42,958 nucleotides of DNA. It comes from Synergistales bacterium. Its GTDB lineage: Bacteria; Synergistota; Synergistia; Synergistales; JAFGMB01. The notes under the pieces were generated by a model. It was not told the DNA's origin. It made no database searches and saw nothing but the letters and a program-made list of their open reading frames with translations. Location of the stretch: positions 1 to 42,958 of the forward strand of contig JAFGMB010000236.1 in the NCBI GenBank assembly GCA_016927765.1, read 5' to 3'. A program made the position numbers and the translations under genes. Positions 1-42,958 of the stretch are shown here, piece after piece; position 1 is the first letter of the stretch, and each line of letters starts with the position of its first letter.

Positions 1-43
1 AACCCTTGCTCGCGTTGAACCACTTGACTGTTCCCTGACTCAC
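1..43 (-). CDS. cold-shock protein (Csp family), 5' end only; the gene runs off the left edge
   Basis: The reverse strand reads AAGGAGG, 7 nt, GTG, then M S Q G T V K W F N A S K G. This is the canonical Csp N-terminus (GxVKWFNxxKG). Only 14 codons are visible. Confidence 0.6.
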   Translation of the reverse strand, partial: MSQGTVKWFNASKG

Positions 44-289
44 GTTGTTGCCTCCTTAAATTGTTAAATCCTGGCTTCTGAAAAAACCAGGTAAAATCAG
101 TTTATAAGGAAGTTGAAAATTTTTCAAGAATTATTTGCATTTTATCCAGTATTCAAAAGACTTCGCGAAAGATATCCCTCGTCAGTCGGTAAAACCCAAC
201 TGAAATTGGGGATCCACCTGAAACCTGTGACAGCAAGGCAATGGCCCTTATATGCCTGAAATAGGTGCATCCTCTTCACCGTTCAGCTG

Positions 290-1324
290 TCATTTATTAA
301 ATTCCTTCAACTTTTCTTCCACTTTCCTGATAATTTCTGTGCGGACATCCTGAGGTATCCAGTTCTTCCAGGTCTCGGGGTATTCCTGGAGAAACCAGAG
401 GGCAGCCTTTCCAAGGTCATAATTATGATCTTGGAGCCAGGCCAGGGTTTTCTGGTTTTCTTCAAGACTGGTGGAATATCTTCTGAGGAAGGCTTCCAGA
501 TCAGGATTTTCTTCAATAAAAACCCGATTTGCTGCAACATAGGTAGTAGCGGTTACCCATTCACATAGAAAATTTGTTTCAGGTCTCCATAATTCTTCAC
601 TGTAAGGTGGTTCATCAAGCCGGACCATGTCATATTTTCCAAGGATCCATGTAGGTTCCCAGTAATAGAACAGAATGGGTCTGCCTGATTCGTAAGCACT
701 GACTATCATCGTATCCAATGCTGTCCCCGAACCGGGGGAAAAGGGGGTGAAATATTGATCAAGCCCGTAGCCTTCCAGTTTAGCAATATTTATATCATGG
801 GCCACCCATCCTGTCGGACCATTGAGCAATCTTCCCTTTGTCGGATCTTCCGGGTCTCTGAATACTTCCCAGTATTCTGAAAGATCGTATACGGACTTCA
901 GGTCAGGAACAACTGGCTCTATGCCTCTTTTCCCGTCGCCTTCGATAAGGTATTTCGGAACATACCAGCCCTGTGTAGCTCCGTCAAAATTGACGCCCAG
1001 TTCGACTACGGTCCCCTCCTTTCGTGCCTTATCCCACCACTCGATGGAATAAGTGGGCCATAATTCCATGTTCAGGTCAATATCTCCTCTTTCCAATCCC
1101 ATCAGACCAGGAGTAAGGTCTACGAAAAGATACTCCACCTCTCTGCCATATCCATGTTCAAAAATAAACCCCGCAATACGGTTATGAACCTGGATACTGT
1201 CCCAGCCAGGGTCAGAAAATACCACGGTATTATCAGCGCCGTAAGCCATGACCACCAGAAATAATGAAATGGCCATAACAAGAATAGTCGATGATACAAG
1301 GGGTCTTCCTGAAGGGAATTTCAT
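290..1324 (-). CDS. glycine betaine/proline betaine-type substrate-binding protein (ProX/OpuAC-like), secreted; no cognate ABC permease or ATPase is adjacent
   Basis: The tracked ORF is 290..1426. The preferred start is ATG 1324, with AAAGGAGG 9 nt upstream, giving the signal anchor MKFPSGRPLVSSTILVMAISLFLVV. The Trp/Tyr-rich mature domain resembles betaine-binding proteins by recall. Confidence 0.75.
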   Translation of the reverse strand: MKFPSGRPLVSSTILVMAISLFLVVMAYGADNTVVFSDPGWDSIQVHNRIAGFIFEHGYGREVEYLFVDLTPGLMGLERGDIDLNMELWPTYSIEWWDKARKEGTVVELGVNFDGATQGWYVPKYLIEGDGKRGIEPVVPDLKSVYDLSEYWEVFRDPEDPTKGRLLNGPTGWVAHDINIAKLEGYGLDQYFTPFSPGSGTALDTMIVSAYESGRPILFYYWEPTWILGKYDMVRLDEPPYSEELWRPETNFLCEWVTATTYVAANRVFIEENPDLEAFLRRYSTSLEENQKTLAWLQDHNYDLGKAALWFLQEYPETWKNWIPQDVRTEIIRKVEEKLKEFNK

Positions 1325-1575
1325 ATCATTACTACCTCCTTTCCGAGCATTCAGAACCTTCTTCAATTCCGGCTTGAGATCCAAACATGCCATCATCAGT
1401 CTAACATATCTCCTATTCAGATACATAAAACAAAAGAACTACTTCCCTATCAAAATTGTTTTATCCATCCTACCAGGTAAACCTTACCAATATGGGGAAG
1501 GAACATCTCCTTCTGGACCTTTACCCTTTGATAACAAAGTTATTCAATAAAGAATGTTGAAGGGAAGTGATAAAG

Positions 1576-2589
1576 ATGTCCAAATTCCCCTATGAGATGC
1601 TGAAGGAATGTGTTTATCCCTTCACCAGGCCTGAACACGAGGATGATTCAGTCATACTTGGTGCGACCTTTGGTGAGGATGTGGCCCTTACAAGGGTTGG
1701 GAAGGATCTCCTCCTTTCCCACGTTGACCCTATTGTGGGTGCTGTTTCAGGTATTGGCTGGCTCGCCATGCATGTGGCGTGCAATGATATAGCCTGTTCA
1801 GGGATCAGGCCCAGATGGGCGCAGATCCTTGTGCTGGTTCCCACAAAGGAAGATCACCAGCTAGTCAGGGAGATCATGGCAGATGCGGCAAAAGCTGCAG
1901 AGGAGATCCAGGTGACCATAGTGGGCGGGCACACAGGTTATTCTTCAGGCATATCCAGGCCTGTGGTAGCTGTAACTGCCATGGCTCCCGCCATGAACCG
2001 CAGGATCATAGGTACGGGAGGGGCCCGACCGGGGGACCATATCATCATTACAGGAGGCGCCGGGATCGAGGGCACATCCATCCTGGCGGTTGATTTCGCC
2101 GATGAAGGCAGGTTTCTCGGCCTGTCAGAGGATGAGCTGAGGGAAGCCTCCAGGCTTTCCGACGAGGTAAGCGTTGTAACGGAAGCAATGATCCTCGCAG
2201 ACCATGGCGCCACTTCCATGCATGATGTAACAAGAGGAGGTATCCTTGAAACATCCATAGAGATATCCCGGCTTTCTGGAGTTTCTCTTGAGATCGATGC
2301 AGCTCTGCTTCCTTCAAGACCTATAGTGGACCGTTTTGCAGAAGCCTTTTCATTTGACCCATTGAAGATGATCTCTTCCGGATCCCTGGTGGCTACAATA
2401 TCCTCCGAAACAGTCGCGACAGCCCTGAAAGCCCTGCATGGATCAGGGATCCATGCAGGTGATGTGGGTACTGTAAAGGAAGGGCGTGGTATCACTCTTT
2501 ACAGGAAAGGGACCAGGTTTACTGAAACAGAGGTCCATTGTGAAGATGATGAACTGGCCCGGATGTGGGCAATCCATAAGGAAAGCTGA
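1576..2589 (+). CDS. AIR synthase-related protein (PurM/HypE/ThiL/SelD ATP-utilising superfamily)
   Basis: The 337-aa ORF has N-terminal GEDVA...DPIVG and a central GGHTG motif typical of PurM-superfamily proteins. ATG 1576 is preferred over GTG 1567. Confidence 0.75.
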   Translation: MSKFPYEMLKECVYPFTRPEHEDDSVILGATFGEDVALTRVGKDLLLSHVDPIVGAVSGIGWLAMHVACNDIACSGIRPRWAQILVLVPTKEDHQLVREIMADAAKAAEEIQVTIVGGHTGYSSGISRPVVAVTAMAPAMNRRIIGTGGARPGDHIIITGGAGIEGTSILAVDFADEGRFLGLSEDELREASRLSDEVSVVTEAMILADHGATSMHDVTRGGILETSIEISRLSGVSLEIDAALLPSRPIVDRFAEAFSFDPLKMISSGSLVATISSETVATALKALHGSGIHAGDVGTVKEGRGITLYRKGTRFTETEVHCEDDELARMWAIHKES

Positions 2590-2614
2590 ATTGAAAACTG
2601 ACCCTGGGGATGAT

Positions 2615-3724
2615 ATGCAGATGAAAAAAATAGGATTGGTGGTCAATCCGGTCGCAGGAATGGGTGGCAGCGTGGGCCTGAAAGGGACGGATGGTGATTG
2701 CTACAGAAAAGCCCTGGAAATGGGGGCCAGGCCGGTAACACCTTTCAGGACCCGTGATTTCCTCAATAACCTCACAAAGACCGACCTCTTCCATTTCTAC
2801 ACGGCATCGGGAAAAATGGGAGAGGATATACTGAAAGACCAGGGCCTGGAATATACCGTTATTTGGCAGATAAGGGTAAATACCTCTGCTGAGGACACGA
2901 AAAAGATCATTGGCCTGATGGTCAAGGAAAAGATGGACCTTATAGTATTCGTTGGGGGAGATGGTACAGCAAGGGATGTATATGATTCATTGAGACTGGA
3001 AATACCAGTTATCGGGGTTCCTTCCGGAGTCAAGGTATTCAGCTCGGTTTTCGCTTTAAGCGCCCGGGCAGCAGCTTCCATGCTCGAACGCTTCCTTGAA
3101 GGGGCAAAGCTTCAGGAAGAAGAGGTCCTTGATATAGATGAGGAGGCTTTCAGGGGAAATATCCTTTCCGCCAGGCTTTATGGATATCTTAAGGTGCCCA
3201 TGGCCCGAGAACTTCTCCAGGCAGGTAAAAAAGCATCTTCCACCGGGACCTCGGCCAGAGAGAATAAGGAAGAGGTTTCCAGATACCTTGATGAAGAGAT
3301 GGAAGAGAATGTGCTTTACCTGCTCGGTTCGGGAACCACCATGAAAAGCCTTACAGACAGACTTGGAATTCCCAAGACCCTTCTCGGTGTCGATGCAGTG
3401 AATAATGGAAAACTCCTCCGATCTGACGTTAACGAAAAAGACATTCTTGAACTCTATGGACATTATCCCCGTAGAAAGATAATAGTTACCCCTCTGGGGG
3501 GCAATGGTTTTATCTTCGGCAGGGGAAGCAGGCAGTTTACACCGGAAGTCCTGGCACAAACGGGGAAAGAGAACATTATCCTTGCTGGGGACAGGGATAA
3601 GATCAGTTGCTTGGACTGCCTTCACGTGGATACCGGTGACCTGGAAGTAGACAAGTCCCTGGCAGGTATGAGAGAAGTGATCGTGGGATTCAACGAAAGG
3701 ATCATACTCGAGGTGAGATATTGA
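2615..3724 (+). CDS. ATP-NAD kinase-family protein (COG3199-like predicted kinase)
   Basis: The start is MQMKKIGLVVNPVAGMGG, with a GGDGT motif (FVGGDGTARD). ATG 2615 lies 26 nt after the upstream stop. The tracked ORF start at 2486 would overlap the previous gene. Confidence 0.7.
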   Translation: MQMKKIGLVVNPVAGMGGSVGLKGTDGDCYRKALEMGARPVTPFRTRDFLNNLTKTDLFHFYTASGKMGEDILKDQGLEYTVIWQIRVNTSAEDTKKIIGLMVKEKMDLIVFVGGDGTARDVYDSLRLEIPVIGVPSGVKVFSSVFALSARAAASMLERFLEGAKLQEEEVLDIDEEAFRGNILSARLYGYLKVPMARELLQAGKKASSTGTSARENKEEVSRYLDEEMEENVLYLLGSGTTMKSLTDRLGIPKTLLGVDAVNNGKLLRSDVNEKDILELYGHYPRRKIIVTPLGGNGFIFGRGSRQFTPEVLAQTGKENIILAGDRDKISCLDCLHVDTGDLEVDKSLAGMREVIVGFNERIILEVRY

Positions 3725-3725
3725 T

Positions 3726-4718
3726 ATGGAATACCTGAGGCTACATATGAACGAACTTCCCTGGCCACCACCAAAGGAAGTACTGGACTCTGCAAGGATA
3801 GGGCTGGATGAGTTTAACCGTTACGCAGATGAGTCGAAACTGGATGAACTTAAGTACCGCCTGGGTCGATACTCCCGCACAGGAGAGGACAGAATTATCC
3901 TTTCAGCGGGATCAGACCTCCTTCTCAGGGAAGCCGTTCATCTTTTCTCCCCCTTGAGAAAGACAATAACTCTTTGCCCTTCTTTTCTCCCCACCATAAA
4001 TTCTGCAAGACAGACTGCCGGCTCAATGACAAGGATCCGGCTGCCCCTCCCGGATTTCAGGCTTGACCTGGAGATCCTGGAACGAGAGATCAAGGGCCCC
4101 TGCCTTCTGGTAATGGATAATCCGAACAATCCTACCGGGAAAACAGTCATTTCGCCCACGGAGGTGGAGAAACTCCTTCAGAAACAGGATCTAATGGTGA
4201 TCATCGACGAGGCCTACTATGAATTTTCAGGAGTGACCTGTGCAGAACTTGTAGATAGATATGAAAACCTCATGGTGACCCGTACCGTGGACAAAGTTTT
4301 CAGCCTGGCCGGGGCGAGGATGGGTTACGGACTGGCGGGAGATCTTTTCCTGAAAGAGCTTTCCTCCTTCTTTATTTATCTTCCAAGGGTAACCATGTAC
4401 GCAGTTCTGGCAGCCCTGGAGAACGTTGACATAATGCTTGAACGGGTGGAGATCGTAAAAGAAGAGAGGGACAGGTTGCTTGAAAGGTTCCTTCATGAGG
4501 GGATAGAAGCCTATGGAACATCTGCAAATTTCATTCTCATAAGGTCTTCGATACCTGATGTTGTGGATGAGCTCAAAAAAAGGGGTATCCTGGTCAGGGA
4601 TATTTCAGACCAGATGCCTCCAGGCTTTATCAGGGTGACCATAGGCAAAAGGGAAGAAAACGGTATCTTCTTCAGGGAATATCTGCAGTTAAGTAGAAAC
4701 CGTTCTCCCTCTCACTGA
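3726..4718 (+). CDS. histidinol-phosphate aminotransferase-family PLP enzyme (class I/II aminotransferase; HisC/CobD-like)
   Basis: Motifs seen are NRYAD, NPNNPTG, DEAYYEF, a PLP-lysine context (TVDKVFSLAGARMGYG) and IRVTIGKREEN. The start is 2 nt after the upstream stop, which suggests an operon. Confidence 0.75.
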   Translation: MEYLRLHMNELPWPPPKEVLDSARIGLDEFNRYADESKLDELKYRLGRYSRTGEDRIILSAGSDLLLREAVHLFSPLRKTITLCPSFLPTINSARQTAGSMTRIRLPLPDFRLDLEILEREIKGPCLLVMDNPNNPTGKTVISPTEVEKLLQKQDLMVIIDEAYYEFSGVTCAELVDRYENLMVTRTVDKVFSLAGARMGYGLAGDLFLKELSSFFIYLPRVTMYAVLAALENVDIMLERVEIVKEERDRLLERFLHEGIEAYGTSANFILIRSSIPDVVDELKKRGILVRDISDQMPPGFIRVTIGKREENGIFFREYLQLSRNRSPSH

Positions 4719-4784
4719 AAAGTGGTCTTCCTATGGATCCGATGAACCAAATAATGGCATGTTCTGGTCAGCACACGCTGAGTG

Positions 4785-5537
4785 TCAAGCTTTCCACCCT
4801 TTAAGGTATTCCTCTTCTTCTAGAAAGCCCCTGACATCCTGCCAGGTGAGGCTGTCAAAATAGGCGCTGTAGAAGATCCCCTCATGGGGTTCCCTGGGAA
4901 GTGTGTTGTTGCAGAACCCATGACCTGCACCTGTAAAGACCTTGATCCGGCAGTTCACATTCGCCTTTTTCATCTCTTCGACAAAATCATTCAGTTCCTT
5001 CTGTTCCACCACCGGATCTCTTGCTCCATGTAACGCCAGGACCCTGCCTTCAATGTTCCCTGCCAGGGATGGATCAGGGGTGCAGAGATTGCCATATATG
5101 CTCACAGTTCCCTTCAGGGCTGCACCAGACCTGGCCAGTTCCAGGACACAGCATCCCCCAAAGGAAAAACCAAGGGCAAAGATATTCTGTTCATCCACTT
5201 CACCGAGATCGCTCAGGTATTTCAGACCAACTCGCATTCTCTCTCTCATAAGAGGTCTGTCCTCTTTGAAGGACCTTGCAAGCTCTGAAGCCTGCTCCCT
5301 GTTACCGGGAGTATTCCCCTTGCCGTACATATCGTGCAGCAGCACTACATATCCCCATTCGACAAGCCTTTCTGCGTGAGGGAAAAGGTATTCACCTATC
5401 CCCGTGAATTCATGGACCATCAGAACCGCTCCCCTGATATCCTCCAGTACAGAAGGCATGTATAGAAATCCTTCGAGAGTAACTTCATTATGTTCATATC
5501 TGACCTGTTTTTTCTCCATTACTGAAATTCCTTTCAT
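4785..5537 (-). CDS. dienelactone hydrolase-family alpha/beta hydrolase
   Basis: The 250-aa ORF has a nucleophile elbow (GFSFGG), a late HGxxD and a GAGHGF motif, in DLH-like layout. An alternative start is ATG 5519. Confidence 0.75.
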   Translation of the reverse strand: MKGISVMEKKQVRYEHNEVTLEGFLYMPSVLEDIRGAVLMVHEFTGIGEYLFPHAERLVEWGYVVLLHDMYGKGNTPGNREQASELARSFKEDRPLMRERMRVGLKYLSDLGEVDEQNIFALGFSFGGCCVLELARSGAALKGTVSIYGNLCTPDPSLAGNIEGRVLALHGARDPVVEQKELNDFVEEMKKANVNCRIKVFTGAGHGFCNNTLPREPHEGIFYSAYFDSLTWQDVRGFLEEEEYLKGWKA

Positions 5538-5821
5538 CTGTGAGTCTTACCGATGGCTCTTTTCCTGATAAGTATATATGAATTCTTCCTTCTCCGGTTT
5601 CTTCTATGGGATAAAGCATCAGATTTTCTCGCAAAAATGGTTGACATTTTCAGATTAAAATAAACTATAAATTCTTCTAAAAAAGTTGTATAACCTTTCC
5701 CTGGAAGAACATGTTTCTGAATGAAATTCCGATGTGAAACCTGGTCCTTCCTTTTCATATCTTTCCAGGCTTAAGAGTTCTACCAGTTACATTCCCATAT
5801 CATAAGGAGGATGGAAATACT

Positions 5822-6925
5822 ATGTTCACTGATCTTCTGACTGCTTTAGCTGTTGTTATCAACGGAATTCCCCAAGGTATCCTGGCTTTGAGTTTCGGTT
5901 TTGCAGCTCTTCCCACGGCAGTGGCCTTTATCATAGGTATTGCAGGTTCCCTTGCCTTCAACTCGGTGGCCACCATATCTTTCCAGGCTGAAACGATAAC
6001 CCTTGCCGGCACTATGGGGCACAACATCAAGGAGCGGCTGAGTCTTGTTTTCTGGGGAGCCACATTTCTGCTGATCCCATCTCTGCTTGGTCTGAACGAG
6101 ACCATCGTGGCATTCATAGGCCCCACCATCGTCACCTCCATGATGGCAGGGGTAGGTATCATGCTTGCCTATGTGGCCATAGAACTTTTCAACTCCGAAA
6201 AATGGTCCGGAGCAGCCTCCATGATCACGGGACTTGTAGTATGGTTTCTCACTCAGGACCTTGCAAAGACGATAATCATCTCTGTTCTTGTATCAACAGC
6301 AGTCTACAACTACCTCAAGTTCTCCAGAAAGGTGACCGTGGACGAAACCCATCTTGACCTGTCCAGGGAGCGGTTCCACTTCGGAAACATCGAGTGGAAG
6401 TTCTGGCAGAACAGCAGGATCCTCTTCGGAGCCCTTGCCATTGCCTGCCTTAATATCGGAGCCAACATAAGCTTCGGAAAGATCACCGGTAGCATAGCTG
6501 GTGCTGAAACCAACATAGACCACCTCGCCATTTATTCGAGCCTTGCGGATATGGGATCCACTTTTTTTGGAGGAGGCCCGGTAGAAGCCATAATCTCCGG
6601 AACCGCAACGGCACCCAACCCCATCAGGTCTTCCGTGTTCATGATGGGCATTATGGCGGTCATTCTCCTTCTGAAACTTCTTCCTGTCATCGGAAGATAT
6701 GTCCATAAATCCTCCATCGCTGGATTCCTGTTCATCCTTGGTACCTTTGTCACTTTTGCCACGAACATCCAGGGAGCTATTGCTTCAGCCCCGGAATTTG
6801 CCGGCCCCTTCGGCTTCGGCCCCTGGGGGATGGTCATCGGAGCCACGACACTCGTATCAGCAAGGTGGAACCCTTTCTTCGGATTGCTGGCGGGCCTTGC
6901 CATCAAGCTGGTCTTCGGATTATAG
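5822..6925 (+). CDS. polytopic membrane permease, putative nucleobase transporter (inferred from context)
   Basis: The 367-aa protein is highly hydrophobic, with about 10 predicted TM segments. AGGAGG precedes ATG 5822. A phosphoribosyltransferase gene follows 5 nt after the stop. Confidence 0.55.
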   Translation: MFTDLLTALAVVINGIPQGILALSFGFAALPTAVAFIIGIAGSLAFNSVATISFQAETITLAGTMGHNIKERLSLVFWGATFLLIPSLLGLNETIVAFIGPTIVTSMMAGVGIMLAYVAIELFNSEKWSGAASMITGLVVWFLTQDLAKTIIISVLVSTAVYNYLKFSRKVTVDETHLDLSRERFHFGNIEWKFWQNSRILFGALAIACLNIGANISFGKITGSIAGAETNIDHLAIYSSLADMGSTFFGGGPVEAIISGTATAPNPIRSSVFMMGIMAVILLLKLLPVIGRYVHKSSIAGFLFILGTFVTFATNIQGAIASAPEFAGPFGFGPWGMVIGATTLVSARWNPFFGLLAGLAIKLVFGL

Positions 6926-6930
6926 GAACC

Positions 6931-7479
6931 ATGGGACATTACTATGAACTCCATGTGGCGGGCATAACTCGCCAACTGAAAAAGATCCGCATCAGCGATG
7001 AACTGACCATAGCTTCCTTCGTGATGCTCGGAGATACCGAACTTATCGAAAGGACGGGGGAAGAGCTTTTCAGAAGATTGCCGGAAGGAATAGAGATGCT
7101 TGTCTGTCCGGAAGCCAAGGGAATTCCACTTACCCATGTAATAGCCAGCAAACTCGGGATCGACTACGTGATCATAAGAAAATCTGTCAAGGGCTACATG
7201 GAGGAACCCCTGGTCCAGAAAGTCCAGTCCATAACTACCAGGGAACCACAGATAATAGTCCTGGATGGGCTTGACGCAGAGAAACTCAAAGGCAAAAAGG
7301 TTTGCATAATAGATGATGTAGTATCCACAGGGGGATCCCTGAAAGCAGTGGAAGACCTGCTGGAAAAAGCTGACTGTAACGTGATCGCAAAAGCGGCAGT
7401 GCTCCTCGAAGAAGGGGGATACTGCGGAGAAGACCTTATTTACCTCGAAAAGCTTCCTGTCTTCAGAAATTCAGAATAA
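6931..7479 (+). CDS. type I phosphoribosyltransferase (adenine/xanthine PRT-like)
   Basis: A PRPP-binding loop (VCIIDDVVSTGGS) is present. ATG 6931 is preferred over the tracked 6865, which overlaps the permease. Confidence 0.75.
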   Translation: MGHYYELHVAGITRQLKKIRISDELTIASFVMLGDTELIERTGEELFRRLPEGIEMLVCPEAKGIPLTHVIASKLGIDYVIIRKSVKGYMEEPLVQKVQSITTREPQIIVLDGLDAEKLKGKKVCIIDDVVSTGGSLKAVEDLLEKADCNVIAKAAVLLEEGGYCGEDLIYLEKLPVFRNSE

Positions 7480-7507
7480 AAAACTTCATACTACACATAT
7501 AATCCAG

Positions 7508-7533
7508 GGAGGACTCCAGGGTCCTCCTTTTTT
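7508..7533 (+). terminator. rho-independent terminator after the PRTase gene
   Basis: GGAGGAC, a 6-nt loop, GTCCTCC, then TTTTTT. Confidence 0.7.
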
Positions 7534-7675
7534 CTTTTTCCTGGACATTTCCAGATACAATCTGCAGTTCTTTCCCGGGAAAAAAGTTCGCCTTTTTGTT
7601 ATCCTATACAGACACGAGGTGTTGTTTAAGGGAAGATCTTCGATCTTCAATCTTGATATGACAGGAGGATTACAA

Positions 7676-8920
7676 ATGAAAAACGTTTTTGAGGAATACA
7701 GGGACGTATGGAGCCGAAGATCGGAATTTCCATCCCTTGAGAGAACCCATAACGGCTTCCCTCTTGCCTATTTCGATGGGCCTGGAGGGACCCAGGTGCC
7801 TCAGTCGGTCATCGATGGGGTTAGCTGGTATTACAGGACCTGCAATTCCAACACCCATGGTTTCTTTATTACCACCAATGAATCTGACGCAATGATCGAA
7901 GAAACCCGTGATACAGTGGCAGCATTCCTTGGGGCCCCAGGAGGTAAAAATATTTCATTCGGTCACAACATGACCACCTTGAACTACAGCCTGAGCAGGG
8001 CTATCGGGAAATATCTTCAACCGGGGGATGAGATCCTGGTTACCCAGCTTGATCATGAAGCCAACAGGGGTCCCTGGCTTGCCCTCAGAGACCAGGGGAT
8101 CACTGTCAGGGAAATCGCCATAACTCCAGAGGCTACCCTGGATTACGATGACCTGGAGGAGAAACTCAATGAGAACACCCGTCTTGTAGCCGTGGGATTT
8201 TCCTCAAACGCTATCGGGACAGTGAACGATATCGAAAGGATCAGGGCCATGACCTACAAGGTGGGTGCCTGGCTCCTGGTTGATGCAGTCCATTACGCAC
8301 CCCACTTCCCTCTCGACGTTACCTCTCTGGGATTGGATTTTCTTCTCTGCTCGGCCTACAAGTTCTACGGCCCCCATATAGGGATCCTTTACTCAAAGGA
8401 AGGGCTTCTTGACCGCCTGCCGGTCTATACCCTCAGGACCCAGGAGCAACACGCTCCATACTCCATTGAAACGGGCACCCTGAATCATGCCGCAATTTCC
8501 GGTGTCAAGGCAGCGGTGGAATATGTGGCATCTTTCGCCATCGAAGGTTCTACCCTTCGTGAAAAAATAGTGTCCGGGATGGTTCGTATCAGTGCTTACG
8601 AACACCTTCTGGCAAGGGAGATCTATCAGAGGATATCTGAATTCGAAAGGCTGAAGATCGTGGGACCCTCCATTGATGTTTCCCGCAGATGTCCCACCAT
8701 ATCCTTCACCACAGAAGGCATGGATCCAATCCAGGTCTGCTCCATGCTCAACGAAAAAGGGATCTGTGCATGGGACGGTCATTTCTATGCCCTACGTCCC
8801 ATAGAAGTCCTGGGGTTGCTTGAAAAAGGGGGCGTCACCCGTCTTGGTGTATCTCTCTACAATACCGGGCAAGAAGTGGATCGGCTTATAGATGCCCTTT
8901 CTGAAATAGTAAAGGTATGA
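7676..8920 (+). CDS. class V aminotransferase / cysteine desulfurase-family PLP enzyme
   Basis: The HEANRGPW and DAVHYAPH contexts and a SAYKFYGPH lysine motif are typical of the SufS/CsdA-like fold. ATG 7676 has AGGAGG 7 nt upstream. Confidence 0.8.
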   Translation: MKNVFEEYRDVWSRRSEFPSLERTHNGFPLAYFDGPGGTQVPQSVIDGVSWYYRTCNSNTHGFFITTNESDAMIEETRDTVAAFLGAPGGKNISFGHNMTTLNYSLSRAIGKYLQPGDEILVTQLDHEANRGPWLALRDQGITVREIAITPEATLDYDDLEEKLNENTRLVAVGFSSNAIGTVNDIERIRAMTYKVGAWLLVDAVHYAPHFPLDVTSLGLDFLLCSAYKFYGPHIGILYSKEGLLDRLPVYTLRTQEQHAPYSIETGTLNHAAISGVKAAVEYVASFAIEGSTLREKIVSGMVRISAYEHLLAREIYQRISEFERLKIVGPSIDVSRRCPTISFTTEGMDPIQVCSMLNEKGICAWDGHFYALRPIEVLGLLEKGGVTRLGVSLYNTGQEVDRLIDALSEIVKV

Positions 8921-9975
8921 TCTCCATGGAGCCCTGCAGGAGAAAACTCAAGGTCCTCCTCATAGGTTTCGGTAACGTGGGAAGGCAATTGGCAAAAATA
9001 CTCACCAGGGAAAGAGACCACTTCCCCGGCCTTTCCCCTCTGGAACTCAAATTTGTGGCGATTATCGGAAGATCCAAAGGAAGCCTGGTGAACCAGGATA
9101 AAGGGATCGATCTTCATAAGGCCCTGGAGGAAGTAGAGAATCATGGTACCTTTGATCCTGCGAACCCCGACAGGACAGACATGACCGGCCTGGAGGCTGC
9201 TGCATCCCTTGATTACGATGTCCTCATCGAGCTTTCCACTCTTTCCATTGAGAACCGGGGAGAACCAGCTATAAGCCATATCAGGACAGCACTCGCAAGA
9301 GGTTCTCATGCCATTTCAGCCAACAAGGGCCCTGTGGCCTTCGCATTGAAGGACCTCCAGGATCTGGCACATATGAACAATTGTTCATTCCTTTACGAAA
9401 CCACGGTCATGGATGGAGCACCGGTCTTCAAAATGGCCAGATGCTCCCTGAAAGGATGCACCATTAAAGGGATAGACGGCATCCTCAACTCCACCACTAA
9501 TTACATCCTTACCAGGATGGAAGAGGGCCAGTCCCTTGAAGGAGCTGTAAAGGAAGCCCAGGATATAGGAGTGGCGGAAGCAGATCCCAGCCATGACCTC
9601 GAAGGCTGGGACCCTGCTGCCAAGATATCGGTCCTGGCCAATTCACTGATGGGAGCGTCCATAACACCCTACGAAGTTGACAGGACCGGAATTACCCATT
9701 TGAAAGTGGAAGATGTAAGACAGGCATCAATTTCCGGGAAAAAACTGAAGCTCCTCTGCCGAGCCTGGCGCGAGGCAGGGATGGTCAAGGCAAGCGTTAA
9801 GGTTGAGGAAATACCCGCCCTACATCATTATGCTTCGGTTACGGGGGGCGGGGCCGTGATAAGGATAGAAACGGATCTGATGGGGCCCATACTCATAACC
9901 CAGGAAGACCCCACCCTTTACGACACGGCTTATGGCGTACTGAGCGATCTTATGACATTGACCTGCGGATACTGA
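8917..9975 (+). CDS. homoserine dehydrogenase-family NAD(P)-binding protein (no ACT domain)
   Basis: An N-terminal Rossmann motif (LLIGFGNVGRQLAKIL) is present, with a central SANKGP and a C-terminal catalytic domain. The ATGA overlap with the upstream gene suggests translational coupling. Confidence 0.7.
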   Translation: MISMEPCRRKLKVLLIGFGNVGRQLAKILTRERDHFPGLSPLELKFVAIIGRSKGSLVNQDKGIDLHKALEEVENHGTFDPANPDRTDMTGLEAAASLDYDVLIELSTLSIENRGEPAISHIRTALARGSHAISANKGPVAFALKDLQDLAHMNNCSFLYETTVMDGAPVFKMARCSLKGCTIKGIDGILNSTTNYILTRMEEGQSLEGAVKEAQDIGVAEADPSHDLEGWDPAAKISVLANSLMGASITPYEVDRTGITHLKVEDVRQASISGKKLKLLCRAWREAGMVKASVKVEEIPALHHYASVTGGGAVIRIETDLMGPILITQEDPTLYDTAYGVLSDLMTLTCGY

Positions 9976-10015
9976 CCCGGACTTACCTGGTCAGGTTGCA
10001 CTAATATCAGCTGAA

Positions 10016-10060
10016 GCAAAGAGAGGCAGGGTGATCACCCTGCCTCTCTTTGCTGATTTT
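10016..10060. terminator. bidirectional GC-rich hairpin terminator between convergent genes
   Basis: GCAAAGAGAGGCAGGGTGATCACCCTGCCTCTCTTTGC is a perfect 17-bp stem, followed by TGATTTT on the + strand. Confidence 0.75.
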
Positions 10061-10123
10061 CATCTATCCAGGGTGATGGATCTTCCTGATGATACTGTCA
10101 GCTGCCTTTCGCTAAATTCCCCT

Positions 10124-11026
10124 TTAATTCGATATCCTCTTTCTCCGATGGTGAAAGCAAACCGGCTTTTTCCCCCTGATCGAGAGGATCAGAAGACCTG
10201 TAAAGATCAGCATGATCCCTGCAAGTACAGGTCCGGTCACATCCTCCCCCAGAAGGAATATCCCAAGACATGAAGCGGTCAGGGGTTCTGAAAGGGTAAG
10301 GGTGTATGCCGTGGAAATCTTTATCATTGTTATTCCCAGGGCAAATAGTACATAGGGAAGGGCTGTTGCCATAAGGCTGAGATGGCTCACCACCAGGGCA
10401 CCTCCCTGAGAGAAAAACCAGGAAAGGTCCCGAAAGAGAAGGACCGGTGAAATGATCACGCTGCCCAGGAGCAGCATCATGGCTGCCTTTTCAATTGAGC
10501 TTCTGGAATCGGGGAGCATCTTCATTGAAGAACCAGCAATGGCCCATGAAAACCCTGCCCCAAGAGCAAGAAGCACCCCCGTAAATTCTATGCCTATCTC
10601 TCCGGAAGGCAATGCCAGAAGGGCACATCCTGTTACCGCAAGGATCGTAGCGAGGTACCATTTGCGATCGATCTGCTCATGAAACAACACTTTTCCCAGG
10701 ATGCCTGCAATTATGGGTGCACTTCCTATGGTTATCATGGTCCCCACGGCAACACCTGTCTTCAGAAGAGCAGCGAAGAAAAATACCTGGTAAAGTCCCA
10801 TCCCGGCAGCTGAACCCAGGGCAGCTTCCCAGGGCCATGGACCTCGAAGTATCCTGAGTCCATTTCCCGGAAGGTCCAGAACCAGAAGGAACAGACCCCC
10901 GAAGAGGATGCGTAAAAAACCCAGGGCCAGTGGATCAGTCCCGGGAGGGGCAAAGAACTGGGCCGTCCCGGTGGTACCCCAAAGAACAGCTGCGGTAATG
11001 ACATATAGATATCCTCTATTTATGAT
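10124..11026 (-). CDS. EamA/DMT-family transporter (10-TM exporter type), probable non-canonical ATC/ATA start
   Basis: The tracked ORF 10124..10801 continues in frame upstream as (I)INRGYLYVITAAVLWGTTGTAQFF..., a typical EamA TM1. There is no ATG, GTG or TTG in that frame. GGAGG at 11036..11032 lies 5 nt before ATC 11026. The resulting 300 aa matches the usual family size. Confidence 0.7.
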   Translation of the reverse strand: MINRGYLYVITAAVLWGTTGTAQFFAPPGTDPLALGFLRILFGGLFLLVLDLPGNGLRILRGPWPWEAALGSAAGMGLYQVFFFAALLKTGVAVGTMITIGSAPIIAGILGKVLFHEQIDRKWYLATILAVTGCALLALPSGEIGIEFTGVLLALGAGFSWAIAGSSMKMLPDSRSSIEKAAMMLLLGSVIISPVLLFRDLSWFFSQGGALVVSHLSLMATALPYVLFALGITMIKISTAYTLTLSEPLTASCLGIFLLGEDVTGPVLAGIMLIFTGLLILSIRGKKPVCFHHRRKRISN

Positions 11027-11102
11027 CTTCTCCTCCTTGAGTTATCTTTCCGGCTTCCAGGGGAAAATTCTTCAAAAGTAATTATATCCCGACTGATGAT
11101 TT

Positions 11103-11129
11103 GGGGAGGAGGGTGGGGAGCCCTCCTCC
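11103..11129. other. GC-rich hairpin between small ORF A and the EamA gene
   Basis: GGAGGAGGG, a 7-nt loop, CCCTCCTCC. There is no U-tract on either strand. A related GGGAGGG/CCCTCCC hairpin sits in the paralogous region at 13156. Confidence 0.4.
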
Positions 11130-11353
11130 TGAGAGAGAAATAGCCCAAAGGCTGAGAAATGTGCCTCCACCAACAAAGGTCTTCCCGGTTTTTCACCAGT
11201 TAATCCGAACATCCTTTCACTTGTACCTGGATGGTGAAGATTATAAAAACGGCCTTTGTTCATCAGAACCATATTCTATTATAGAGAGGCTTGCTGAGAA
11301 ACATCGATCCACCAAAGAAAAAGCAAAACTTACAGAGATGAAAAGACTCTTCT

Positions 11354-11452
11354 TCACACTTTTCGAAATCTTGAAATGTAAGCTCCAAATAAAACACAAC
11401 CACACAGAAAAAACGCTAAACCTATTACTATCCCTAATTCTATCAGGGACAT
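11354..11452 (-). CDS. small hydrophobic peptide A (32 aa): MSLIELGIVIGLAFFLCGCVLFGAYISRFRKV
   Basis: This is below the ORF-track cutoff. AAAGGGGA lies 9-10 nt upstream of the ATG. It is paralogous to peptide B at 13232..13315, with synonymous differences. A GATAAT -10 box at 11536..11531 has the same spacing as in copy B. Confidence 0.5.
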   Translation of the reverse strand: MSLIELGIVIGLAFFLCGCVLFGAYISRFRKV

Positions 11453-11652
11453 TTCCCCATATCCCCTTTCAGGTTTTCAACAAAACCTCTTCCGGGAAAC
11501 CAGCAAAAGGAATATTGTTTCTACTTCAGAATTATCGGCAGGTCCAATTGGATAATCATCATTACCGAACATCAAAAAAGACCCGGAAGTAACCAGGGTA
11601 TTTGTTTTTGATAAACAATAAATGTATTATTTATTAAAAGAGGGGCGGTGAA

Positions 11653-12840
11653 ATGGTCATGCTTGAAAAATACGCTCAGGAGATCTCTGACACTACTGCA
11701 AAGATCATTGGATACGGCGTCCTGGTCACTGACAGGGATGGGATCGTCATAGGCAGCAGTGATCCTGAAAGAATGGGTCAGTCAATATATGAAGTACCTG
11801 AAGTGATAAGTTCCAGGAAAGGTTATATCGTCACCGAAGAGGAGGCCGAAAGGGTTAAAAATACTAAAGCAGGAGTAACCTACCCCATTGAGGATAGTGA
11901 TGGACATATCATAGGGACCATAGCCATCACGGGAGACCCTGACAAAGTTGATCCTTTTGCTCTTATCGTCCGGAAACAGGCTGAAATGTACCTGAGGGAA
12001 AAAGCTATTCTTGAAAATTCCCTTTACCGGGAAAAAACCCTTCAGAACATTATCAAGGACATCCTGGCCCTGGATCCCAGGGTTACAGGGAAAGCCTCTC
12101 TTGCTGAGAAATTAAGGGAATTCGGCTACACTGAAAGAAAGCCTTACATTGCGACCTTTCTGGATTACCAGTTCCCGCTGTCTAAAACACTTCTCGGCCA
12201 GGAATCTGTGCTTCATAGCAGGGCCCTATCTCTAACCAGAAGTGCCTTCCGGAATGACAATGACATTTCCGTAGGTATAGGGGGAAATTCAATCCTTATT
12301 TTTCATGCCTTGACCGAAAATGACACTGACCCGAAGAATTCTTCCAGTTTATTATCTGAAAAATGCAACTTCCTGCAGAAACAGATGGCAACCCACAAGA
12401 TCTCTGCTTCCTTCGGGATAGGTTCCCCCGTTTCAGATCTTGACGGGTGGCACACTTCCTATTCCGAGGCACGGGAGGTCCTTGAACGAGGAAAGATCTT
12501 CCACCCCTCCAGGACGATCTTCTCCATCTCGGAACATCGTTTCCATGAACTGATCGCCACCACTAAAAGGGAGACCCGGGAGCATTTTGTAAGAAAATAT
12601 TTAATGGGACTTGAAAAACAGAAGGATTCCAGGGAATTGAAGGAAACCATTCAGAGCTGGTGTGAAAACAGTTTCTCCGGGAAAGATACCGCGGAAGCCA
12701 TGCACATTCACAGGAATACGCTTCAATACAGGATAAGAAAGCTCGAACACCTCTATGGGTTCAGCATGAGGGATTTCACCCGCATGATGGAACTGTACCT
12801 GGCCCTCCAGCTGGAAAAACTTTCCCTTCATCAAAAATAA
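11653..12840 (+). CDS. CdaR/PucR-family transcriptional regulator (sugar-diacid-recognition-like N-domain plus C-terminal PucR HTH), copy 1
   Basis: The N-terminus is MLEKYAQEI...GYGVLVTDRDGIVIGSSDPERMGQ and the C-terminus is DTAEAMHIHRNTLQYRIRKLE, which is the PucR HTH signature. Confidence 0.85.
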   Translation: MVMLEKYAQEISDTTAKIIGYGVLVTDRDGIVIGSSDPERMGQSIYEVPEVISSRKGYIVTEEEAERVKNTKAGVTYPIEDSDGHIIGTIAITGDPDKVDPFALIVRKQAEMYLREKAILENSLYREKTLQNIIKDILALDPRVTGKASLAEKLREFGYTERKPYIATFLDYQFPLSKTLLGQESVLHSRALSLTRSAFRNDNDISVGIGGNSILIFHALTENDTDPKNSSSLLSEKCNFLQKQMATHKISASFGIGSPVSDLDGWHTSYSEAREVLERGKIFHPSRTIFSISEHRFHELIATTKRETREHFVRKYLMGLEKQKDSRELKETIQSWCENSFSGKDTAEAMHIHRNTLQYRIRKLEHLYGFSMRDFTRMMELYLALQLEKLSLHQK

Positions 12841-13155
12841 TGTTGATCCAGCCAGAGTGGCCTGTTCATCTACCCTGAGATATTGAGTTGCTTAGAGGAC
12901 TAGTGATCTGAAAGGACTCCTCATAAATGTTCATGGGGATGAATGGACAGGTGGAGACAAGAAAATCTCACGGGAAAAAAGAAAGATCCGCCTTCTGGAA
13001 GAGGGAAAGACCCGGAAAACCTTCTTACAGGATCGACTTTACGATAAGCAGAGATTTATGAAGGAAGCCCCTGTCCTTTTGTTGTTCCATGCAGTTTATC
13101 CCAGAAGAATAGGGATTTATTGTGCATAGTGACTATATGAAATACCCAATGAGGT

Positions 13156-13198
13156 GACAGGGGAGGGTTTGGGGCCCCTCCCCTGTCAAGTAGTTTTT
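13156..13198 (+). terminator. hairpin terminator downstream of CdaR copy 1; also lies 45 nt past peptide B on the opposite strand
   Basis: GACAGGGGAGGG, an 8-nt loop, CCCTCCCCTGTC, then AAGTAGTTTTT. Confidence 0.55.
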
Positions 13199-13231
13199 CT
13201 CAAAGGATCAAGAAAAGTCAGTTAAAGTAGT

Positions 13232-13315
13232 TCAATTCTTTTTAAGTCCGAAAGTGTAGGACCCATAGATCAATACAACTAATCCTATAGTCGATACCCA
13301 CTCTATCATAGACAT
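13232..13315 (-). CDS. small hydrophobic peptide B (27 aa): MSMIEWVSTIGLVVLIYGSYTFGLKKN
   Basis: This is below the ORF-track cutoff. AAAGGAGAG lies 9 nt upstream of the ATG, and a TATAAT -10 box is at 13399..13394. It shares MS(L/M)IE..IGL..G..FG and a basic tail with peptide A. Confidence 0.5.
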   Translation of the reverse strand: MSMIEWVSTIGLVVLIYGSYTFGLKKN

Positions 13316-13522
13316 TGTTTCATCTCTCCTTTCAGCATTCTGGAAAACCTTTTTTCAGAACCTGTCGAAAATCCCTATCTCTTACAGTTCAGAATTATAG
13401 ACAAGCCAAAGATCATATTCATCGTATATGGCGTTAGAAAAAATGGATTTAAGAAATGAATTTATTTGTACTTGGTGCCTAAAAAGTGTATCCTTTCCCT
13501 GGAGAAAGGCGGTGGAACACCC

Positions 13523-14710
13523 ATGCTTGAAAAATACGCACAGGAAATGGCTGACTCCACGTCAAGGATCATCGGTCATCATGTTCATATAACCGACAAG
13601 GACGGACTGGTCATTGGAACAAGCAAACCAGAAAGGTTGGGCCATGTTCTTTTTGAGGTACCCCAGGTAGTCCGATCCCGAAAAGGATGCTTAATAAGTG
13701 AGGAAGAGGCTCAGAAATTACCTGACACCCTTGCTGGAGCAACCTATCCCATATACGGTTTAGATGGGCAGATAGCAGGAGCCATTTGCATTCTTGGAGA
13801 TCCTGAAAAGGTAAACTGTTTTGCTCTTATCGTCCAGAAACAGGCAGAGATGTACCTCAGGGAGATGGCCTTCCAGGAAAATGCCCTGTACCAGGAAAGG
13901 ACCATCCAGGCACTGTTGAAGGATATACTGGCTTTCGACCCCAGGATCGCCCCGGCAGAACCTCTTTTGCGAAAGGCCACGGAGTTCGGCTATGAGCCGA
14001 ACAGGAGATATGTTGCAATTTTCATGGACTACCAGTTTTCATCTACTGATATCCCTGACAGGAACAAACCTGTTCTTCACAGTCGGACGCTGTCAATTGT
14101 GAGAAGCATTTTCCAGGGTAAGAATGATATGTCTGCCGGCATCAGGGAAAATGCCATCCTTATCTTCCACGCTTTGGGAGAAGAAAGAATTGAAACAGAA
14201 ACTGAAATGAAAGCATTGTCGGAGAAATGCGGGGGCCTTCAGGGCCAATTGAAAAACCACGATATTTCTGCTTCCTTCGGGATCGGCTCTCCAGTTTCAG
14301 ACCTTGGCGGATGCAAGACATCCTATACCGAGGCCAGGGGAGTTCTTGAAAGGGGCAGGATATTCTACCCTTCCAGGACTATCTTTTCTATATGGGAAAA
14401 CCGCTTTCATGAACTCATAGCCTCGACAGGCGAGATCCCCCGGATCGCTTTTGTCGCTGACCGCTTAGCCAGTCTGAACTCCCAGAAGGATTCAATGGAA
14501 TTGAAAGAAACCATCCAGAGCTGGTGTCAGAATAATTTCTCTGTCCAGGATACAGCAAGGGTTCTGCATATCCACAGGAATACCCTTTATTACAGGATCC
14601 ATAAGATCGAAAATCTATATGATTGTTCCATGAGAAATTTTACCCGGATGATGGAACTTTACCTGGCCCTGAATTTGGAAAAGATAGAACTCTCGAGATC
14701 CTCCATGTGA
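13523..14710 (+). CDS. CdaR/PucR-family transcriptional regulator, copy 2 (clearly related to copy 1 in an unquantified by-eye alignment)
   Basis: The N-terminus is MLEKYAQEM... and the C-terminus is DTARVLHIHRNTLYYRIHKIE. ATG 13523 is preferred over the tracked TTG 13466. Confidence 0.85.
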   Translation: MLEKYAQEMADSTSRIIGHHVHITDKDGLVIGTSKPERLGHVLFEVPQVVRSRKGCLISEEEAQKLPDTLAGATYPIYGLDGQIAGAICILGDPEKVNCFALIVQKQAEMYLREMAFQENALYQERTIQALLKDILAFDPRIAPAEPLLRKATEFGYEPNRRYVAIFMDYQFSSTDIPDRNKPVLHSRTLSIVRSIFQGKNDMSAGIRENAILIFHALGEERIETETEMKALSEKCGGLQGQLKNHDISASFGIGSPVSDLGGCKTSYTEARGVLERGRIFYPSRTIFSIWENRFHELIASTGEIPRIAFVADRLASLNSQKDSMELKETIQSWCQNNFSVQDTARVLHIHRNTLYYRIHKIENLYDCSMRNFTRMMELYLALNLEKIELSRSSM

Positions 14711-14727
14711 ACCTCCCCAATTCATGT

Positions 14728-14772
14728 TTATAAGAGAATATACTTGCGCACGCAAGTATATTCTCTTATAAT
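14728..14772. promoter_or_regulatory. perfect 21+21 bp palindrome (2-nt centre) embedding a TTGCGC-N17-TATAAT promoter; putative MarR operator
   Basis: TTATAAGAGAATATACTTGCG-CA-CGCAAGTATATTCTCTTATAA, with every arm position checked by hand. The -35 box is at 14744..14749 and the -10 box at 14767..14772. Confidence 0.6.
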
Positions 14773-14800
14773 GATCGAACACACAAGTATCTTGGAGGTG

Positions 14801-15232
14801 ATGGCCCTGGAAGACACCTGGACTCCGGGAAGGTACATTTCGATGATCAACCGCAAGTGCCAGTTATATCTGGATAGGATCCTTGCCCGTTACGGCCTGG
14901 GAAAGGGACTGTATCTTTCTCTTGTTGAAATTGCAAGGGAAGAGGGCATAAACCAGAGAACCCTGTCAGCAAGAGTTGTCCTGGATGAAGCCTCGGTTAC
15001 CCGCTCTGTCAGGAAACTGGTACAGAGAGATCTTGTGGAAATAATTAAAGATCCTGATGATAGCAGGGCCAAACGCCTTTTTCTCACTCAAACCGGTAGA
15101 AATGCACTTGAAAATGTAAAGGCCCATCTTGATGAATGGGATTCCATGGCCATAGACCATTTTTCAACAACAGAGAGAGAAACTCTTATTAGGCTTCTGA
15201 AAAAGATGGAATCAAACCTGCACTTGAGATAA
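14801..15232 (+). CDS. MarR-family transcriptional regulator
   Basis: The winged-HTH core is INQRTLSARVVLDEASVTRSVRKLVQRDLVEIIKDPDDSRAKRLFLTQTG. The start is uncertain: ATG 14801 has GGAGG only 2 nt upstream, and the tracked TTG 14744 lies inside the promoter. Confidence 0.75.
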   Translation: MALEDTWTPGRYISMINRKCQLYLDRILARYGLGKGLYLSLVEIAREEGINQRTLSARVVLDEASVTRSVRKLVQRDLVEIIKDPDDSRAKRLFLTQTGRNALENVKAHLDEWDSMAIDHFSTTERETLIRLLKKMESNLHLR

Positions 15233-15261
15233 AAAAGATCAAGGGATGGAGTGTGGTTATC

Positions 15262-16554
15262 ATGAATGATAGCTTCAAATTGGGAAGAGATTTTGCAATG
15301 CTTATGGACAGGGAAGATGAACTTGCCGGATACAGGGAACGTTTCTATATCCCCGGGAACGATATCTACATGGATGGTAATTCCCTTGGTTTGGCTTCAA
15401 GGGATGCCGAGAAAAGCCTTTTAAGGGTCCTGGAGGAATGGAAAACCCTCGGTATAAAGGGTTGGCTTGATGCAGAAAATCCATGGTTCTTCATACCGGA
15501 GGACCTGGGGGCAAAAATGGCTGCCCTGGTGGGAGCAAAATCCGAAGAGGTTATCATGACGGGATCCACCACCAGCAATCTCCATTCCCTAGTATCAACC
15601 TTCTACAAACCCTGGGAAGGAAGAACAAGGATCATTGCCGATGAACTCAACTTCCCCTCCGATATATATGCAATCAAAAGCCAGATCATGAATCACAACC
15701 TTGATCCTGAAGACAACCTGATCCTTGTGAAAAGCAGGGACGGCAAATACATCTATGAAGAGGATATTATGGCTGCCATGGATGAATCCGTTTCAATTGC
15801 CCTGCTTCCAGGTGTCCTGTACAGGAGCGGCCAACTTCTGGACATGAAAAGACTCACTGAATATGCCCATAGCAAAGGGATCATTATCGGATTTGACTGC
15901 GCCCATTCTGCAGGATCGGTGCCACATAAACTGCACGACTGCGATGTGGACTTCGCCTTCTGGTGCAGCTACAAGCACCTAAATGGCGGTCCTGGAAGCC
16001 CCGCTTTCCTTTATCTGAACGAAAAGCATTTTGACCGGGAACCCGGTTTGGCCGGATGGTTTGGCTATATCAAGAACAGGCAGTTCGATCTTGCCCTTGA
16101 TTTTCAGCACTCAAGGACTGCCGGAGGTTGGCAGATGGGCACACCATGCATTTTTTCCACTGCAGCCCTGGAGGGAGCCCTGAAAATATTCAGAGAGGTG
16201 GGGATCGAAGCGGTCAGAAAAAAATCCCTTAAGCTCACTTCCTATGTTATTTTCCTTGTGGACAATCTCCTTTCAGAAAAACCCTATAACTACTCCATAG
16301 GGACCCCCCGCGAAGAGGAACGTCGGGGCGGACATGTAGCGGTGGAACACAAAGAAGAAGCATGGAGGATCTGCTGTGCCCTCAAGGCTCGGGGAATAAT
16401 CCCTGATTTCAGGCCGGATTCTGTGATCAGGATCGCCCCAGTGGCCCTGTACAACACCTTCACCGAAGTTTGGGATGTGATACAGGCGCTGAAAGAGATC
16501 ATAGACAACAGGGAATTTGAGGCTTTCAGCAAAACCAGGGATGCCGTTTCCTGA
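15262..16554 (+). CDS. kynU: kynureninase (L-kynurenine hydrolase; PLP)
   Basis: The motifs YMDGNSLGL, DFAFWCSYKHLNGGPGSPAFLY (the kynureninase PLP-lysine signature) and the roughly 430-aa length all fit. ATG 15262 is preferred over GTG 15253. Confidence 0.85.
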   Translation: MNDSFKLGRDFAMLMDREDELAGYRERFYIPGNDIYMDGNSLGLASRDAEKSLLRVLEEWKTLGIKGWLDAENPWFFIPEDLGAKMAALVGAKSEEVIMTGSTTSNLHSLVSTFYKPWEGRTRIIADELNFPSDIYAIKSQIMNHNLDPEDNLILVKSRDGKYIYEEDIMAAMDESVSIALLPGVLYRSGQLLDMKRLTEYAHSKGIIIGFDCAHSAGSVPHKLHDCDVDFAFWCSYKHLNGGPGSPAFLYLNEKHFDREPGLAGWFGYIKNRQFDLALDFQHSRTAGGWQMGTPCIFSTAALEGALKIFREVGIEAVRKKSLKLTSYVIFLVDNLLSEKPYNYSIGTPREEERRGGHVAVEHKEEAWRICCALKARGIIPDFRPDSVIRIAPVALYNTFTEVWDVIQALKEIIDNREFEAFSKTRDAVS

Positions 16555-16852
16555 GAACTCCTCAAAGGATGATATGCTCGCATGAGAGGTTATCATCTCT
16601 CATAGCATTTTCGATTTCCGGTAAAAAGATATCCCCAACCCTGAAACCCATACGGGCAAGTAAAGATCCATGGAATAGGAACCCAGACTCATTGACGTCA
16701 TACTTCACTATGATAAGATGGTATTTAGCTGAATAGCAGCAGAATATTCATGTTTCCTTTATATTTTTCAGAACCTTTCGTAGAGATTTATTTTCTTGTT
16801 TTCCATCCCTGATCCTCATCTGGACCTCTTTGTTCAAAAGGGTATGGTTCCT

Positions 16853-17173
16853 ATGAAAAAAATGGCAGTTGGAATTATCACGCTTTTCCTGCTCGTTTCC
16901 AGGATACATGCAATTGAAAAAGGTAACGGGTCAGATAATTGTGGTTCACTCAATGAATACGGCATAGCACATGGAGTAATGGCATGGTTGACAGAAGAAT
17001 CCTCTGAGACTTTCAGTTGGGATAATATGGGCGCAAACATTATTCAAATGTATCTCCGTTTCAATGGGATACGAGCTGTATCTTCTGTGAAATGGGAGCC
17101 CTTGCCGGTTGAAGTTCAGGACTTCGAAACCATGGCTGAAAAACTGTTATCTGCCCTCTACAAAAAGAAATGA
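16853..17173 (+). CDS. small secreted hypothetical protein
   Basis: The N-terminus MKKMAVGIITLFLLVSRIHA looks like a signal peptide. I recognise no family, and the start is ambiguous between 16844 and 16853. Confidence 0.4.
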   Translation: MKKMAVGIITLFLLVSRIHAIEKGNGSDNCGSLNEYGIAHGVMAWLTEESSETFSWDNMGANIIQMYLRFNGIRAVSSVKWEPLPVEVQDFETMAEKLLSALYKKK

Positions 17174-17217
17174 AACAAAAGTGTTTGGAAGTGTCTTCCG
17201 GAAGGACCAACGAATAC

Positions 17218-17251
17218 AAAAAAGGAGAGATAACAGCCCTCTCCTTTTTTT
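17218..17251 (+). terminator. rho-independent terminator (A-tract/T-tract flanked)
   Basis: AAAAAAGGAGAG, a 9-nt loop, CTCTCCTTTTTTT. Confidence 0.65.
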
Positions 17252-17440
17252 GCATGTATTAGGAAATGATTTAATGGAAAAAATCATTTTGAAAAATCTT
17301 TTTCACCTTTTAGAAAAAAGTCATACATTAATGATAGAATCTAATTTAAGACTCTTTATTATATTATCACTTTAGAATAAAAGTACCCTTGGGATCCCTT
17401 TTTATAATGCCTTTGGAAGGAGAATATCACCATTATTAAT

Positions 17441-17632
17441 GTGAGAAACCTTTTCAGGTCGATCTACAGGATCATCGTTATATTATCAATGCTGATGATC
17501 TCTGTCATAGGGTTCATGATCACAGCTCATGCCTATTCCACAGGTAGGCTTAGAATATTGACCGTCGGACTCATGCTCTTTTTCAGCGGTATCGCCCTAT
17601 CCATAGGGTTGATAATGAATAACCGCCATTGA
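17441..17632 (+). CDS. small two-TM membrane protein, hypothetical
   Basis: The 63-aa ORF from a GTG start has two clear hydrophobic helices. The RBS spacing is poor, so the call is tentative. Confidence 0.3.
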   Translation: MRNLFRSIYRIIVILSMLMISVIGFMITAHAYSTGRLRILTVGLMLFFSGIALSIGLIMNNRH

Positions 17633-17716
17633 AGTACCGAGGATATCTTTAACAGGAGATACCTGAATGACCCTGACCTGATACCTCTATCCCGGAAATT
17701 AAAACAGATACTGATG

Positions 17717-17758
17717 AATAAGAACAGGCGAGGGAAGCTTCCCTCGCCTGTTCTTATT
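17717..17758. terminator. bidirectional perfect palindromic hairpin between convergent genes
   Basis: AATAAGAACAGGCGAGGGAAGCTTCCCTCGCCTGTTCTTATT is a 42-nt perfect palindrome. Confidence 0.7.
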
Positions 17759-17779
17759 CTGTACCATTTAAAACCGGGA

Positions 17780-18157
17780 TCAGAGAAGCCTCTCTGACCC
17801 GGAGTAAACCTCTTCAACTTTCAATACCGCAGCTGCATGCCCGGGGTGATTTTGAGGATTCCATTTCTTCATGTCCTCAAAGATCTCTCCGGCCTTGTGA
17901 TATTCGATCTTTCCCTTGATCTGGAAAGATTTCCCTTCTCTGGTGATGAAAAGGATGGAACCTTTGCTTCCTGAAAGGATGTTCTTCCTTGTCTTGTCAA
18001 AATAATTATCAGCAACAACAAGACTGTCCTCACTGAACTTGCTTACACAGGTAGCATAAATGCTGTTGGGATTACCCTTCTCATCCACCGTGGCCAGGAC
18101 AACTGCTCCGTCACGGTCTTCCCAGGCTTTGCTTACTGATTCCGGTAAAAATGCCAT
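17780..18157 (-). CDS. pyridoxamine 5'-phosphate oxidase-family FMN-binding protein
   Basis: The 125-aa split-barrel-type sequence includes VVLATVDEKGNPNSIYATCV. GGAGG lies 5 nt upstream of ATG 18157. Confidence 0.7.
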   Translation of the reverse strand: MAFLPESVSKAWEDRDGAVVLATVDEKGNPNSIYATCVSKFSEDSLVVADNYFDKTRKNILSGSKGSILFITREGKSFQIKGKIEYHKAGEIFEDMKKWNPQNHPGHAAAVLKVEEVYSGSERLL

Positions 18158-18313
18158 TTTGACCTCCATACAAAGAATTTCATGTCAGGAATTAATGATA
18201 AAGGATATCATTCCATCAAGGAAGGGGGTTTTCTCATTTCATTGACACGAAAGAACACAAAGGATACATTGAATCTCATCATAAAGACTTCGGAGGTGCT
18301 GCCTGTGTACCAT

Positions 18314-19300
18314 ATGAGAGTACTGAACTGCCATGATCTCGGGAAAGTCCTCAGCATGCCTGAAGTGGTGGATTGCGTCGAAGATGCCTATCGTCTTTTT
18401 TCAGCCAGGGAAGCGGGACTGTGGCCGGTGATCTTCCATGAGTTCGAGCCAGGTGTAAGGGATATGGATATCAAATCAGGCTACCTGGAAGGGGCGGGGC
18501 TTTTCGGGCTCAAGATAGTTGGCTATTCTGCGGACAATCCTGTCAAACTTAATGCACCAGCCCTGTCCGGCCTAGTAATGGTGATGAGTATCGAGACAGG
18601 TCAGCCTTTGGGACTTGTAGACGGAATGACAGTGACCAACCTTCGTACGGGAGCAGCAGGAGCTATTGGGGCGAAATGGCTTGCACGAAAGAATTCCCGT
18701 AAGGTCCTGATCCTAGGTGCAGGTGCCCAGGGAAGGGCACAGTGTGAAGGTCTTATGGCAGTGATGCCTGACCTGGAATCTGTAACCTTTTCCAGCAGGC
18801 ACACTGAAACAGCAAGAGCCTGTGTAGAAGAATTGACTCCCAGGTATGGATCAGTAAAACTGGATCATGTAGACTGGGAAAACATTGCTGAACCAGCTTC
18901 GAATTCAGATATCATAGTGACCTGCACACCCGCCAGGAAAGGGTTCCTGCGAAAGGAGTGGATCCAGCCCGGCACTCACATCAACGCCATTGGAGCTGAC
19001 ATGACCCTTAAACAGGAAATTGACCCTCAGCTTGTAGCTGCAGCCAGCCTTTTTGTCGATTCCCAGGAACAGACCCTTCATCATGGTGAATGCCACCATG
19101 CTTATGAGCAGGGTCTTATCAGTGAAGAGGATGTGACCGAGATAGGGTCTGTCATCCTTGGCCAGGCTGACGGAAGAAATTCTTCGGAGGAGATAACAAT
19201 GTTTGATGCCACAGGTATGGCCCTTCAGGACATCATCACGGCCAATCTGGCGCTTAATCGTGCAGCAAAGAAGGGTCTCGGTTCGGTTGTGACCATGTGA
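18314..19300 (+). CDS. ornithine cyclodeaminase/mu-crystallin-family NAD(P) enzyme
   Basis: A Rossmann motif (VLILGAGAQGRAQ) and NAIGAD are present, with a family-typical length of 328 aa counted from ATG 18314. Confidence 0.8.
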   Translation: MRVLNCHDLGKVLSMPEVVDCVEDAYRLFSAREAGLWPVIFHEFEPGVRDMDIKSGYLEGAGLFGLKIVGYSADNPVKLNAPALSGLVMVMSIETGQPLGLVDGMTVTNLRTGAAGAIGAKWLARKNSRKVLILGAGAQGRAQCEGLMAVMPDLESVTFSSRHTETARACVEELTPRYGSVKLDHVDWENIAEPASNSDIIVTCTPARKGFLRKEWIQPGTHINAIGADMTLKQEIDPQLVAAASLFVDSQEQTLHHGECHHAYEQGLISEEDVTEIGSVILGQADGRNSSEEITMFDATGMALQDIITANLALNRAAKKGLGSVVTM

Positions 19301-19388
19301 TCCCTTTGATGTTGTGACCTTTGTCGGTGAAAAGAGCAGGTTTAGAGTTATTTGCATTACCTGCAACTCCAGGAGAGGATGAAGACTG

Positions 19389-20360
19389 ATGATAAAACCC
19401 ACCATTACGGATGTGCTTCTTGCAGCAAGGTTCCTCAAGGGAAGGATTCACAGGACTCCGACCGAATATTCGATCCCCTTCAGCAATAGAGTGGGAACAG
19501 CGGTTTATGTGAAATGGGAGAACCAGCAGATGTGCAGATCCTTCAAGATCAGGGGGGCTCTGAACAAGATGTTCTCCCTGACTGAAGAAGAAAGATCCAG
19601 GGGAGTGGTCACCGCATCTTCGGGAAACCATGCCCAGGGTGTTGCCACAGCAGCCCGGATGCTCAGAACAAAGGCGATCATATGTGTTCCGGGTATGTGT
19701 CCGGAGACAAAAAGAGATGCTATTCGAAACCTCGGAGGAGAATACGTGGACCTCAGGGTTATAGGGCATTTCTACAACGATGCAGAGGATGAATCCTTCC
19801 GACTCAGGGACGAAGAGGGGCTCACCTATGTTTCGGCCTTTGAGGATCTGAAGATAGCCGCAGGCCAGGGAACCCTTGCCCTTGAAATGCTCATGGACGA
19901 ACCGGAACTGGATATCATTTTCTGCCCCATCAGCGGAGGAGGACTTATTTCAGGTGTGATCACAGCAGCTCAGGCATTGAGACCCGGTATCCAGGTGTGG
20001 GGCGTACATGCATCTGCCAATCCGGCCTGGCCAGAAGCCTTCAGGCAGGACAGGGTGGTCCCGGTGGATGAAGATGAGACCATTGCTGATGCCCTCTGCG
20101 GAGGGGCTTCCCAGCCCTTGTTCGAATACCTCAAAGAGAGGCTTGCAGGGATCATTGCCGTATCTGAAGACGAACTGGAAGAGGCAATGGCTTTTACCCA
20201 TCACCATCATCACCAGGTGATAGAGGGGGGAGCTGCCACTTCATTAGCCGGTCTATTTTCAGGAAAAGTGAACGTTACGGGCATGAAAGTAGGACTTGTC
20301 ATCTCAGGTGGAAACGTGGACGACGGAAAGCTTGTGGAGATCCTTCATAAATATAGCTGA
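19389..20360 (+). CDS. threonine/serine dehydratase-family PLP enzyme (fold type II)
   Basis: The PLP-lysine motif SFKIRGA, SSGNHAQGVA and a glycine loop (PISGGGLISG) are present. There is no C-terminal ACT regulatory domain. Confidence 0.8.
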   Translation: MIKPTITDVLLAARFLKGRIHRTPTEYSIPFSNRVGTAVYVKWENQQMCRSFKIRGALNKMFSLTEEERSRGVVTASSGNHAQGVATAARMLRTKAIICVPGMCPETKRDAIRNLGGEYVDLRVIGHFYNDAEDESFRLRDEEGLTYVSAFEDLKIAAGQGTLALEMLMDEPELDIIFCPISGGGLISGVITAAQALRPGIQVWGVHASANPAWPEAFRQDRVVPVDEDETIADALCGGASQPLFEYLKERLAGIIAVSEDELEEAMAFTHHHHHQVIEGGAATSLAGLFSGKVNVTGMKVGLVISGGNVDDGKLVEILHKYS

Positions 20361-20480
20361 AACAGTCAAGAACTCTGCTGGCAACCTCATGGGAACAATA
20401 GGTGTCTTAAAGGGCAGGCCAGTTGAGAATGCCATAAATTTCAGGAAAAGGCATTTCGTGAATGAATGGGAGGTATGGAC

Positions 20481-21293
20481 ATGGATCTGACTGTTCTGGT
20501 GGAGAACATGGCGGTGTCAGGGGATTTGCTCGGAGAATACGGCTTCAGCCTCCATTTGACGGATGAAAGAAATGAGATCCTCATGGATACCGGCCAGGGG
20601 AAATCCCTTGTCTACAATGCCGGCATACTTGGCCTTGACCTTGGAAAAGTTGACACCCTTCTCCTGAGTCATGGTCATTTCGATCACACTGGTGGCCTTG
20701 GAGAGATGCTCCTCCAGAACAGCCAGTTGGAAGTCTGGGGCCATGATAGGATAAATGAGCTGCATATGAGCATCCGTAATAACATTCCTTTATTTGTAGG
20801 TTGCCATCTCAACAGGGAAGCCATAAAACTCCTAACTGTTGAAGGACTTACCAGGATAACGGATCACCTCTGGGGGGTTGAAATACCTGTTGAGACCAGG
20901 AAGCCCGAATTCTGGGACAGGCCCGAAAACCTGGTTGTACCCTCCGGGGATGGCTGGCAACTGGATCCTTTTCATGATGACCTGTCTTTTGTAGTCGAAG
21001 GCAAACATGGCTTGAGCGTGATCCTGGGATGTGCCCACGCCGGTGTAATGAATATCCTTGACACCGTTTCAGGCCATTTCAATACGAACCGCTTTTACAG
21101 CGTCTTGGGAGGAATGCATACCAGGGCCTTCAACAGCAAAAAACTTGAAAAACTGACAAAAGAACTGACAGCCCGTTTCCAGGTCAGCAAATGGAGACCC
21201 TGCCATTGTTCGGGTTTCAGGGCAGCTGCAGCCCTTGCCGCTATCCACAAAGATGTGGACTGGCCGGGGGCAGGTTACAGGATGGAATTGTAA
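20481..21293 (+). CDS. MBL-fold metallo-hydrolase (COG1237-like)
   Basis: The metal motif SHGHFDHTGG is present. ATG 20481 has GGAGG 7 nt upstream. Confidence 0.7.
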   Translation: MDLTVLVENMAVSGDLLGEYGFSLHLTDERNEILMDTGQGKSLVYNAGILGLDLGKVDTLLLSHGHFDHTGGLGEMLLQNSQLEVWGHDRINELHMSIRNNIPLFVGCHLNREAIKLLTVEGLTRITDHLWGVEIPVETRKPEFWDRPENLVVPSGDGWQLDPFHDDLSFVVEGKHGLSVILGCAHAGVMNILDTVSGHFNTNRFYSVLGGMHTRAFNSKKLEKLTKELTARFQVSKWRPCHCSGFRAAAALAAIHKDVDWPGAGYRMEL

Positions 21294-21382
21294 AAGGGCA
21301 AAGCTATTGCAAATCTCTTTGTATTGCATGGTAAAGATCTGTTCACACCGCATGGATGTAACAAAATCTAAACTGAATAACC

Positions 21383-21426
21383 AGCACATAGGGGGGCGGA
21401 TAACTCCGCCCCCCTATGTGCTTTTT
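21383..21426. terminator. bidirectional 18-bp-stem terminator between convergent genes
   Basis: AGCACATAGGGGGGCGGA-TAAC-TCCGCCCCCCTATGTGCT, then TTTT. Confidence 0.8.
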
Positions 21427-21438
21427 CATCCGAAATGT

Positions 21439-22632
21439 TTATCCCCTGAAGTTTTTGAACCACTCATCGCCGCTTCTGATAGCCAGGTATGCCTGCCAGG
21501 CCGCACCCCAGGAAAGAATGCTCTCGTCGAAGGTCATCTTCGGATTATGTACACCCTCCGTTCCTTCAGCTCCTATCATCACGAAACATGAGGGGATCTC
21601 CCTGGAAAAGAATGAAAAATCTTCCGATCCTGTGAAGGGATGTTCCCTCTCGATCACATCATCGCAGAATTCAAGACCCAACTCGATCAATTGTCCTGTA
21701 AGATCCGGATCGTTCATTACGGACCGGTAATTGTACCTGTATTCGAAGGAAGTTCCGAGCCCGTAAGCCTGACCGATACCTTCACATATCTCTTCAAGTC
21801 TTTTGTGGACGAGTTCCTGGGAAAGATCGGTGAAAGTCCTTACCGAGCCTGTAACCAAAGCAGAATCGGGAATGATATTCTCGCTTGAACCTGCATGCAC
21901 CTGGCCTATGGAAACCACAACTTCTTCGAAGGGATCGATATTCCTGCTGACAAGGCTGTTTATGGCCCCTATCATCTGCCCAAGGGCCGGGATGGGATCT
22001 TTTACCAGGTGAGGTATGGAAGCATGTCCACCCCTGCCCTGGATATCTATGTAGAAACGGTCACTGTTGGCGGTAAATGCATTTTTCCTGGTAGTAAGGC
22101 TTTTGTGAGGCAGGATAACAGGCATGATATGATGGCCGAACATGAAATCCAGGGGGTATTTTTCCAAGAACCCCTCTTCCAGCATCTTTTTAGCACCGGC
22201 AAAACCTTCTTCACCAGGCTGAAAGACAAGGGCTATCTTCCCTCTCAGGTCCTGTCTGCATTCAGCTATTATTTCAGCCGCGCCGAGGAGCATGGCCATG
22301 TGACCATCATGACAGCATGCATGCATTATGCCATGATGCACTGAAGCATAAGGAAGCCCGGTCTCTTCCTTCATTGGAAGCGCATCCATGTCCGCTCTCA
22401 GAGCCCTTGAAGGTCCTTCCCTCTCTCCTGTCAGAGTAGCCACCACACCGGTAATACCTATGCCCCCGGAAACTTCATAGCCCATTTGCTCAAGAGCTTC
22501 TGCAATGATAGAGGAAGTCCTGTTTTCCTCGAAACCCAACTCAGGGTGTTTATGGAAATCCCTTCTCCATGAGATGATCTTTTCTTCTTTTGATAAAGCT
22601 CTCTGCAGAAATGCCCTGCTTTTTTCATTCAT
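21439..22632 (-). CDS. M20D-family amidohydrolase (N-acyl-L-amino acid amidohydrolase/hippurate hydrolase type)
   Basis: The motifs FHKHPELGFEE, MHACCHDGH and FQPGEEG are present. ATG 22632 has AAGGTGA upstream. Confidence 0.85.
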   Translation of the reverse strand: MNEKSRAFLQRALSKEEKIISWRRDFHKHPELGFEENRTSSIIAEALEQMGYEVSGGIGITGVVATLTGEREGPSRALRADMDALPMKEETGLPYASVHHGIMHACCHDGHMAMLLGAAEIIAECRQDLRGKIALVFQPGEEGFAGAKKMLEEGFLEKYPLDFMFGHHIMPVILPHKSLTTRKNAFTANSDRFYIDIQGRGGHASIPHLVKDPIPALGQMIGAINSLVSRNIDPFEEVVVSIGQVHAGSSENIIPDSALVTGSVRTFTDLSQELVHKRLEEICEGIGQAYGLGTSFEYRYNYRSVMNDPDLTGQLIELGLEFCDDVIEREHPFTGSEDFSFFSREIPSCFVMIGAEGTEGVHNPKMTFDESILSWGAAWQAYLAIRSGDEWFKNFRG

Positions 22633-22649
22633 GAATATCACCTTGTGCT

Positions 22650-23978
22650 TCAGTTGCCCATCAGATCGGGCAGAAAAGTCGATATCTGCGGGAAAGCTAT
22701 CAATATGGCAAGCACCACCAGCTCACAGAAAATAAAAGGCCATACTCCCCTGAAGACTTCTTCGAGGGAGGTATCCTTTCCGGCCACACCTTTGAGAGCA
22801 TACACATTGAGCCCCACAGGAGGAGTGATCGCAGCTATTTCTCCAAGCTTCATTATGATCACACCGAACCAGATGGGATCATATCCGAGAGAGACAATTA
22901 TGGGGAAAAAGATAGGCAGAGTAAGAGCCATGATGCCTGTAGGGATAACTATCATCCCCAGGAGGAACCATATCACGAGTATTCCGAAAAGAACTGCGAA
23001 CCTGGGCATGTTCCATCCTATGATCAGGTTGGAGGCAAAGGTAGGTATCCTGGTAAGGGCAAGAAACCTGCCGAAGAAAAGGGCACCCACCATGATGATG
23101 AAGATCATGGAAGTGGTATGAGCTGAATCCCTCATGGCCTTCCTGATCACTCCAAGAGACCTGATCTTGCCCTGCTGGAAACCAAGGGCCAGTGCTGCAA
23201 GGGCACCCACTGACCCCGCCTCAGTAGGAGTAAAGAAACCCGAATATATACCTCCAAGTACTATCACGGCTATGAGGCCTATAGACCACATTTTCCTCAG
23301 TGAGGCGAGCCTGCTCTTTGTTACAGGACATTTCTCGCTGCTTCCAGATGCCTCCCGGGGAGCCAACGAAGGTTTTCTGACCACCCTTATCACTATCAGA
23401 ACAGAAAAAGCTATGGCAGTGAGGATACCAGGGAGGATGCCGGCCATGAATAATTTCCCGATGGACTGTTCTGTAAAAATGGCATATACGATGAAACCCG
23501 CACTGGGAGGGATCATGGCCGCAAAACCTCCTGCCGCGGCTATGCTACCCAGGGCAAAAGGCTTATCATATCTGTAACGCATCATCTCCGGCAGCACGAT
23601 CTTTCCGAACAATGCAGCAGTGGCAAGCGAGGAACCCGAAACTGCCCCAAAAGCCGCACAACCGAAACATGTAGCGATGGCCAGAGATCCGGGAAGACCT
23701 TCAGTCAGATCGTGAATCCCTTCATAGGCCTGCTGGGCAAAAGTCCCCATGGCAGCAAAGGCTCCCATGAGAATAAATAGAGGCAAGGCACAGAAGGTGG
23801 GGGTTGCTATGGTGTAATACATGGTCTGGCTCAGAAAGCTCATGGCTCCCTGTAAACCCACAAGAACCGTGATCCCCAGAAACCCCACGACGAAGAAATC
23901 AATGGCGATATGGACCCCTTTTCCAAGAAGAACCAGGAGAAGAAGGATACCTATAAGGCCAACAGTTACTGGATCCAC
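22650..23978 (-). CDS. dctM: TRAP transporter large permease subunit
   Basis: The polytopic protein is 442 aa. GTG 23978 has GGAGG 8 nt upstream and lies 1 nt after the dctQ stop. The longer tracked ORF would overlap dctQ. Confidence 0.85.
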   Translation of the reverse strand: MDPVTVGLIGILLLLVLLGKGVHIAIDFFVVGFLGITVLVGLQGAMSFLSQTMYYTIATPTFCALPLFILMGAFAAMGTFAQQAYEGIHDLTEGLPGSLAIATCFGCAAFGAVSGSSLATAALFGKIVLPEMMRYRYDKPFALGSIAAAGGFAAMIPPSAGFIVYAIFTEQSIGKLFMAGILPGILTAIAFSVLIVIRVVRKPSLAPREASGSSEKCPVTKSRLASLRKMWSIGLIAVIVLGGIYSGFFTPTEAGSVGALAALALGFQQGKIRSLGVIRKAMRDSAHTTSMIFIIMVGALFFGRFLALTRIPTFASNLIIGWNMPRFAVLFGILVIWFLLGMIVIPTGIMALTLPIFFPIIVSLGYDPIWFGVIIMKLGEIAAITPPVGLNVYALKGVAGKDTSLEEVFRGVWPFIFCELVVLAILIAFPQISTFLPDLMGN

Positions 23979-23979
23979 A

Positions 23980-24495
23980 TCATTCACCTCCCGATCTTGA
24001 GACCGATTTTGCCGATATTTCCAGCACCCTTTGAGCCCCATTGACAAGGAGCTGCAAAAGGTAAAAGGCACAGCCTATAAAAATTATGAATTTTACAGGA
24101 TATACAGGCAGAGGTGTGGTTCCTGAGATAGCTTCTCCTGTCTGGTAGGAGAAAAGGGCGTTCATATATGAGGCATATGAAGCGATGGCCATAAAAAGAA
24201 CAGCTATAAGATAGTCTGAAAGATCGGAGATCTTCCTGGTGCGGGGAGACATTTTCTCCATGAAAAATTCCACCCTGATGTGGTTACGGTTCTCCTCGCA
24301 ATGGGACAAACCAAGGTACACTGTCGCGACAAGGGCAAAGACAGCCATTTCACTTACTCCCTGAACAGGCTTCGAAAACAGGCGGGAGACAATATCGAAT
24401 ATAAGGAAAACCATTATGGCAGTAACAAGCCATCCGCTGAGTTCTGCCAAGAGGTTGTTGGATCTGTGCATTAAAGCGGTTATCCTGCTGAGCAT
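23980..24495 (-). CDS. dctQ: TRAP transporter small permease subunit
   Basis: The 171-aa protein has 4 TM segments, sits between dctP and dctM, and has AAAGGAGG upstream. Confidence 0.8.
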   Translation of the reverse strand: MLSRITALMHRSNNLLAELSGWLVTAIMVFLIFDIVSRLFSKPVQGVSEMAVFALVATVYLGLSHCEENRNHIRVEFFMEKMSPRTRKISDLSDYLIAVLFMAIASYASYMNALFSYQTGEAISGTTPLPVYPVKFIIFIGCAFYLLQLLVNGAQRVLEISAKSVSRSGGE

Positions 24496-24563
24496 GGACG
24501 CCTCCTTTACCTTCCTGGGAAGGGCAGGCCCCTAACGGCCATGCCCTTAATGATATTCAAGGA

Positions 24564-25649
24564 TCATTCTTTTTCTTTCCTGATCTCTCCGGAAATGAAC
24601 TTATCCATGGTCACCAGTATTTCGTGCCCGTTCTCGACACCCATTTTTTCTGCTTCAGCTACCCAGTTCTCTTTCAATTCTTCCCAGGCCTCCAGGTTAA
24701 CCCATTTCCCGATATCTTCCCCTGATGCCTCGGTAACAGTGCATCCCCTGTCTTTCTGGGACATGACTATCCTGTCCCATTCGAGCTCGAAAAGATCGGA
24801 AAACCTTGCAATTACTGCCTCGTTGGCTTTCAGGATCCCCTGTTGTATATCCTCCGGAAGGCTGTTCCATTTATTGAGGTTTATAGTCACAAAAATGGGC
24901 ATGGGCACCCATAATTCCCTGGCTGTAAATATATGTTTTGCAGGTTCGTCGAGCTTGGTCGCAAAGATACCATCGTAATTTGTGAACACGGCATCGATGG
25001 TGCCCGTCTGGAGGGCCATGTAACAGTCACTCCATGGAACTGAAACAGGTGTTGCCCCTGCTGCTTTCAAAGCCTTGAGATAGTTTGCACTCGATGCCCT
25101 TACCCTGAGACCTGAAAAATCATCAAAACCTGTAAAGGGCTTTGTTGAACAAAGAGCCATGGGAAGCATGAACCTCATGAACAGGACCTTCTGGTTCCAT
25201 TTCCCCATCTCCTTCCCGAAATCGGGTATAGACTCATAGCAACTGGTGATAGCCCGACTGAGATTGGCGAACTTCGTGGGGCCTTCCGGGAAAAGGGCAA
25301 AGGCATTATGTATGAAAAGCTGTTTAGGATAATATGCAGGAAGAACGTATCCCATATCTACCATTCCCTGTTTTACACCGTTCAGTATCTCTTTTCCCTT
25401 CAACAGGGACCCCTGCCAGTAGACTTCAAGGGTAACCCTTCCGTCGGTATTCTTTTCGATCTCCTCTTTCATTATCTTTACGAAATTCCCCCCGAGACCG
25501 GCTGGAGGCCCTGATTCAGCATAAATCAGGGTTATCACTTTTTCCGCCGCAACAGATATACCGTTCATCAGAAGCATTGATAGAGTCACCAGAAATATCA
25601 TTGATCCCGCGAGAATCATTTTTCCCCTGAATAATTTTCTGTCATTCAT
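24564..25649 (-). CDS. dctP: TRAP transporter substrate-binding protein (DctP family)
   Basis: A signal peptide is followed by a DctP-like domain. AAGGAGGG lies upstream. Confidence 0.85.
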   Translation of the reverse strand: MNDRKLFRGKMILAGSMIFLVTLSMLLMNGISVAAEKVITLIYAESGPPAGLGGNFVKIMKEEIEKNTDGRVTLEVYWQGSLLKGKEILNGVKQGMVDMGYVLPAYYPKQLFIHNAFALFPEGPTKFANLSRAITSCYESIPDFGKEMGKWNQKVLFMRFMLPMALCSTKPFTGFDDFSGLRVRASSANYLKALKAAGATPVSVPWSDCYMALQTGTIDAVFTNYDGIFATKLDEPAKHIFTARELWVPMPIFVTINLNKWNSLPEDIQQGILKANEAVIARFSDLFELEWDRIVMSQKDRGCTVTEASGEDIGKWVNLEAWEELKENWVAEAEKMGVENGHEILVTMDKFISGEIRKEKE

Positions 25650-25700
25650 AGCTTACCCTCCTTAAAGGATCATTTTTTCCGATCTTCCTGCGAAGACTCC

Positions 25701-26801
25701 TCAGAAAAGGTCCAGATATTTTCTATGCAAAATAACCCCAAAACCTGGCTTGTCAGGAAGAGGGACCTCCCCGAGGATCACCGAAAGAGGAAGATCCAGG
25801 ATGTCTTCTTCGTATAGAGGAACTGCTATCTGATCATTATCATGACACATACATACCTGGCTTGCCGTGAAATGGACATTTGCCATGGAACCAAGGCCAG
25901 CTTCGATATTGCTGCCTGCCACTGCAGTGAGGCCTGCTGCCTCAGCTATGGCAGCTGTCTGTAAAGCCCTGTAGAGGCCACCTACTTTCGCAACCTTGAT
26001 GTTCAGGATATCAGCCGCTTCCATATCAATTATCCTTATGGCATCATGGATGCCCGCACAACTCTCGTCAGCCATTACAGGAACATCAATTCTATCTCTT
26101 ACGAACTTGAGTCCCTTCAGATCCCATCGCTTCACAGGCTGTTCCACATATTCCAGCTCAAGGTGGCTTATCCCGTCATAAAAAGACAAAGCCTCCGAAG
26201 CTGTAAATGCCTGGTTTGCATCTATCCTGAGCTTGAAAGTGTATCCCAGTTCGTCCCGTAACCTTGCCAGGAGCAGTTTTTCTCGGGCTGGATCTGTCCC
26301 CACTTTTACTTTCAGGGTTCCGTAACCCTTTTCTATGCTTGACCTGCCTTCAGAAAGTCCCTCCTCAATATTCTGTATTCCCAGAACCCATGCCTGTCTG
26401 ACTGAATCCCTTACCTTTCCACCCAGCAGGGAATATACCGGGATCTGAAGCAATTGTCCTGCAGTATCGTAGATAGCCAGGTCCAGGGCTGTTTTAGCAC
26501 CATGACAGTCTGCAGCGATCCTGTCCATCCTTCGATGGATCTCGGCAATATGGAGGACACTTATCCCTTTCAGTTGCTCTTTAAAATTCCTCTCGATCAC
26601 TTCCTGGTCCGTATACGCTGTTTCTCCCATGAACGCAAGGGAGGGGGATGCCTCGCCGTAACCCCTTATACCTTCCTCGGTTTCAACCATTACCAGCAGA
26701 TGAGGCCTGGTTTTAGCTGCATAAAGGGATATCTGCCATGTTTTTCGAAAAGGCATCTCGATGACAACAGTTTTTATCTGCTTTATTCTTCCCTGATCCA
26801 A
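25701..26801 (-). CDS. enolase-superfamily enzyme, muconate-lactonizing-enzyme subgroup (dipeptide epimerase / N-acylamino acid racemase type)
   Basis: The KxK motif (LKVKVG), metal ligands in RIDANQAF, YVEQP and MADES, and a second lysine motif (NIKVAKVGG) are all present. The TTG start has AGGAGG 7 nt upstream. Confidence 0.8.
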   Translation of the reverse strand: MDQGRIKQIKTVVIEMPFRKTWQISLYAAKTRPHLLVMVETEEGIRGYGEASPSLAFMGETAYTDQEVIERNFKEQLKGISVLHIAEIHRRMDRIAADCHGAKTALDLAIYDTAGQLLQIPVYSLLGGKVRDSVRQAWVLGIQNIEEGLSEGRSSIEKGYGTLKVKVGTDPAREKLLLARLRDELGYTFKLRIDANQAFTASEALSFYDGISHLELEYVEQPVKRWDLKGLKFVRDRIDVPVMADESCAGIHDAIRIIDMEAADILNIKVAKVGGLYRALQTAAIAEAAGLTAVAGSNIEAGLGSMANVHFTASQVCMCHDNDQIAVPLYEEDILDLPLSVILGEVPLPDKPGFGVILHRKYLDLF

Positions 26802-26965
26802 TATACCGCCTCCTTTGTTTCTTGTGTGGAAACGTGTTTCTTCTGAGAATACAGTGACAATAAAGTAATATCATGTTACATTTATTTAGTCAAGAAAGAA
26901 GGGCTCCTTTTGATTATCTTTCAGATAATGTACAGTTCTACTTACCAGAGGAAGAGGCGTTTTAA

Positions 26966-27715
26966 ATGAACAGTACCGAAAAGATCACGTGGATACTGAA
27001 ACGGCTTGGCGAACCACCTTACGAAATGGGCCTTTCGGAATTGGCTAAAGAAATGGGTTACGGGCGAAGTGGTATCTTCAAGATCCTTGGGGTACTTTTA
27101 AGTGAAAATTTTGTTAACCAGGACCCTGAAACCCGCAAATACTCCCTTGGTCCTGTTCTGTTCAGGCTTGGAAATATCTATAAAACCGAAAAGAATCTTC
27201 TCGAAATTGCAGAACCTGTGATGAGAGAACTTCTTGAAATATCTGGAGAATCTGTTGGATTGTGCATAAGGGAGGGAGACAACGCTGTACTGGCCCATCA
27301 GATCGTGAGTGATCAGCCTCTGCGATTTGAAGGCAAAGTGGGCACCAGGCTCGCTCCGAACAGGGGAGCCCAGGGGAAACTCATGACAGCTTATGAACCG
27401 GATGAACGGATAAGGGATGTATTGGCATCCACCAGGTTCGACAAAAGGACCCCCTATACCCTTACAGAACCGGATGAACTTCTCCATGAGTATGAGAAGA
27501 TCAGGTCCCGGGGGTACTCTCTGAGTGATGAAGAAAGCTTTCCAGGCATCCGGGCTATTGCTGCTCCAATAAAAAATCGACATGGTAAGGTCTGGGCAAG
27601 CATAGCTATCGCTGGCCCTACAGTAAGGCTCACAGACGAAAGGATCCAGGAGCTGATCCCCGAGGTCATACAGGCCGCATGGAAGATCTCCGAAGGCTTC
27701 GGCTACAAGGAATGA
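26966..27715 (+). CDS. IclR-family transcriptional regulator, divergent from the TRAP operon
   Basis: An N-terminal wHTH (LSELAKEMGYGRSGIFKILGVL) is followed by a C-terminal IclR effector domain. Confidence 0.85.
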   Translation: MNSTEKITWILKRLGEPPYEMGLSELAKEMGYGRSGIFKILGVLLSENFVNQDPETRKYSLGPVLFRLGNIYKTEKNLLEIAEPVMRELLEISGESVGLCIREGDNAVLAHQIVSDQPLRFEGKVGTRLAPNRGAQGKLMTAYEPDERIRDVLASTRFDKRTPYTLTEPDELLHEYEKIRSRGYSLSDEESFPGIRAIAAPIKNRHGKVWASIAIAGPTVRLTDERIQELIPEVIQAAWKISEGFGYKE

Positions 27716-27753
27716 CTCTGTTAGAGATACTTTTGGGAATTACCCTGAATGAT

Positions 27754-27788
27754 CCAGGCGAGGGGAATCCCCTCGCCTGGAAGTTTTT
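27754..27788. terminator. hairpin terminator between convergent genes
   Basis: CCAGGCGAGGGG-AAT-CCCCTCGCCTGG, then AAGTTTTT. Confidence 0.75.
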
Positions 27789-27803
27789 CTGACGGGATAC
27801 CTC

Positions 27804-28541
27804 TTACCAGAGATGTTTAGTGTAATACACCAGGAGATCAATATCTTTATATTCCCACATTACCCTTACCATTATCTCTGCCTGTCTTTCACAAATATCC
27901 CTGGCTCTTCGGGAAGGATAGTCTCTGCGTATCACGATCCTGTTCATTTCACTCCGGGGGATACGGAACCTTTCACGGTATTTTTCATATTTTTCGTATT
28001 TTTCTCTCTCCTTGAGATACTCTTTGTACTCTTTCCAGTTCTCCTTACGCTCTTTCCATGAATCTTTCCTTTCCCACCGCCTATCCCTGTAATCCCTGTC
28101 GCGATCGAGGCGTTCCACCATCCATTGCAGCTTTCTTCTCTGATCCCTGTCGAGGATGCTGTAAATGCGATTCAATTTCCTGTAATGCAAAGATATCAGA
28201 TCTGCGGTCAGATCTTCGATCCTTTCCCGGAGATGGTCATTCCGCCAGGAATCCCTCCGCTCCATCCTTTCCAGAAGCCTTTCCAGCTCTCTCTCTCTTG
28301 TTCTCTCCATCTCCCTGGAGCTCCGGAGAACGGCCCTCACTCTTTCCCGTTGAGACTTTGAAAGATCCAGCTCCCTGACAATTTCCTCGAAGTTCCAGAA
28401 TTTCTCATCCTGGACATTATATCTTCCTGGAGGATCGGCACTTGAAACAAGAGGTGTTGAAAGGATGACCACCAGGCACAGAAAAGCTACCAGCACTACC
28501 AGGGTGCTGGATCCCGGGAAAAACTTCTTTTCCGGATTCAT
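27804..28541 (-). CDS. secreted, hyper-charged Spy/CpxP-like (LTxxQ-type) periplasmic protein
   Basis: There is a signal peptide (MNPEKKFFPGSSTLVVLVAFLCLVVILSTPLVSSA), an LTxxQ-like LDLSKSQRERVRAVL, then long R/E/K/D/W/Y low-complexity stretches such as EKYEKYEKY and DRDRDYRDRRWERKDSWKERKENWKEYKEY. GGAGG lies 7 nt upstream of ATG 28541. Confidence 0.55.
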   Translation of the reverse strand: MNPEKKFFPGSSTLVVLVAFLCLVVILSTPLVSSADPPGRYNVQDEKFWNFEEIVRELDLSKSQRERVRAVLRSSREMERTRERELERLLERMERRDSWRNDHLRERIEDLTADLISLHYRKLNRIYSILDRDQRRKLQWMVERLDRDRDYRDRRWERKDSWKERKENWKEYKEYLKEREKYEKYEKYRERFRIPRSEMNRIVIRRDYPSRRARDICERQAEIMVRVMWEYKDIDLLVYYTKHLW

Positions 28542-28601
28542 TGTTCTTCCTCCTCTCCGGGTCAAGGCCCTGCTATATGAAAGGACTATACCCTGATTTA
28601 T

Positions 28602-28650
28602 GTAAGATGGCGGTTAAGGAATGTAAAGAAGTGTTAAGGACATGGGTAAA
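28602..28650. promoter_or_regulatory. phased GTAAA/GTTAA pentamer array upstream of the Spy/CpxP-like gene (candidate OmpR/CpxR-type response-regulator site)
   Basis: The pentamers are GTAAG 28602, GTTAA 28613, GTAAA 28623, GTTAA 28633 and GTAAA 28646. Spacings are 11, 10, 10 and 13 nt. The array lies 60-110 nt upstream of the start codon. Confidence 0.35.
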
Positions 28651-28803
28651 TGTTTTTGAACATACAATTTCATAGGCTGAACCACTTATGATCCGGCTCT
28701 TTGATGTCTAATCACGGGGTGAGGAAAAAGAAAAAGGGACAAGCCCCTTCAAAAAAGGCGTGTCCCCATATATCGCCCGAAACAGAAAATAAGGCTTTAC
28801 TCA

Positions 28804-29364
28804 CTATTCCTTCAGCTTCACCGCCGTGCCATACACCAGGAGCTCAGCCGCACTCCCTATCACGCTGGTGGTCATATATCGGACATTGATGACAGCGTCG
28901 GCACCCATCTTTTCCGCCCTTGCCACCATCCTGTTGGTGGCGAGGATCCTGGCCCTGCCCATCATATCGGTGTACTCTGTGAGTTCCCCGCCGAGGATGA
29001 GACGGATAAGGGCGGAAAGGTCTTTTCCTATCCAGATGGCATATACCGTGTGTCCCTCCACCATACCAAGGACTTCGGAAACCTTTCTCCCAGGTATCTC
29101 CGCTGTGTTCTGTAGGATCAGCCCGTGGGGTCTCCTGGTAATGGGGGCTGACTTTTTCAGTGTTTTTCTCTTCATTCTCTGTTCTATGGCCACCGTGGCA
29201 AGGACCACAAGGATACCTCCCAGAAGGGCGAAGATGGCCATCCGAAGCCACCATGGCACCGGGGGATCATCCGCGACGATGACAGCCCAGGGAATTCCCA
29301 GGAAGATGGAAAAGAAGAGACCAGCCACAAAAGCGATAGAACCCAGGTATCTTAAAGCTTTCAT
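28804..29364 (-). CDS. YbjQ/UPF0145-domain protein with an N-terminal membrane anchor
   Basis: The C-terminal YbjQ-like domain includes GGELTEYTDMMGRARILATNRMVARAEKMGADAVINVRY. Two or three TM helices precede it. AAAGGAGG lies upstream. Confidence 0.7.
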   Translation of the reverse strand: MKALRYLGSIAFVAGLFFSIFLGIPWAVIVADDPPVPWWLRMAIFALLGGILVVLATVAIEQRMKRKTLKKSAPITRRPHGLILQNTAEIPGRKVSEVLGMVEGHTVYAIWIGKDLSALIRLILGGELTEYTDMMGRARILATNRMVARAEKMGADAVINVRYMTTSVIGSAAELLVYGTAVKLKE

Positions 29365-29403
29365 GATAACCTCCTTTCTGAAGATCAGACCTTTACAGAA
29401 AGA

Positions 29404-30156
29404 TCATCTTCCTCTTTTCTGCATCACGAAAAATTCATAGCCATAGAATTGCCCATATTTCCTGTACATATATATTTCATTTCTCATCTCCTCAAAGAAC
29501 CCCAGGGCAGTCTCATTCCCCCGGTATTTACCTTCCAGCCTCTCCAGTTCCTTTTCCATGGGCTCATAGAAGCATTCAAGCCAGGCCGAACTGTCCAGGG
29601 TGAAATGACCCACGAGATGAAACCCCTCTGCCCTGATCATTTCAAGATTGCCCTGCACATCCCTGATAGGAGGATATTCCCTTTTGCAGTATTCCATGAC
29701 CGGGTCCGGAGCATCCTTGGAAAGGATAGTCAGTTCCGAAACCGCCATGTAGCCATCTTCTTTCAGAAGAGTCCGGCCTTTTCGGAGTCCTTCCGGGAAA
29801 CCCATATTATATAGGGCCCCCTCAGACCAGATCAGGTCAAAGGTCCCTTCTTCGAAATCCATCTCAAGCATGGACATGCAGACAGGTTCTATCCTGTCAT
29901 CAAGCCCCTCTTCCCTCGCCTTCTCCATCAGTATATCCAGGAAAGGGTGGTGATTATCCAGGGCAATTACCCTGCCTCCTGACATATGTGCAAGCTCCAG
30001 GGTCTGGACCCCATGGCCGCAGCCGATATCAAGGATGAAAGGATCTCCAGGAAGTGCCGGGATCAATTCGAAAGCCCGGCGTGTAGACCTTTTATTTCCG
30101 GGCCCCCCTCGGGGCATGGATCCAAAGAGCTCGTAGAGATATTCCATCCCTTCCAT
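29404..30156 (-). CDS. class I SAM-dependent methyltransferase
   Basis: SAM motif I (LDIGCGHGVQTLELA) is present. ATG 30156 has AGAGGTG upstream, and the tracked start at 30201 is also possible. Confidence 0.8.
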   Translation of the reverse strand: MEGMEYLYELFGSMPRGGPGNKRSTRRAFELIPALPGDPFILDIGCGHGVQTLELAHMSGGRVIALDNHHPFLDILMEKAREEGLDDRIEPVCMSMLEMDFEEGTFDLIWSEGALYNMGFPEGLRKGRTLLKEDGYMAVSELTILSKDAPDPVMEYCKREYPPIRDVQGNLEMIRAEGFHLVGHFTLDSSAWLECFYEPMEKELERLEGKYRGNETALGFFEEMRNEIYMYRKYGQFYGYEFFVMQKRGR

Positions 30157-30349
30157 GACACACCTCTTGTTTATGCTCTGATCTGCTGAATCATAATACA
30201 TTTCTAATTATACCCTGTCACATCGCTCTGATATTCAAAGATGCTTTCAAATACAGTGAAGTATCTGCGTGTTAAATCATAAAATCCGGTCTTTGTACAT
30301 TTTTACGAGATCCTCCCTCTTTTTGGGATCCCATGGATAGTATTCCTGT

Positions 30350-30379
30350 TTGACAAATCTATACAAAGGGCGGTATAAT
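30350..30379 (+). promoter_or_regulatory. near-consensus sigma-70 promoter of the trp operon
   Basis: TTGACA at 30350..30355, an 18-nt spacer, TATAAT at 30374..30379. Confidence 0.75.
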
Positions 30380-30414
30380 CCCCCGCAACAACCTTAAGAC
30401 AGGAGCTTACGATC

Positions 30415-30462
30415 ATGATAAGAGCACTTACAACCAGGAATTGGTGGTGGCAGACCTTCTAA
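30415..30462 (+). CDS. trpL: trp operon leader peptide MIRALTTRNWWWQTF (three tandem Trp codons)
   Basis: AGGAG lies 9 nt upstream of ATG 30415. TGG TGG TGG occupies 30442..30450. The stop is followed by alternative hairpins and a terminator. Confidence 0.8.
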   Translation: MIRALTTRNWWWQTF

Positions 30463-30568
30463 GTCTGCCGCCATGAGCCTTAACGATCGTTAGTTTATAA
30501 ATTCAAGAGGCCTTGGAGGCGGATCCTATAAGGGATTCTCTTTCAAGGCCTTTCGTGTACCTGCACCC

Positions 30569-30607
30569 AGGGAGGGGCCTTATTAAGGACCCTCCCTATT
30601 TTTTTAT
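30569..30607 (+). terminator. trp attenuator terminator
   Basis: AGGGAGGGGCC-TTATTAA-GGACCCTCCCT, then ATTTTTTTAT, located 38 nt before the trpE start. Confidence 0.8.
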
Positions 30608-30644
30608 CCCTCCGGGAAGGACCTGGAGATCAAGGAGGTATTCC

Positions 30645-32186
30645 ATGCCTTACCGAATGAACACATTTACGGGCCACAGAATTACGAGTCGGGACACTTT
30701 CAAAGATCTTGCTGAAAGATATGACCTGGTACCCCTGGTACTGGAGATGGGAACAGGAGAGGAAACACCCCTTTCCGTGTACATGAAACTCGATGCAGGC
30801 ACAGGCTATTCCTTCCTGCTTGAGAGTGGTGACCGGGGAGGAACGGGAGGACGCTATTCCTTTGTCGGAGGAGATCCTGAAAGTATCTTTCTTGTGACCA
30901 CTGAAGGGTGTAAGGTTCTGGGCGCGGAAGGGACTCACACTGGTTTTTATCCTTCCCCCGGAGGGGTACGAAAGGCCATAACCGACTACCTTTCCTGTAA
31001 AAGGCCACCGAGAATAGATAACCTCCCCCCTTTTGCAGGAGGAATAGTAGGCTACTTCGGTTACGGCATGGTCGAGGAATGGGAGCAGTTGTTCCACGGG
31101 TCAGGCAGGAAGCTGAGACCTTCGGATCAGAACAATGCCGTGCTGATGGGCTTTGTGACCATGGCTGCCTTCGATCATGAGACAGAAAACCTTTTCCTTA
31201 TCCATAACGTTCGAATTCCAGAACCCTCTTCCGGGAAGAGCCTTGACCTGCTCTATGATGAGGGGATCGGAATACTTGAGACACTGAAAGACCGGGTCAC
31301 TGAAGAGATCCCGGCAATACCTCCCCATGGGCCCTGTTTCCTTGGCCCTGTCAAGGCACACACATCCAAAGGGGATTTCCTCGAAATGACGCGAAAAGGA
31401 CTGGATCATATAATCGCAGGCGATATCTGCCAGGTGGTACTATCCCAGCGTTTTTCCACCGAGACGGATCTCCCCTCGTTAGAGATCTACAGGACCCTTA
31501 AGGAGATCAATCCCTCTCCATACCTGTTCTTCCTGGGTCTACCGGGTCTTGAGATCATCGGCTCCTCTCCTGAGGTCCTGGTGAAGGTGGAGGGACAGAA
31601 GGTCATTACCCGTCCCCTGGCGGGAACCCGCCCTCGAGGAGCTTCCCCTGAAGAGGACAGGCTTCTCGCCGAAGAGCTGCTGGCAGATGAGAAGGAACGG
31701 GCGGAACATCTCATGCTCGTGGACCTCGCACGGAATGACCTTGGGAGGGTCTGCAGTACAGGGACTATCAAAGTAACCGAATTGATGGGATTGGAATTCT
31801 ATTCCCGGGTGATGCACATCGTTTCCCAGGTAGAGGGAGAAAGACGGGAAGATATGAGCGCCCTGGAAGTGCTTGAGTCTGCATTTCCGGCAGGTACAGT
31901 TTCCGGAGCCCCCAAGATCAGGGCCATGGAGATCATCGAGGACCTCGAGAGCCTGCCACGGGGTCCTTACGCAGGGGCAGTAGGCTACATAGGATTCGAT
32001 GGAGACCTGGATTCATGTATCGTCATCCGGACCATGATCCGTGAGGACAATACCATAAGCGTCCAGGCAGGGGCGGGGATCGTCTACGATTCGGTCCCCG
32101 AAAGGGAATATGAGGAAACCCGCAGCAAGGCCAGTGCCCTTTTGAAAGCACTGGAACAGACACTGGAAAGGAGGAACATCAAATGA
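30645..32186 (+). CDS. trpE: anthranilate synthase component I
   Basis: AAGGAGG lies 6 nt upstream of ATG 30645. Family-typical C-terminal chorismate-binding motifs are present (GTRPRG, FPAGTVSGAPK, RGPYAGAVGY). Confidence 0.9.
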   Translation: MPYRMNTFTGHRITSRDTFKDLAERYDLVPLVLEMGTGEETPLSVYMKLDAGTGYSFLLESGDRGGTGGRYSFVGGDPESIFLVTTEGCKVLGAEGTHTGFYPSPGGVRKAITDYLSCKRPPRIDNLPPFAGGIVGYFGYGMVEEWEQLFHGSGRKLRPSDQNNAVLMGFVTMAAFDHETENLFLIHNVRIPEPSSGKSLDLLYDEGIGILETLKDRVTEEIPAIPPHGPCFLGPVKAHTSKGDFLEMTRKGLDHIIAGDICQVVLSQRFSTETDLPSLEIYRTLKEINPSPYLFFLGLPGLEIIGSSPEVLVKVEGQKVITRPLAGTRPRGASPEEDRLLAEELLADEKERAEHLMLVDLARNDLGRVCSTGTIKVTELMGLEFYSRVMHIVSQVEGERREDMSALEVLESAFPAGTVSGAPKIRAMEIIEDLESLPRGPYAGAVGYIGFDGDLDSCIVIRTMIREDNTISVQAGAGIVYDSVPEREYEETRSKASALLKALEQTLERRNIK

Positions 32187-32752
32187 TCCTGATGATCGAT
32201 AACTACGATTCCTTTACCTATAACCTCGTTCAGTACCTTTCAGAGCTTGACGAGGTGATAACAGTTCGAAACGACCATATCAATGTGGAGCAGATCGAGA
32301 TCATCCATCCTGACCAGATAGTCATTTCTCCAGGGCCAGGAACTCCAGATGAAGCCGGGATCTCCAAGGAAGTGATCCGTGCCTTTAAGGGACGGATACC
32401 TATTCTTGGAGTATGCCTGGGACACCAGGCCATTGGCGAGGTCTTTGGCGGAAAAGTCATCAAGGCAACAGCTCCCTTCCATGGAAAAGTCTCTGAAATA
32501 CATCACCTGGGAAAGGGGATCCTCGAGGGGCTTCCACAGCCTTTTCGTGCTACAAGATATCATTCCCTCGTGGTGGATAAGACGTCTTTCCCGAAAATAC
32601 TTGAGATAACCGCCCTCACAGAGGACGGGTCAGTGATGGCGCTGGAGCATAGGGATTTTCCCATTTTCGGTGTCCAGTTCCACCCCGAATCGATCCTGAC
32701 CGAGTCGGGTATGACAATTCTGAGAAATTTTCATCGGCAAATAGCCGCCTGA
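32183..32752 (+). CDS. trpG: anthranilate synthase component II (glutamine amidotransferase)
   Basis: The motifs IDNYDSFTYNL, GVCLGHQ and QFHPES are present. The start overlaps the trpE stop in an ATGA. Confidence 0.9.
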   Translation: MILMIDNYDSFTYNLVQYLSELDEVITVRNDHINVEQIEIIHPDQIVISPGPGTPDEAGISKEVIRAFKGRIPILGVCLGHQAIGEVFGGKVIKATAPFHGKVSEIHHLGKGILEGLPQPFRATRYHSLVVDKTSFPKILEITALTEDGSVMALEHRDFPIFGVQFHPESILTESGMTILRNFHRQIAA

Positions 32753-32782
32753 TCAGAAAACCTGAGAGGAGATGAGATAACA

Positions 32783-33811
32783 ATGTTGATAGAACACCTG
32801 GAAAAAGTATTGACCCGCACAGATCTTACGTCCCATGAAATGACGGGGGCCATGGAAGCCATTATGGAGGGGCAGGTTCCCGAGGCCCAGATGGCGGCAT
32901 TCCTTGCAGCTCTCAGGGTCAAAGGGGAGACCGTTATCGAGATAGCAGAGGCTGCACGTGTAATGAGAGAAAAGGCGCTGCCCGTGAAGGTTTCACGCCG
33001 GCCTCTACTGGACATCGTTGGAACAGGAGGCGACGGGACCGGAACCTTCAACATTTCAACAGCCACGGCCCTTGTTGTGGCGGCCTCCGGTGTATACGTG
33101 GCAAAGCACGGGAACCGTTCCGTATCCAGCAGATGCGGAAGCGCCGATGTGCTTGAAGCCCTTGGCATTCCTCTTCTCGCCAACCCTGTCGATGTGGCTG
33201 GTTGCGTTGAAAGAACAGGATTCGGCTTCATTTTTGCCCCATACTTTCACCAGGCCATGAGAAACGTTGTCCCGGTCAGAAAAGCCCTTGGCTTAAGAAC
33301 CATTTTCAACGTTCTTGGCCCCCTTACGAATCCGGCCCGTCCTGAATACCAGCTGACCGGGGTCTTTTCACCCGAACTGGTCCGTCCCATGGCAGAGGTA
33401 CTGGGCCAACTGGGGATCAAGCGTGCCCTTGTGGTCCATGGTCATGGCGGTATGGATGAGCTGTCTCTAAGTGGGCCTAACAGGGTCAGCTTCCTGAAAG
33501 ACAACGTGGTGAAAGACCTGGAGATCTGCGCAAATGACGCAGGACTCAGCCAGGCTGAGGATGGTTACGCCATGGGGGGCACATCGGAGGATAACCGGGA
33601 GATCATCGAAAAGATCTTTGGGGGCGAAAAAGGAGCTCATAGGGATGTAGTGGTATTGAACGCCGCAGCCTCGTTAATGACCGCAGGAAAGGTGGATTCC
33701 CTTAAAGTCGGTGCGAGGATGGCGGAGGAGGTAATAGACAGCGGACGAGCTGCTGAAAAGGTTAGAGAGGTGGTTGCCTTCTGCCGCTCACGACAGGAGG
33801 GAGTGGCATGA
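32783..33811 (+). CDS. trpD: anthranilate phosphoribosyltransferase
   Basis: The motifs DIVGTGGDG, FNISTA and KHGNRS are present. Confidence 0.9.
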   Translation: MLIEHLEKVLTRTDLTSHEMTGAMEAIMEGQVPEAQMAAFLAALRVKGETVIEIAEAARVMREKALPVKVSRRPLLDIVGTGGDGTGTFNISTATALVVAASGVYVAKHGNRSVSSRCGSADVLEALGIPLLANPVDVAGCVERTGFGFIFAPYFHQAMRNVVPVRKALGLRTIFNVLGPLTNPARPEYQLTGVFSPELVRPMAEVLGQLGIKRALVVHGHGGMDELSLSGPNRVSFLKDNVVKDLEICANDAGLSQAEDGYAMGGTSEDNREIIEKIFGGEKGAHRDVVVLNAAASLMTAGKVDSLKVGARMAEEVIDSGRAAEKVREVVAFCRSRQEGVA

Positions 33812-34551
33812 TCTTGGACAGTATTGTGGCCGAGAAGGTACGAGAGGTCGCTGAGCTAAAAAGCCCAAGGACTTCCCTTTTTCATGCACTGAGCGAACCT
33901 GGGCTTTCTGTCATTGCCGAGATCAAGAAAGCGTCACCCTCTCGAGGGATCATCTGTGAACACTTTGATCCACAACATCAGATGGAGGTCTATGAAAAAG
34001 GAGGCGCTGCTGCCGTTTCGGTACTGACGGACCGAACCTTTTTTCAGGGGAGTGGCTTTATACTCCGGGAGCTCCGTGACAAGGCACAACTTCCCCTGCT
34101 GCGGAAAGATTTTCTTATCGAGCCCATACAAGTGGATGAGAGCTATTTCCTGGGTGCCGACGCGGTACTTCTGATCGCAAGGATCCTGGAAGGACCCGGG
34201 TTGAGAAACATGCTGGAACGGGTTTACTCCCTTGGAATGGAAGCCCTTGTGGAGATACATAACGAAGATGATCTTCACCTGGTCCTAGAGACACCGGCAA
34301 AGATCATCGGTATTAACAACAGGGACCTGGAAGATTTTAAAGTTGACCTCTCTGTCTCCGAAAGGTTGATCCGGGAGATGGAACGTCTTGGAGCAAGAGG
34401 GGAAAAAAGGATCGTGTCAGAAAGCGGCATTGCATCACGGGAACAGGCCGCTCGACTTGAAGATGCGGGTGTGGACGGGATCCTTGTGGGAGAGAGCCTT
34501 ATGCGTTCTCCTGATCCTGCCGGCCTCATAGCGGTACTGAAAGGTAGCTGA
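33808..34551 (+). CDS. trpC: indole-3-glycerol phosphate synthase
   Basis: The motifs IAEIKKASPS, RKDF and GINNRDL are present. The start overlaps trpD in an ATGA. Confidence 0.9.
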   Translation: MILDSIVAEKVREVAELKSPRTSLFHALSEPGLSVIAEIKKASPSRGIICEHFDPQHQMEVYEKGGAAAVSVLTDRTFFQGSGFILRELRDKAQLPLLRKDFLIEPIQVDESYFLGADAVLLIARILEGPGLRNMLERVYSLGMEALVEIHNEDDLHLVLETPAKIIGINNRDLEDFKVDLSVSERLIREMERLGARGEKRIVSESGIASREQAARLEDAGVDGILVGESLMRSPDPAGLIAVLKGS

Positions 34552-34556
34552 TCTTC

Positions 34557-35198
34557 ATGACCGGGATCAAGGTCTGCGGCCTGACCCGCAGGGAAGACGT
34601 TAACGCCGCTGTCGAGTCCGGGATCAACGCCCTGGGATTCATCCTTGCAGAAAGTCCCCGTAGGGTTTCACTGGAACAGGTGGCTGAACTTACCCGGGGA
34701 TTGCCCCCCTTTATCTCCACGGTGGCAGTAGTCATGAACCCTCAAAAAAGAATGTTGGAGAGGGTCATCGCCAGCGATCTTTTCAGTCATATCCAGTTCC
34801 ATGGACAGGAAGATCCTGCCATGCTCCTCGGGCATAAGTTGAAGACCATCAAAACCTTCTCCATAGCAACAGAAGCTGATCTTAAGGATATAGAGAACTA
34901 CCAGGGAGCCGACTATTTTCTATTCGATACCCGTGTGGGAAGAACATCTGGTGGAACGGGAAGAACCTTCAACTGGGAACTGCTGAAAAAGATCCTACCA
35001 GGAAAACCCTTCATTCTTGCAGGTGGGCTGGGACCGGATAACGTGACCGAGGCCATCAGGATCTGCAGGCCTTCAGCGGTAGACCTTAACAGCCGGTTGG
35101 AACGGGAACCGGGAAAAAAGGACCGGGAACTTATACGTGAAGCAGTTCTCAGGGTCCATGAAAGTGATTTTTCCATCTTAAGGAGTGAGACCTTATGA
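34557..35198 (+). CDS. trpF: phosphoribosylanthranilate isomerase
   Basis: The N-terminus KVCGLTR, FDT...GGTG and AGGL are present. Confidence 0.88.
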
Positions 35199-36382
35199 GC
35201 AGAAAAGGATATTACGGCAGGTTCGGAGGACGCTTCGTTCCGGAGACGTTATTTCCGGCATTGGAAGAACTGGATAAAGCTTACGATGAACTTAGCTGCG
35301 ATCAGGCTTTCCAGAAAGAACTGAAAGAGCTGCTTTCAAAGTACTGCGGACGTCCTTCACCACTCTATTTCGCTGAGAGACTCACGGAATACCTGGGAGG
35401 TGCCAGGATCTATCTCAAAAGGGAGGATCTTAACCCTACCGGGGCGCATAAGATCAACAACGCCCTGGGCCAGGCCCTTATCGCTCTACGCCTTGGAAAG
35501 AAACGTATCATCGCCGAGACCGGGGCAGGACAGCACGGTGTGGCTACAGCAACAGCAGCGGCTCGTTTCGGACTGGAATGTCATGTTTTCATGGGGGAAG
35601 AAGATATGCGACGCCAGGCTTTGAACGTGGACCGGATGCGCCTTCTTGGAACCGAGGTGGTCCCTGTGCTTTCCGGAAGCAGAACCCTTAAGGACGCCAC
35701 CAACGAGGCTATCCGCCATTGGGTCGCTCACGTGGAAGACACCCATTACATCATCGGGTCTGTTGTTGGTCCTCACCCCTATCCAGCTATGGTGAGGGAC
35801 TTTCAGAGGATCATAGGTGACGAGACAAAGGAGCAGATGTACGAAGCCGAGGGACGTCTTCCCGACCTGCTCGTGGCATGCGTGGGAGGTGGAAGCAATT
35901 CCATTGGGCTTTTTCATCCCTTCATCGGGGATCCCAGCGTCAGGATGATAGGCGTAGAGGCGGCAGGGAAAGGGATCGAAACAGGTGAACATGCTGCGAC
36001 ACTCACTGCAGGAAGGATAGGTGTTCTTCATGGCAGCCGCTCCTATCTTCTCCAGGATGAAGAAGGGCAGATCATCGAGGCCTACTCCATCTCTGCCGGA
36101 CTGGATTATCCAGGGGTCGGCCCGGAACACAGCGCTTATATGGAGTCGGGGCGGGTGGAGTACACATCGGTAACGGACAGGGAGGCACTGGAGGCTTTCT
36201 CTCTGCTTTCAAAGCTGGAGGGGATCATCCCCGCACTGGAGAGTTCCCATGCCATAGCACAGGTCTTGAAGACCGCTCCTGGTCTTCCGAAGGATTGCCT
36301 GGTAGTGATCAATCTGTCCGGGCGGGGCGACAAGGATATGAATTCAGTCAGACCCTACCTGTTGGAAGGAGTGGAGGCATAA
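35195..36382 (+). CDS. trpB: tryptophan synthase beta chain
   Basis: The motifs [21 protein letters not shown] and GGGSN are present. Confidence 0.95.
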
Positions 36383-37167
36383 TGAGACAACTTGGGAATG
36401 TTTTCAACAAAGGCAAATGCCTGATATCCTTTGTTACCGCCGGGGACCCCGATCTTGAGACCACCCGCTCGCTGGTTCTGGCCCTTGAAGAGGCGGGAGT
36501 CGACATTATTGAATTGGGAGTCCCTTTCTCGGATCCTCAAGCTGATGGCCCTGTTATACAGGCAGCCGGACAGAGGGCACTTAAAGCGGGAACCACTCTC
36601 TCGAAAGTCCTCGACCTCGCGAGGAACCTGAAAGGTGATGTAAAGGCCCCACTTGTTCTCATGGGCTATTACAACCCGATCATGAGCTACGGCGAGGAAC
36701 GCTTCGCACTGGATGCCGCGGAAGCAGGGATTTCAGGGGTGATCGTACCTGACCTTCCCTTCGATGAAGGAGAAGACTTTTACAGCACTCTCGACAGGCA
36801 AGGTGTTGATGGAATCCTCATGTTGACACCAAATACTGAAGAGAGGCGCCTCATCGAGACAGGCCGAAGGGGCAGGGGCTTTGTCTACTGCGTATCTCTC
36901 CTTGGGATCACCGGCCAGGAAAGTGGTTTCCACGAACAGATGGGCGAATACATCGCAAGGGTTAGAAAACACGTCAGCATACCTCTTGCGTTGGGATTCG
37001 GCATCGAAGGTCCGGAAAGAGCTGCCAGGGTGGCATCTATAGTGGACGGAGTGGTAGTGGGCAGTGCCATTGTCCGCCTGGTTGAAAAATTCGGACATGA
37101 CAGGAAAGAGCTCGAAAACAATGTCAAACCCTTTGTTACGAGCCTCAAAAATGCCATAACCATCTGA
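36382..37167 (+). CDS. trpA: tryptophan synthase alpha chain
   Basis: The start is within TAATG, a 1-nt overlap with the trpB stop. The motifs FVTAGDP, ELGVPFSDPQADGPVIQ and GFGI are present. Confidence 0.9.
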   Translation: MRQLGNVFNKGKCLISFVTAGDPDLETTRSLVLALEEAGVDIIELGVPFSDPQADGPVIQAAGQRALKAGTTLSKVLDLARNLKGDVKAPLVLMGYYNPIMSYGEERFALDAAEAGISGVIVPDLPFDEGEDFYSTLDRQGVDGILMLTPNTEERRLIETGRRGRGFVYCVSLLGITGQESGFHEQMGEYIARVRKHVSIPLALGFGIEGPERAARVASIVDGVVVGSAIVRLVEKFGHDRKELENNVKPFVTSLKNAITI

Positions 37168-37214
37168 ACTGTCACATAGATAGGCTGTAGGTTCTGGCAC
37201 TATGGCAGATGGGG

Positions 37215-37257
37215 ATTACAGGGGAGAAGGATCTCCTTGATCCTTCCCCCCTGTAAT
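37215..37257. terminator. long hairpin terminator between trpA and the convergent gene
   Basis: ATTACAGGGGAGAAGGATC-TCCTT-GATCCTTCCCCCCTGTAAT is a 19-bp stem with one mismatch. Confidence 0.7.
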
Positions 37258-37262
37258 TGCGT

Positions 37263-38120
37263 TTAACCGAGCATTTGCCGGATGTTGATTTCTTCAGTCA
37301 GACCAAGGAGTTCCTCGTAGTCATGGAGAGGCATCATTTTATCAAAGAGCGAACTGGTGGTACCTGTTTGCTGAAGGATCTCGAGCATTTCTTTCACCCT
37401 GTTGGCCGCGTAAAGGGTTGTTGAAAGGCAATAGATAACGATCTTTACGCCCAGGCCTTCCAGTTCCTGGCTTGAATAGATGTTTTCCGGGAAAAGCTCG
37501 AGCATATCGTAAAGTACCGGTGCATCCACACTGGTGGTCAGTTTCAGTATCTCCTCCCTGCTTTCAAGCATCTCAACATAAACCACGTCGGCTCCGGCAT
37601 CAGCATAAGCCCTGGCCCGTCTTAGGGATTCCTCGAAACCAAGGACCTTCCTGGAGTCACTACGGGCAATGATCATAAAATCGGGATCTTTCCTGGCTTT
37701 AACAGCAATTCTGATCTTCTCAGCCATCTCTTCGGTGGATACCAGCTGTATCCCTTCCATGGCACCACATTTTTTGGGGCTTGCCTGATCCTCGATGTGG
37801 ACGGCAGATACGCCTGCAGCCTCGAATTCTTCAACCGTTCGCTTGACGTTGTTAAGACCTCCATAGCCATTATCTGCATCGCTGATAAGGGGAATACTTA
37901 TACATGACGCCAGGTAATGGGCTCTCTGGACCATTTCCGTCATGGTAGCCACACCGATATCCGGTTTGCCCATCATGCTTGCGACCGCACCGTTGCCGGT
38001 CATGTAACAGACATGGAACCCAACTTTTTCGACCAGCCGGGCCCCTATGGCATCGCTTACTCCGGGAGCGATGATGATCCCGGGCCTGTTCATCAGTTCC
38101 CTCAATCTCTGATTTTTCAT
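37263..38120 (-). CDS. isocitrate lyase/PEP mutase-family enzyme (methylisocitrate lyase / carboxyvinyl-carboxyphosphonate phosphorylmutase-like)
   Basis: The motifs APGVSDAIGAR, SDADNGYG and VHIEDQASPKKCG are present. ATG 38120 has AGGAGG upstream. Confidence 0.8.
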   Translation of the reverse strand: MKNQRLRELMNRPGIIIAPGVSDAIGARLVEKVGFHVCYMTGNGAVASMMGKPDIGVATMTEMVQRAHYLASCISIPLISDADNGYGGLNNVKRTVEEFEAAGVSAVHIEDQASPKKCGAMEGIQLVSTEEMAEKIRIAVKARKDPDFMIIARSDSRKVLGFEESLRRARAYADAGADVVYVEMLESREEILKLTTSVDAPVLYDMLELFPENIYSSQELEGLGVKIVIYCLSTTLYAANRVKEMLEILQQTGTTSSLFDKMMPLHDYEELLGLTEEINIRQMLG

Positions 38121-38319
38121 TTCCGACCTACCTCCTGTCCAGAAAAAGGTCATATTGACACGAAGTTCATAAAACCGCTTATCCTGTCCATTACCCTGAT
38201 CTCATGGAGCCCATCAATGATTCAGCTGTTAAAGTATAGCAATTCTTTGAAATCATACCCATAATAAGGTACCTTGTGATGTAATATGGACTATGTAAGT
38301 GTTTATCCTGAAAGAGCAG

Positions 38320-38379
38320 TCTGCCCACTGTCACCCGCGGTCACCGGGGGCATCCGCAGGGAGGACTGACAGGGGCAGA
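38320..38379. other. 60-nt nested stem-loop in a divergent intergenic region (unassigned structured element)
   Basis: TCTGCCCACTGTCA at 38320..38333 pairs with TGACAGGGGCAGA at 38367..38379 with a 1-nt bulge. An inner GCGG/CCGC stem is present. Confidence 0.3.
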
Positions 38380-38462
38380 AGAAGGCTGATAAAGGGTCAA
38401 TTTACGAATATACGGAAGATCAGAGTGATAACAAATCTCTTCACTTCCTGTTCTCGAAAGGG

Positions 38463-39848
38463 ATGAAAAGAATGAAACTTTCACGCTCGAATAAAAGGAC
38501 ACTTCCCTCGCTACTGATAACCCTGTTTATTGTATCCCTGTCGGTATCTGGAATTGCCTGTGCTGCTGAAGTCCGGGAAGCGGAAGTTTCCAACGAGATA
38601 CAGGATGTGCTGGAACTTCCCCAGAACCCTTTCTTTTATCTTTCCGGGGATTACAACAAAAGACTCATCAGTGAGGAAGAGCAGCAAGATCACCTCCGGG
38701 AGTTCATGAAACTTTATTTCTCTCCATGGTCCCAATCCGGCCCCCGCCATGGAATGGACGTACATGACTGGATCTTTCAGCATTTCGGTGAAAAACAGGG
38801 TTACGGAGAGAACCTGCGTCCCAGGTCCGGGGAATGGCTCGAGGGTCAGAAGATCAACTCCAACTTCCAGGCTTTCAGAAGCCTGGATAGAAAAGCTATT
38901 TCAGTAAGAGGAACTGACCTTAGGCTTTTGCCCACCGACAGGCCCTTTTTCTACGATCCTGCCCTTCCAGGTGAAGGTTTCCCCTTCGATCACCTTCAGA
39001 ATTCAGGCGTTCATGGTGGAGAGCCTCTTTTTATATCCCACCTGTCGAAGGATGGAGCATGGGCATGGAGTGAAACTTCCTATGCAGCCGGGTGGATAAG
39101 GGTTGAGGACCTTGCCTTCGTGAATGAAGAATTCATGGAAAAATGGATGTCCCTGCCCCTGGGTGTTGTGACTTCTGATAAATCACCCTTGACTGACGAA
39201 GAAGGGTTATTCCGTTTCATGGGAACTATCGGGACCATTCTTCCCATTACAGATCGTGGAATAGCCAAAAACAGGGTGCTCCTTCCAGTCCGGGATACTG
39301 ATGGCAAAGCCATAGTAAAAACAGCACTCCTTGACGTCGAGCACTTTCGGGTCCACCCCCTCCCCTTCACAAGCTGGAATGCTGCAATGGTCTGTGAAGG
39401 CCTTATCAACAACCCATACGGCTGGGGGGGATACCTGGAGAACCGGGACTGCTCCTCCACCATAAGGGATATCCTCCTCCCCTTTGGTATCTGGATGCCC
39501 CGAAACTCGGGAGCCCAGGCAAAAACAGGATTGACCATATCTCTTGAGGGCATGGAAAGATCGGAAAAGATCCGTGCCATTCTAAGGGAAGCAACACCCT
39601 TCAGTACCCTTGTGAACAAAAGAGGGCACGTGATGTTATACATCGGTTACTATCATGGCAGACCAGTCATCCTTCACAATACATGGGGCATCGGGACACT
39701 CGAAGAAGGTAGTGAAAGAAGACATATTATAGGTAAAACTGTTCTAACCACCCTTGAGCCTGGAAAAGAGCTTGACCATCTTCACCCCGACAAGGGACTC
39801 CTGATCGACAGTATCACAGGAATAACCCTCCTTGGGGGGATCAGGTAG
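38463..39848 (+). CDS. secreted NlpC/P60-family cell-wall peptidase with N-terminal SH3-like domains
   Basis: A signal peptide is present. The catalytic Cys context is NRDCSSTIRDIL and the His context is RGHVMLYIGYYHGRPVILHNTWG. Confidence 0.8.
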   Translation: MKRMKLSRSNKRTLPSLLITLFIVSLSVSGIACAAEVREAEVSNEIQDVLELPQNPFFYLSGDYNKRLISEEEQQDHLREFMKLYFSPWSQSGPRHGMDVHDWIFQHFGEKQGYGENLRPRSGEWLEGQKINSNFQAFRSLDRKAISVRGTDLRLLPTDRPFFYDPALPGEGFPFDHLQNSGVHGGEPLFISHLSKDGAWAWSETSYAAGWIRVEDLAFVNEEFMEKWMSLPLGVVTSDKSPLTDEEGLFRFMGTIGTILPITDRGIAKNRVLLPVRDTDGKAIVKTALLDVEHFRVHPLPFTSWNAAMVCEGLINNPYGWGGYLENRDCSSTIRDILLPFGIWMPRNSGAQAKTGLTISLEGMERSEKIRAILREATPFSTLVNKRGHVMLYIGYYHGRPVILHNTWGIGTLEEGSERRHIIGKTVLTTLEPGKELDHLHPDKGLLIDSITGITLLGGIR

Positions 39849-39969
39849 ACCTGATATCGGAATGACCCGTAAGTACTACATAAGAAGATGTAATGTGAAA
39901 ACCTGAAACCTGAGGACCTTTTATGAGGATAAATACCCTGGATAGCATTTCAAAAAGGAGGTATGTAAA

Positions 39970-40584
39970 ATGAATGGCTCTTCCAAAAATGTCTATATCC
40001 TTGTCTTCGATGGGATGGCAGATTGGGAACCAGCCCTTGCCTTATGCGAAATAAAGAAAAAAGACAAAATGGACGTGATCTCCGTGGGTTTTTCCCAGGA
40101 ACCGGTCACCACCATGGGGGGATTGAAGATCCTCCCCGATATGGCTCTGAACGATGCAGAGCCTGAGGATATGGCCCTTTTCATCCTGCCGGGAGGAGAA
40201 ATGTGGGAAAAGGAAGAACACCCCCTTCTTCAGACCCTTCTGAAGACCTTTAAAAACGCCGGGGTTCCAGTTGCGGCAATATGCGGGGCCGTATTATCCC
40301 TTGCCAGGGCCGGGATACTGAAAGATACCCTCCATACCTCTAATTACAGGGGATACATCGAGGGGATAGTACCGGACTATGCAGGAAAGAAACATTACGT
40401 GGACGACAGGCTCTCCGTTACCGACAATGGTGTTATCACCGCCAGCGGTGTGGGTTACGTGGAATTCGCCAGGGATATCATAGATCTTTTGAAGATCTAC
40501 TCTCCAGAGCTGACGGAGGATTGGTACCAGCTGTTCAAATACGGCAGGATCACGGAGGAATACCTGAAGCATATTAAAAAGTAG
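39970..40584 (+). CDS. DJ-1/PfpI-family (class I glutamine amidotransferase-like) protein
   Basis: A nucleophile-elbow-like AAICGAVLSLARAG is present. AAGGAGG lies upstream. Confidence 0.8.
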   Translation: MNGSSKNVYILVFDGMADWEPALALCEIKKKDKMDVISVGFSQEPVTTMGGLKILPDMALNDAEPEDMALFILPGGEMWEKEEHPLLQTLLKTFKNAGVPVAAICGAVLSLARAGILKDTLHTSNYRGYIEGIVPDYAGKKHYVDDRLSVTDNGVITASGVGYVEFARDIIDLLKIYSPELTEDWYQLFKYGRITEEYLKHIKK

Positions 40585-40902
40585 GGTACGCCCAGAGGAC
40601 TCCACCGCAGATTCCGTCAAAAACCATCAGAATAAACCATAGAGACAGGTTGGCCGGACCCTCAGCATCCTAATACAACATAGAGCTGGATTAAGGCGGA
40701 CTTTCAGTACAGAGTAGAACCTTTTTCTATAGGTAGAATCTACACCTGAAAAGCGAACCACAGAGAAGGGCTTTTCATGTGTTTAATCAAAAATCCAAAA
40801 TCGGCGATCTAAGATCGGTTCACCACGGAGGCCCACAGCCGGAACCTTTCCCCCGGGTAAAGTTCCAACCATGGACTGTTTGCCTCTATATGACCCACCA
40901 GG

Positions 40903-40930
40903 TTGTCATTTCCTTAGAAGTATATATAAT
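40903..40930 (+). promoter_or_regulatory. candidate sigma-70 promoter for the Cys-rich micro-ORF and cysteine-synthase-like gene
   Basis: TTGTCA at 40903..40908, a 16-nt spacer, TATAAT at 40925..40930. Confidence 0.45.
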
Positions 40931-40962
40931 TAACTTATCACTTTTTCAGAGGAGGTGTACTA

Positions 40963-41094
40963 ATGAGGGATATTACGAAAACAACCAGAAAAAGGAACTT
41001 CTCTTCCTGTTGTTGTCGAGAGATGACTATATCCTGTCGATGTATCGACATCGCCGTTGGGAAACCTTCTCGAAGGAAACCCCTTTCTTTCTGA
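40963..41094 (+). CDS. 43-aa Cys-rich micro-ORF MRDITKTTRKRNFSSCCCREMTISCRCIDIAVGKPSRRKPLSF (candidate leader peptide or small protein)
   Basis: This is below the ORF-track cutoff. AGAGGAGG lies 7 nt upstream of ATG 40963. TGT TGT TGT occupies 41008..41016, and two more Cys codons follow. Confidence 0.45.
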   Translation: MRDITKTTRKRNFSSCCCREMTISCRCIDIAVGKPSRRKPLSF

Positions 41095-41246
41095 CCCCAT
41101 CGGCGTAGGATCCCAAAAACATTTCAACTGCTTTTGAGGAAAAGCCCTGCTTTATGACGGGGCTTGAAAATGGTGCTATTCAAAGACCGGCTGCTGAATA
41201 ACAGCATCCCTCTGATGCCTGTTATGGAAAGAAAGGAGAAATTATC

Positions 41247-42650
41247 ATGTCTCGTAATGAGATGGTCTGGGGACCAACTTATGAAGAAATGCTCCACCCC
41301 GAAAAAATAGATCCTGCCCTTCGCGAAAGGGCAATAGAGAAAAAGAACTGCCTTGATCCCGAGGCCCTTTTCAACATCACATGGAAAGACCTCCACCATA
41401 TCCCCTATTTCATGGTCATTCCCCCGAGGATCACTGGATTAGATGCTAATATCATTGTTCTCCTCGGGAAACACTTCCCCACCGGTTCCCACAAGGTGGG
41501 CTCCACCTATTCGGTCACCATGGAAAAACAGCTTGAGGGGTCCATAGATCCTTCAAGGGACACCCTGGTCTACCCATCCACCGGCAATTTCGGCATCGGC
41601 GGCGCATGGGTGGCTGGAAGAATGGGTTATGATTCCCTGGTGATACTTCCCTCATCAGTAAGCAGAGAACGCTTCGACCGGATCACCAGTTATGGGGGCA
41701 ACTACCTTAAGGCACCAGGTCTCGCAGGAATGTTCGAAGAGGCGAAAAAAATTGCTTCCCTTCCTGGAATGACGGTGATGAACCAGTTCATTTCCATGGC
41801 CAACTACAGGTTTCACTATGCCGTTACAGGCAATACCATCGTGGAACTCATGGAATACCTCAAATCCCTGGGTATCGGGAATGGCCGCTGTGAGGCTTTT
41901 ATCTCGGCCGTGGGTTCCGGGGGGACCATAGCTGCGGGAGACAGGATCAAAGAAATCTTTCCCGAAAGCCGGATCGTAGCCCTGGAGCCCTTCCAATGCC
42001 CTACCCTTTTCAGCAATGGGAAAGGAGAACATGATATCCAGGGTATCGGGGACGGCATCGTTACCTGGATCCATAACGTGCTCAACACGGATGCCGTAAT
42101 ATGCATGGATGACATGGACTGCAAAAGGGGACTAAGGCTGTTTACCGACCCTGCAGGTAAAAGATACCTGGTCCGGGAAGAAAATATCTCCACTGAAGAA
42201 GTCGAAAAAATGGCTCTTAACTTCGGCATCTCGGGTGTCTGCAACCTTTTAGGAGCCATAAGGGCTGCAAAACATTACAACCTGGCCAGGGGAACCAACA
42301 TGGTGACCATATGCACCGATTCCATCGACCGATACCATTCGGTCATGAAAGAGATGGAACAGAAAGACGGTAAGTTGACCCAGAGTAAAGCGGCAGAGAT
42401 CTTTGAAAGTATCTTCCGGAATCAGGAAGCCCATCTTATCCAGGAAGGAGATAAATCGAACCGCTACAGATGGTTTGAAATGAAACGCTCCTACTGGGTT
42501 AAGGAATGCGGAATGGATGAAGTCGAGCTTGAAGCCCAGAAAGACCCGGGCTGGTGGGAAAAAGAAAGGTCAAAATGTGCAGAGGTGGATCAACAGATCC
42601 TGGGAATGCGTAGAGAAATTGAAAATTCCTTACTGCCCAGGACTTCGTGA
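41247..42650 (+). CDS. long-form cysteine synthase (CysK/CysM)-family fold-type II PLP enzyme with N- and C-terminal extensions
   Basis: The PLP-lysine context is FPTGSHKVGS. The motifs STGNFGIGGA, AVGSGGTIAAG, HDIQGIGDG and GISGVCNLLGA mirror CysK signature blocks. At 467 aa it is far longer than the roughly 300 aa of CysK. AAAGGAG lies 8 nt upstream. Confidence 0.75.
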   Translation: MSRNEMVWGPTYEEMLHPEKIDPALRERAIEKKNCLDPEALFNITWKDLHHIPYFMVIPPRITGLDANIIVLLGKHFPTGSHKVGSTYSVTMEKQLEGSIDPSRDTLVYPSTGNFGIGGAWVAGRMGYDSLVILPSSVSRERFDRITSYGGNYLKAPGLAGMFEEAKKIASLPGMTVMNQFISMANYRFHYAVTGNTIVELMEYLKSLGIGNGRCEAFISAVGSGGTIAAGDRIKEIFPESRIVALEPFQCPTLFSNGKGEHDIQGIGDGIVTWIHNVLNTDAVICMDDMDCKRGLRLFTDPAGKRYLVREENISTEEVEKMALNFGISGVCNLLGAIRAAKHYNLARGTNMVTICTDSIDRYHSVMKEMEQKDGKLTQSKAAEIFESIFRNQEAHLIQEGDKSNRYRWFEMKRSYWVKECGMDEVELEAQKDPGWWEKERSKCAEVDQQILGMRREIENSLLPRTS

Positions 42651-42703
42651 TTTACAGGGCATCTTTCCAACCGGGGGCCGGATCTTTCCGGTCCCCGGGT
42701 TCA

Positions 42704-42958
42704 TCAGGCCTGTTCAGGCAGATCGACCTGGGATGCTTTTCTTCTTTCCTGTCTTTTTCTGAAATAGATCTCAGACTCGGTAACCATTACACCGAAGAAT
42801 ATGATCATGCCTCCCAGAAAAACCTGCCAGTTAAGCATCTCCTCCCCGATGAAAATAGCTATGGCATATCCCCAGAGACACTCCGTTGACTGGAGAATGG
42901 CTGCATGGGTGTCCGGGGAATATCTCTGGGCCATGGGCTGGATGAGAAAAGGCATTAC
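42704..42958 (-). CDS. EamA/DMT-family transporter, C-terminal part only; the gene runs off the right edge
   Basis: The C-terminal TM helices (LWGYAIAIFIGEEMLNWQVFLGGMIIFFGVMV) are followed by a basic tail. The reading frame is open to the window end. Confidence 0.6.
   Translation of the reverse strand, partial: VMPFLIQPMAQRYSPDTHAAILQSTECLWGYAIAIFIGEEMLNWQVFLGGMIIFFGVMVTESEIYFRKRQERRKASQVDLPEQA

Follow-up and report, generated by a model that had tools for sequence, protein, structure and literature searches.

The locus analyzed here lies in a window of 42,958 nucleotides, the whole stretch of DNA that was analyzed, from a Synergistales bacterium (GCA_016927765.1, JAFGMB010000236.1). It comprises two micro-ORFs, A and B, each divergent to one of two CdaR/PucR-type paralogues, together with a gene for an EamA/DMT transporter (Table 1). 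A preliminary description of this DNA had called both micro-ORFs, with their translations, and a tandem module of paralogous regulators and micro-ORFs; all of these were recovered, and the two regulators proved to be 60% identical over 390 aa. Both carry the Diacid_rec, GGDEF_2 and HTH_30 domains above the Pfam cutoffs, and they also match the NCBIfam CdaR family, below its curated cutoff. As for the transporter gene, a TAA stop precedes its reading frame, which has no canonical start codon (ATG, GTG or TTG) near its conserved N-terminus, nor anywhere before residue 85; the probable start is ATC (11026) or ATA (11023), after AAGGAGGAG, and the start region is conserved in the related loci L006 and L011. 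The same description had micro-ORF A continuing into this gene. The latter does lie downstream on the same strand, but not directly, as a 327-nt spacer with a strong hairpin intervenes.

Table 1. Features of the micro-ORF/regulator module, in window coordinates.
Feature	Coordinates	Strand	Details
EamA/DMT transporter gene	10124..11026	-	Downstream of micro-ORF A; Pfam EamA E = 5e-36
Hairpin A	11105..11129	-	GGAGGAGGG-CTCCCCA-CCCTCCTCC; dG about -18 kcal/mol; GC-rich; without T-tail; between micro-ORF A and EamA
Micro-ORF A	11354..11452	-	32 aa, MSLIELGIVIGLAFFLCGCVLFGAYISRFRKV; A subtype, RFRKV tail
Shine-Dalgarno of micro-ORF A	11462..11468	-	AAGGGGA within CTGAAAGGGGAT, about 9 nt before ATG
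Candidate -10 box, micro-ORF A	11531..11536	-	GATAAT, 79 nt before ATG; putative
Candidate operator, regulator A promoter	11598..11622	+	GTATTTGTTTTTGATAAACAATAAA (TTGTTT-N5-AAACAA); PWM 23.9 bits
CdaR/PucR-type regulator A	11653..12840	+	Pfam Diacid_rec, GGDEF_2, HTH_30
Non-coding spacer	12841..13154	.	Regulator A stop to hairpin B
Weak second operator-like site	13116..13140	-	12.2 bits; just downstream of hairpin B; weak candidate
Hairpin B	13155..13188	.	GC-rich; dG about -29 kcal/mol; about 45 nt past micro-ORF B stop; T-run follows on + strand
Micro-ORF B	13232..13315	-	27 aa, MSMIEWVSTIGLVVLIYGSYTFGLKKN; B subtype, orphan: without downstream gene
Shine-Dalgarno of micro-ORF B	13324..13331	-	AAGGAGAG
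Candidate -10 box, micro-ORF B	13394..13399	-	TATAAT, 79 nt before ATG; putative
Candidate operator, regulator B promoter	13462..13486	+	TTATTTGTACTTGGTGCCTAAAAAG; PWM 32.1 bits
CdaR/PucR-type regulator B	13523..14710	+	Same three Pfam domains; followed by MarR regulator and kynureninase gene

Homologues of the micro-ORFs occur at the same position in related Synergistales/Acetomicrobium contigs, with 12 further copies bringing the total to 14 in at least 10 contigs. Three subtypes can be told apart, namely A (32 aa), B (26-27 aa) and C' (25 aa). Orthologues of subtype A were found in L011, L006, L005 and L004, with exactly 32 codons each; those of subtype B in L011, L006, L004, L007 (partial), L001 and L002; and subtype C' in L012 and L016-18. 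When a B-only HMM was run against 4829 small ORFs, the syntenic A-type and C'-type micro-ORFs outranked all unrelated ORFs, with E = 0.004 for micro-ORF A of the window and E = 1.8 for the first unrelated ORF. The similarity between the A, B and C' micro-ORFs is beyond chance. None of 10 peptide variants is present in a 15-billion-protein collection, no match was obtained among 1.84 billion representative proteins, neither Pfam nor NCBIfam gave a match, and no sequence relationship to known small proteins was found. The peptides form a new family, so far confined to Acetomicrobium-like Synergistales.

Divergence among these copies follows the reading frame. According to the Nei-Gojobori method, dN/dS is 0.04-0.24 for B pairs, with synonymous sites saturated, and 0.27-0.56 for A pairs (n = 6 pairs, about 0.3 in most). 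Differences fall mostly on third codon positions (e.g., 3, 0 and 13, or 4, 2 and 13, at the three positions), the only ORF lengths are 99, 84, 81 and 78 nt, each divisible by three, so that indels are in-frame only, the stop codons TGA, TAG and TAA are all used at the homologous position, and a serine codon crosses between codon families (TCC to AGT/AGC). The codon differences between copies A and B listed in the preliminary description (Ser TCC/TCT, Glu GAA/GAG, Gly GGT/GGA) are right, and its view that selection acts on the peptide rather than on the RNA is borne out by the low dN/dS, the third-position excess and the serine family switch. It had also proposed looking for homologous micro-ORFs beside orthologous regulators and for substitutions that respect the frame; the search was run, and both were found. 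Purifying selection is strongest on the orphan copy B, which has been retained in four diverged genomes. Absence of the peptides from all protein databases, together with their surroundings in a conserved divergent promoter region, could suggest that the micro-ORFs are chance frames within conserved regulatory DNA or RNA, but the frame-respecting substitutions, low dN at saturated synonymous sites, in-frame indels and serine switch make this extremely unlikely, as do the conserved Shine-Dalgarno spacing and the fact that the encoded peptide diverges much less than the surrounding 5'UTR and 3' spacer. Judged by these patterns, both micro-ORFs are genuine protein-coding genes.

Upstream of the micro-ORF, 14/14 copies have a CTGAAAGGAGAG-type motif, and all 14 an AAGGAG-type Shine-Dalgarno sequence 7-10 nt ahead of the ATG. 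A sequence shared by copies A and B around the ribosome binding site and start had been reported; the motif does exist, as CTGAAAGGnGAnATGnnnnAATGTC, but copy B has CAATGTC and not AAATGTC. The candidate -10 boxes were found in both copies exactly at the distance from the ATG previously described, and across the 14 copies this distance is 74-82 nt, mostly 79, which would leave a 5'UTR of approximately 70 nt and of conserved length. On the other side of the ORF, a homologous GC-rich hairpin is present at 14/14 loci; nine pairs of its core are formed in every one of 12 sequences (100%), and five or more positions show compensatory changes. Other gene-end hairpins within the window belong to the same class as this one, which has a canonical T7 tail in L014. 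Stop codon and hairpin lie 37-56 nt apart in B and C', but 211-221 nt apart in A. On the + strand, where a T-run follows it, hairpin B was called terminator-like; it probably acts as a bidirectional terminator, serving micro-ORF B as well as regulator A. RNAalifold, applied to six copies, returned the 3' hairpin as the sole conserved structure.

The regulator promoter bears a palindromic candidate operator, TATTTGTGC-N5-GCACAAA. Its PWM gave three matches above 12 bits in the window, against 0.75 expected in shuffles, and the half-sites covary across loci (e.g., TTGTGC/GCACAA, TTATGC/GCATAA, TTGTTT/AAACAA). This palindromic candidate is a specific feature of these promoters. In single-copy loci, sites equivalent to the weak one downstream of hairpin B precede the EamA promoter, and stronger equivalents lie in L011 at 3614(-) (22.7 bits) and 5477(-) (17.3 bits), in L006 at 2597(-) and in L012 at 3601(-).

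In subtype A, subtype B (L001, L002) and subtype C' (L012, L016-18), the peptide gene precedes EamA on the same strand, and in every peptide-bearing single-copy genome it is directly upstream of EamA. In several loci, an operator-like site and a -10 box follow the hairpin ahead of EamA, and this gene seems to be served by an operator and promoter of its own. As a terminator-type hairpin and this apparent operator/promoter intervene, peptide and EamA may be co-regulated rather than co-transcribed. In L013, the micro-ORF has been cleanly deleted, with promoter, hairpin and EamA kept, and in L014 and the outgroup L003/L008, EamA and CdaR are present without a micro-ORF. Regulators A and B are sister clades and, across the same set of related contigs, identity between orthologues is 90-94% for regulator B and 71-85% for regulator A. 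The tandem module is reconstructed as a lineage-specific duplication of a segment containing peptide, hairpin and regulator. Copy B has no downstream gene in the window, L011, L006 or L004; searches by tblastn and blastn in the 391-nt spacer beside it revealed no EamA remnant, and an ORF called in the L011 version of the spacer between regulator A and hairpin B is not conserved. The earlier statement that copy B had lost its downstream gene is better replaced by a duplication that excluded EamA: copy B more probably never carried this gene, because the duplicated segment comprised micro-ORF, hairpin and regulator, and the spacer contains no remnant of it.

Regarding the peptide itself, AlphaFold2 predicted one helix over residues 3-31 for micro-ORF A (pLDDT 90.6). 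The hydrophobic core spans 19-20 residues, with Kyte-Doolittle 19-residue maxima of 2.1-2.6 in A, 2.0-2.4 in C' and 1.3-1.5 in B, the B-type cores being only marginally hydrophobic. The small residues G11, G18 and G23 recur along one face of the helix, and the C-termini vary across copies (KKN, KAK, KK, RFRKV, VNM). In A and B, the N-flank has a charge of -1 (E) and the C-flank of +2 to +3 (K/R), while in C' the N-flank has +1 (KKE) and the C-flank is uncharged, the basic tail being absent; such a flip of the flanking charges between subtypes would speak against a fixed topology. The peptide is modeled as a single helix that would insert into the membrane.

The interpretation we favor, with a probability of roughly 0.5, is that the peptide is a trans-acting small membrane protein of the CdaR regulon and a likely partner or modulator of the EamA exporter, with CdaR control, membrane insertion and target all being putative. 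Each micro-ORF would form its own short transcription unit, running from the -10 box through 5'UTR, Shine-Dalgarno sequence and ORF to the terminator-type hairpin, within predicted boundaries. Because it is divergent from a CdaR-type regulator gene whose promoter bears the palindromic candidate operator, the peptide gene would most likely belong to the regulon of that regulator, along with the EamA exporter gene, which is downstream in the ancestral arrangement. The tandem duplication would then have produced pair A, with the peptide followed by EamA, and pair B, with the peptide alone and a regulator gene followed by those for MarR and kynureninase. The peptide would act in trans within the membrane, and not merely as a cis leader, since the EamA-less copy B is under strong purifying selection; it would most likely serve the co-regulated EamA-type transporter as a small partner or modulator, in the logic of KdpF, AcrZ and MntS. 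The preliminary description had left three options, a toxin, a transporter accessory and a signalling partner. These are narrowed here rather than settled, and a trans-acting peptide co-regulated with EamA fits best.

Small single-TM proteins that cooperate with transporters form an established class, one member being KdpF, the product of the first gene of the kdp operon. In E. coli, the kdp operon of the K+ transporter KdpABC encodes this protein of 29 aa (PMC10723866). The micro-ORF peptides are similar to KdpF in being approximately 30 aa long with one hydrophobic helix, in being encoded on the same strand as, and immediately upstream of, a transporter gene, and in having long been overlooked by annotation; however, no sequence similarity between them was found. 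Moreover, KdpF is a co-transcribed stoichiometric subunit, whereas EamA is set apart from the peptide gene by a terminator-type hairpin and, probably, a promoter of its own, and the micro-ORF peptide has survived as an orphan in copy B and been lost in L013. Strict operon co-occurrence with EamA, in the manner of KdpF, was accordingly not seen, given the intervening hairpin and operator-like site, the orphan copy B, and the lack of a peptide in L013, L014 and L003. The E. coli proteins AcrZ, MntS and MgtS are also small and mostly single-TM (MntS is not membrane-embedded), share the regulon of their target transporter and act in trans; they can be encoded at a distance from the target, which would suit the orphan copy B. 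They differ in being enterobacterial proteins of 31-49 aa without homology to the micro-ORF peptides, and in being under the control of, e.g., MarA/Rob/SoxS, MntR and PhoP, whereas the regulator here is of the CdaR type. To our knowledge, no small-protein subunit is known for DMT/EamA exporters, and a literature search for one found none.

A trans-acting membrane peptide could also have a target other than EamA, providing feedback or signalling within the CdaR regulon as a partner, or modulating the regulator. Candidate targets would be YitT or the second EamA from related loci, or the paired regulator itself, each regulator paralogue having kept its own peptide after duplication. In agreement with this, the unit that was duplicated and retained is peptide plus regulator, not peptide plus EamA, the most conserved elements are the orphan peptide B and regulator B, and the EamA of L013 manages without a cis peptide. 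We nevertheless find it unlikely, as the CdaR-type regulators here have, going by their Pfam domains only, no membrane segment or known peptide-binding role, a literature search gave no precedent, and the single-copy genomes with a peptide all have it next to EamA. The order of short ORF, terminator-type hairpin and transporter gene is instead reminiscent of attenuator leader peptides (TnaC, BmrB, ErmCL), which stand before a transporter or enzyme gene. As a cis-acting leader (uORF), translation of the micro-ORF would control the downstream hairpin and attenuate EamA transcription or translation, which would suit the T7 tail in L014 and the L013 promoter, still fused to the hairpin-EamA region after deletion of the ORF. 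We regard such a leader as very doubtful, and a purely cis-acting one appears unlikely from the sequence: copy B has no gene to attenuate downstream, yet shows the strongest purifying selection on its amino acid sequence; the whole hydrophobic length is conserved, instead of just an arrest motif at the C-terminus or a stretch of regulatory codons, and the C-termini vary; the stop-to-hairpin distance differs between subtypes; no conserved alternative (antiterminator) pairing was found by RNAalifold in the six copies; and an operator-like site and -10 box separate hairpin from EamA in several loci.

Fst/TisB/Ldr-type toxins are small proteins with a single hydrophobic helix and a basic tail. The micro-ORF peptides are comparable to type I toxins (Fst, TisB, Ldr, Ibs/Sho) in length, in their one hydrophobic helix and in a C-terminal tail that is often charged, and the conserved length of the 5'UTR would also be compatible with a membrane-damaging peptide, silent until induced by the regulator, with EamA unrelated or protective. 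This is quite improbable, since type I toxins are defined by an antisense RNA antitoxin and a translation-blocking mRNA fold, and neither was found in the sequence here. No promoter-like site was found opposite the ORFs, and nothing points to an RNA gene antisense to or overlapping them; regulator A is the only transcript convergent with micro-ORF B, and the putative bidirectional hairpin separates both. No Rfam match was obtained even at E ≤ 1, and no conserved fold sequesters the Shine-Dalgarno sequence in the six copies analyzed by RNAalifold, this sequence being strong, exposed and conserved. Unlike type I toxins, the micro-ORFs adjoin a dedicated transcription factor gene and keep one stable syntenic position, rather than being scattered, mobile or multicopy; a search for plasmid or phage homologues found none, and subtype C' lacks the basic tail.

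Returning to the co-regulated partner or modulator of EamA, a bolder and only tentative proposal is that the peptide is the first small-protein partner of a DMT/EamA exporter, or else a membrane peptide that forms a one-to-one pair with a soluble CdaR-type regulator, on which it would feed back, the dedicated peptide having been duplicated along with the regulator and the pairs having diverged in specificity. The locus represents a natural experiment, in which the peptide-regulator pair exists as two paralogues, one peptide copy is an orphan, the gene has been cleanly deleted in L013 and an outgroup lacks it. If the peptide does modulate the EamA exporter, the paradigm of a small protein tuning a transporter would reach the DMT superfamily. 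Overall, the micro-ORFs make up a well supported and entirely unannotated small-protein family from the Synergistales, an understudied anaerobic phylum, and illustrate that conserved genes of 25-32 codons are systematically missed by gene callers.

The preliminary description of a tandemly duplicated module, in which each of two CdaR/PucR-type regulators faces an unannotated micro-ORF, is right in essence, and the finding is real. Both micro-ORFs were found at the positions and with the translations claimed, and the tandem regulators are indeed paralogues, with 60% identity across 390 residues and a common domain set corresponding to the CdaR/PucR architecture; the product of regulator B bears the NCBI name 'helix-turn-helix domain-containing protein'. 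The synonymous codon differences between the two peptides had been quoted rightly, and the -10 boxes stand at the same distance from each ATG. The motif around the ribosome-binding site and start is likewise common to both copies, but its sequence had to be corrected to CTGAAAGGnGAnATGnnnnAATGTC. A mini-ORF of five codons (ATG xxx AAx TGT Cxx TGA; 11458..11444 and 13321..13307, minus strand), in another reading frame, opens within the Shine-Dalgarno spacer and runs across the start of the micro-ORF in both window copies and in the related locus L004; its conservation does not extend to L011B, L001 and L016, and it is thus probably incidental.

Coordinates of the features of the duplicated module
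Feature	Coordinates	Strand	Details
Micro-ORF A	11354..11452	-	peptide MSLIELGIVIGLAFFLCGCVLFGAYISRFRKV
Micro-ORF B	13232..13315	-	peptide MSMIEWVSTIGLVVLIYGSYTFGLKKN
Regulator A	11653..12840		Diacid_rec + GGDEF_2 + HTH_30
Regulator B	13523..14710		Diacid_rec + GGDEF_2 + HTH_30
-10 hexamer of micro-ORF A	11531..11536		GATAAT, 79 nt from ATG
-10 hexamer of micro-ORF B	13394..13399		TATAAT, 79 nt from ATG
Hairpin A	11105..11129		downstream of micro-ORF A; GC-rich stem-loop, no T-tail
Hairpin B	13155..13188		downstream of micro-ORF B; GC-rich stem-loop
Operator candidate, regulator A promoter	11598..11622	+	PWM 24 bits
Operator candidate, regulator B promoter	13462..13486	+	PWM 32 bits
Weak operator-like site	13116..13140	-	PWM 12 bits

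The comparison set consisted of 20 related loci retrieved via the regulator family (L handles, from Synergistales and Acetomicrobium contigs). Homologous micro-ORFs lie there on the strand opposite the regulator, approximately 200 nt from its start, and the micro-ORF is kept wherever close orthologues of the regulator occur. Three subtypes are present beside orthologous regulators: subtype A (32 aa, ...RFRKV tail; window, L011, L006, L005, L004), subtype B (26-27 aa, ...KKN/KKK tail; window, L011, L006, L004, L007, L001, L002) and subtype C' (25 aa, M[SA]KKEW...VNM; L012, L016, L017, L018). The L007 copy is interrupted by the contig end, and two genomes carry subtype B in single copy, namely an Acetomicrobium hydrogeniformans MAG (L001) and a 2.95-Mb Synergistales chromosome (L002). 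When a peptide HMM made from B-type sequences only was scanned against 4829 small ORFs, taken from the window together with all loci, every unrelated ORF ranked below the syntenic ORFs of subtypes A and C' (E=0.004 for window A, against 1.8 for the best unrelated ORF). A small ORF in L003, L008 and L010, MQTTYRWIILVIGKRAKINFATKKAREIA, was rejected as a homologue because it has neither a Shine-Dalgarno sequence nor similarity.

This gene has never been called before by annotation. Six peptide variants matched no family in Pfam and NCBIfam (best, DUF485 at E=0.013, under its cutoff), a profile of both window peptides had no match among 1.84 billion representative proteins, and none of 10 variants was present, by exact look-up, in a collection of approximately 15 billion predicted proteins. 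Moreover, tblastn against plasmids and phages gave no real match, and no sequence homology to known small proteins was found.

Selection on the peptide, as it had been proposed, is supported by low dN/dS values (Nei-Gojobori), of 0.04-0.24 among B copies, where synonymous sites are saturated, and 0.27-0.56 among A copies, with approximately 0.3 in most pairs. Changes respect the reading frame, and third codon positions carry most differences (3/0/13 by codon position for L011B vs L004B); the Ser19 codon is TCC in the window and AGT or AGC elsewhere. The ORFs measure 99, 84, 81 or 78 nt, and therefore every indel is in frame, while TGA, TAG and TAA are all found at the homologous stop position. 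In addition, an AAGGAG-type Shine-Dalgarno sequence precedes the ATG by 7-10 nt in 14 of 14 copies, and the surrounding UTR and spacer are far more diverged than the peptide. We put the probability that the micro-ORF is a real gene at about 0.9 or higher.

AlphaFold2 modelled the peptide as a single continuous helix (residues 3-31, mean pLDDT 90.6). Its hydrophobic core of 19-20 residues is clear in subtypes A and C' (Kyte-Doolittle 19-residue maxima of 2.0-2.6) and marginal in B (1.3-1.5). Conserved features are the initial M-S/A and E5(-W6); positions 11, 18 and 23 are also kept small, and their location on one helix face suggests helix-helix packing. In subtypes A and B the N-flank is acidic and the C-tail basic; subtype C' (M[SA]KKEW...AAVNM; L012, L016-L018), with an N-terminal KK and no C-terminal charge, shows the opposite, for which an inverted or undefined membrane topology would be predicted. 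The idea that the peptide is a partial duplication of the first transmembrane segment of EamA, the DMT-type transporter encoded downstream of micro-ORF A, was attractive because the ribosome-binding motif CTGAAAGGA stands directly before EamA in outgroup L003; it is not supported, as the peptide HMM scored negatively against all EamA N-termini.

A -10 hexamer (TATAAT, TATACT or GATAAT) precedes every copy by 74-82 nt, mostly 79, which would put the 5'UTR at roughly 70 nt, a length that is conserved. Downstream of every copy lies a GC-rich stem-loop (dG -14 to -29 kcal/mol), in which nine core pairs form in every one of 12 sequences and full compensatory changes occur at at least five positions (A:T in six vs G:C in six sequences; G:C vs T:A; G:C vs A:T). 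Its T-tail varies from T7 in L014, through T4-5 in L016, L018, L013 and L006B, to none in window A. Hairpin B, read on the plus strand, is followed by a T-run and qualifies also as the terminator of regulator A. Gene-end hairpins elsewhere in the window are of the same type, with likewise inconsistent T-tails, so the micro-ORF hairpin is read as an ordinary terminator-type element. Seven such palindromes (10015..10054, 14730..14769, 17718..17757, 21383..21422, 27747..27786, 37216..37255 and 42660..42699) are nearly perfect (dG -24 to -39 kcal/mol), most without a consistent T-tail; it seems that termination in this genome depends on long GC-rich stems. RNAalifold detected no conserved structure besides the terminal hairpin, and Rfam offered no evidence of any known riboswitch or sRNA, with no match at gathering thresholds in the whole window and none at E<=1 in 10900..13600.

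A candidate operator palindrome, TATTTGTGC-N5-GCACAAA, lies approximately 40-60 nt ahead of the start codon of each CdaR gene, and its half-sites covary across loci (TTGTGC/GCACAA, TTATGC/GCATAA, TTGTTT/AAACAA). Its PWM finds two strong sites and one weak site in the window, against 0.75 hits in shuffles. More distant CdaR paralogues (L001 1383, L002 1376, L012 1415) have a related TTTGTT-N7-AACAAA site. Several loci have weaker operator-like copies immediately after the hairpin, and in L012, L001 and L014 such a site precedes a TATAAT box and the ribosome-binding site of EamA, so that a regulated promoter of its own is probable for EamA. The micro-ORF would form a separate short unit, whose transcript boundaries we infer, flanked by two divergent genes that belong to one regulon. 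Copy A has its operator-like site (AATATGGTTCTGATGAACAAAGG) and a TATAAT box, at 11240..11279 on the minus strand, upstream of the hairpin, unlike subtype B, L001, L002, L012 and L014, where the site is downstream; this difference in order points to a rearranged EamA leader in the A lineage, with approximately 200 nt of extra length. Around the hairpin the sequence block is highly conserved (TATTTCTCTCTC-hairpin-AAATCATC..ATATAATTACTTCTGAA).

The EamA gene (start region 11018..11041, minus strand) has no ATG, GTG or TTG start ahead of residue 85. Following a TAA stop, the frame begins as AAGGAGGAG-AAG-ATC-ATA-AAT, and the conserved N-terminus INRGYLYVITAAVLWGTTGTAQ follows at once. As this sequence is kept in L006 (~2377) and L011 (~3390), while other lineages have a normal ATG, it suggests non-canonical initiation at AUC or AUA in the lineage with the duplicated module.

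In a neighbour-joining tree of the regulators, clades A and B are sisters, followed by L001/L002/L012 and then L016/L018/L013/L014, with L008 outside, a topology which indicates that the tandem module is a lineage-specific duplication. It dates back far enough for the identity of the paralogues to have fallen to 60%. The duplicated segment comprised micro-ORF, hairpin, divergent promoter region and regulator, and the ancestral order is EamA <- peptide / CdaR -> MarR -> kynureninase, of which L012, L013, L016 and L018 are full examples (L013 without the micro-ORF). After duplication, EamA stayed with pair A, and MarR-kynureninase and the ancestral-looking peptide with pair B. Across the same related contigs, orthologue identity is 90-94% for regulator B and 71-85% for regulator A. 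The spacer between regulator A and hairpin B (12841..13154) holds no conserved ORF and no EamA remnant, so a pseudogene sought there was dismissed, as was an 89-aa ORF called in the L011 spacer, which is not conserved. A clean deletion of approximately 150 nt in L013 (3212..3498 vs L018 255..710) takes the micro-ORF entirely, together with its Shine-Dalgarno sequence and the greater part of the 5'UTR; promoter, hairpin and EamA remain. L014, which has EamA and CdaR without micro-ORF, MarR or kynureninase, carries the same promoter, a canonical terminator (CCGAGGAGG...CCTCCTCGG, then T7) and EamA (3678..4000), and its unit of approximately 190 nt would represent either an RNA devoid of an ORF or a copy that has decayed. 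Outgroups L003 and L008 have the ribosome-binding motif CCTGAAAGGA directly before EamA and no micro-ORF.

The cluster CdaR-MarR-kynureninase-YitT/DUF2179 is conserved among anaerobic Synergistales (window 14744..16554; L012, L013, L016, L018). Its MarR protein best matches a BilQ-like NCBIfam model, under cutoff, and the kynureninase scores above its NCBIfam equivalog cutoff; a bona fide kynureninase in such a context suggests that the regulon substrate and EamA cargo may be kynurenine or a derivative of an aromatic amino acid.

The best-supported reading of the peptide is that of a small, trans-acting, single-pass membrane protein of the CdaR regulon, which would act in the membrane; regulon membership itself is somewhat favoured. 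Orphan copy B, which has no EamA, is retained under the strongest purifying selection, which shows that the peptide works in trans and speaks against a purely cis-acting leader peptide. Conservation of the whole peptide with variable C-termini, an ORF-to-hairpin distance of 37-56 nt in B and C' vs 211-221 nt in A, and an RNAalifold search that found no antiterminator also argue against a leader, and the tested features of attenuator leader peptides are absent. A type-I-toxin peptide lacks its defining features here: no antisense partner was found, nor any structure occluding the strong, exposed Shine-Dalgarno sequence, and the synteny is stable, with no mobile-element association.

For the trans-acting membrane protein, the most likely target would be the co-regulated EamA/DMT exporter, because in every single-copy genome having the peptide it lies directly upstream of EamA; we hold this assignment tentatively, at somewhat under even odds. 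Its main caveats are that peptide and EamA can occur apart (copy B, L013, L014) and that the flanking charges are switched in C'; they leave room for a reading in which the peptide acts on another membrane protein or on the regulator pathway itself. The logic of transporter modulation may be likened to that of KdpF, AcrZ and MntS (PMC10723866), and the peptide appears to behave like trans-acting small membrane regulators of transporters; it is not a strict KdpF-like subunit, because strict co-operonic co-occurrence was not found. In the literature covered, which is incomplete, we came across no small-protein partner described for either DMT/EamA exporters or CdaR regulons. Overall, the micro-ORFs represent a solid new small-protein family, its role being a predicted one, with an evolutionary record that is unusually informative.

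Follow-up and report, generated by a model that had tools for sequence, protein, structure and literature searches.

Why does the gene for a CysK-like enzyme in a Synergistales bacterium follow a short ORF with three consecutive cysteine codons? The two lie on the same strand of the window, by which we mean the whole stretch of 42,958 nucleotides that was analyzed, and an earlier note on this DNA had proposed that the short ORF is a cysteine-sensing leader peptide. Our comparison of related leaders and our folding analysis lead us to favor, at about an even chance of being right, a cis-acting Cys leader of a CysK-family gene that is read by the ribosome, controls the initiation of translation and responds to cysteine starvation by induction.

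Promoter, leader ORF and cysteine codons

The elements at the start of the unit are the following.

40903..40930 (+): predicted promoter, −35 TTGTCA (40903-40908), 16-nt spacer, −10 TATAAT (40925-40930)
40948..40957 (+): SD1, the ribosome-binding site (RBS) of the leader, AGAGGAGGTG, 7 nt 5′ of the ATG at 40963
40963..41094 (+): leader ORF of 43 codons, not annotated, MRDITKTTRKRNFSSCCCREMTISCRCIDIAVGKPSRRKPLSF, stop codon TGA at 41092-41094
41008..41016 (+): Cys run TGT TGT TGT, codons 16-18
41035-41037 and 41041-41043 (+): other Cys codons, codons 25 and 27
41247..42650 (+): PLP fold-type-II enzyme of 467 aa, CysK/CBS superfamily, with N- and C-terminal extensions

The TTGTCA-N16-TATAAT promoter named in the earlier note is present and agrees with the consensus at 11 of 12 positions; the + strand between 40400 and 42958 has no other promoter-like site. 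Transcription is predicted from it to start at about position 40937. Conservation among relatives starts at the −35 element; the TTG of this element is kept at equal spacing, and the TATATAAT box is unchanged. The claim of a strong RBS also holds, as AGAGGAGG (40948-40955) is separated by 7 nt from the ATG, and the extended match AGGAGGTG at 40950-40957 makes it an 8-nt Shine-Dalgarno (SD) sequence. The GAGGAGGTG part of SD1 is identical across all 11 leaders compared below. From the end of the predicted −10 box to the ATG there are 32 nt, with the invariant 8-nt SD in between.

The 43-codon ORF with its three TGT codons and two further Cys codons is as the note had described it, and so is the distance of 152 nt from its end to the start of the CysK-like PLP gene on the same strand. 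Cysteine accounts for 1.2% of the codons in the 33 long ORFs of the window, and the probability of finding at least 5 Cys in 43 codons is 1.7e−4. Among 476 small ORFs of 20 to 60 codons in the window, the leader ORF is the only one that encodes three consecutive cysteines.

The downstream enzyme

The 467-aa enzyme carries a PALP domain (E = 2e−22), and its best solved relatives are cysteine synthases (E of about 1e−26). Its best NCBIfam scores fall far below the cutoffs of the respective models, with 116.6 bits against 350.95 for TIGR01139 (cysK) and 116.4 against 344.15 for TIGR01136 (cysKM). Judged by these profile scores, the enzyme is a member of the CysK/CBS superfamily and not a CysK equivalog. 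Proteins of about 460 aa form a large family in anaerobes, of which the enzyme is a member, and its distant orthologues adjoin genes for a ThrC-like protein, a sigma-54 PrdR-like activator, YgeY and a carbamoyltransferase. The other PALP gene of the window (19389-20360) is of the Ser/Thr-dehydratase type and not a CysK.

What does the cell use the enzyme for? Acetomicrobium degrades cysteine, and isolates grow on L-cysteine by desulfuration (PMC11921371, PMC6025917). Because the enzyme is no genuine CysK and Acetomicrobium degrades cysteine, a biosynthetic logic is not assured. NCBIfam, the PDB and the gene context gave no decision on the direction of control from the function of the enzyme.

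Conservation of the leader ORF

The comparison set consisted of 11 distinct orthologous leaders from Acetomicrobium-like Synergistota, whose enzymes are relatives with 62-91% identity. The leader ORF, its strong SD and the position of its stop codon are retained in all 11, with no frameshift and with the stop codon alternating between TGA and TAA. Ten of the 11 leaders have three Cys codons in a row; the exception (L079) has lost one in-frame codon and retains two. Some leaders have an additional Cys at codon 37. The leader shows a coding signature: the synonymous fraction is 0.53 in frame versus 0.19 and 0.21 off frame, and the variable columns are distributed 18/18/28 over the three codon positions. 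A tandem-codon ORF that bears such a signature and lies upstream of a same-strand gene of the CysK/CBS superfamily has the general character of a leader peptide. The ORF was absent from two orthologues at 58-59% identity and from 31 orthologues of a genome scan with identities of at most 57%.

The earlier note had expected orthologues to keep the Cys run while the other codons drift. The first half is borne out, as the Cys-run ORF is kept in 11 of 11 leaders (once as two cysteines), but the other codons are largely frozen. They are not free to drift because RNA helices that mask both RBSs freeze the nucleotides.

A conserved fold that masks both ribosome-binding sites

The 11 leaders share a closed fold, which is built from the following elements.

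40960..40973 (+): segment A, CTAATG around the start codon (40960-40965) and GGGATAT (40967-40973), the 5′ strands of the leader-masking domain
41038..41053 (+): hairpin P2, CGATGT-ATCG-ACATCG, which includes Cys codon 27
41052..41062 (+): segment B, CGCCGTTGGGA, partner of A in the closed fold or of C in the alternative fold
41065..41071 (+): anti-SD1, CCTTCTC, codons 35-37, whose partner is the leader's own SD
41082..41093 (+): anti-SD2, CCTTTCTTTCTG, from the third base of codon 40 through codons 41-43 to the second base of the stop codon
41095..41107 (+): segment C, CCCCATCGGCGTA, directly 3′ of the stop codon, partner of D in the closed fold or of B in the alternative fold
41142..41165 (+): hairpin P3, AAGCCCTGC-TTTAT-GACGGGGCTT, in the spacer
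41189..41209 (+): hairpin P4, GGCTGCTG-AATAA-CAGCATCC
41215..41221 (+): segment D, ATGCCTG, which pairs with C and lengthens the RBS-masking helix
41225..41239 (+): TGGAAAGAAAGGAGA, the region of the enzyme gene's SD (SD2), whose GGAG core at 41235-41238 is separated by 8 nt from the ATG at 41247

The closed fold is 94.3% paired over the 11 leaders, with 11 double-change pairs. None of 500 shuffles reached this pairing, slid controls gave 45-58%, and the same fold was recovered from the nine clade-I leaders alone. The minimum free energy (MFE) of the window sequence has a z score of −3.4. Covariation is limited, since the majority of helix columns do not vary and only two clades are represented among the 11 sequences.

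In the 5′ domain, CTAATG pairs with CGTTGG (41055-41060) and GGGATAT with ATATCCT (41029-41035); these segment A helices are 95-99% paired in the 11 leaders. Hairpin P2 is 98.5% paired, and every change in it is G-U compatible. The SD of the leader is predicted to be buried as well: 40949-40955 pairs with anti-SD1 at 41065-41071 (94.8% paired, duplex energies of −9 to −14 kcal/mol), and the predicted probability that SD1 is unpaired is 0.00-0.15 in the window's clade.

SD2 is masked by the end of the leader ORF itself. Anti-SD2 (41082-41093) and 41225-41236 form a helix of 12 bp (−15.7 kcal/mol), which is paired in nine of nine clade-I leaders with solely G-U-compatible changes, and whose duplex energy was reached by 6 of 1,000 shuffles. 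Pairing of SD2 with the 3′ end of an upstream ORF over 12 bp in all clade-I leaders is the arrangement expected for translational coupling. The C:D helix that extends it is 92% paired with two double-change pairs. Hairpin P3 shows compensatory changes, for example from U-A to C-G at one pair in four sequences, and P4 has both-sided changes at three pairs. In L005, L006, L008 and L079, the rest of SD2 and the ATG also lie within a local hairpin. The purine tract at 40987-40997 and SD1 were considered as alternative partners of anti-SD2 and were rejected, as they gave −6.5 to −12.6 kcal/mol versus about −15.7 kcal/mol with SD2.

These are not the pairings that had been suggested before. The hairpin at 41197..41225, which had been placed just 5′ of the downstream RBS, can form in the window but is 70.8% paired across relatives, no better than shuffles. 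It consists of segment D and the 3′ arm of P4, so that it competes with P4 and C:D, both of which are better conserved. The alternative pairing of AACAG with CTGTT inside the Cys-codon run is limited to 5 bp, and the alignment shows no conservation of AACAG. What the comparison supports of the original idea is a conserved and probably translated Cys-run leader that would act in cis and without a terminator; what falls is its choice of hairpins.

The earlier note had found no clean U-tract terminator and had therefore doubted a classic attenuator. Indeed, no terminator-like site or U-tract was found on the + strand between the ORF and the gene (41094 to 41247). Searches with Rfam gave no match at gathering thresholds in the whole window and, at E ≤ 10 in 40550-41350, only chance-level matches (E ≥ 0.13), including a CC0196-like match to the minus strand of P3 (E = 0.13) that we took as chance. 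Nor did Rfam scans of 34 orthologue loci reveal a T-box, an S-box or any other element 5′ of the enzyme gene. As the window has neither an Rfam match nor a U-tract terminator here, the control of the enzyme gene is probably translational and not based on an intrinsic terminator.

Alternative folds and a proposed switch

How could a ribosome on the leader ORF influence SD2? The helix chain A:B, B:C and C:D is present and conserved in the leaders. The B:C duplex has energies of −13.7 to −18.7 kcal/mol in 11 of 11 leaders. Its pairing amounts to 86.8%, and L009 and L080 show double changes at two of its pairs. The partial transcripts of nine of the 11 have B:C as their MFE helix, which is predicted to form first there. 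When the 5′ part is removed to mimic a stalled ribosome, the gap between the closed and the B:C state, which is 4-18 kcal/mol in the window's clade, narrows to 0-9.5 kcal/mol, and to 0.7 kcal/mol in the window itself. However, a ribosome at the Cys run does not open SD2 in equilibrium folding of the window's clade at 37, 55 or 65°C. In the scan of ribosome positions, SD2 opens in this clade only with the A site at codons 37/38 to 44. B:C and anti-SD2:SD2 may be topologically compatible as an H-type pseudoknot, so that B:C alone need not free SD2. We therefore rejected B:C as a sufficient anti-sequestor, because SD2 stays closed at equilibrium, and retained it as a kinetic element only.

Two divergent relatives, L009 and L080, behave differently. 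Here the partner of SD2 is a 12-nt segment ending in the first Cys codon (12 bp, −19.1 kcal/mol), and the SD2 core is predicted to be open only with the A site at codons 9-20. In the window, the Cys-adjacent tract gives −7.8 kcal/mol with SD2, versus −15.7 kcal/mol for the 3′ end of the ORF.

We hypothesize that a strong, constitutive-looking promoter would produce an mRNA whose first 310 nt carry the translated 43-codon Cys-run ORF. Pyrimidine tracts inside this ORF would mask both RBSs, SD1 by codons 35-37 and SD2 by the last four codons and the stop codon, with the latter helix extended by C:D. The position of the ribosome on the leader ORF would then decide whether the CysK-family enzyme is translated, and the quantity sensed is presumably charged tRNA-Cys. 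During cysteine shortage, the pioneering ribosome would stall at codons 16-18 and prevent segment A, the region of SD1 and the AUG, from pairing again with B. Free B could pair with C just 3′ of the stop codon, which would take the C:D clamp off the SD2-masking helix and allow the enzyme to be made. With ample cysteine, the ribosome would finish and leave, A:B, C:D and anti-SD2:SD2 would close, and both cistrons would fall silent. L009 and L080 may use a more direct route, as their SD2 pairs where the stalled ribosome would sit, at a site ending at the first Cys codon. The dispersal of the Cys codons (16-18, 25, 27 and sometimes 37), rather than their concentration in one masked segment, is an observation that speaks against this model.

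The sign of control

The sign of control is, like the sensed quantity, deduced, and two lines of argument disagree about it. Precedent and the two divergent relatives with an anti-SD on the Cys run favor induction by starvation, whereas equilibrium folding of the window's clade favors the reverse. According to this second reading, which we consider possible but rather unlikely, full translation of the leader would unmask SD2 and turn the enzyme on, and a stall at Cys codons would keep both RBSs masked. The enzyme, for instance a desulfhydrase related to CysK, would then consume cysteine and be turned off during cysteine shortage. The modeling speaks for this, as the 3′ end of the ORF is the only strong partner of SD2 in the window's clade, and SD2 opens solely for late A-site codons and for no Cys-run stall at any temperature tried. 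In addition, Cys codons are distributed along the ORF, and an anti-SD1 inside the ORF would allow a self-sustaining relay of translation. The biology is also in its favor: the pathway behind the desulfuration of L-cysteine by Acetomicrobium is unexplained (PMC11921371, PMC6025917), and distant orthologues lie in catabolic-looking contexts with the PrdR-like activator, the ThrC-like protein and YgeY. Unmasking of a downstream RBS by translation of a uORF has precedents, such as the Salmonella mgtA intergenic sORF (PMC8092293).

However, the prediction for the homologous leaders of L009 and L080 is the contrary one, with a Cys-run stall opening SD2, and orthologous units are unlikely to differ in sign. 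In line with the precedents cited here, all characterized leader ORFs rich in codons for a single amino acid are known to induce upon starvation. Charging of tRNA saturates at a low level of the amino acid, which makes it ill suited to sensing an excess of substrate. Masking of SD1 in the mature fold is strong, so that the sustained translation of the leader needed for coupling is not obviously available, and the conserved B:C helix would be left without a role. For these reasons we maintain induction by cysteine starvation as the preferred sign.

Other readings of the locus

Could the ORF simply encode a protein? A basic, Cys-rich microprotein, which binds metal or sulfur or is a partner or substrate of the enzyme, might be co-expressed and coupled with the enzyme, and its Cys codons would serve protein chemistry and not sensing. 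The coding signature and the intact ORF in all relatives are consistent with this possibility, as are the five cysteines and the net charge of about +8 of the peptide, the strong conservation of its second half (SCRCIGI.VGKPS) and its constant association with the enzyme gene, which it accompanies throughout although the flanking genes differ. However, the conserved stretches of the peptide overlap RNA helices, and the nucleotide conservation covers third codon positions and continues beyond the stop codon. Of the 15 residues encoded outside the helices, 12 vary, in contrast to the frozen Cys codons and helices, and the Cys run itself loses one residue in L079. Pfam and NCBIfam gave no match to the peptide, no homologue of its 43 aa was found among 5.8 billion predicted proteins, and the distant enzyme orthologues lack such a partner. 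A functional microprotein is therefore improbable.

Attenuation of transcription appears very improbable. It would require that P4 and the CUUUUAU after it terminate transcription, intrinsically or with the help of Rho, in a manner that depends on leader translation. P4 followed by CTTTTAT has a terminator-like score in L005 and L047 only; P4 also shows covariation, its 3′ arm complements the Cys-run region in these two leaders (−13.4 kcal/mol in L005 and −12.6 kcal/mol in L047), and the conserved C-rich, G-poor stretch after the stop codon could be rut-like. Yet in the window P4 is followed by CTCTGAT and receives no terminator score, no terminator was found on the + strand of L009, and most relatives have little or no complementarity between the Cys run and P4. 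As P4 forms in the closed and the B:C state alike, a conserved antiterminator is not apparent. A real terminator of this organism, that of the trp leader at 30416..30607 of the same window, carries a clean U7 tract. P4 as a regulated terminator and the complementarity of its 3′ arm to the Cys run were both rejected because they were inconsistent across relatives.

A structured RNA that binds a ligand or a protein, such as a riboswitch, with the ORF being incidental, is highly unlikely: the very high nucleotide conservation, the multi-helix fold with its z score and the masking of both RBSs, which resembles many expression platforms, would suit it, but an SD of 8 invariant nt, the ATG, the constant reading frame and stop codon and the codon-position bias point to translation, Rfam gave no match even at E ≤ 10, and the P3-P4 spacer domain is not shared between the two clades whereas the ORF is.

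Comparison with known systems

The closest relatives in concept of the starvation-induced leader are the leaderless poly-Cys sORF attenuators of mycobacteria (Ms5788A, the "Cys ribulon"), which act by masking an SD (Canestrari et al., bioRxiv 10.1101/834739). Both have consecutive Cys codons in a short ORF upstream of cysteine-related genes and an SD-sequestering duplex that a ribosome on the sORF can block, which makes a terminator unnecessary. L009 and L080 match the mycobacterial geometry exactly, with an anti-SD that ends in the first Cys codon. In contrast to the mycobacterial sORFs, the ORF here is led by an SD behind a predicted 26-nt 5′ UTR, it is longer (43 codons), and its Cys run is in the middle and not at the 3′ end. 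The anti-SD of the window's clade is formed by the last codons of the ORF, about 70 nt beyond the Cys run, and not by the Cys tract, and the leader's own RBS is also masked. Moreover, the element belongs to another phylum (Synergistota) and has no sequence similarity to the mycobacterial ones.

The classical ribosome-mediated transcription attenuators trpL, hisL and leuL, and with them the trp leader of this window, also contain a run of cognate codons, and their RBS is masked after the first round of translation; A:B, B:C and C:D correspond to their 1:2, 2:3 and 3:4 helices. They differ in using a hairpin with a U-tract as terminator, whereas the leader in the window masks an SD and has its Cys run in the loop between A and B and not inside segment 1. 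The earlier note knew of no poly-Cys uORF outside mycobacteria, which is incomplete. In Rhodobacterales, the conserved uORFC-8-2 with tandem Cys codons precedes the cysteine-related gene cysS (PMC8632094); it ends in an intrinsic terminator and targets a tRNA synthetase gene, and its taxa and sequences differ from ours. Cys leader peptides that lack obvious terminators have been predicted in Actinobacteria (PMC1262725), and these share the tandem Cys codons in a uORF with our case but have their Cys runs near the stop codon. In the attenuation of ermC and cat, and in the Salmonella mgtA intergenic sORF, where translation of the upstream ORF unmasks the RBS (PMC8092293), the SD is likewise buried with part of an upstream ORF and the position of the ribosome sets its accessibility. 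These systems respond to an antibiotic or to Mg2+, whereas the signal proposed here is the charging of tRNA-Cys, and the RBS might be opened either by a stall, as in erm, or by completion of the leader, as in coupling.

Implications

Conserved as it is within an RNA fold that hides both RBSs, the Acetomicrobium-type element most likely senses cysteine by means of the ribosome, as sensors known chiefly in mycobacteria do. Mycobacteria are also the only bacteria in which leader ORFs have been shown to respond to cysteine; others are predicted in a few other Actinobacteria and for cysS of Rhodobacterales. Our element would extend the principle to the Synergistota. The genome of A. hydrogeniformans contains few transcription factors (43 genes), and translational control in this phylum is almost unstudied (PMC6025917). 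The element is compact and tractable, with two RBS-masking helices and two natural architectures, one with the anti-SD on the Cys run and one with the anti-SD at the end of the ORF, which could reveal how such switches are rewired in evolution. It would also link the cysteine status of the cell to a family of CysK-like PLP enzymes, about 460 aa long, that is widespread among anaerobes and uncharacterized. Depending on the sign, this family might provide the cysteine synthase of the clade or be a candidate for its cysteine-desulfurating activity. If the reverse sign were true, the leader would be a "permission switch" based on tRNA charging and the first amino acid leader ORF to gate a catabolic enzyme by sufficiency, and it would point to the enzyme behind the unexplained conversion of L-cysteine to sulfide by Acetomicrobium.

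Occurrence and minor variation

A degenerate DNA pattern for the CCC...SCRCI core matched 37 stretches in metagenomes. Only L018 and L035 were real, both encode the peptide of the L002 type, and the scan added no new variants; the other stretches were rejected as chance matches. A 43-aa ORF that is called downstream in L006 is unrelated to the leader ORF. Within the Cys run itself, the TGC codon of L009 is the sole synonymous change, and it is compensated within a small hairpin at 41012-41027 (A2 pair 79:92).

A conserved leader ORF upstream of the CysK-like gene

The promoter, ribosome-binding site (RBS), ORF, Cys codons and 152-nt gap that the earlier note had described upstream of the CysK-like gene were all found at its coordinates:

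40903-40908 and 40925-40930, + strand: leader promoter, -35 TTGTCA, 16-nt spacer, -10 TATAAT (11 of 12 consensus positions)
40948-40955, + strand: SD1, the leader's RBS, AGAGGAGG, 7 nt 5' of the ATG at 40963; an 8-nt SD if read as AGGAGGTG
40963-41094, + strand: leader ORF, 43 codons, peptide MRDITKTTRKRNFSSCCCREMTISCRCIDIAVGKPSRRKPLSF
41008-41016, + strand: TGT TGT TGT; the other two Cys codons start at 41035 and 41041
41247-42650, + strand: CysK-like gene, 467 aa, 152 nt past the leader ORF

No other + strand promoter-like site occurs in 40400-42958. In the long ORFs of the window cysteine accounts for 1.2% of codons, the probability of at least 5 Cys in 43 codons is 1.7e-4, and among the 476 small ORFs of 20 to 60 codons in the window the leader alone carries CCC. 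Hence, the leader ORF is unlikely to be a chance product.

We fetched the DNA around the enzyme's closest relatives and scanned one genome per species for the enzyme. The earlier note proposed looking for the micro-ORF upstream of orthologues, and it is present in all relatives with 62-91% enzyme identity, giving 11 distinct leaders (the window, L001, L002, L003, L047, L005, L006, L008, L079, L009, and L080). The sole named one, L047 (80% identity), is a MAG of Acetomicrobium hydrogeniformans (Synergistota). The strong SD, ATG, length, and stop site (TGA or TAA) are unchanged in all 11, except for L079, where an in-frame deletion removes precisely one Cys codon (CCC to CC). The flanking genes vary by locus (DJ-1/PfpI, B3_4 protein, M20 peptidase or amidohydrolase), and the -35 box is where nucleotide conservation sets in; hence, the promoter, the leader, and the enzyme gene constitute a single mobile unit. 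The leader ORF is absent from L081 and L082 (58-59% enzyme identity), no upstream Cys-run ORF was found at the 31 genome-scan orthologues (≤57% identity), and neither group showed known RNA elements. A metagenome pattern scan returned two extra copies of the L002-type leader peptide and about 35 chance matches; among 5.8 billion predicted proteins, no gene caller had predicted the leader peptide. The start is misplaced in two public gene calls: that of P0007 in L079 (499 aa, 587-2086) starts within the leader spacer, 96 nt 5' of the conserved ATG at 683, and the 462-aa call in L002 begins at 3001, 15 nt 3' of the ATG aligned with all others.

The leader appears to be both a translated ORF and a conserved RNA. 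In pairwise comparisons, 53% of single-base codon differences are synonymous in frame, versus 19% and 21% in the other frames; variable columns number 18, 18, and 28 at codon positions 1, 2, and 3, and third positions are the least conserved in almost every leader pair. Even so, third positions vary less than in the enzyme gene, invariant runs disregard codon position, and conservation extends beyond the stop across CCCATCGGCGTA. The expectation that the other codons drift held for codons 4-15 and 19-22, which lie outside the RNA helices and in which 12 of 15 peptide positions vary, but not for the helix-forming codons, which are frozen together with the Cys run and Ser15. This pattern is more in keeping with a regulatory leader than with a functional microprotein.

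A predicted fold masks both ribosome-binding sites

RNAalifold gave the same structure from all 11 leaders and from the nine of the window's clade alone (without L009 and L080). Domain 1 masks the initiation region of the leader itself, and domain 2 masks SD2, the enzyme's RBS:

40949-40955 with 41065-41071, + strand: domain 1, anti-SD1 helix, SD1 with CCTTCTC (codons 35-37)
40960-40965 with 41055-41060, + strand: domain 1, start-codon helix, CTAATG with CGTTGG
40967-40973 with 41029-41035, + strand: domain 1, third helix, GGGATAT with ATATCCT
41082-41093 with 41225-41236, + strand: domain 2, anti-SD2 helix, CCTTTCTTTCTG with TGGAAAGAAAGG, 12 bp
41098-41106 with 41215-41221, + strand: domain 2, helix of segments C and D, lengthening the anti-SD2 helix

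Enclosed by the domain 1 helices are the Cys run, a small hairpin (41012-41027), and hairpin P2 (41038-41053). Anti-SD2 consists of the final four leader codons plus TG of the stop, and its helix extends into the GGAG core; domain 2 encloses P3 (41142-41165) and P4 (41189-41209), both with compensatory changes. On the alignment, 94.3% of cells in this closed fold are paired and 11 pairs changed on both sides, values reached by 0 of 500 shuffles (slid controls, 45-58%). The minimum free energy (MFE) fold of the window is the same structure (-96 kcal/mol, z = -3.4), and its SD2 duplex of -15.7 kcal/mol was equalled by 6 of 1,000 shuffles. The hairpin at 41197-41225 suggested previously was rejected as a conserved pairing: it is just 70.8% paired in relatives and takes D with the P4 3' arm.

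On the minus strand, P3 resembles a terminator (41140-41186; GCCCCGUCAUAAAGCAGGGC plus UUUU) and weakly matches the Caulobacter sRNA CC0196 (E = 0.13). As no gene on that strand ends at this site, we attributed the resemblance to P3 itself and the A-run on its 5' side. In L005 (2715-3001) and L047 (3717-4001), the P4 3' arm (GCGGCAAC) can pair with the last part of the Cys run and the codon after it (GUUGUCGC), at -12.6 to -13.4 kcal/mol; the duplex is weak in the window and weak or absent elsewhere, and it may reflect the likeness of UGU repeats to the P4 5' arm.

Probable translational control, in contrast to the trp leader

No hairpin followed by a U tract lies between leader ORF and enzyme gene in the window, in line with the earlier note, which had set aside a classic attenuator on that ground. 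P4 followed by CUUUUAU gives a terminator-like score in L005 and L047 and not in the window or L009, and P4 is present in every alternative state examined. Control at the translation level via SD masking is thus a better reading than transcriptional control.

The trp leader, also recognized previously, exemplifies this organism's attenuators. Region 30351-30660, which folds with z = -6.7, has the features of a complete classical trp attenuator:

Within 30351-30660: promoter, TTGACA-N17-TATAAT
30416-30463: leader ORF, peptide MIRALTTRNWWWQTF, three Trp codons (UGG, 30443-30451) within the 5' arm of hairpin UGGUGGCAGAC/GUCUGCCGCCA
About 30571-30610: intrinsic terminator, GGGAGGGGCC...GGACCCUCCC (GGGAGGG...CCCUCCC hairpin) plus U7 tract

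The mechanical ORF of the first trp gene has a TTG start at 30513, within the leader and 5' of the terminator; translation more probably begins at ATG 30646 (MPYRMNTF...), which follows AAGGAGG. Two paralogous PucR/CdaR-type regulators (sugar-diacid recognition domain plus HTH_30) and a MarR regulator precede a kynureninase equivalog (15253-16554), a possible tryptophan or kynurenine catabolic unit (11653-16554) some 14 kb 5' of the operon for trp biosynthesis.

Direction of the switch

In L009 and L080, the two divergent leaders, the enzyme SD (CAGGAGGAAUAA) pairs perfectly with UUAUUCCUCCUG (12 bp, -19.1 kcal/mol), which terminates in the first Cys codon. Scanning ribosome positions raised predicted opening of the SD2 core from 0.00-0.05 to 0.37-0.62 only with the A site at codons 9-20, a geometry that predicts induction by cysteine starvation. 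The Cys-adjacent tract of the window pairs weakly with SD2 (-7.8 kcal/mol; -3.8 to -9.6 in its clade), and the SD2 partner in this clade is the 3' end of the leader ORF. With a ribosome placed at the Cys run, SD2 stayed shut in folding predictions for the clade at 37, 55, and 65°C; only A-site codons 38-44 opened it.

A relay could connect the Cys run to SD2. Segment B (41052-41062) can pair with either A, the leader start region, or C (41095-41105), just 3' of the leader stop. Each of the 11 leaders can form the B:C duplex, at -14 to -19 kcal/mol; the duplex is 86.8% paired, with double changes at two pairs in L009/L080, and in 9 of 11 leaders the partial transcript 3' of the stalled ribosome has it as its MFE helix. 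Removing the 5' part lowered the closed-state advantage in the window's clade from 4-18 to 0-9.5 kcal/mol (0.7 in the window). B would thus swap partners in a trp-like 1:2/2:3/3:4 topology with an SD-masking read-out, which would give the masked leader RBS a "pioneer round" rationale. We regard the relay as plausible rather than established, since anti-SD2 sits within the B:C hairpin loop and might still pair with SD2 through a pseudoknot.

We favor starvation-induced derepression, to which we give roughly an even chance, because of precedent, the unambiguous L009/L080 geometry, and the improbability of opposite signs in homologous leaders of orthologous genes. The last point weighs against the reverse coupling, in which full leader translation would open SD2 when cysteine is ample and which we consider rather unlikely. 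Some biological support for the reverse coupling comes from Acetomicrobium, which grows on L-cysteine by desulfuration, reducing it to sulfide by unknown enzymes (PMC11921371; PMC6025917); in addition, distant family members adjoin genes for sigma-54 PrdR-like activators, ThrC-like proteins, and YgeY.

The precedent is mycobacterial: at poly-Cys sORFs, stalled ribosomes were demonstrated to block a duplex sequestering the downstream SD (bioRxiv 10.1101/834739). The same mechanism is predicted for L009 and L080, the two relatives whose Cys tract is the anti-SD. The window leader shares the consecutive Cys codons, but it has no leaderless start and its Cys tract is not the anti-SD; unlike classical attenuators, it lacks a terminator. 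The earlier note named poly-Cys uORF attenuators from mycobacteria alone; in the literature, a tandem-Cys uORF also lies upstream of cysS in Rhodobacterales (PMC8632094), and others were predicted in P. acnes and B. longum (PMC1262725). The kind of element is therefore already known, and the sequence family, phylum, and double-masked, SD-led architecture appear to be new; Rfam had no family match in the whole window or the leader region. Overall, the leader would act like a translational, SD-masking leader-peptide attenuator. The alignments support the core of the original interpretation, a conserved, translated Cys-run leader tied to a CysK-like gene, and its structural details need correction.

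The downstream enzyme and its family

The description of the 467-aa protein as a CysK-like PLP enzyme stands at the superfamily level: it has a PALP domain, and its top matches are cysK/cysKM models and solved cysteine synthases, but at 116.6 bits it falls far under the cysK equivalog cutoff (350.95). Hence, we assign it to the CysK superfamily, with the precise reaction unproven. It belongs to a large family of ~460-aa proteins of anaerobes. At loci of distant orthologues (L048, L050, L059, and L061-L072), the ~460-aa enzyme of Bacillota and Ignavibacteriales often has as its neighbor a ThrC-like gene whose product carries an N-terminal zinc ribbon (13 of 27 loci). Three loci place it downstream of a sigma-54 PrdR-like activator gene in an apparent operon, and in Clostridium it lies near YgeY hydrolase, ornithine-carbamoyltransferase-like, and glyoxylate-reductase-like genes. 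These neighborhoods suggest a conserved, uncharacterized pathway with two PLP enzymes.

EamA-family (DMT) transporter genes occur in the window (42704-42955 and 10124-10801, both minus strand) and in L002 (4442-5329), and in both one of them is convergent with the CysK-like gene at its 3' end. In E. coli, EamA is an exporter of cysteine and O-acetylserine. The window has no canonical cysteine synthase, since its second PALP protein (323 aa, Ser/Thr-dehydratase/EutB type) is not CysK; this protein is encoded behind an ornithine-cyclodeaminase/mu-crystallin family gene, and the pair (18182-20360) is EutB/EutC-like. At 7619-9975, a gene for a "cysteine desulfurase-like protein" (TIGR01976, over cutoff) overlaps the start of a homoserine dehydrogenase gene by 4 nt.
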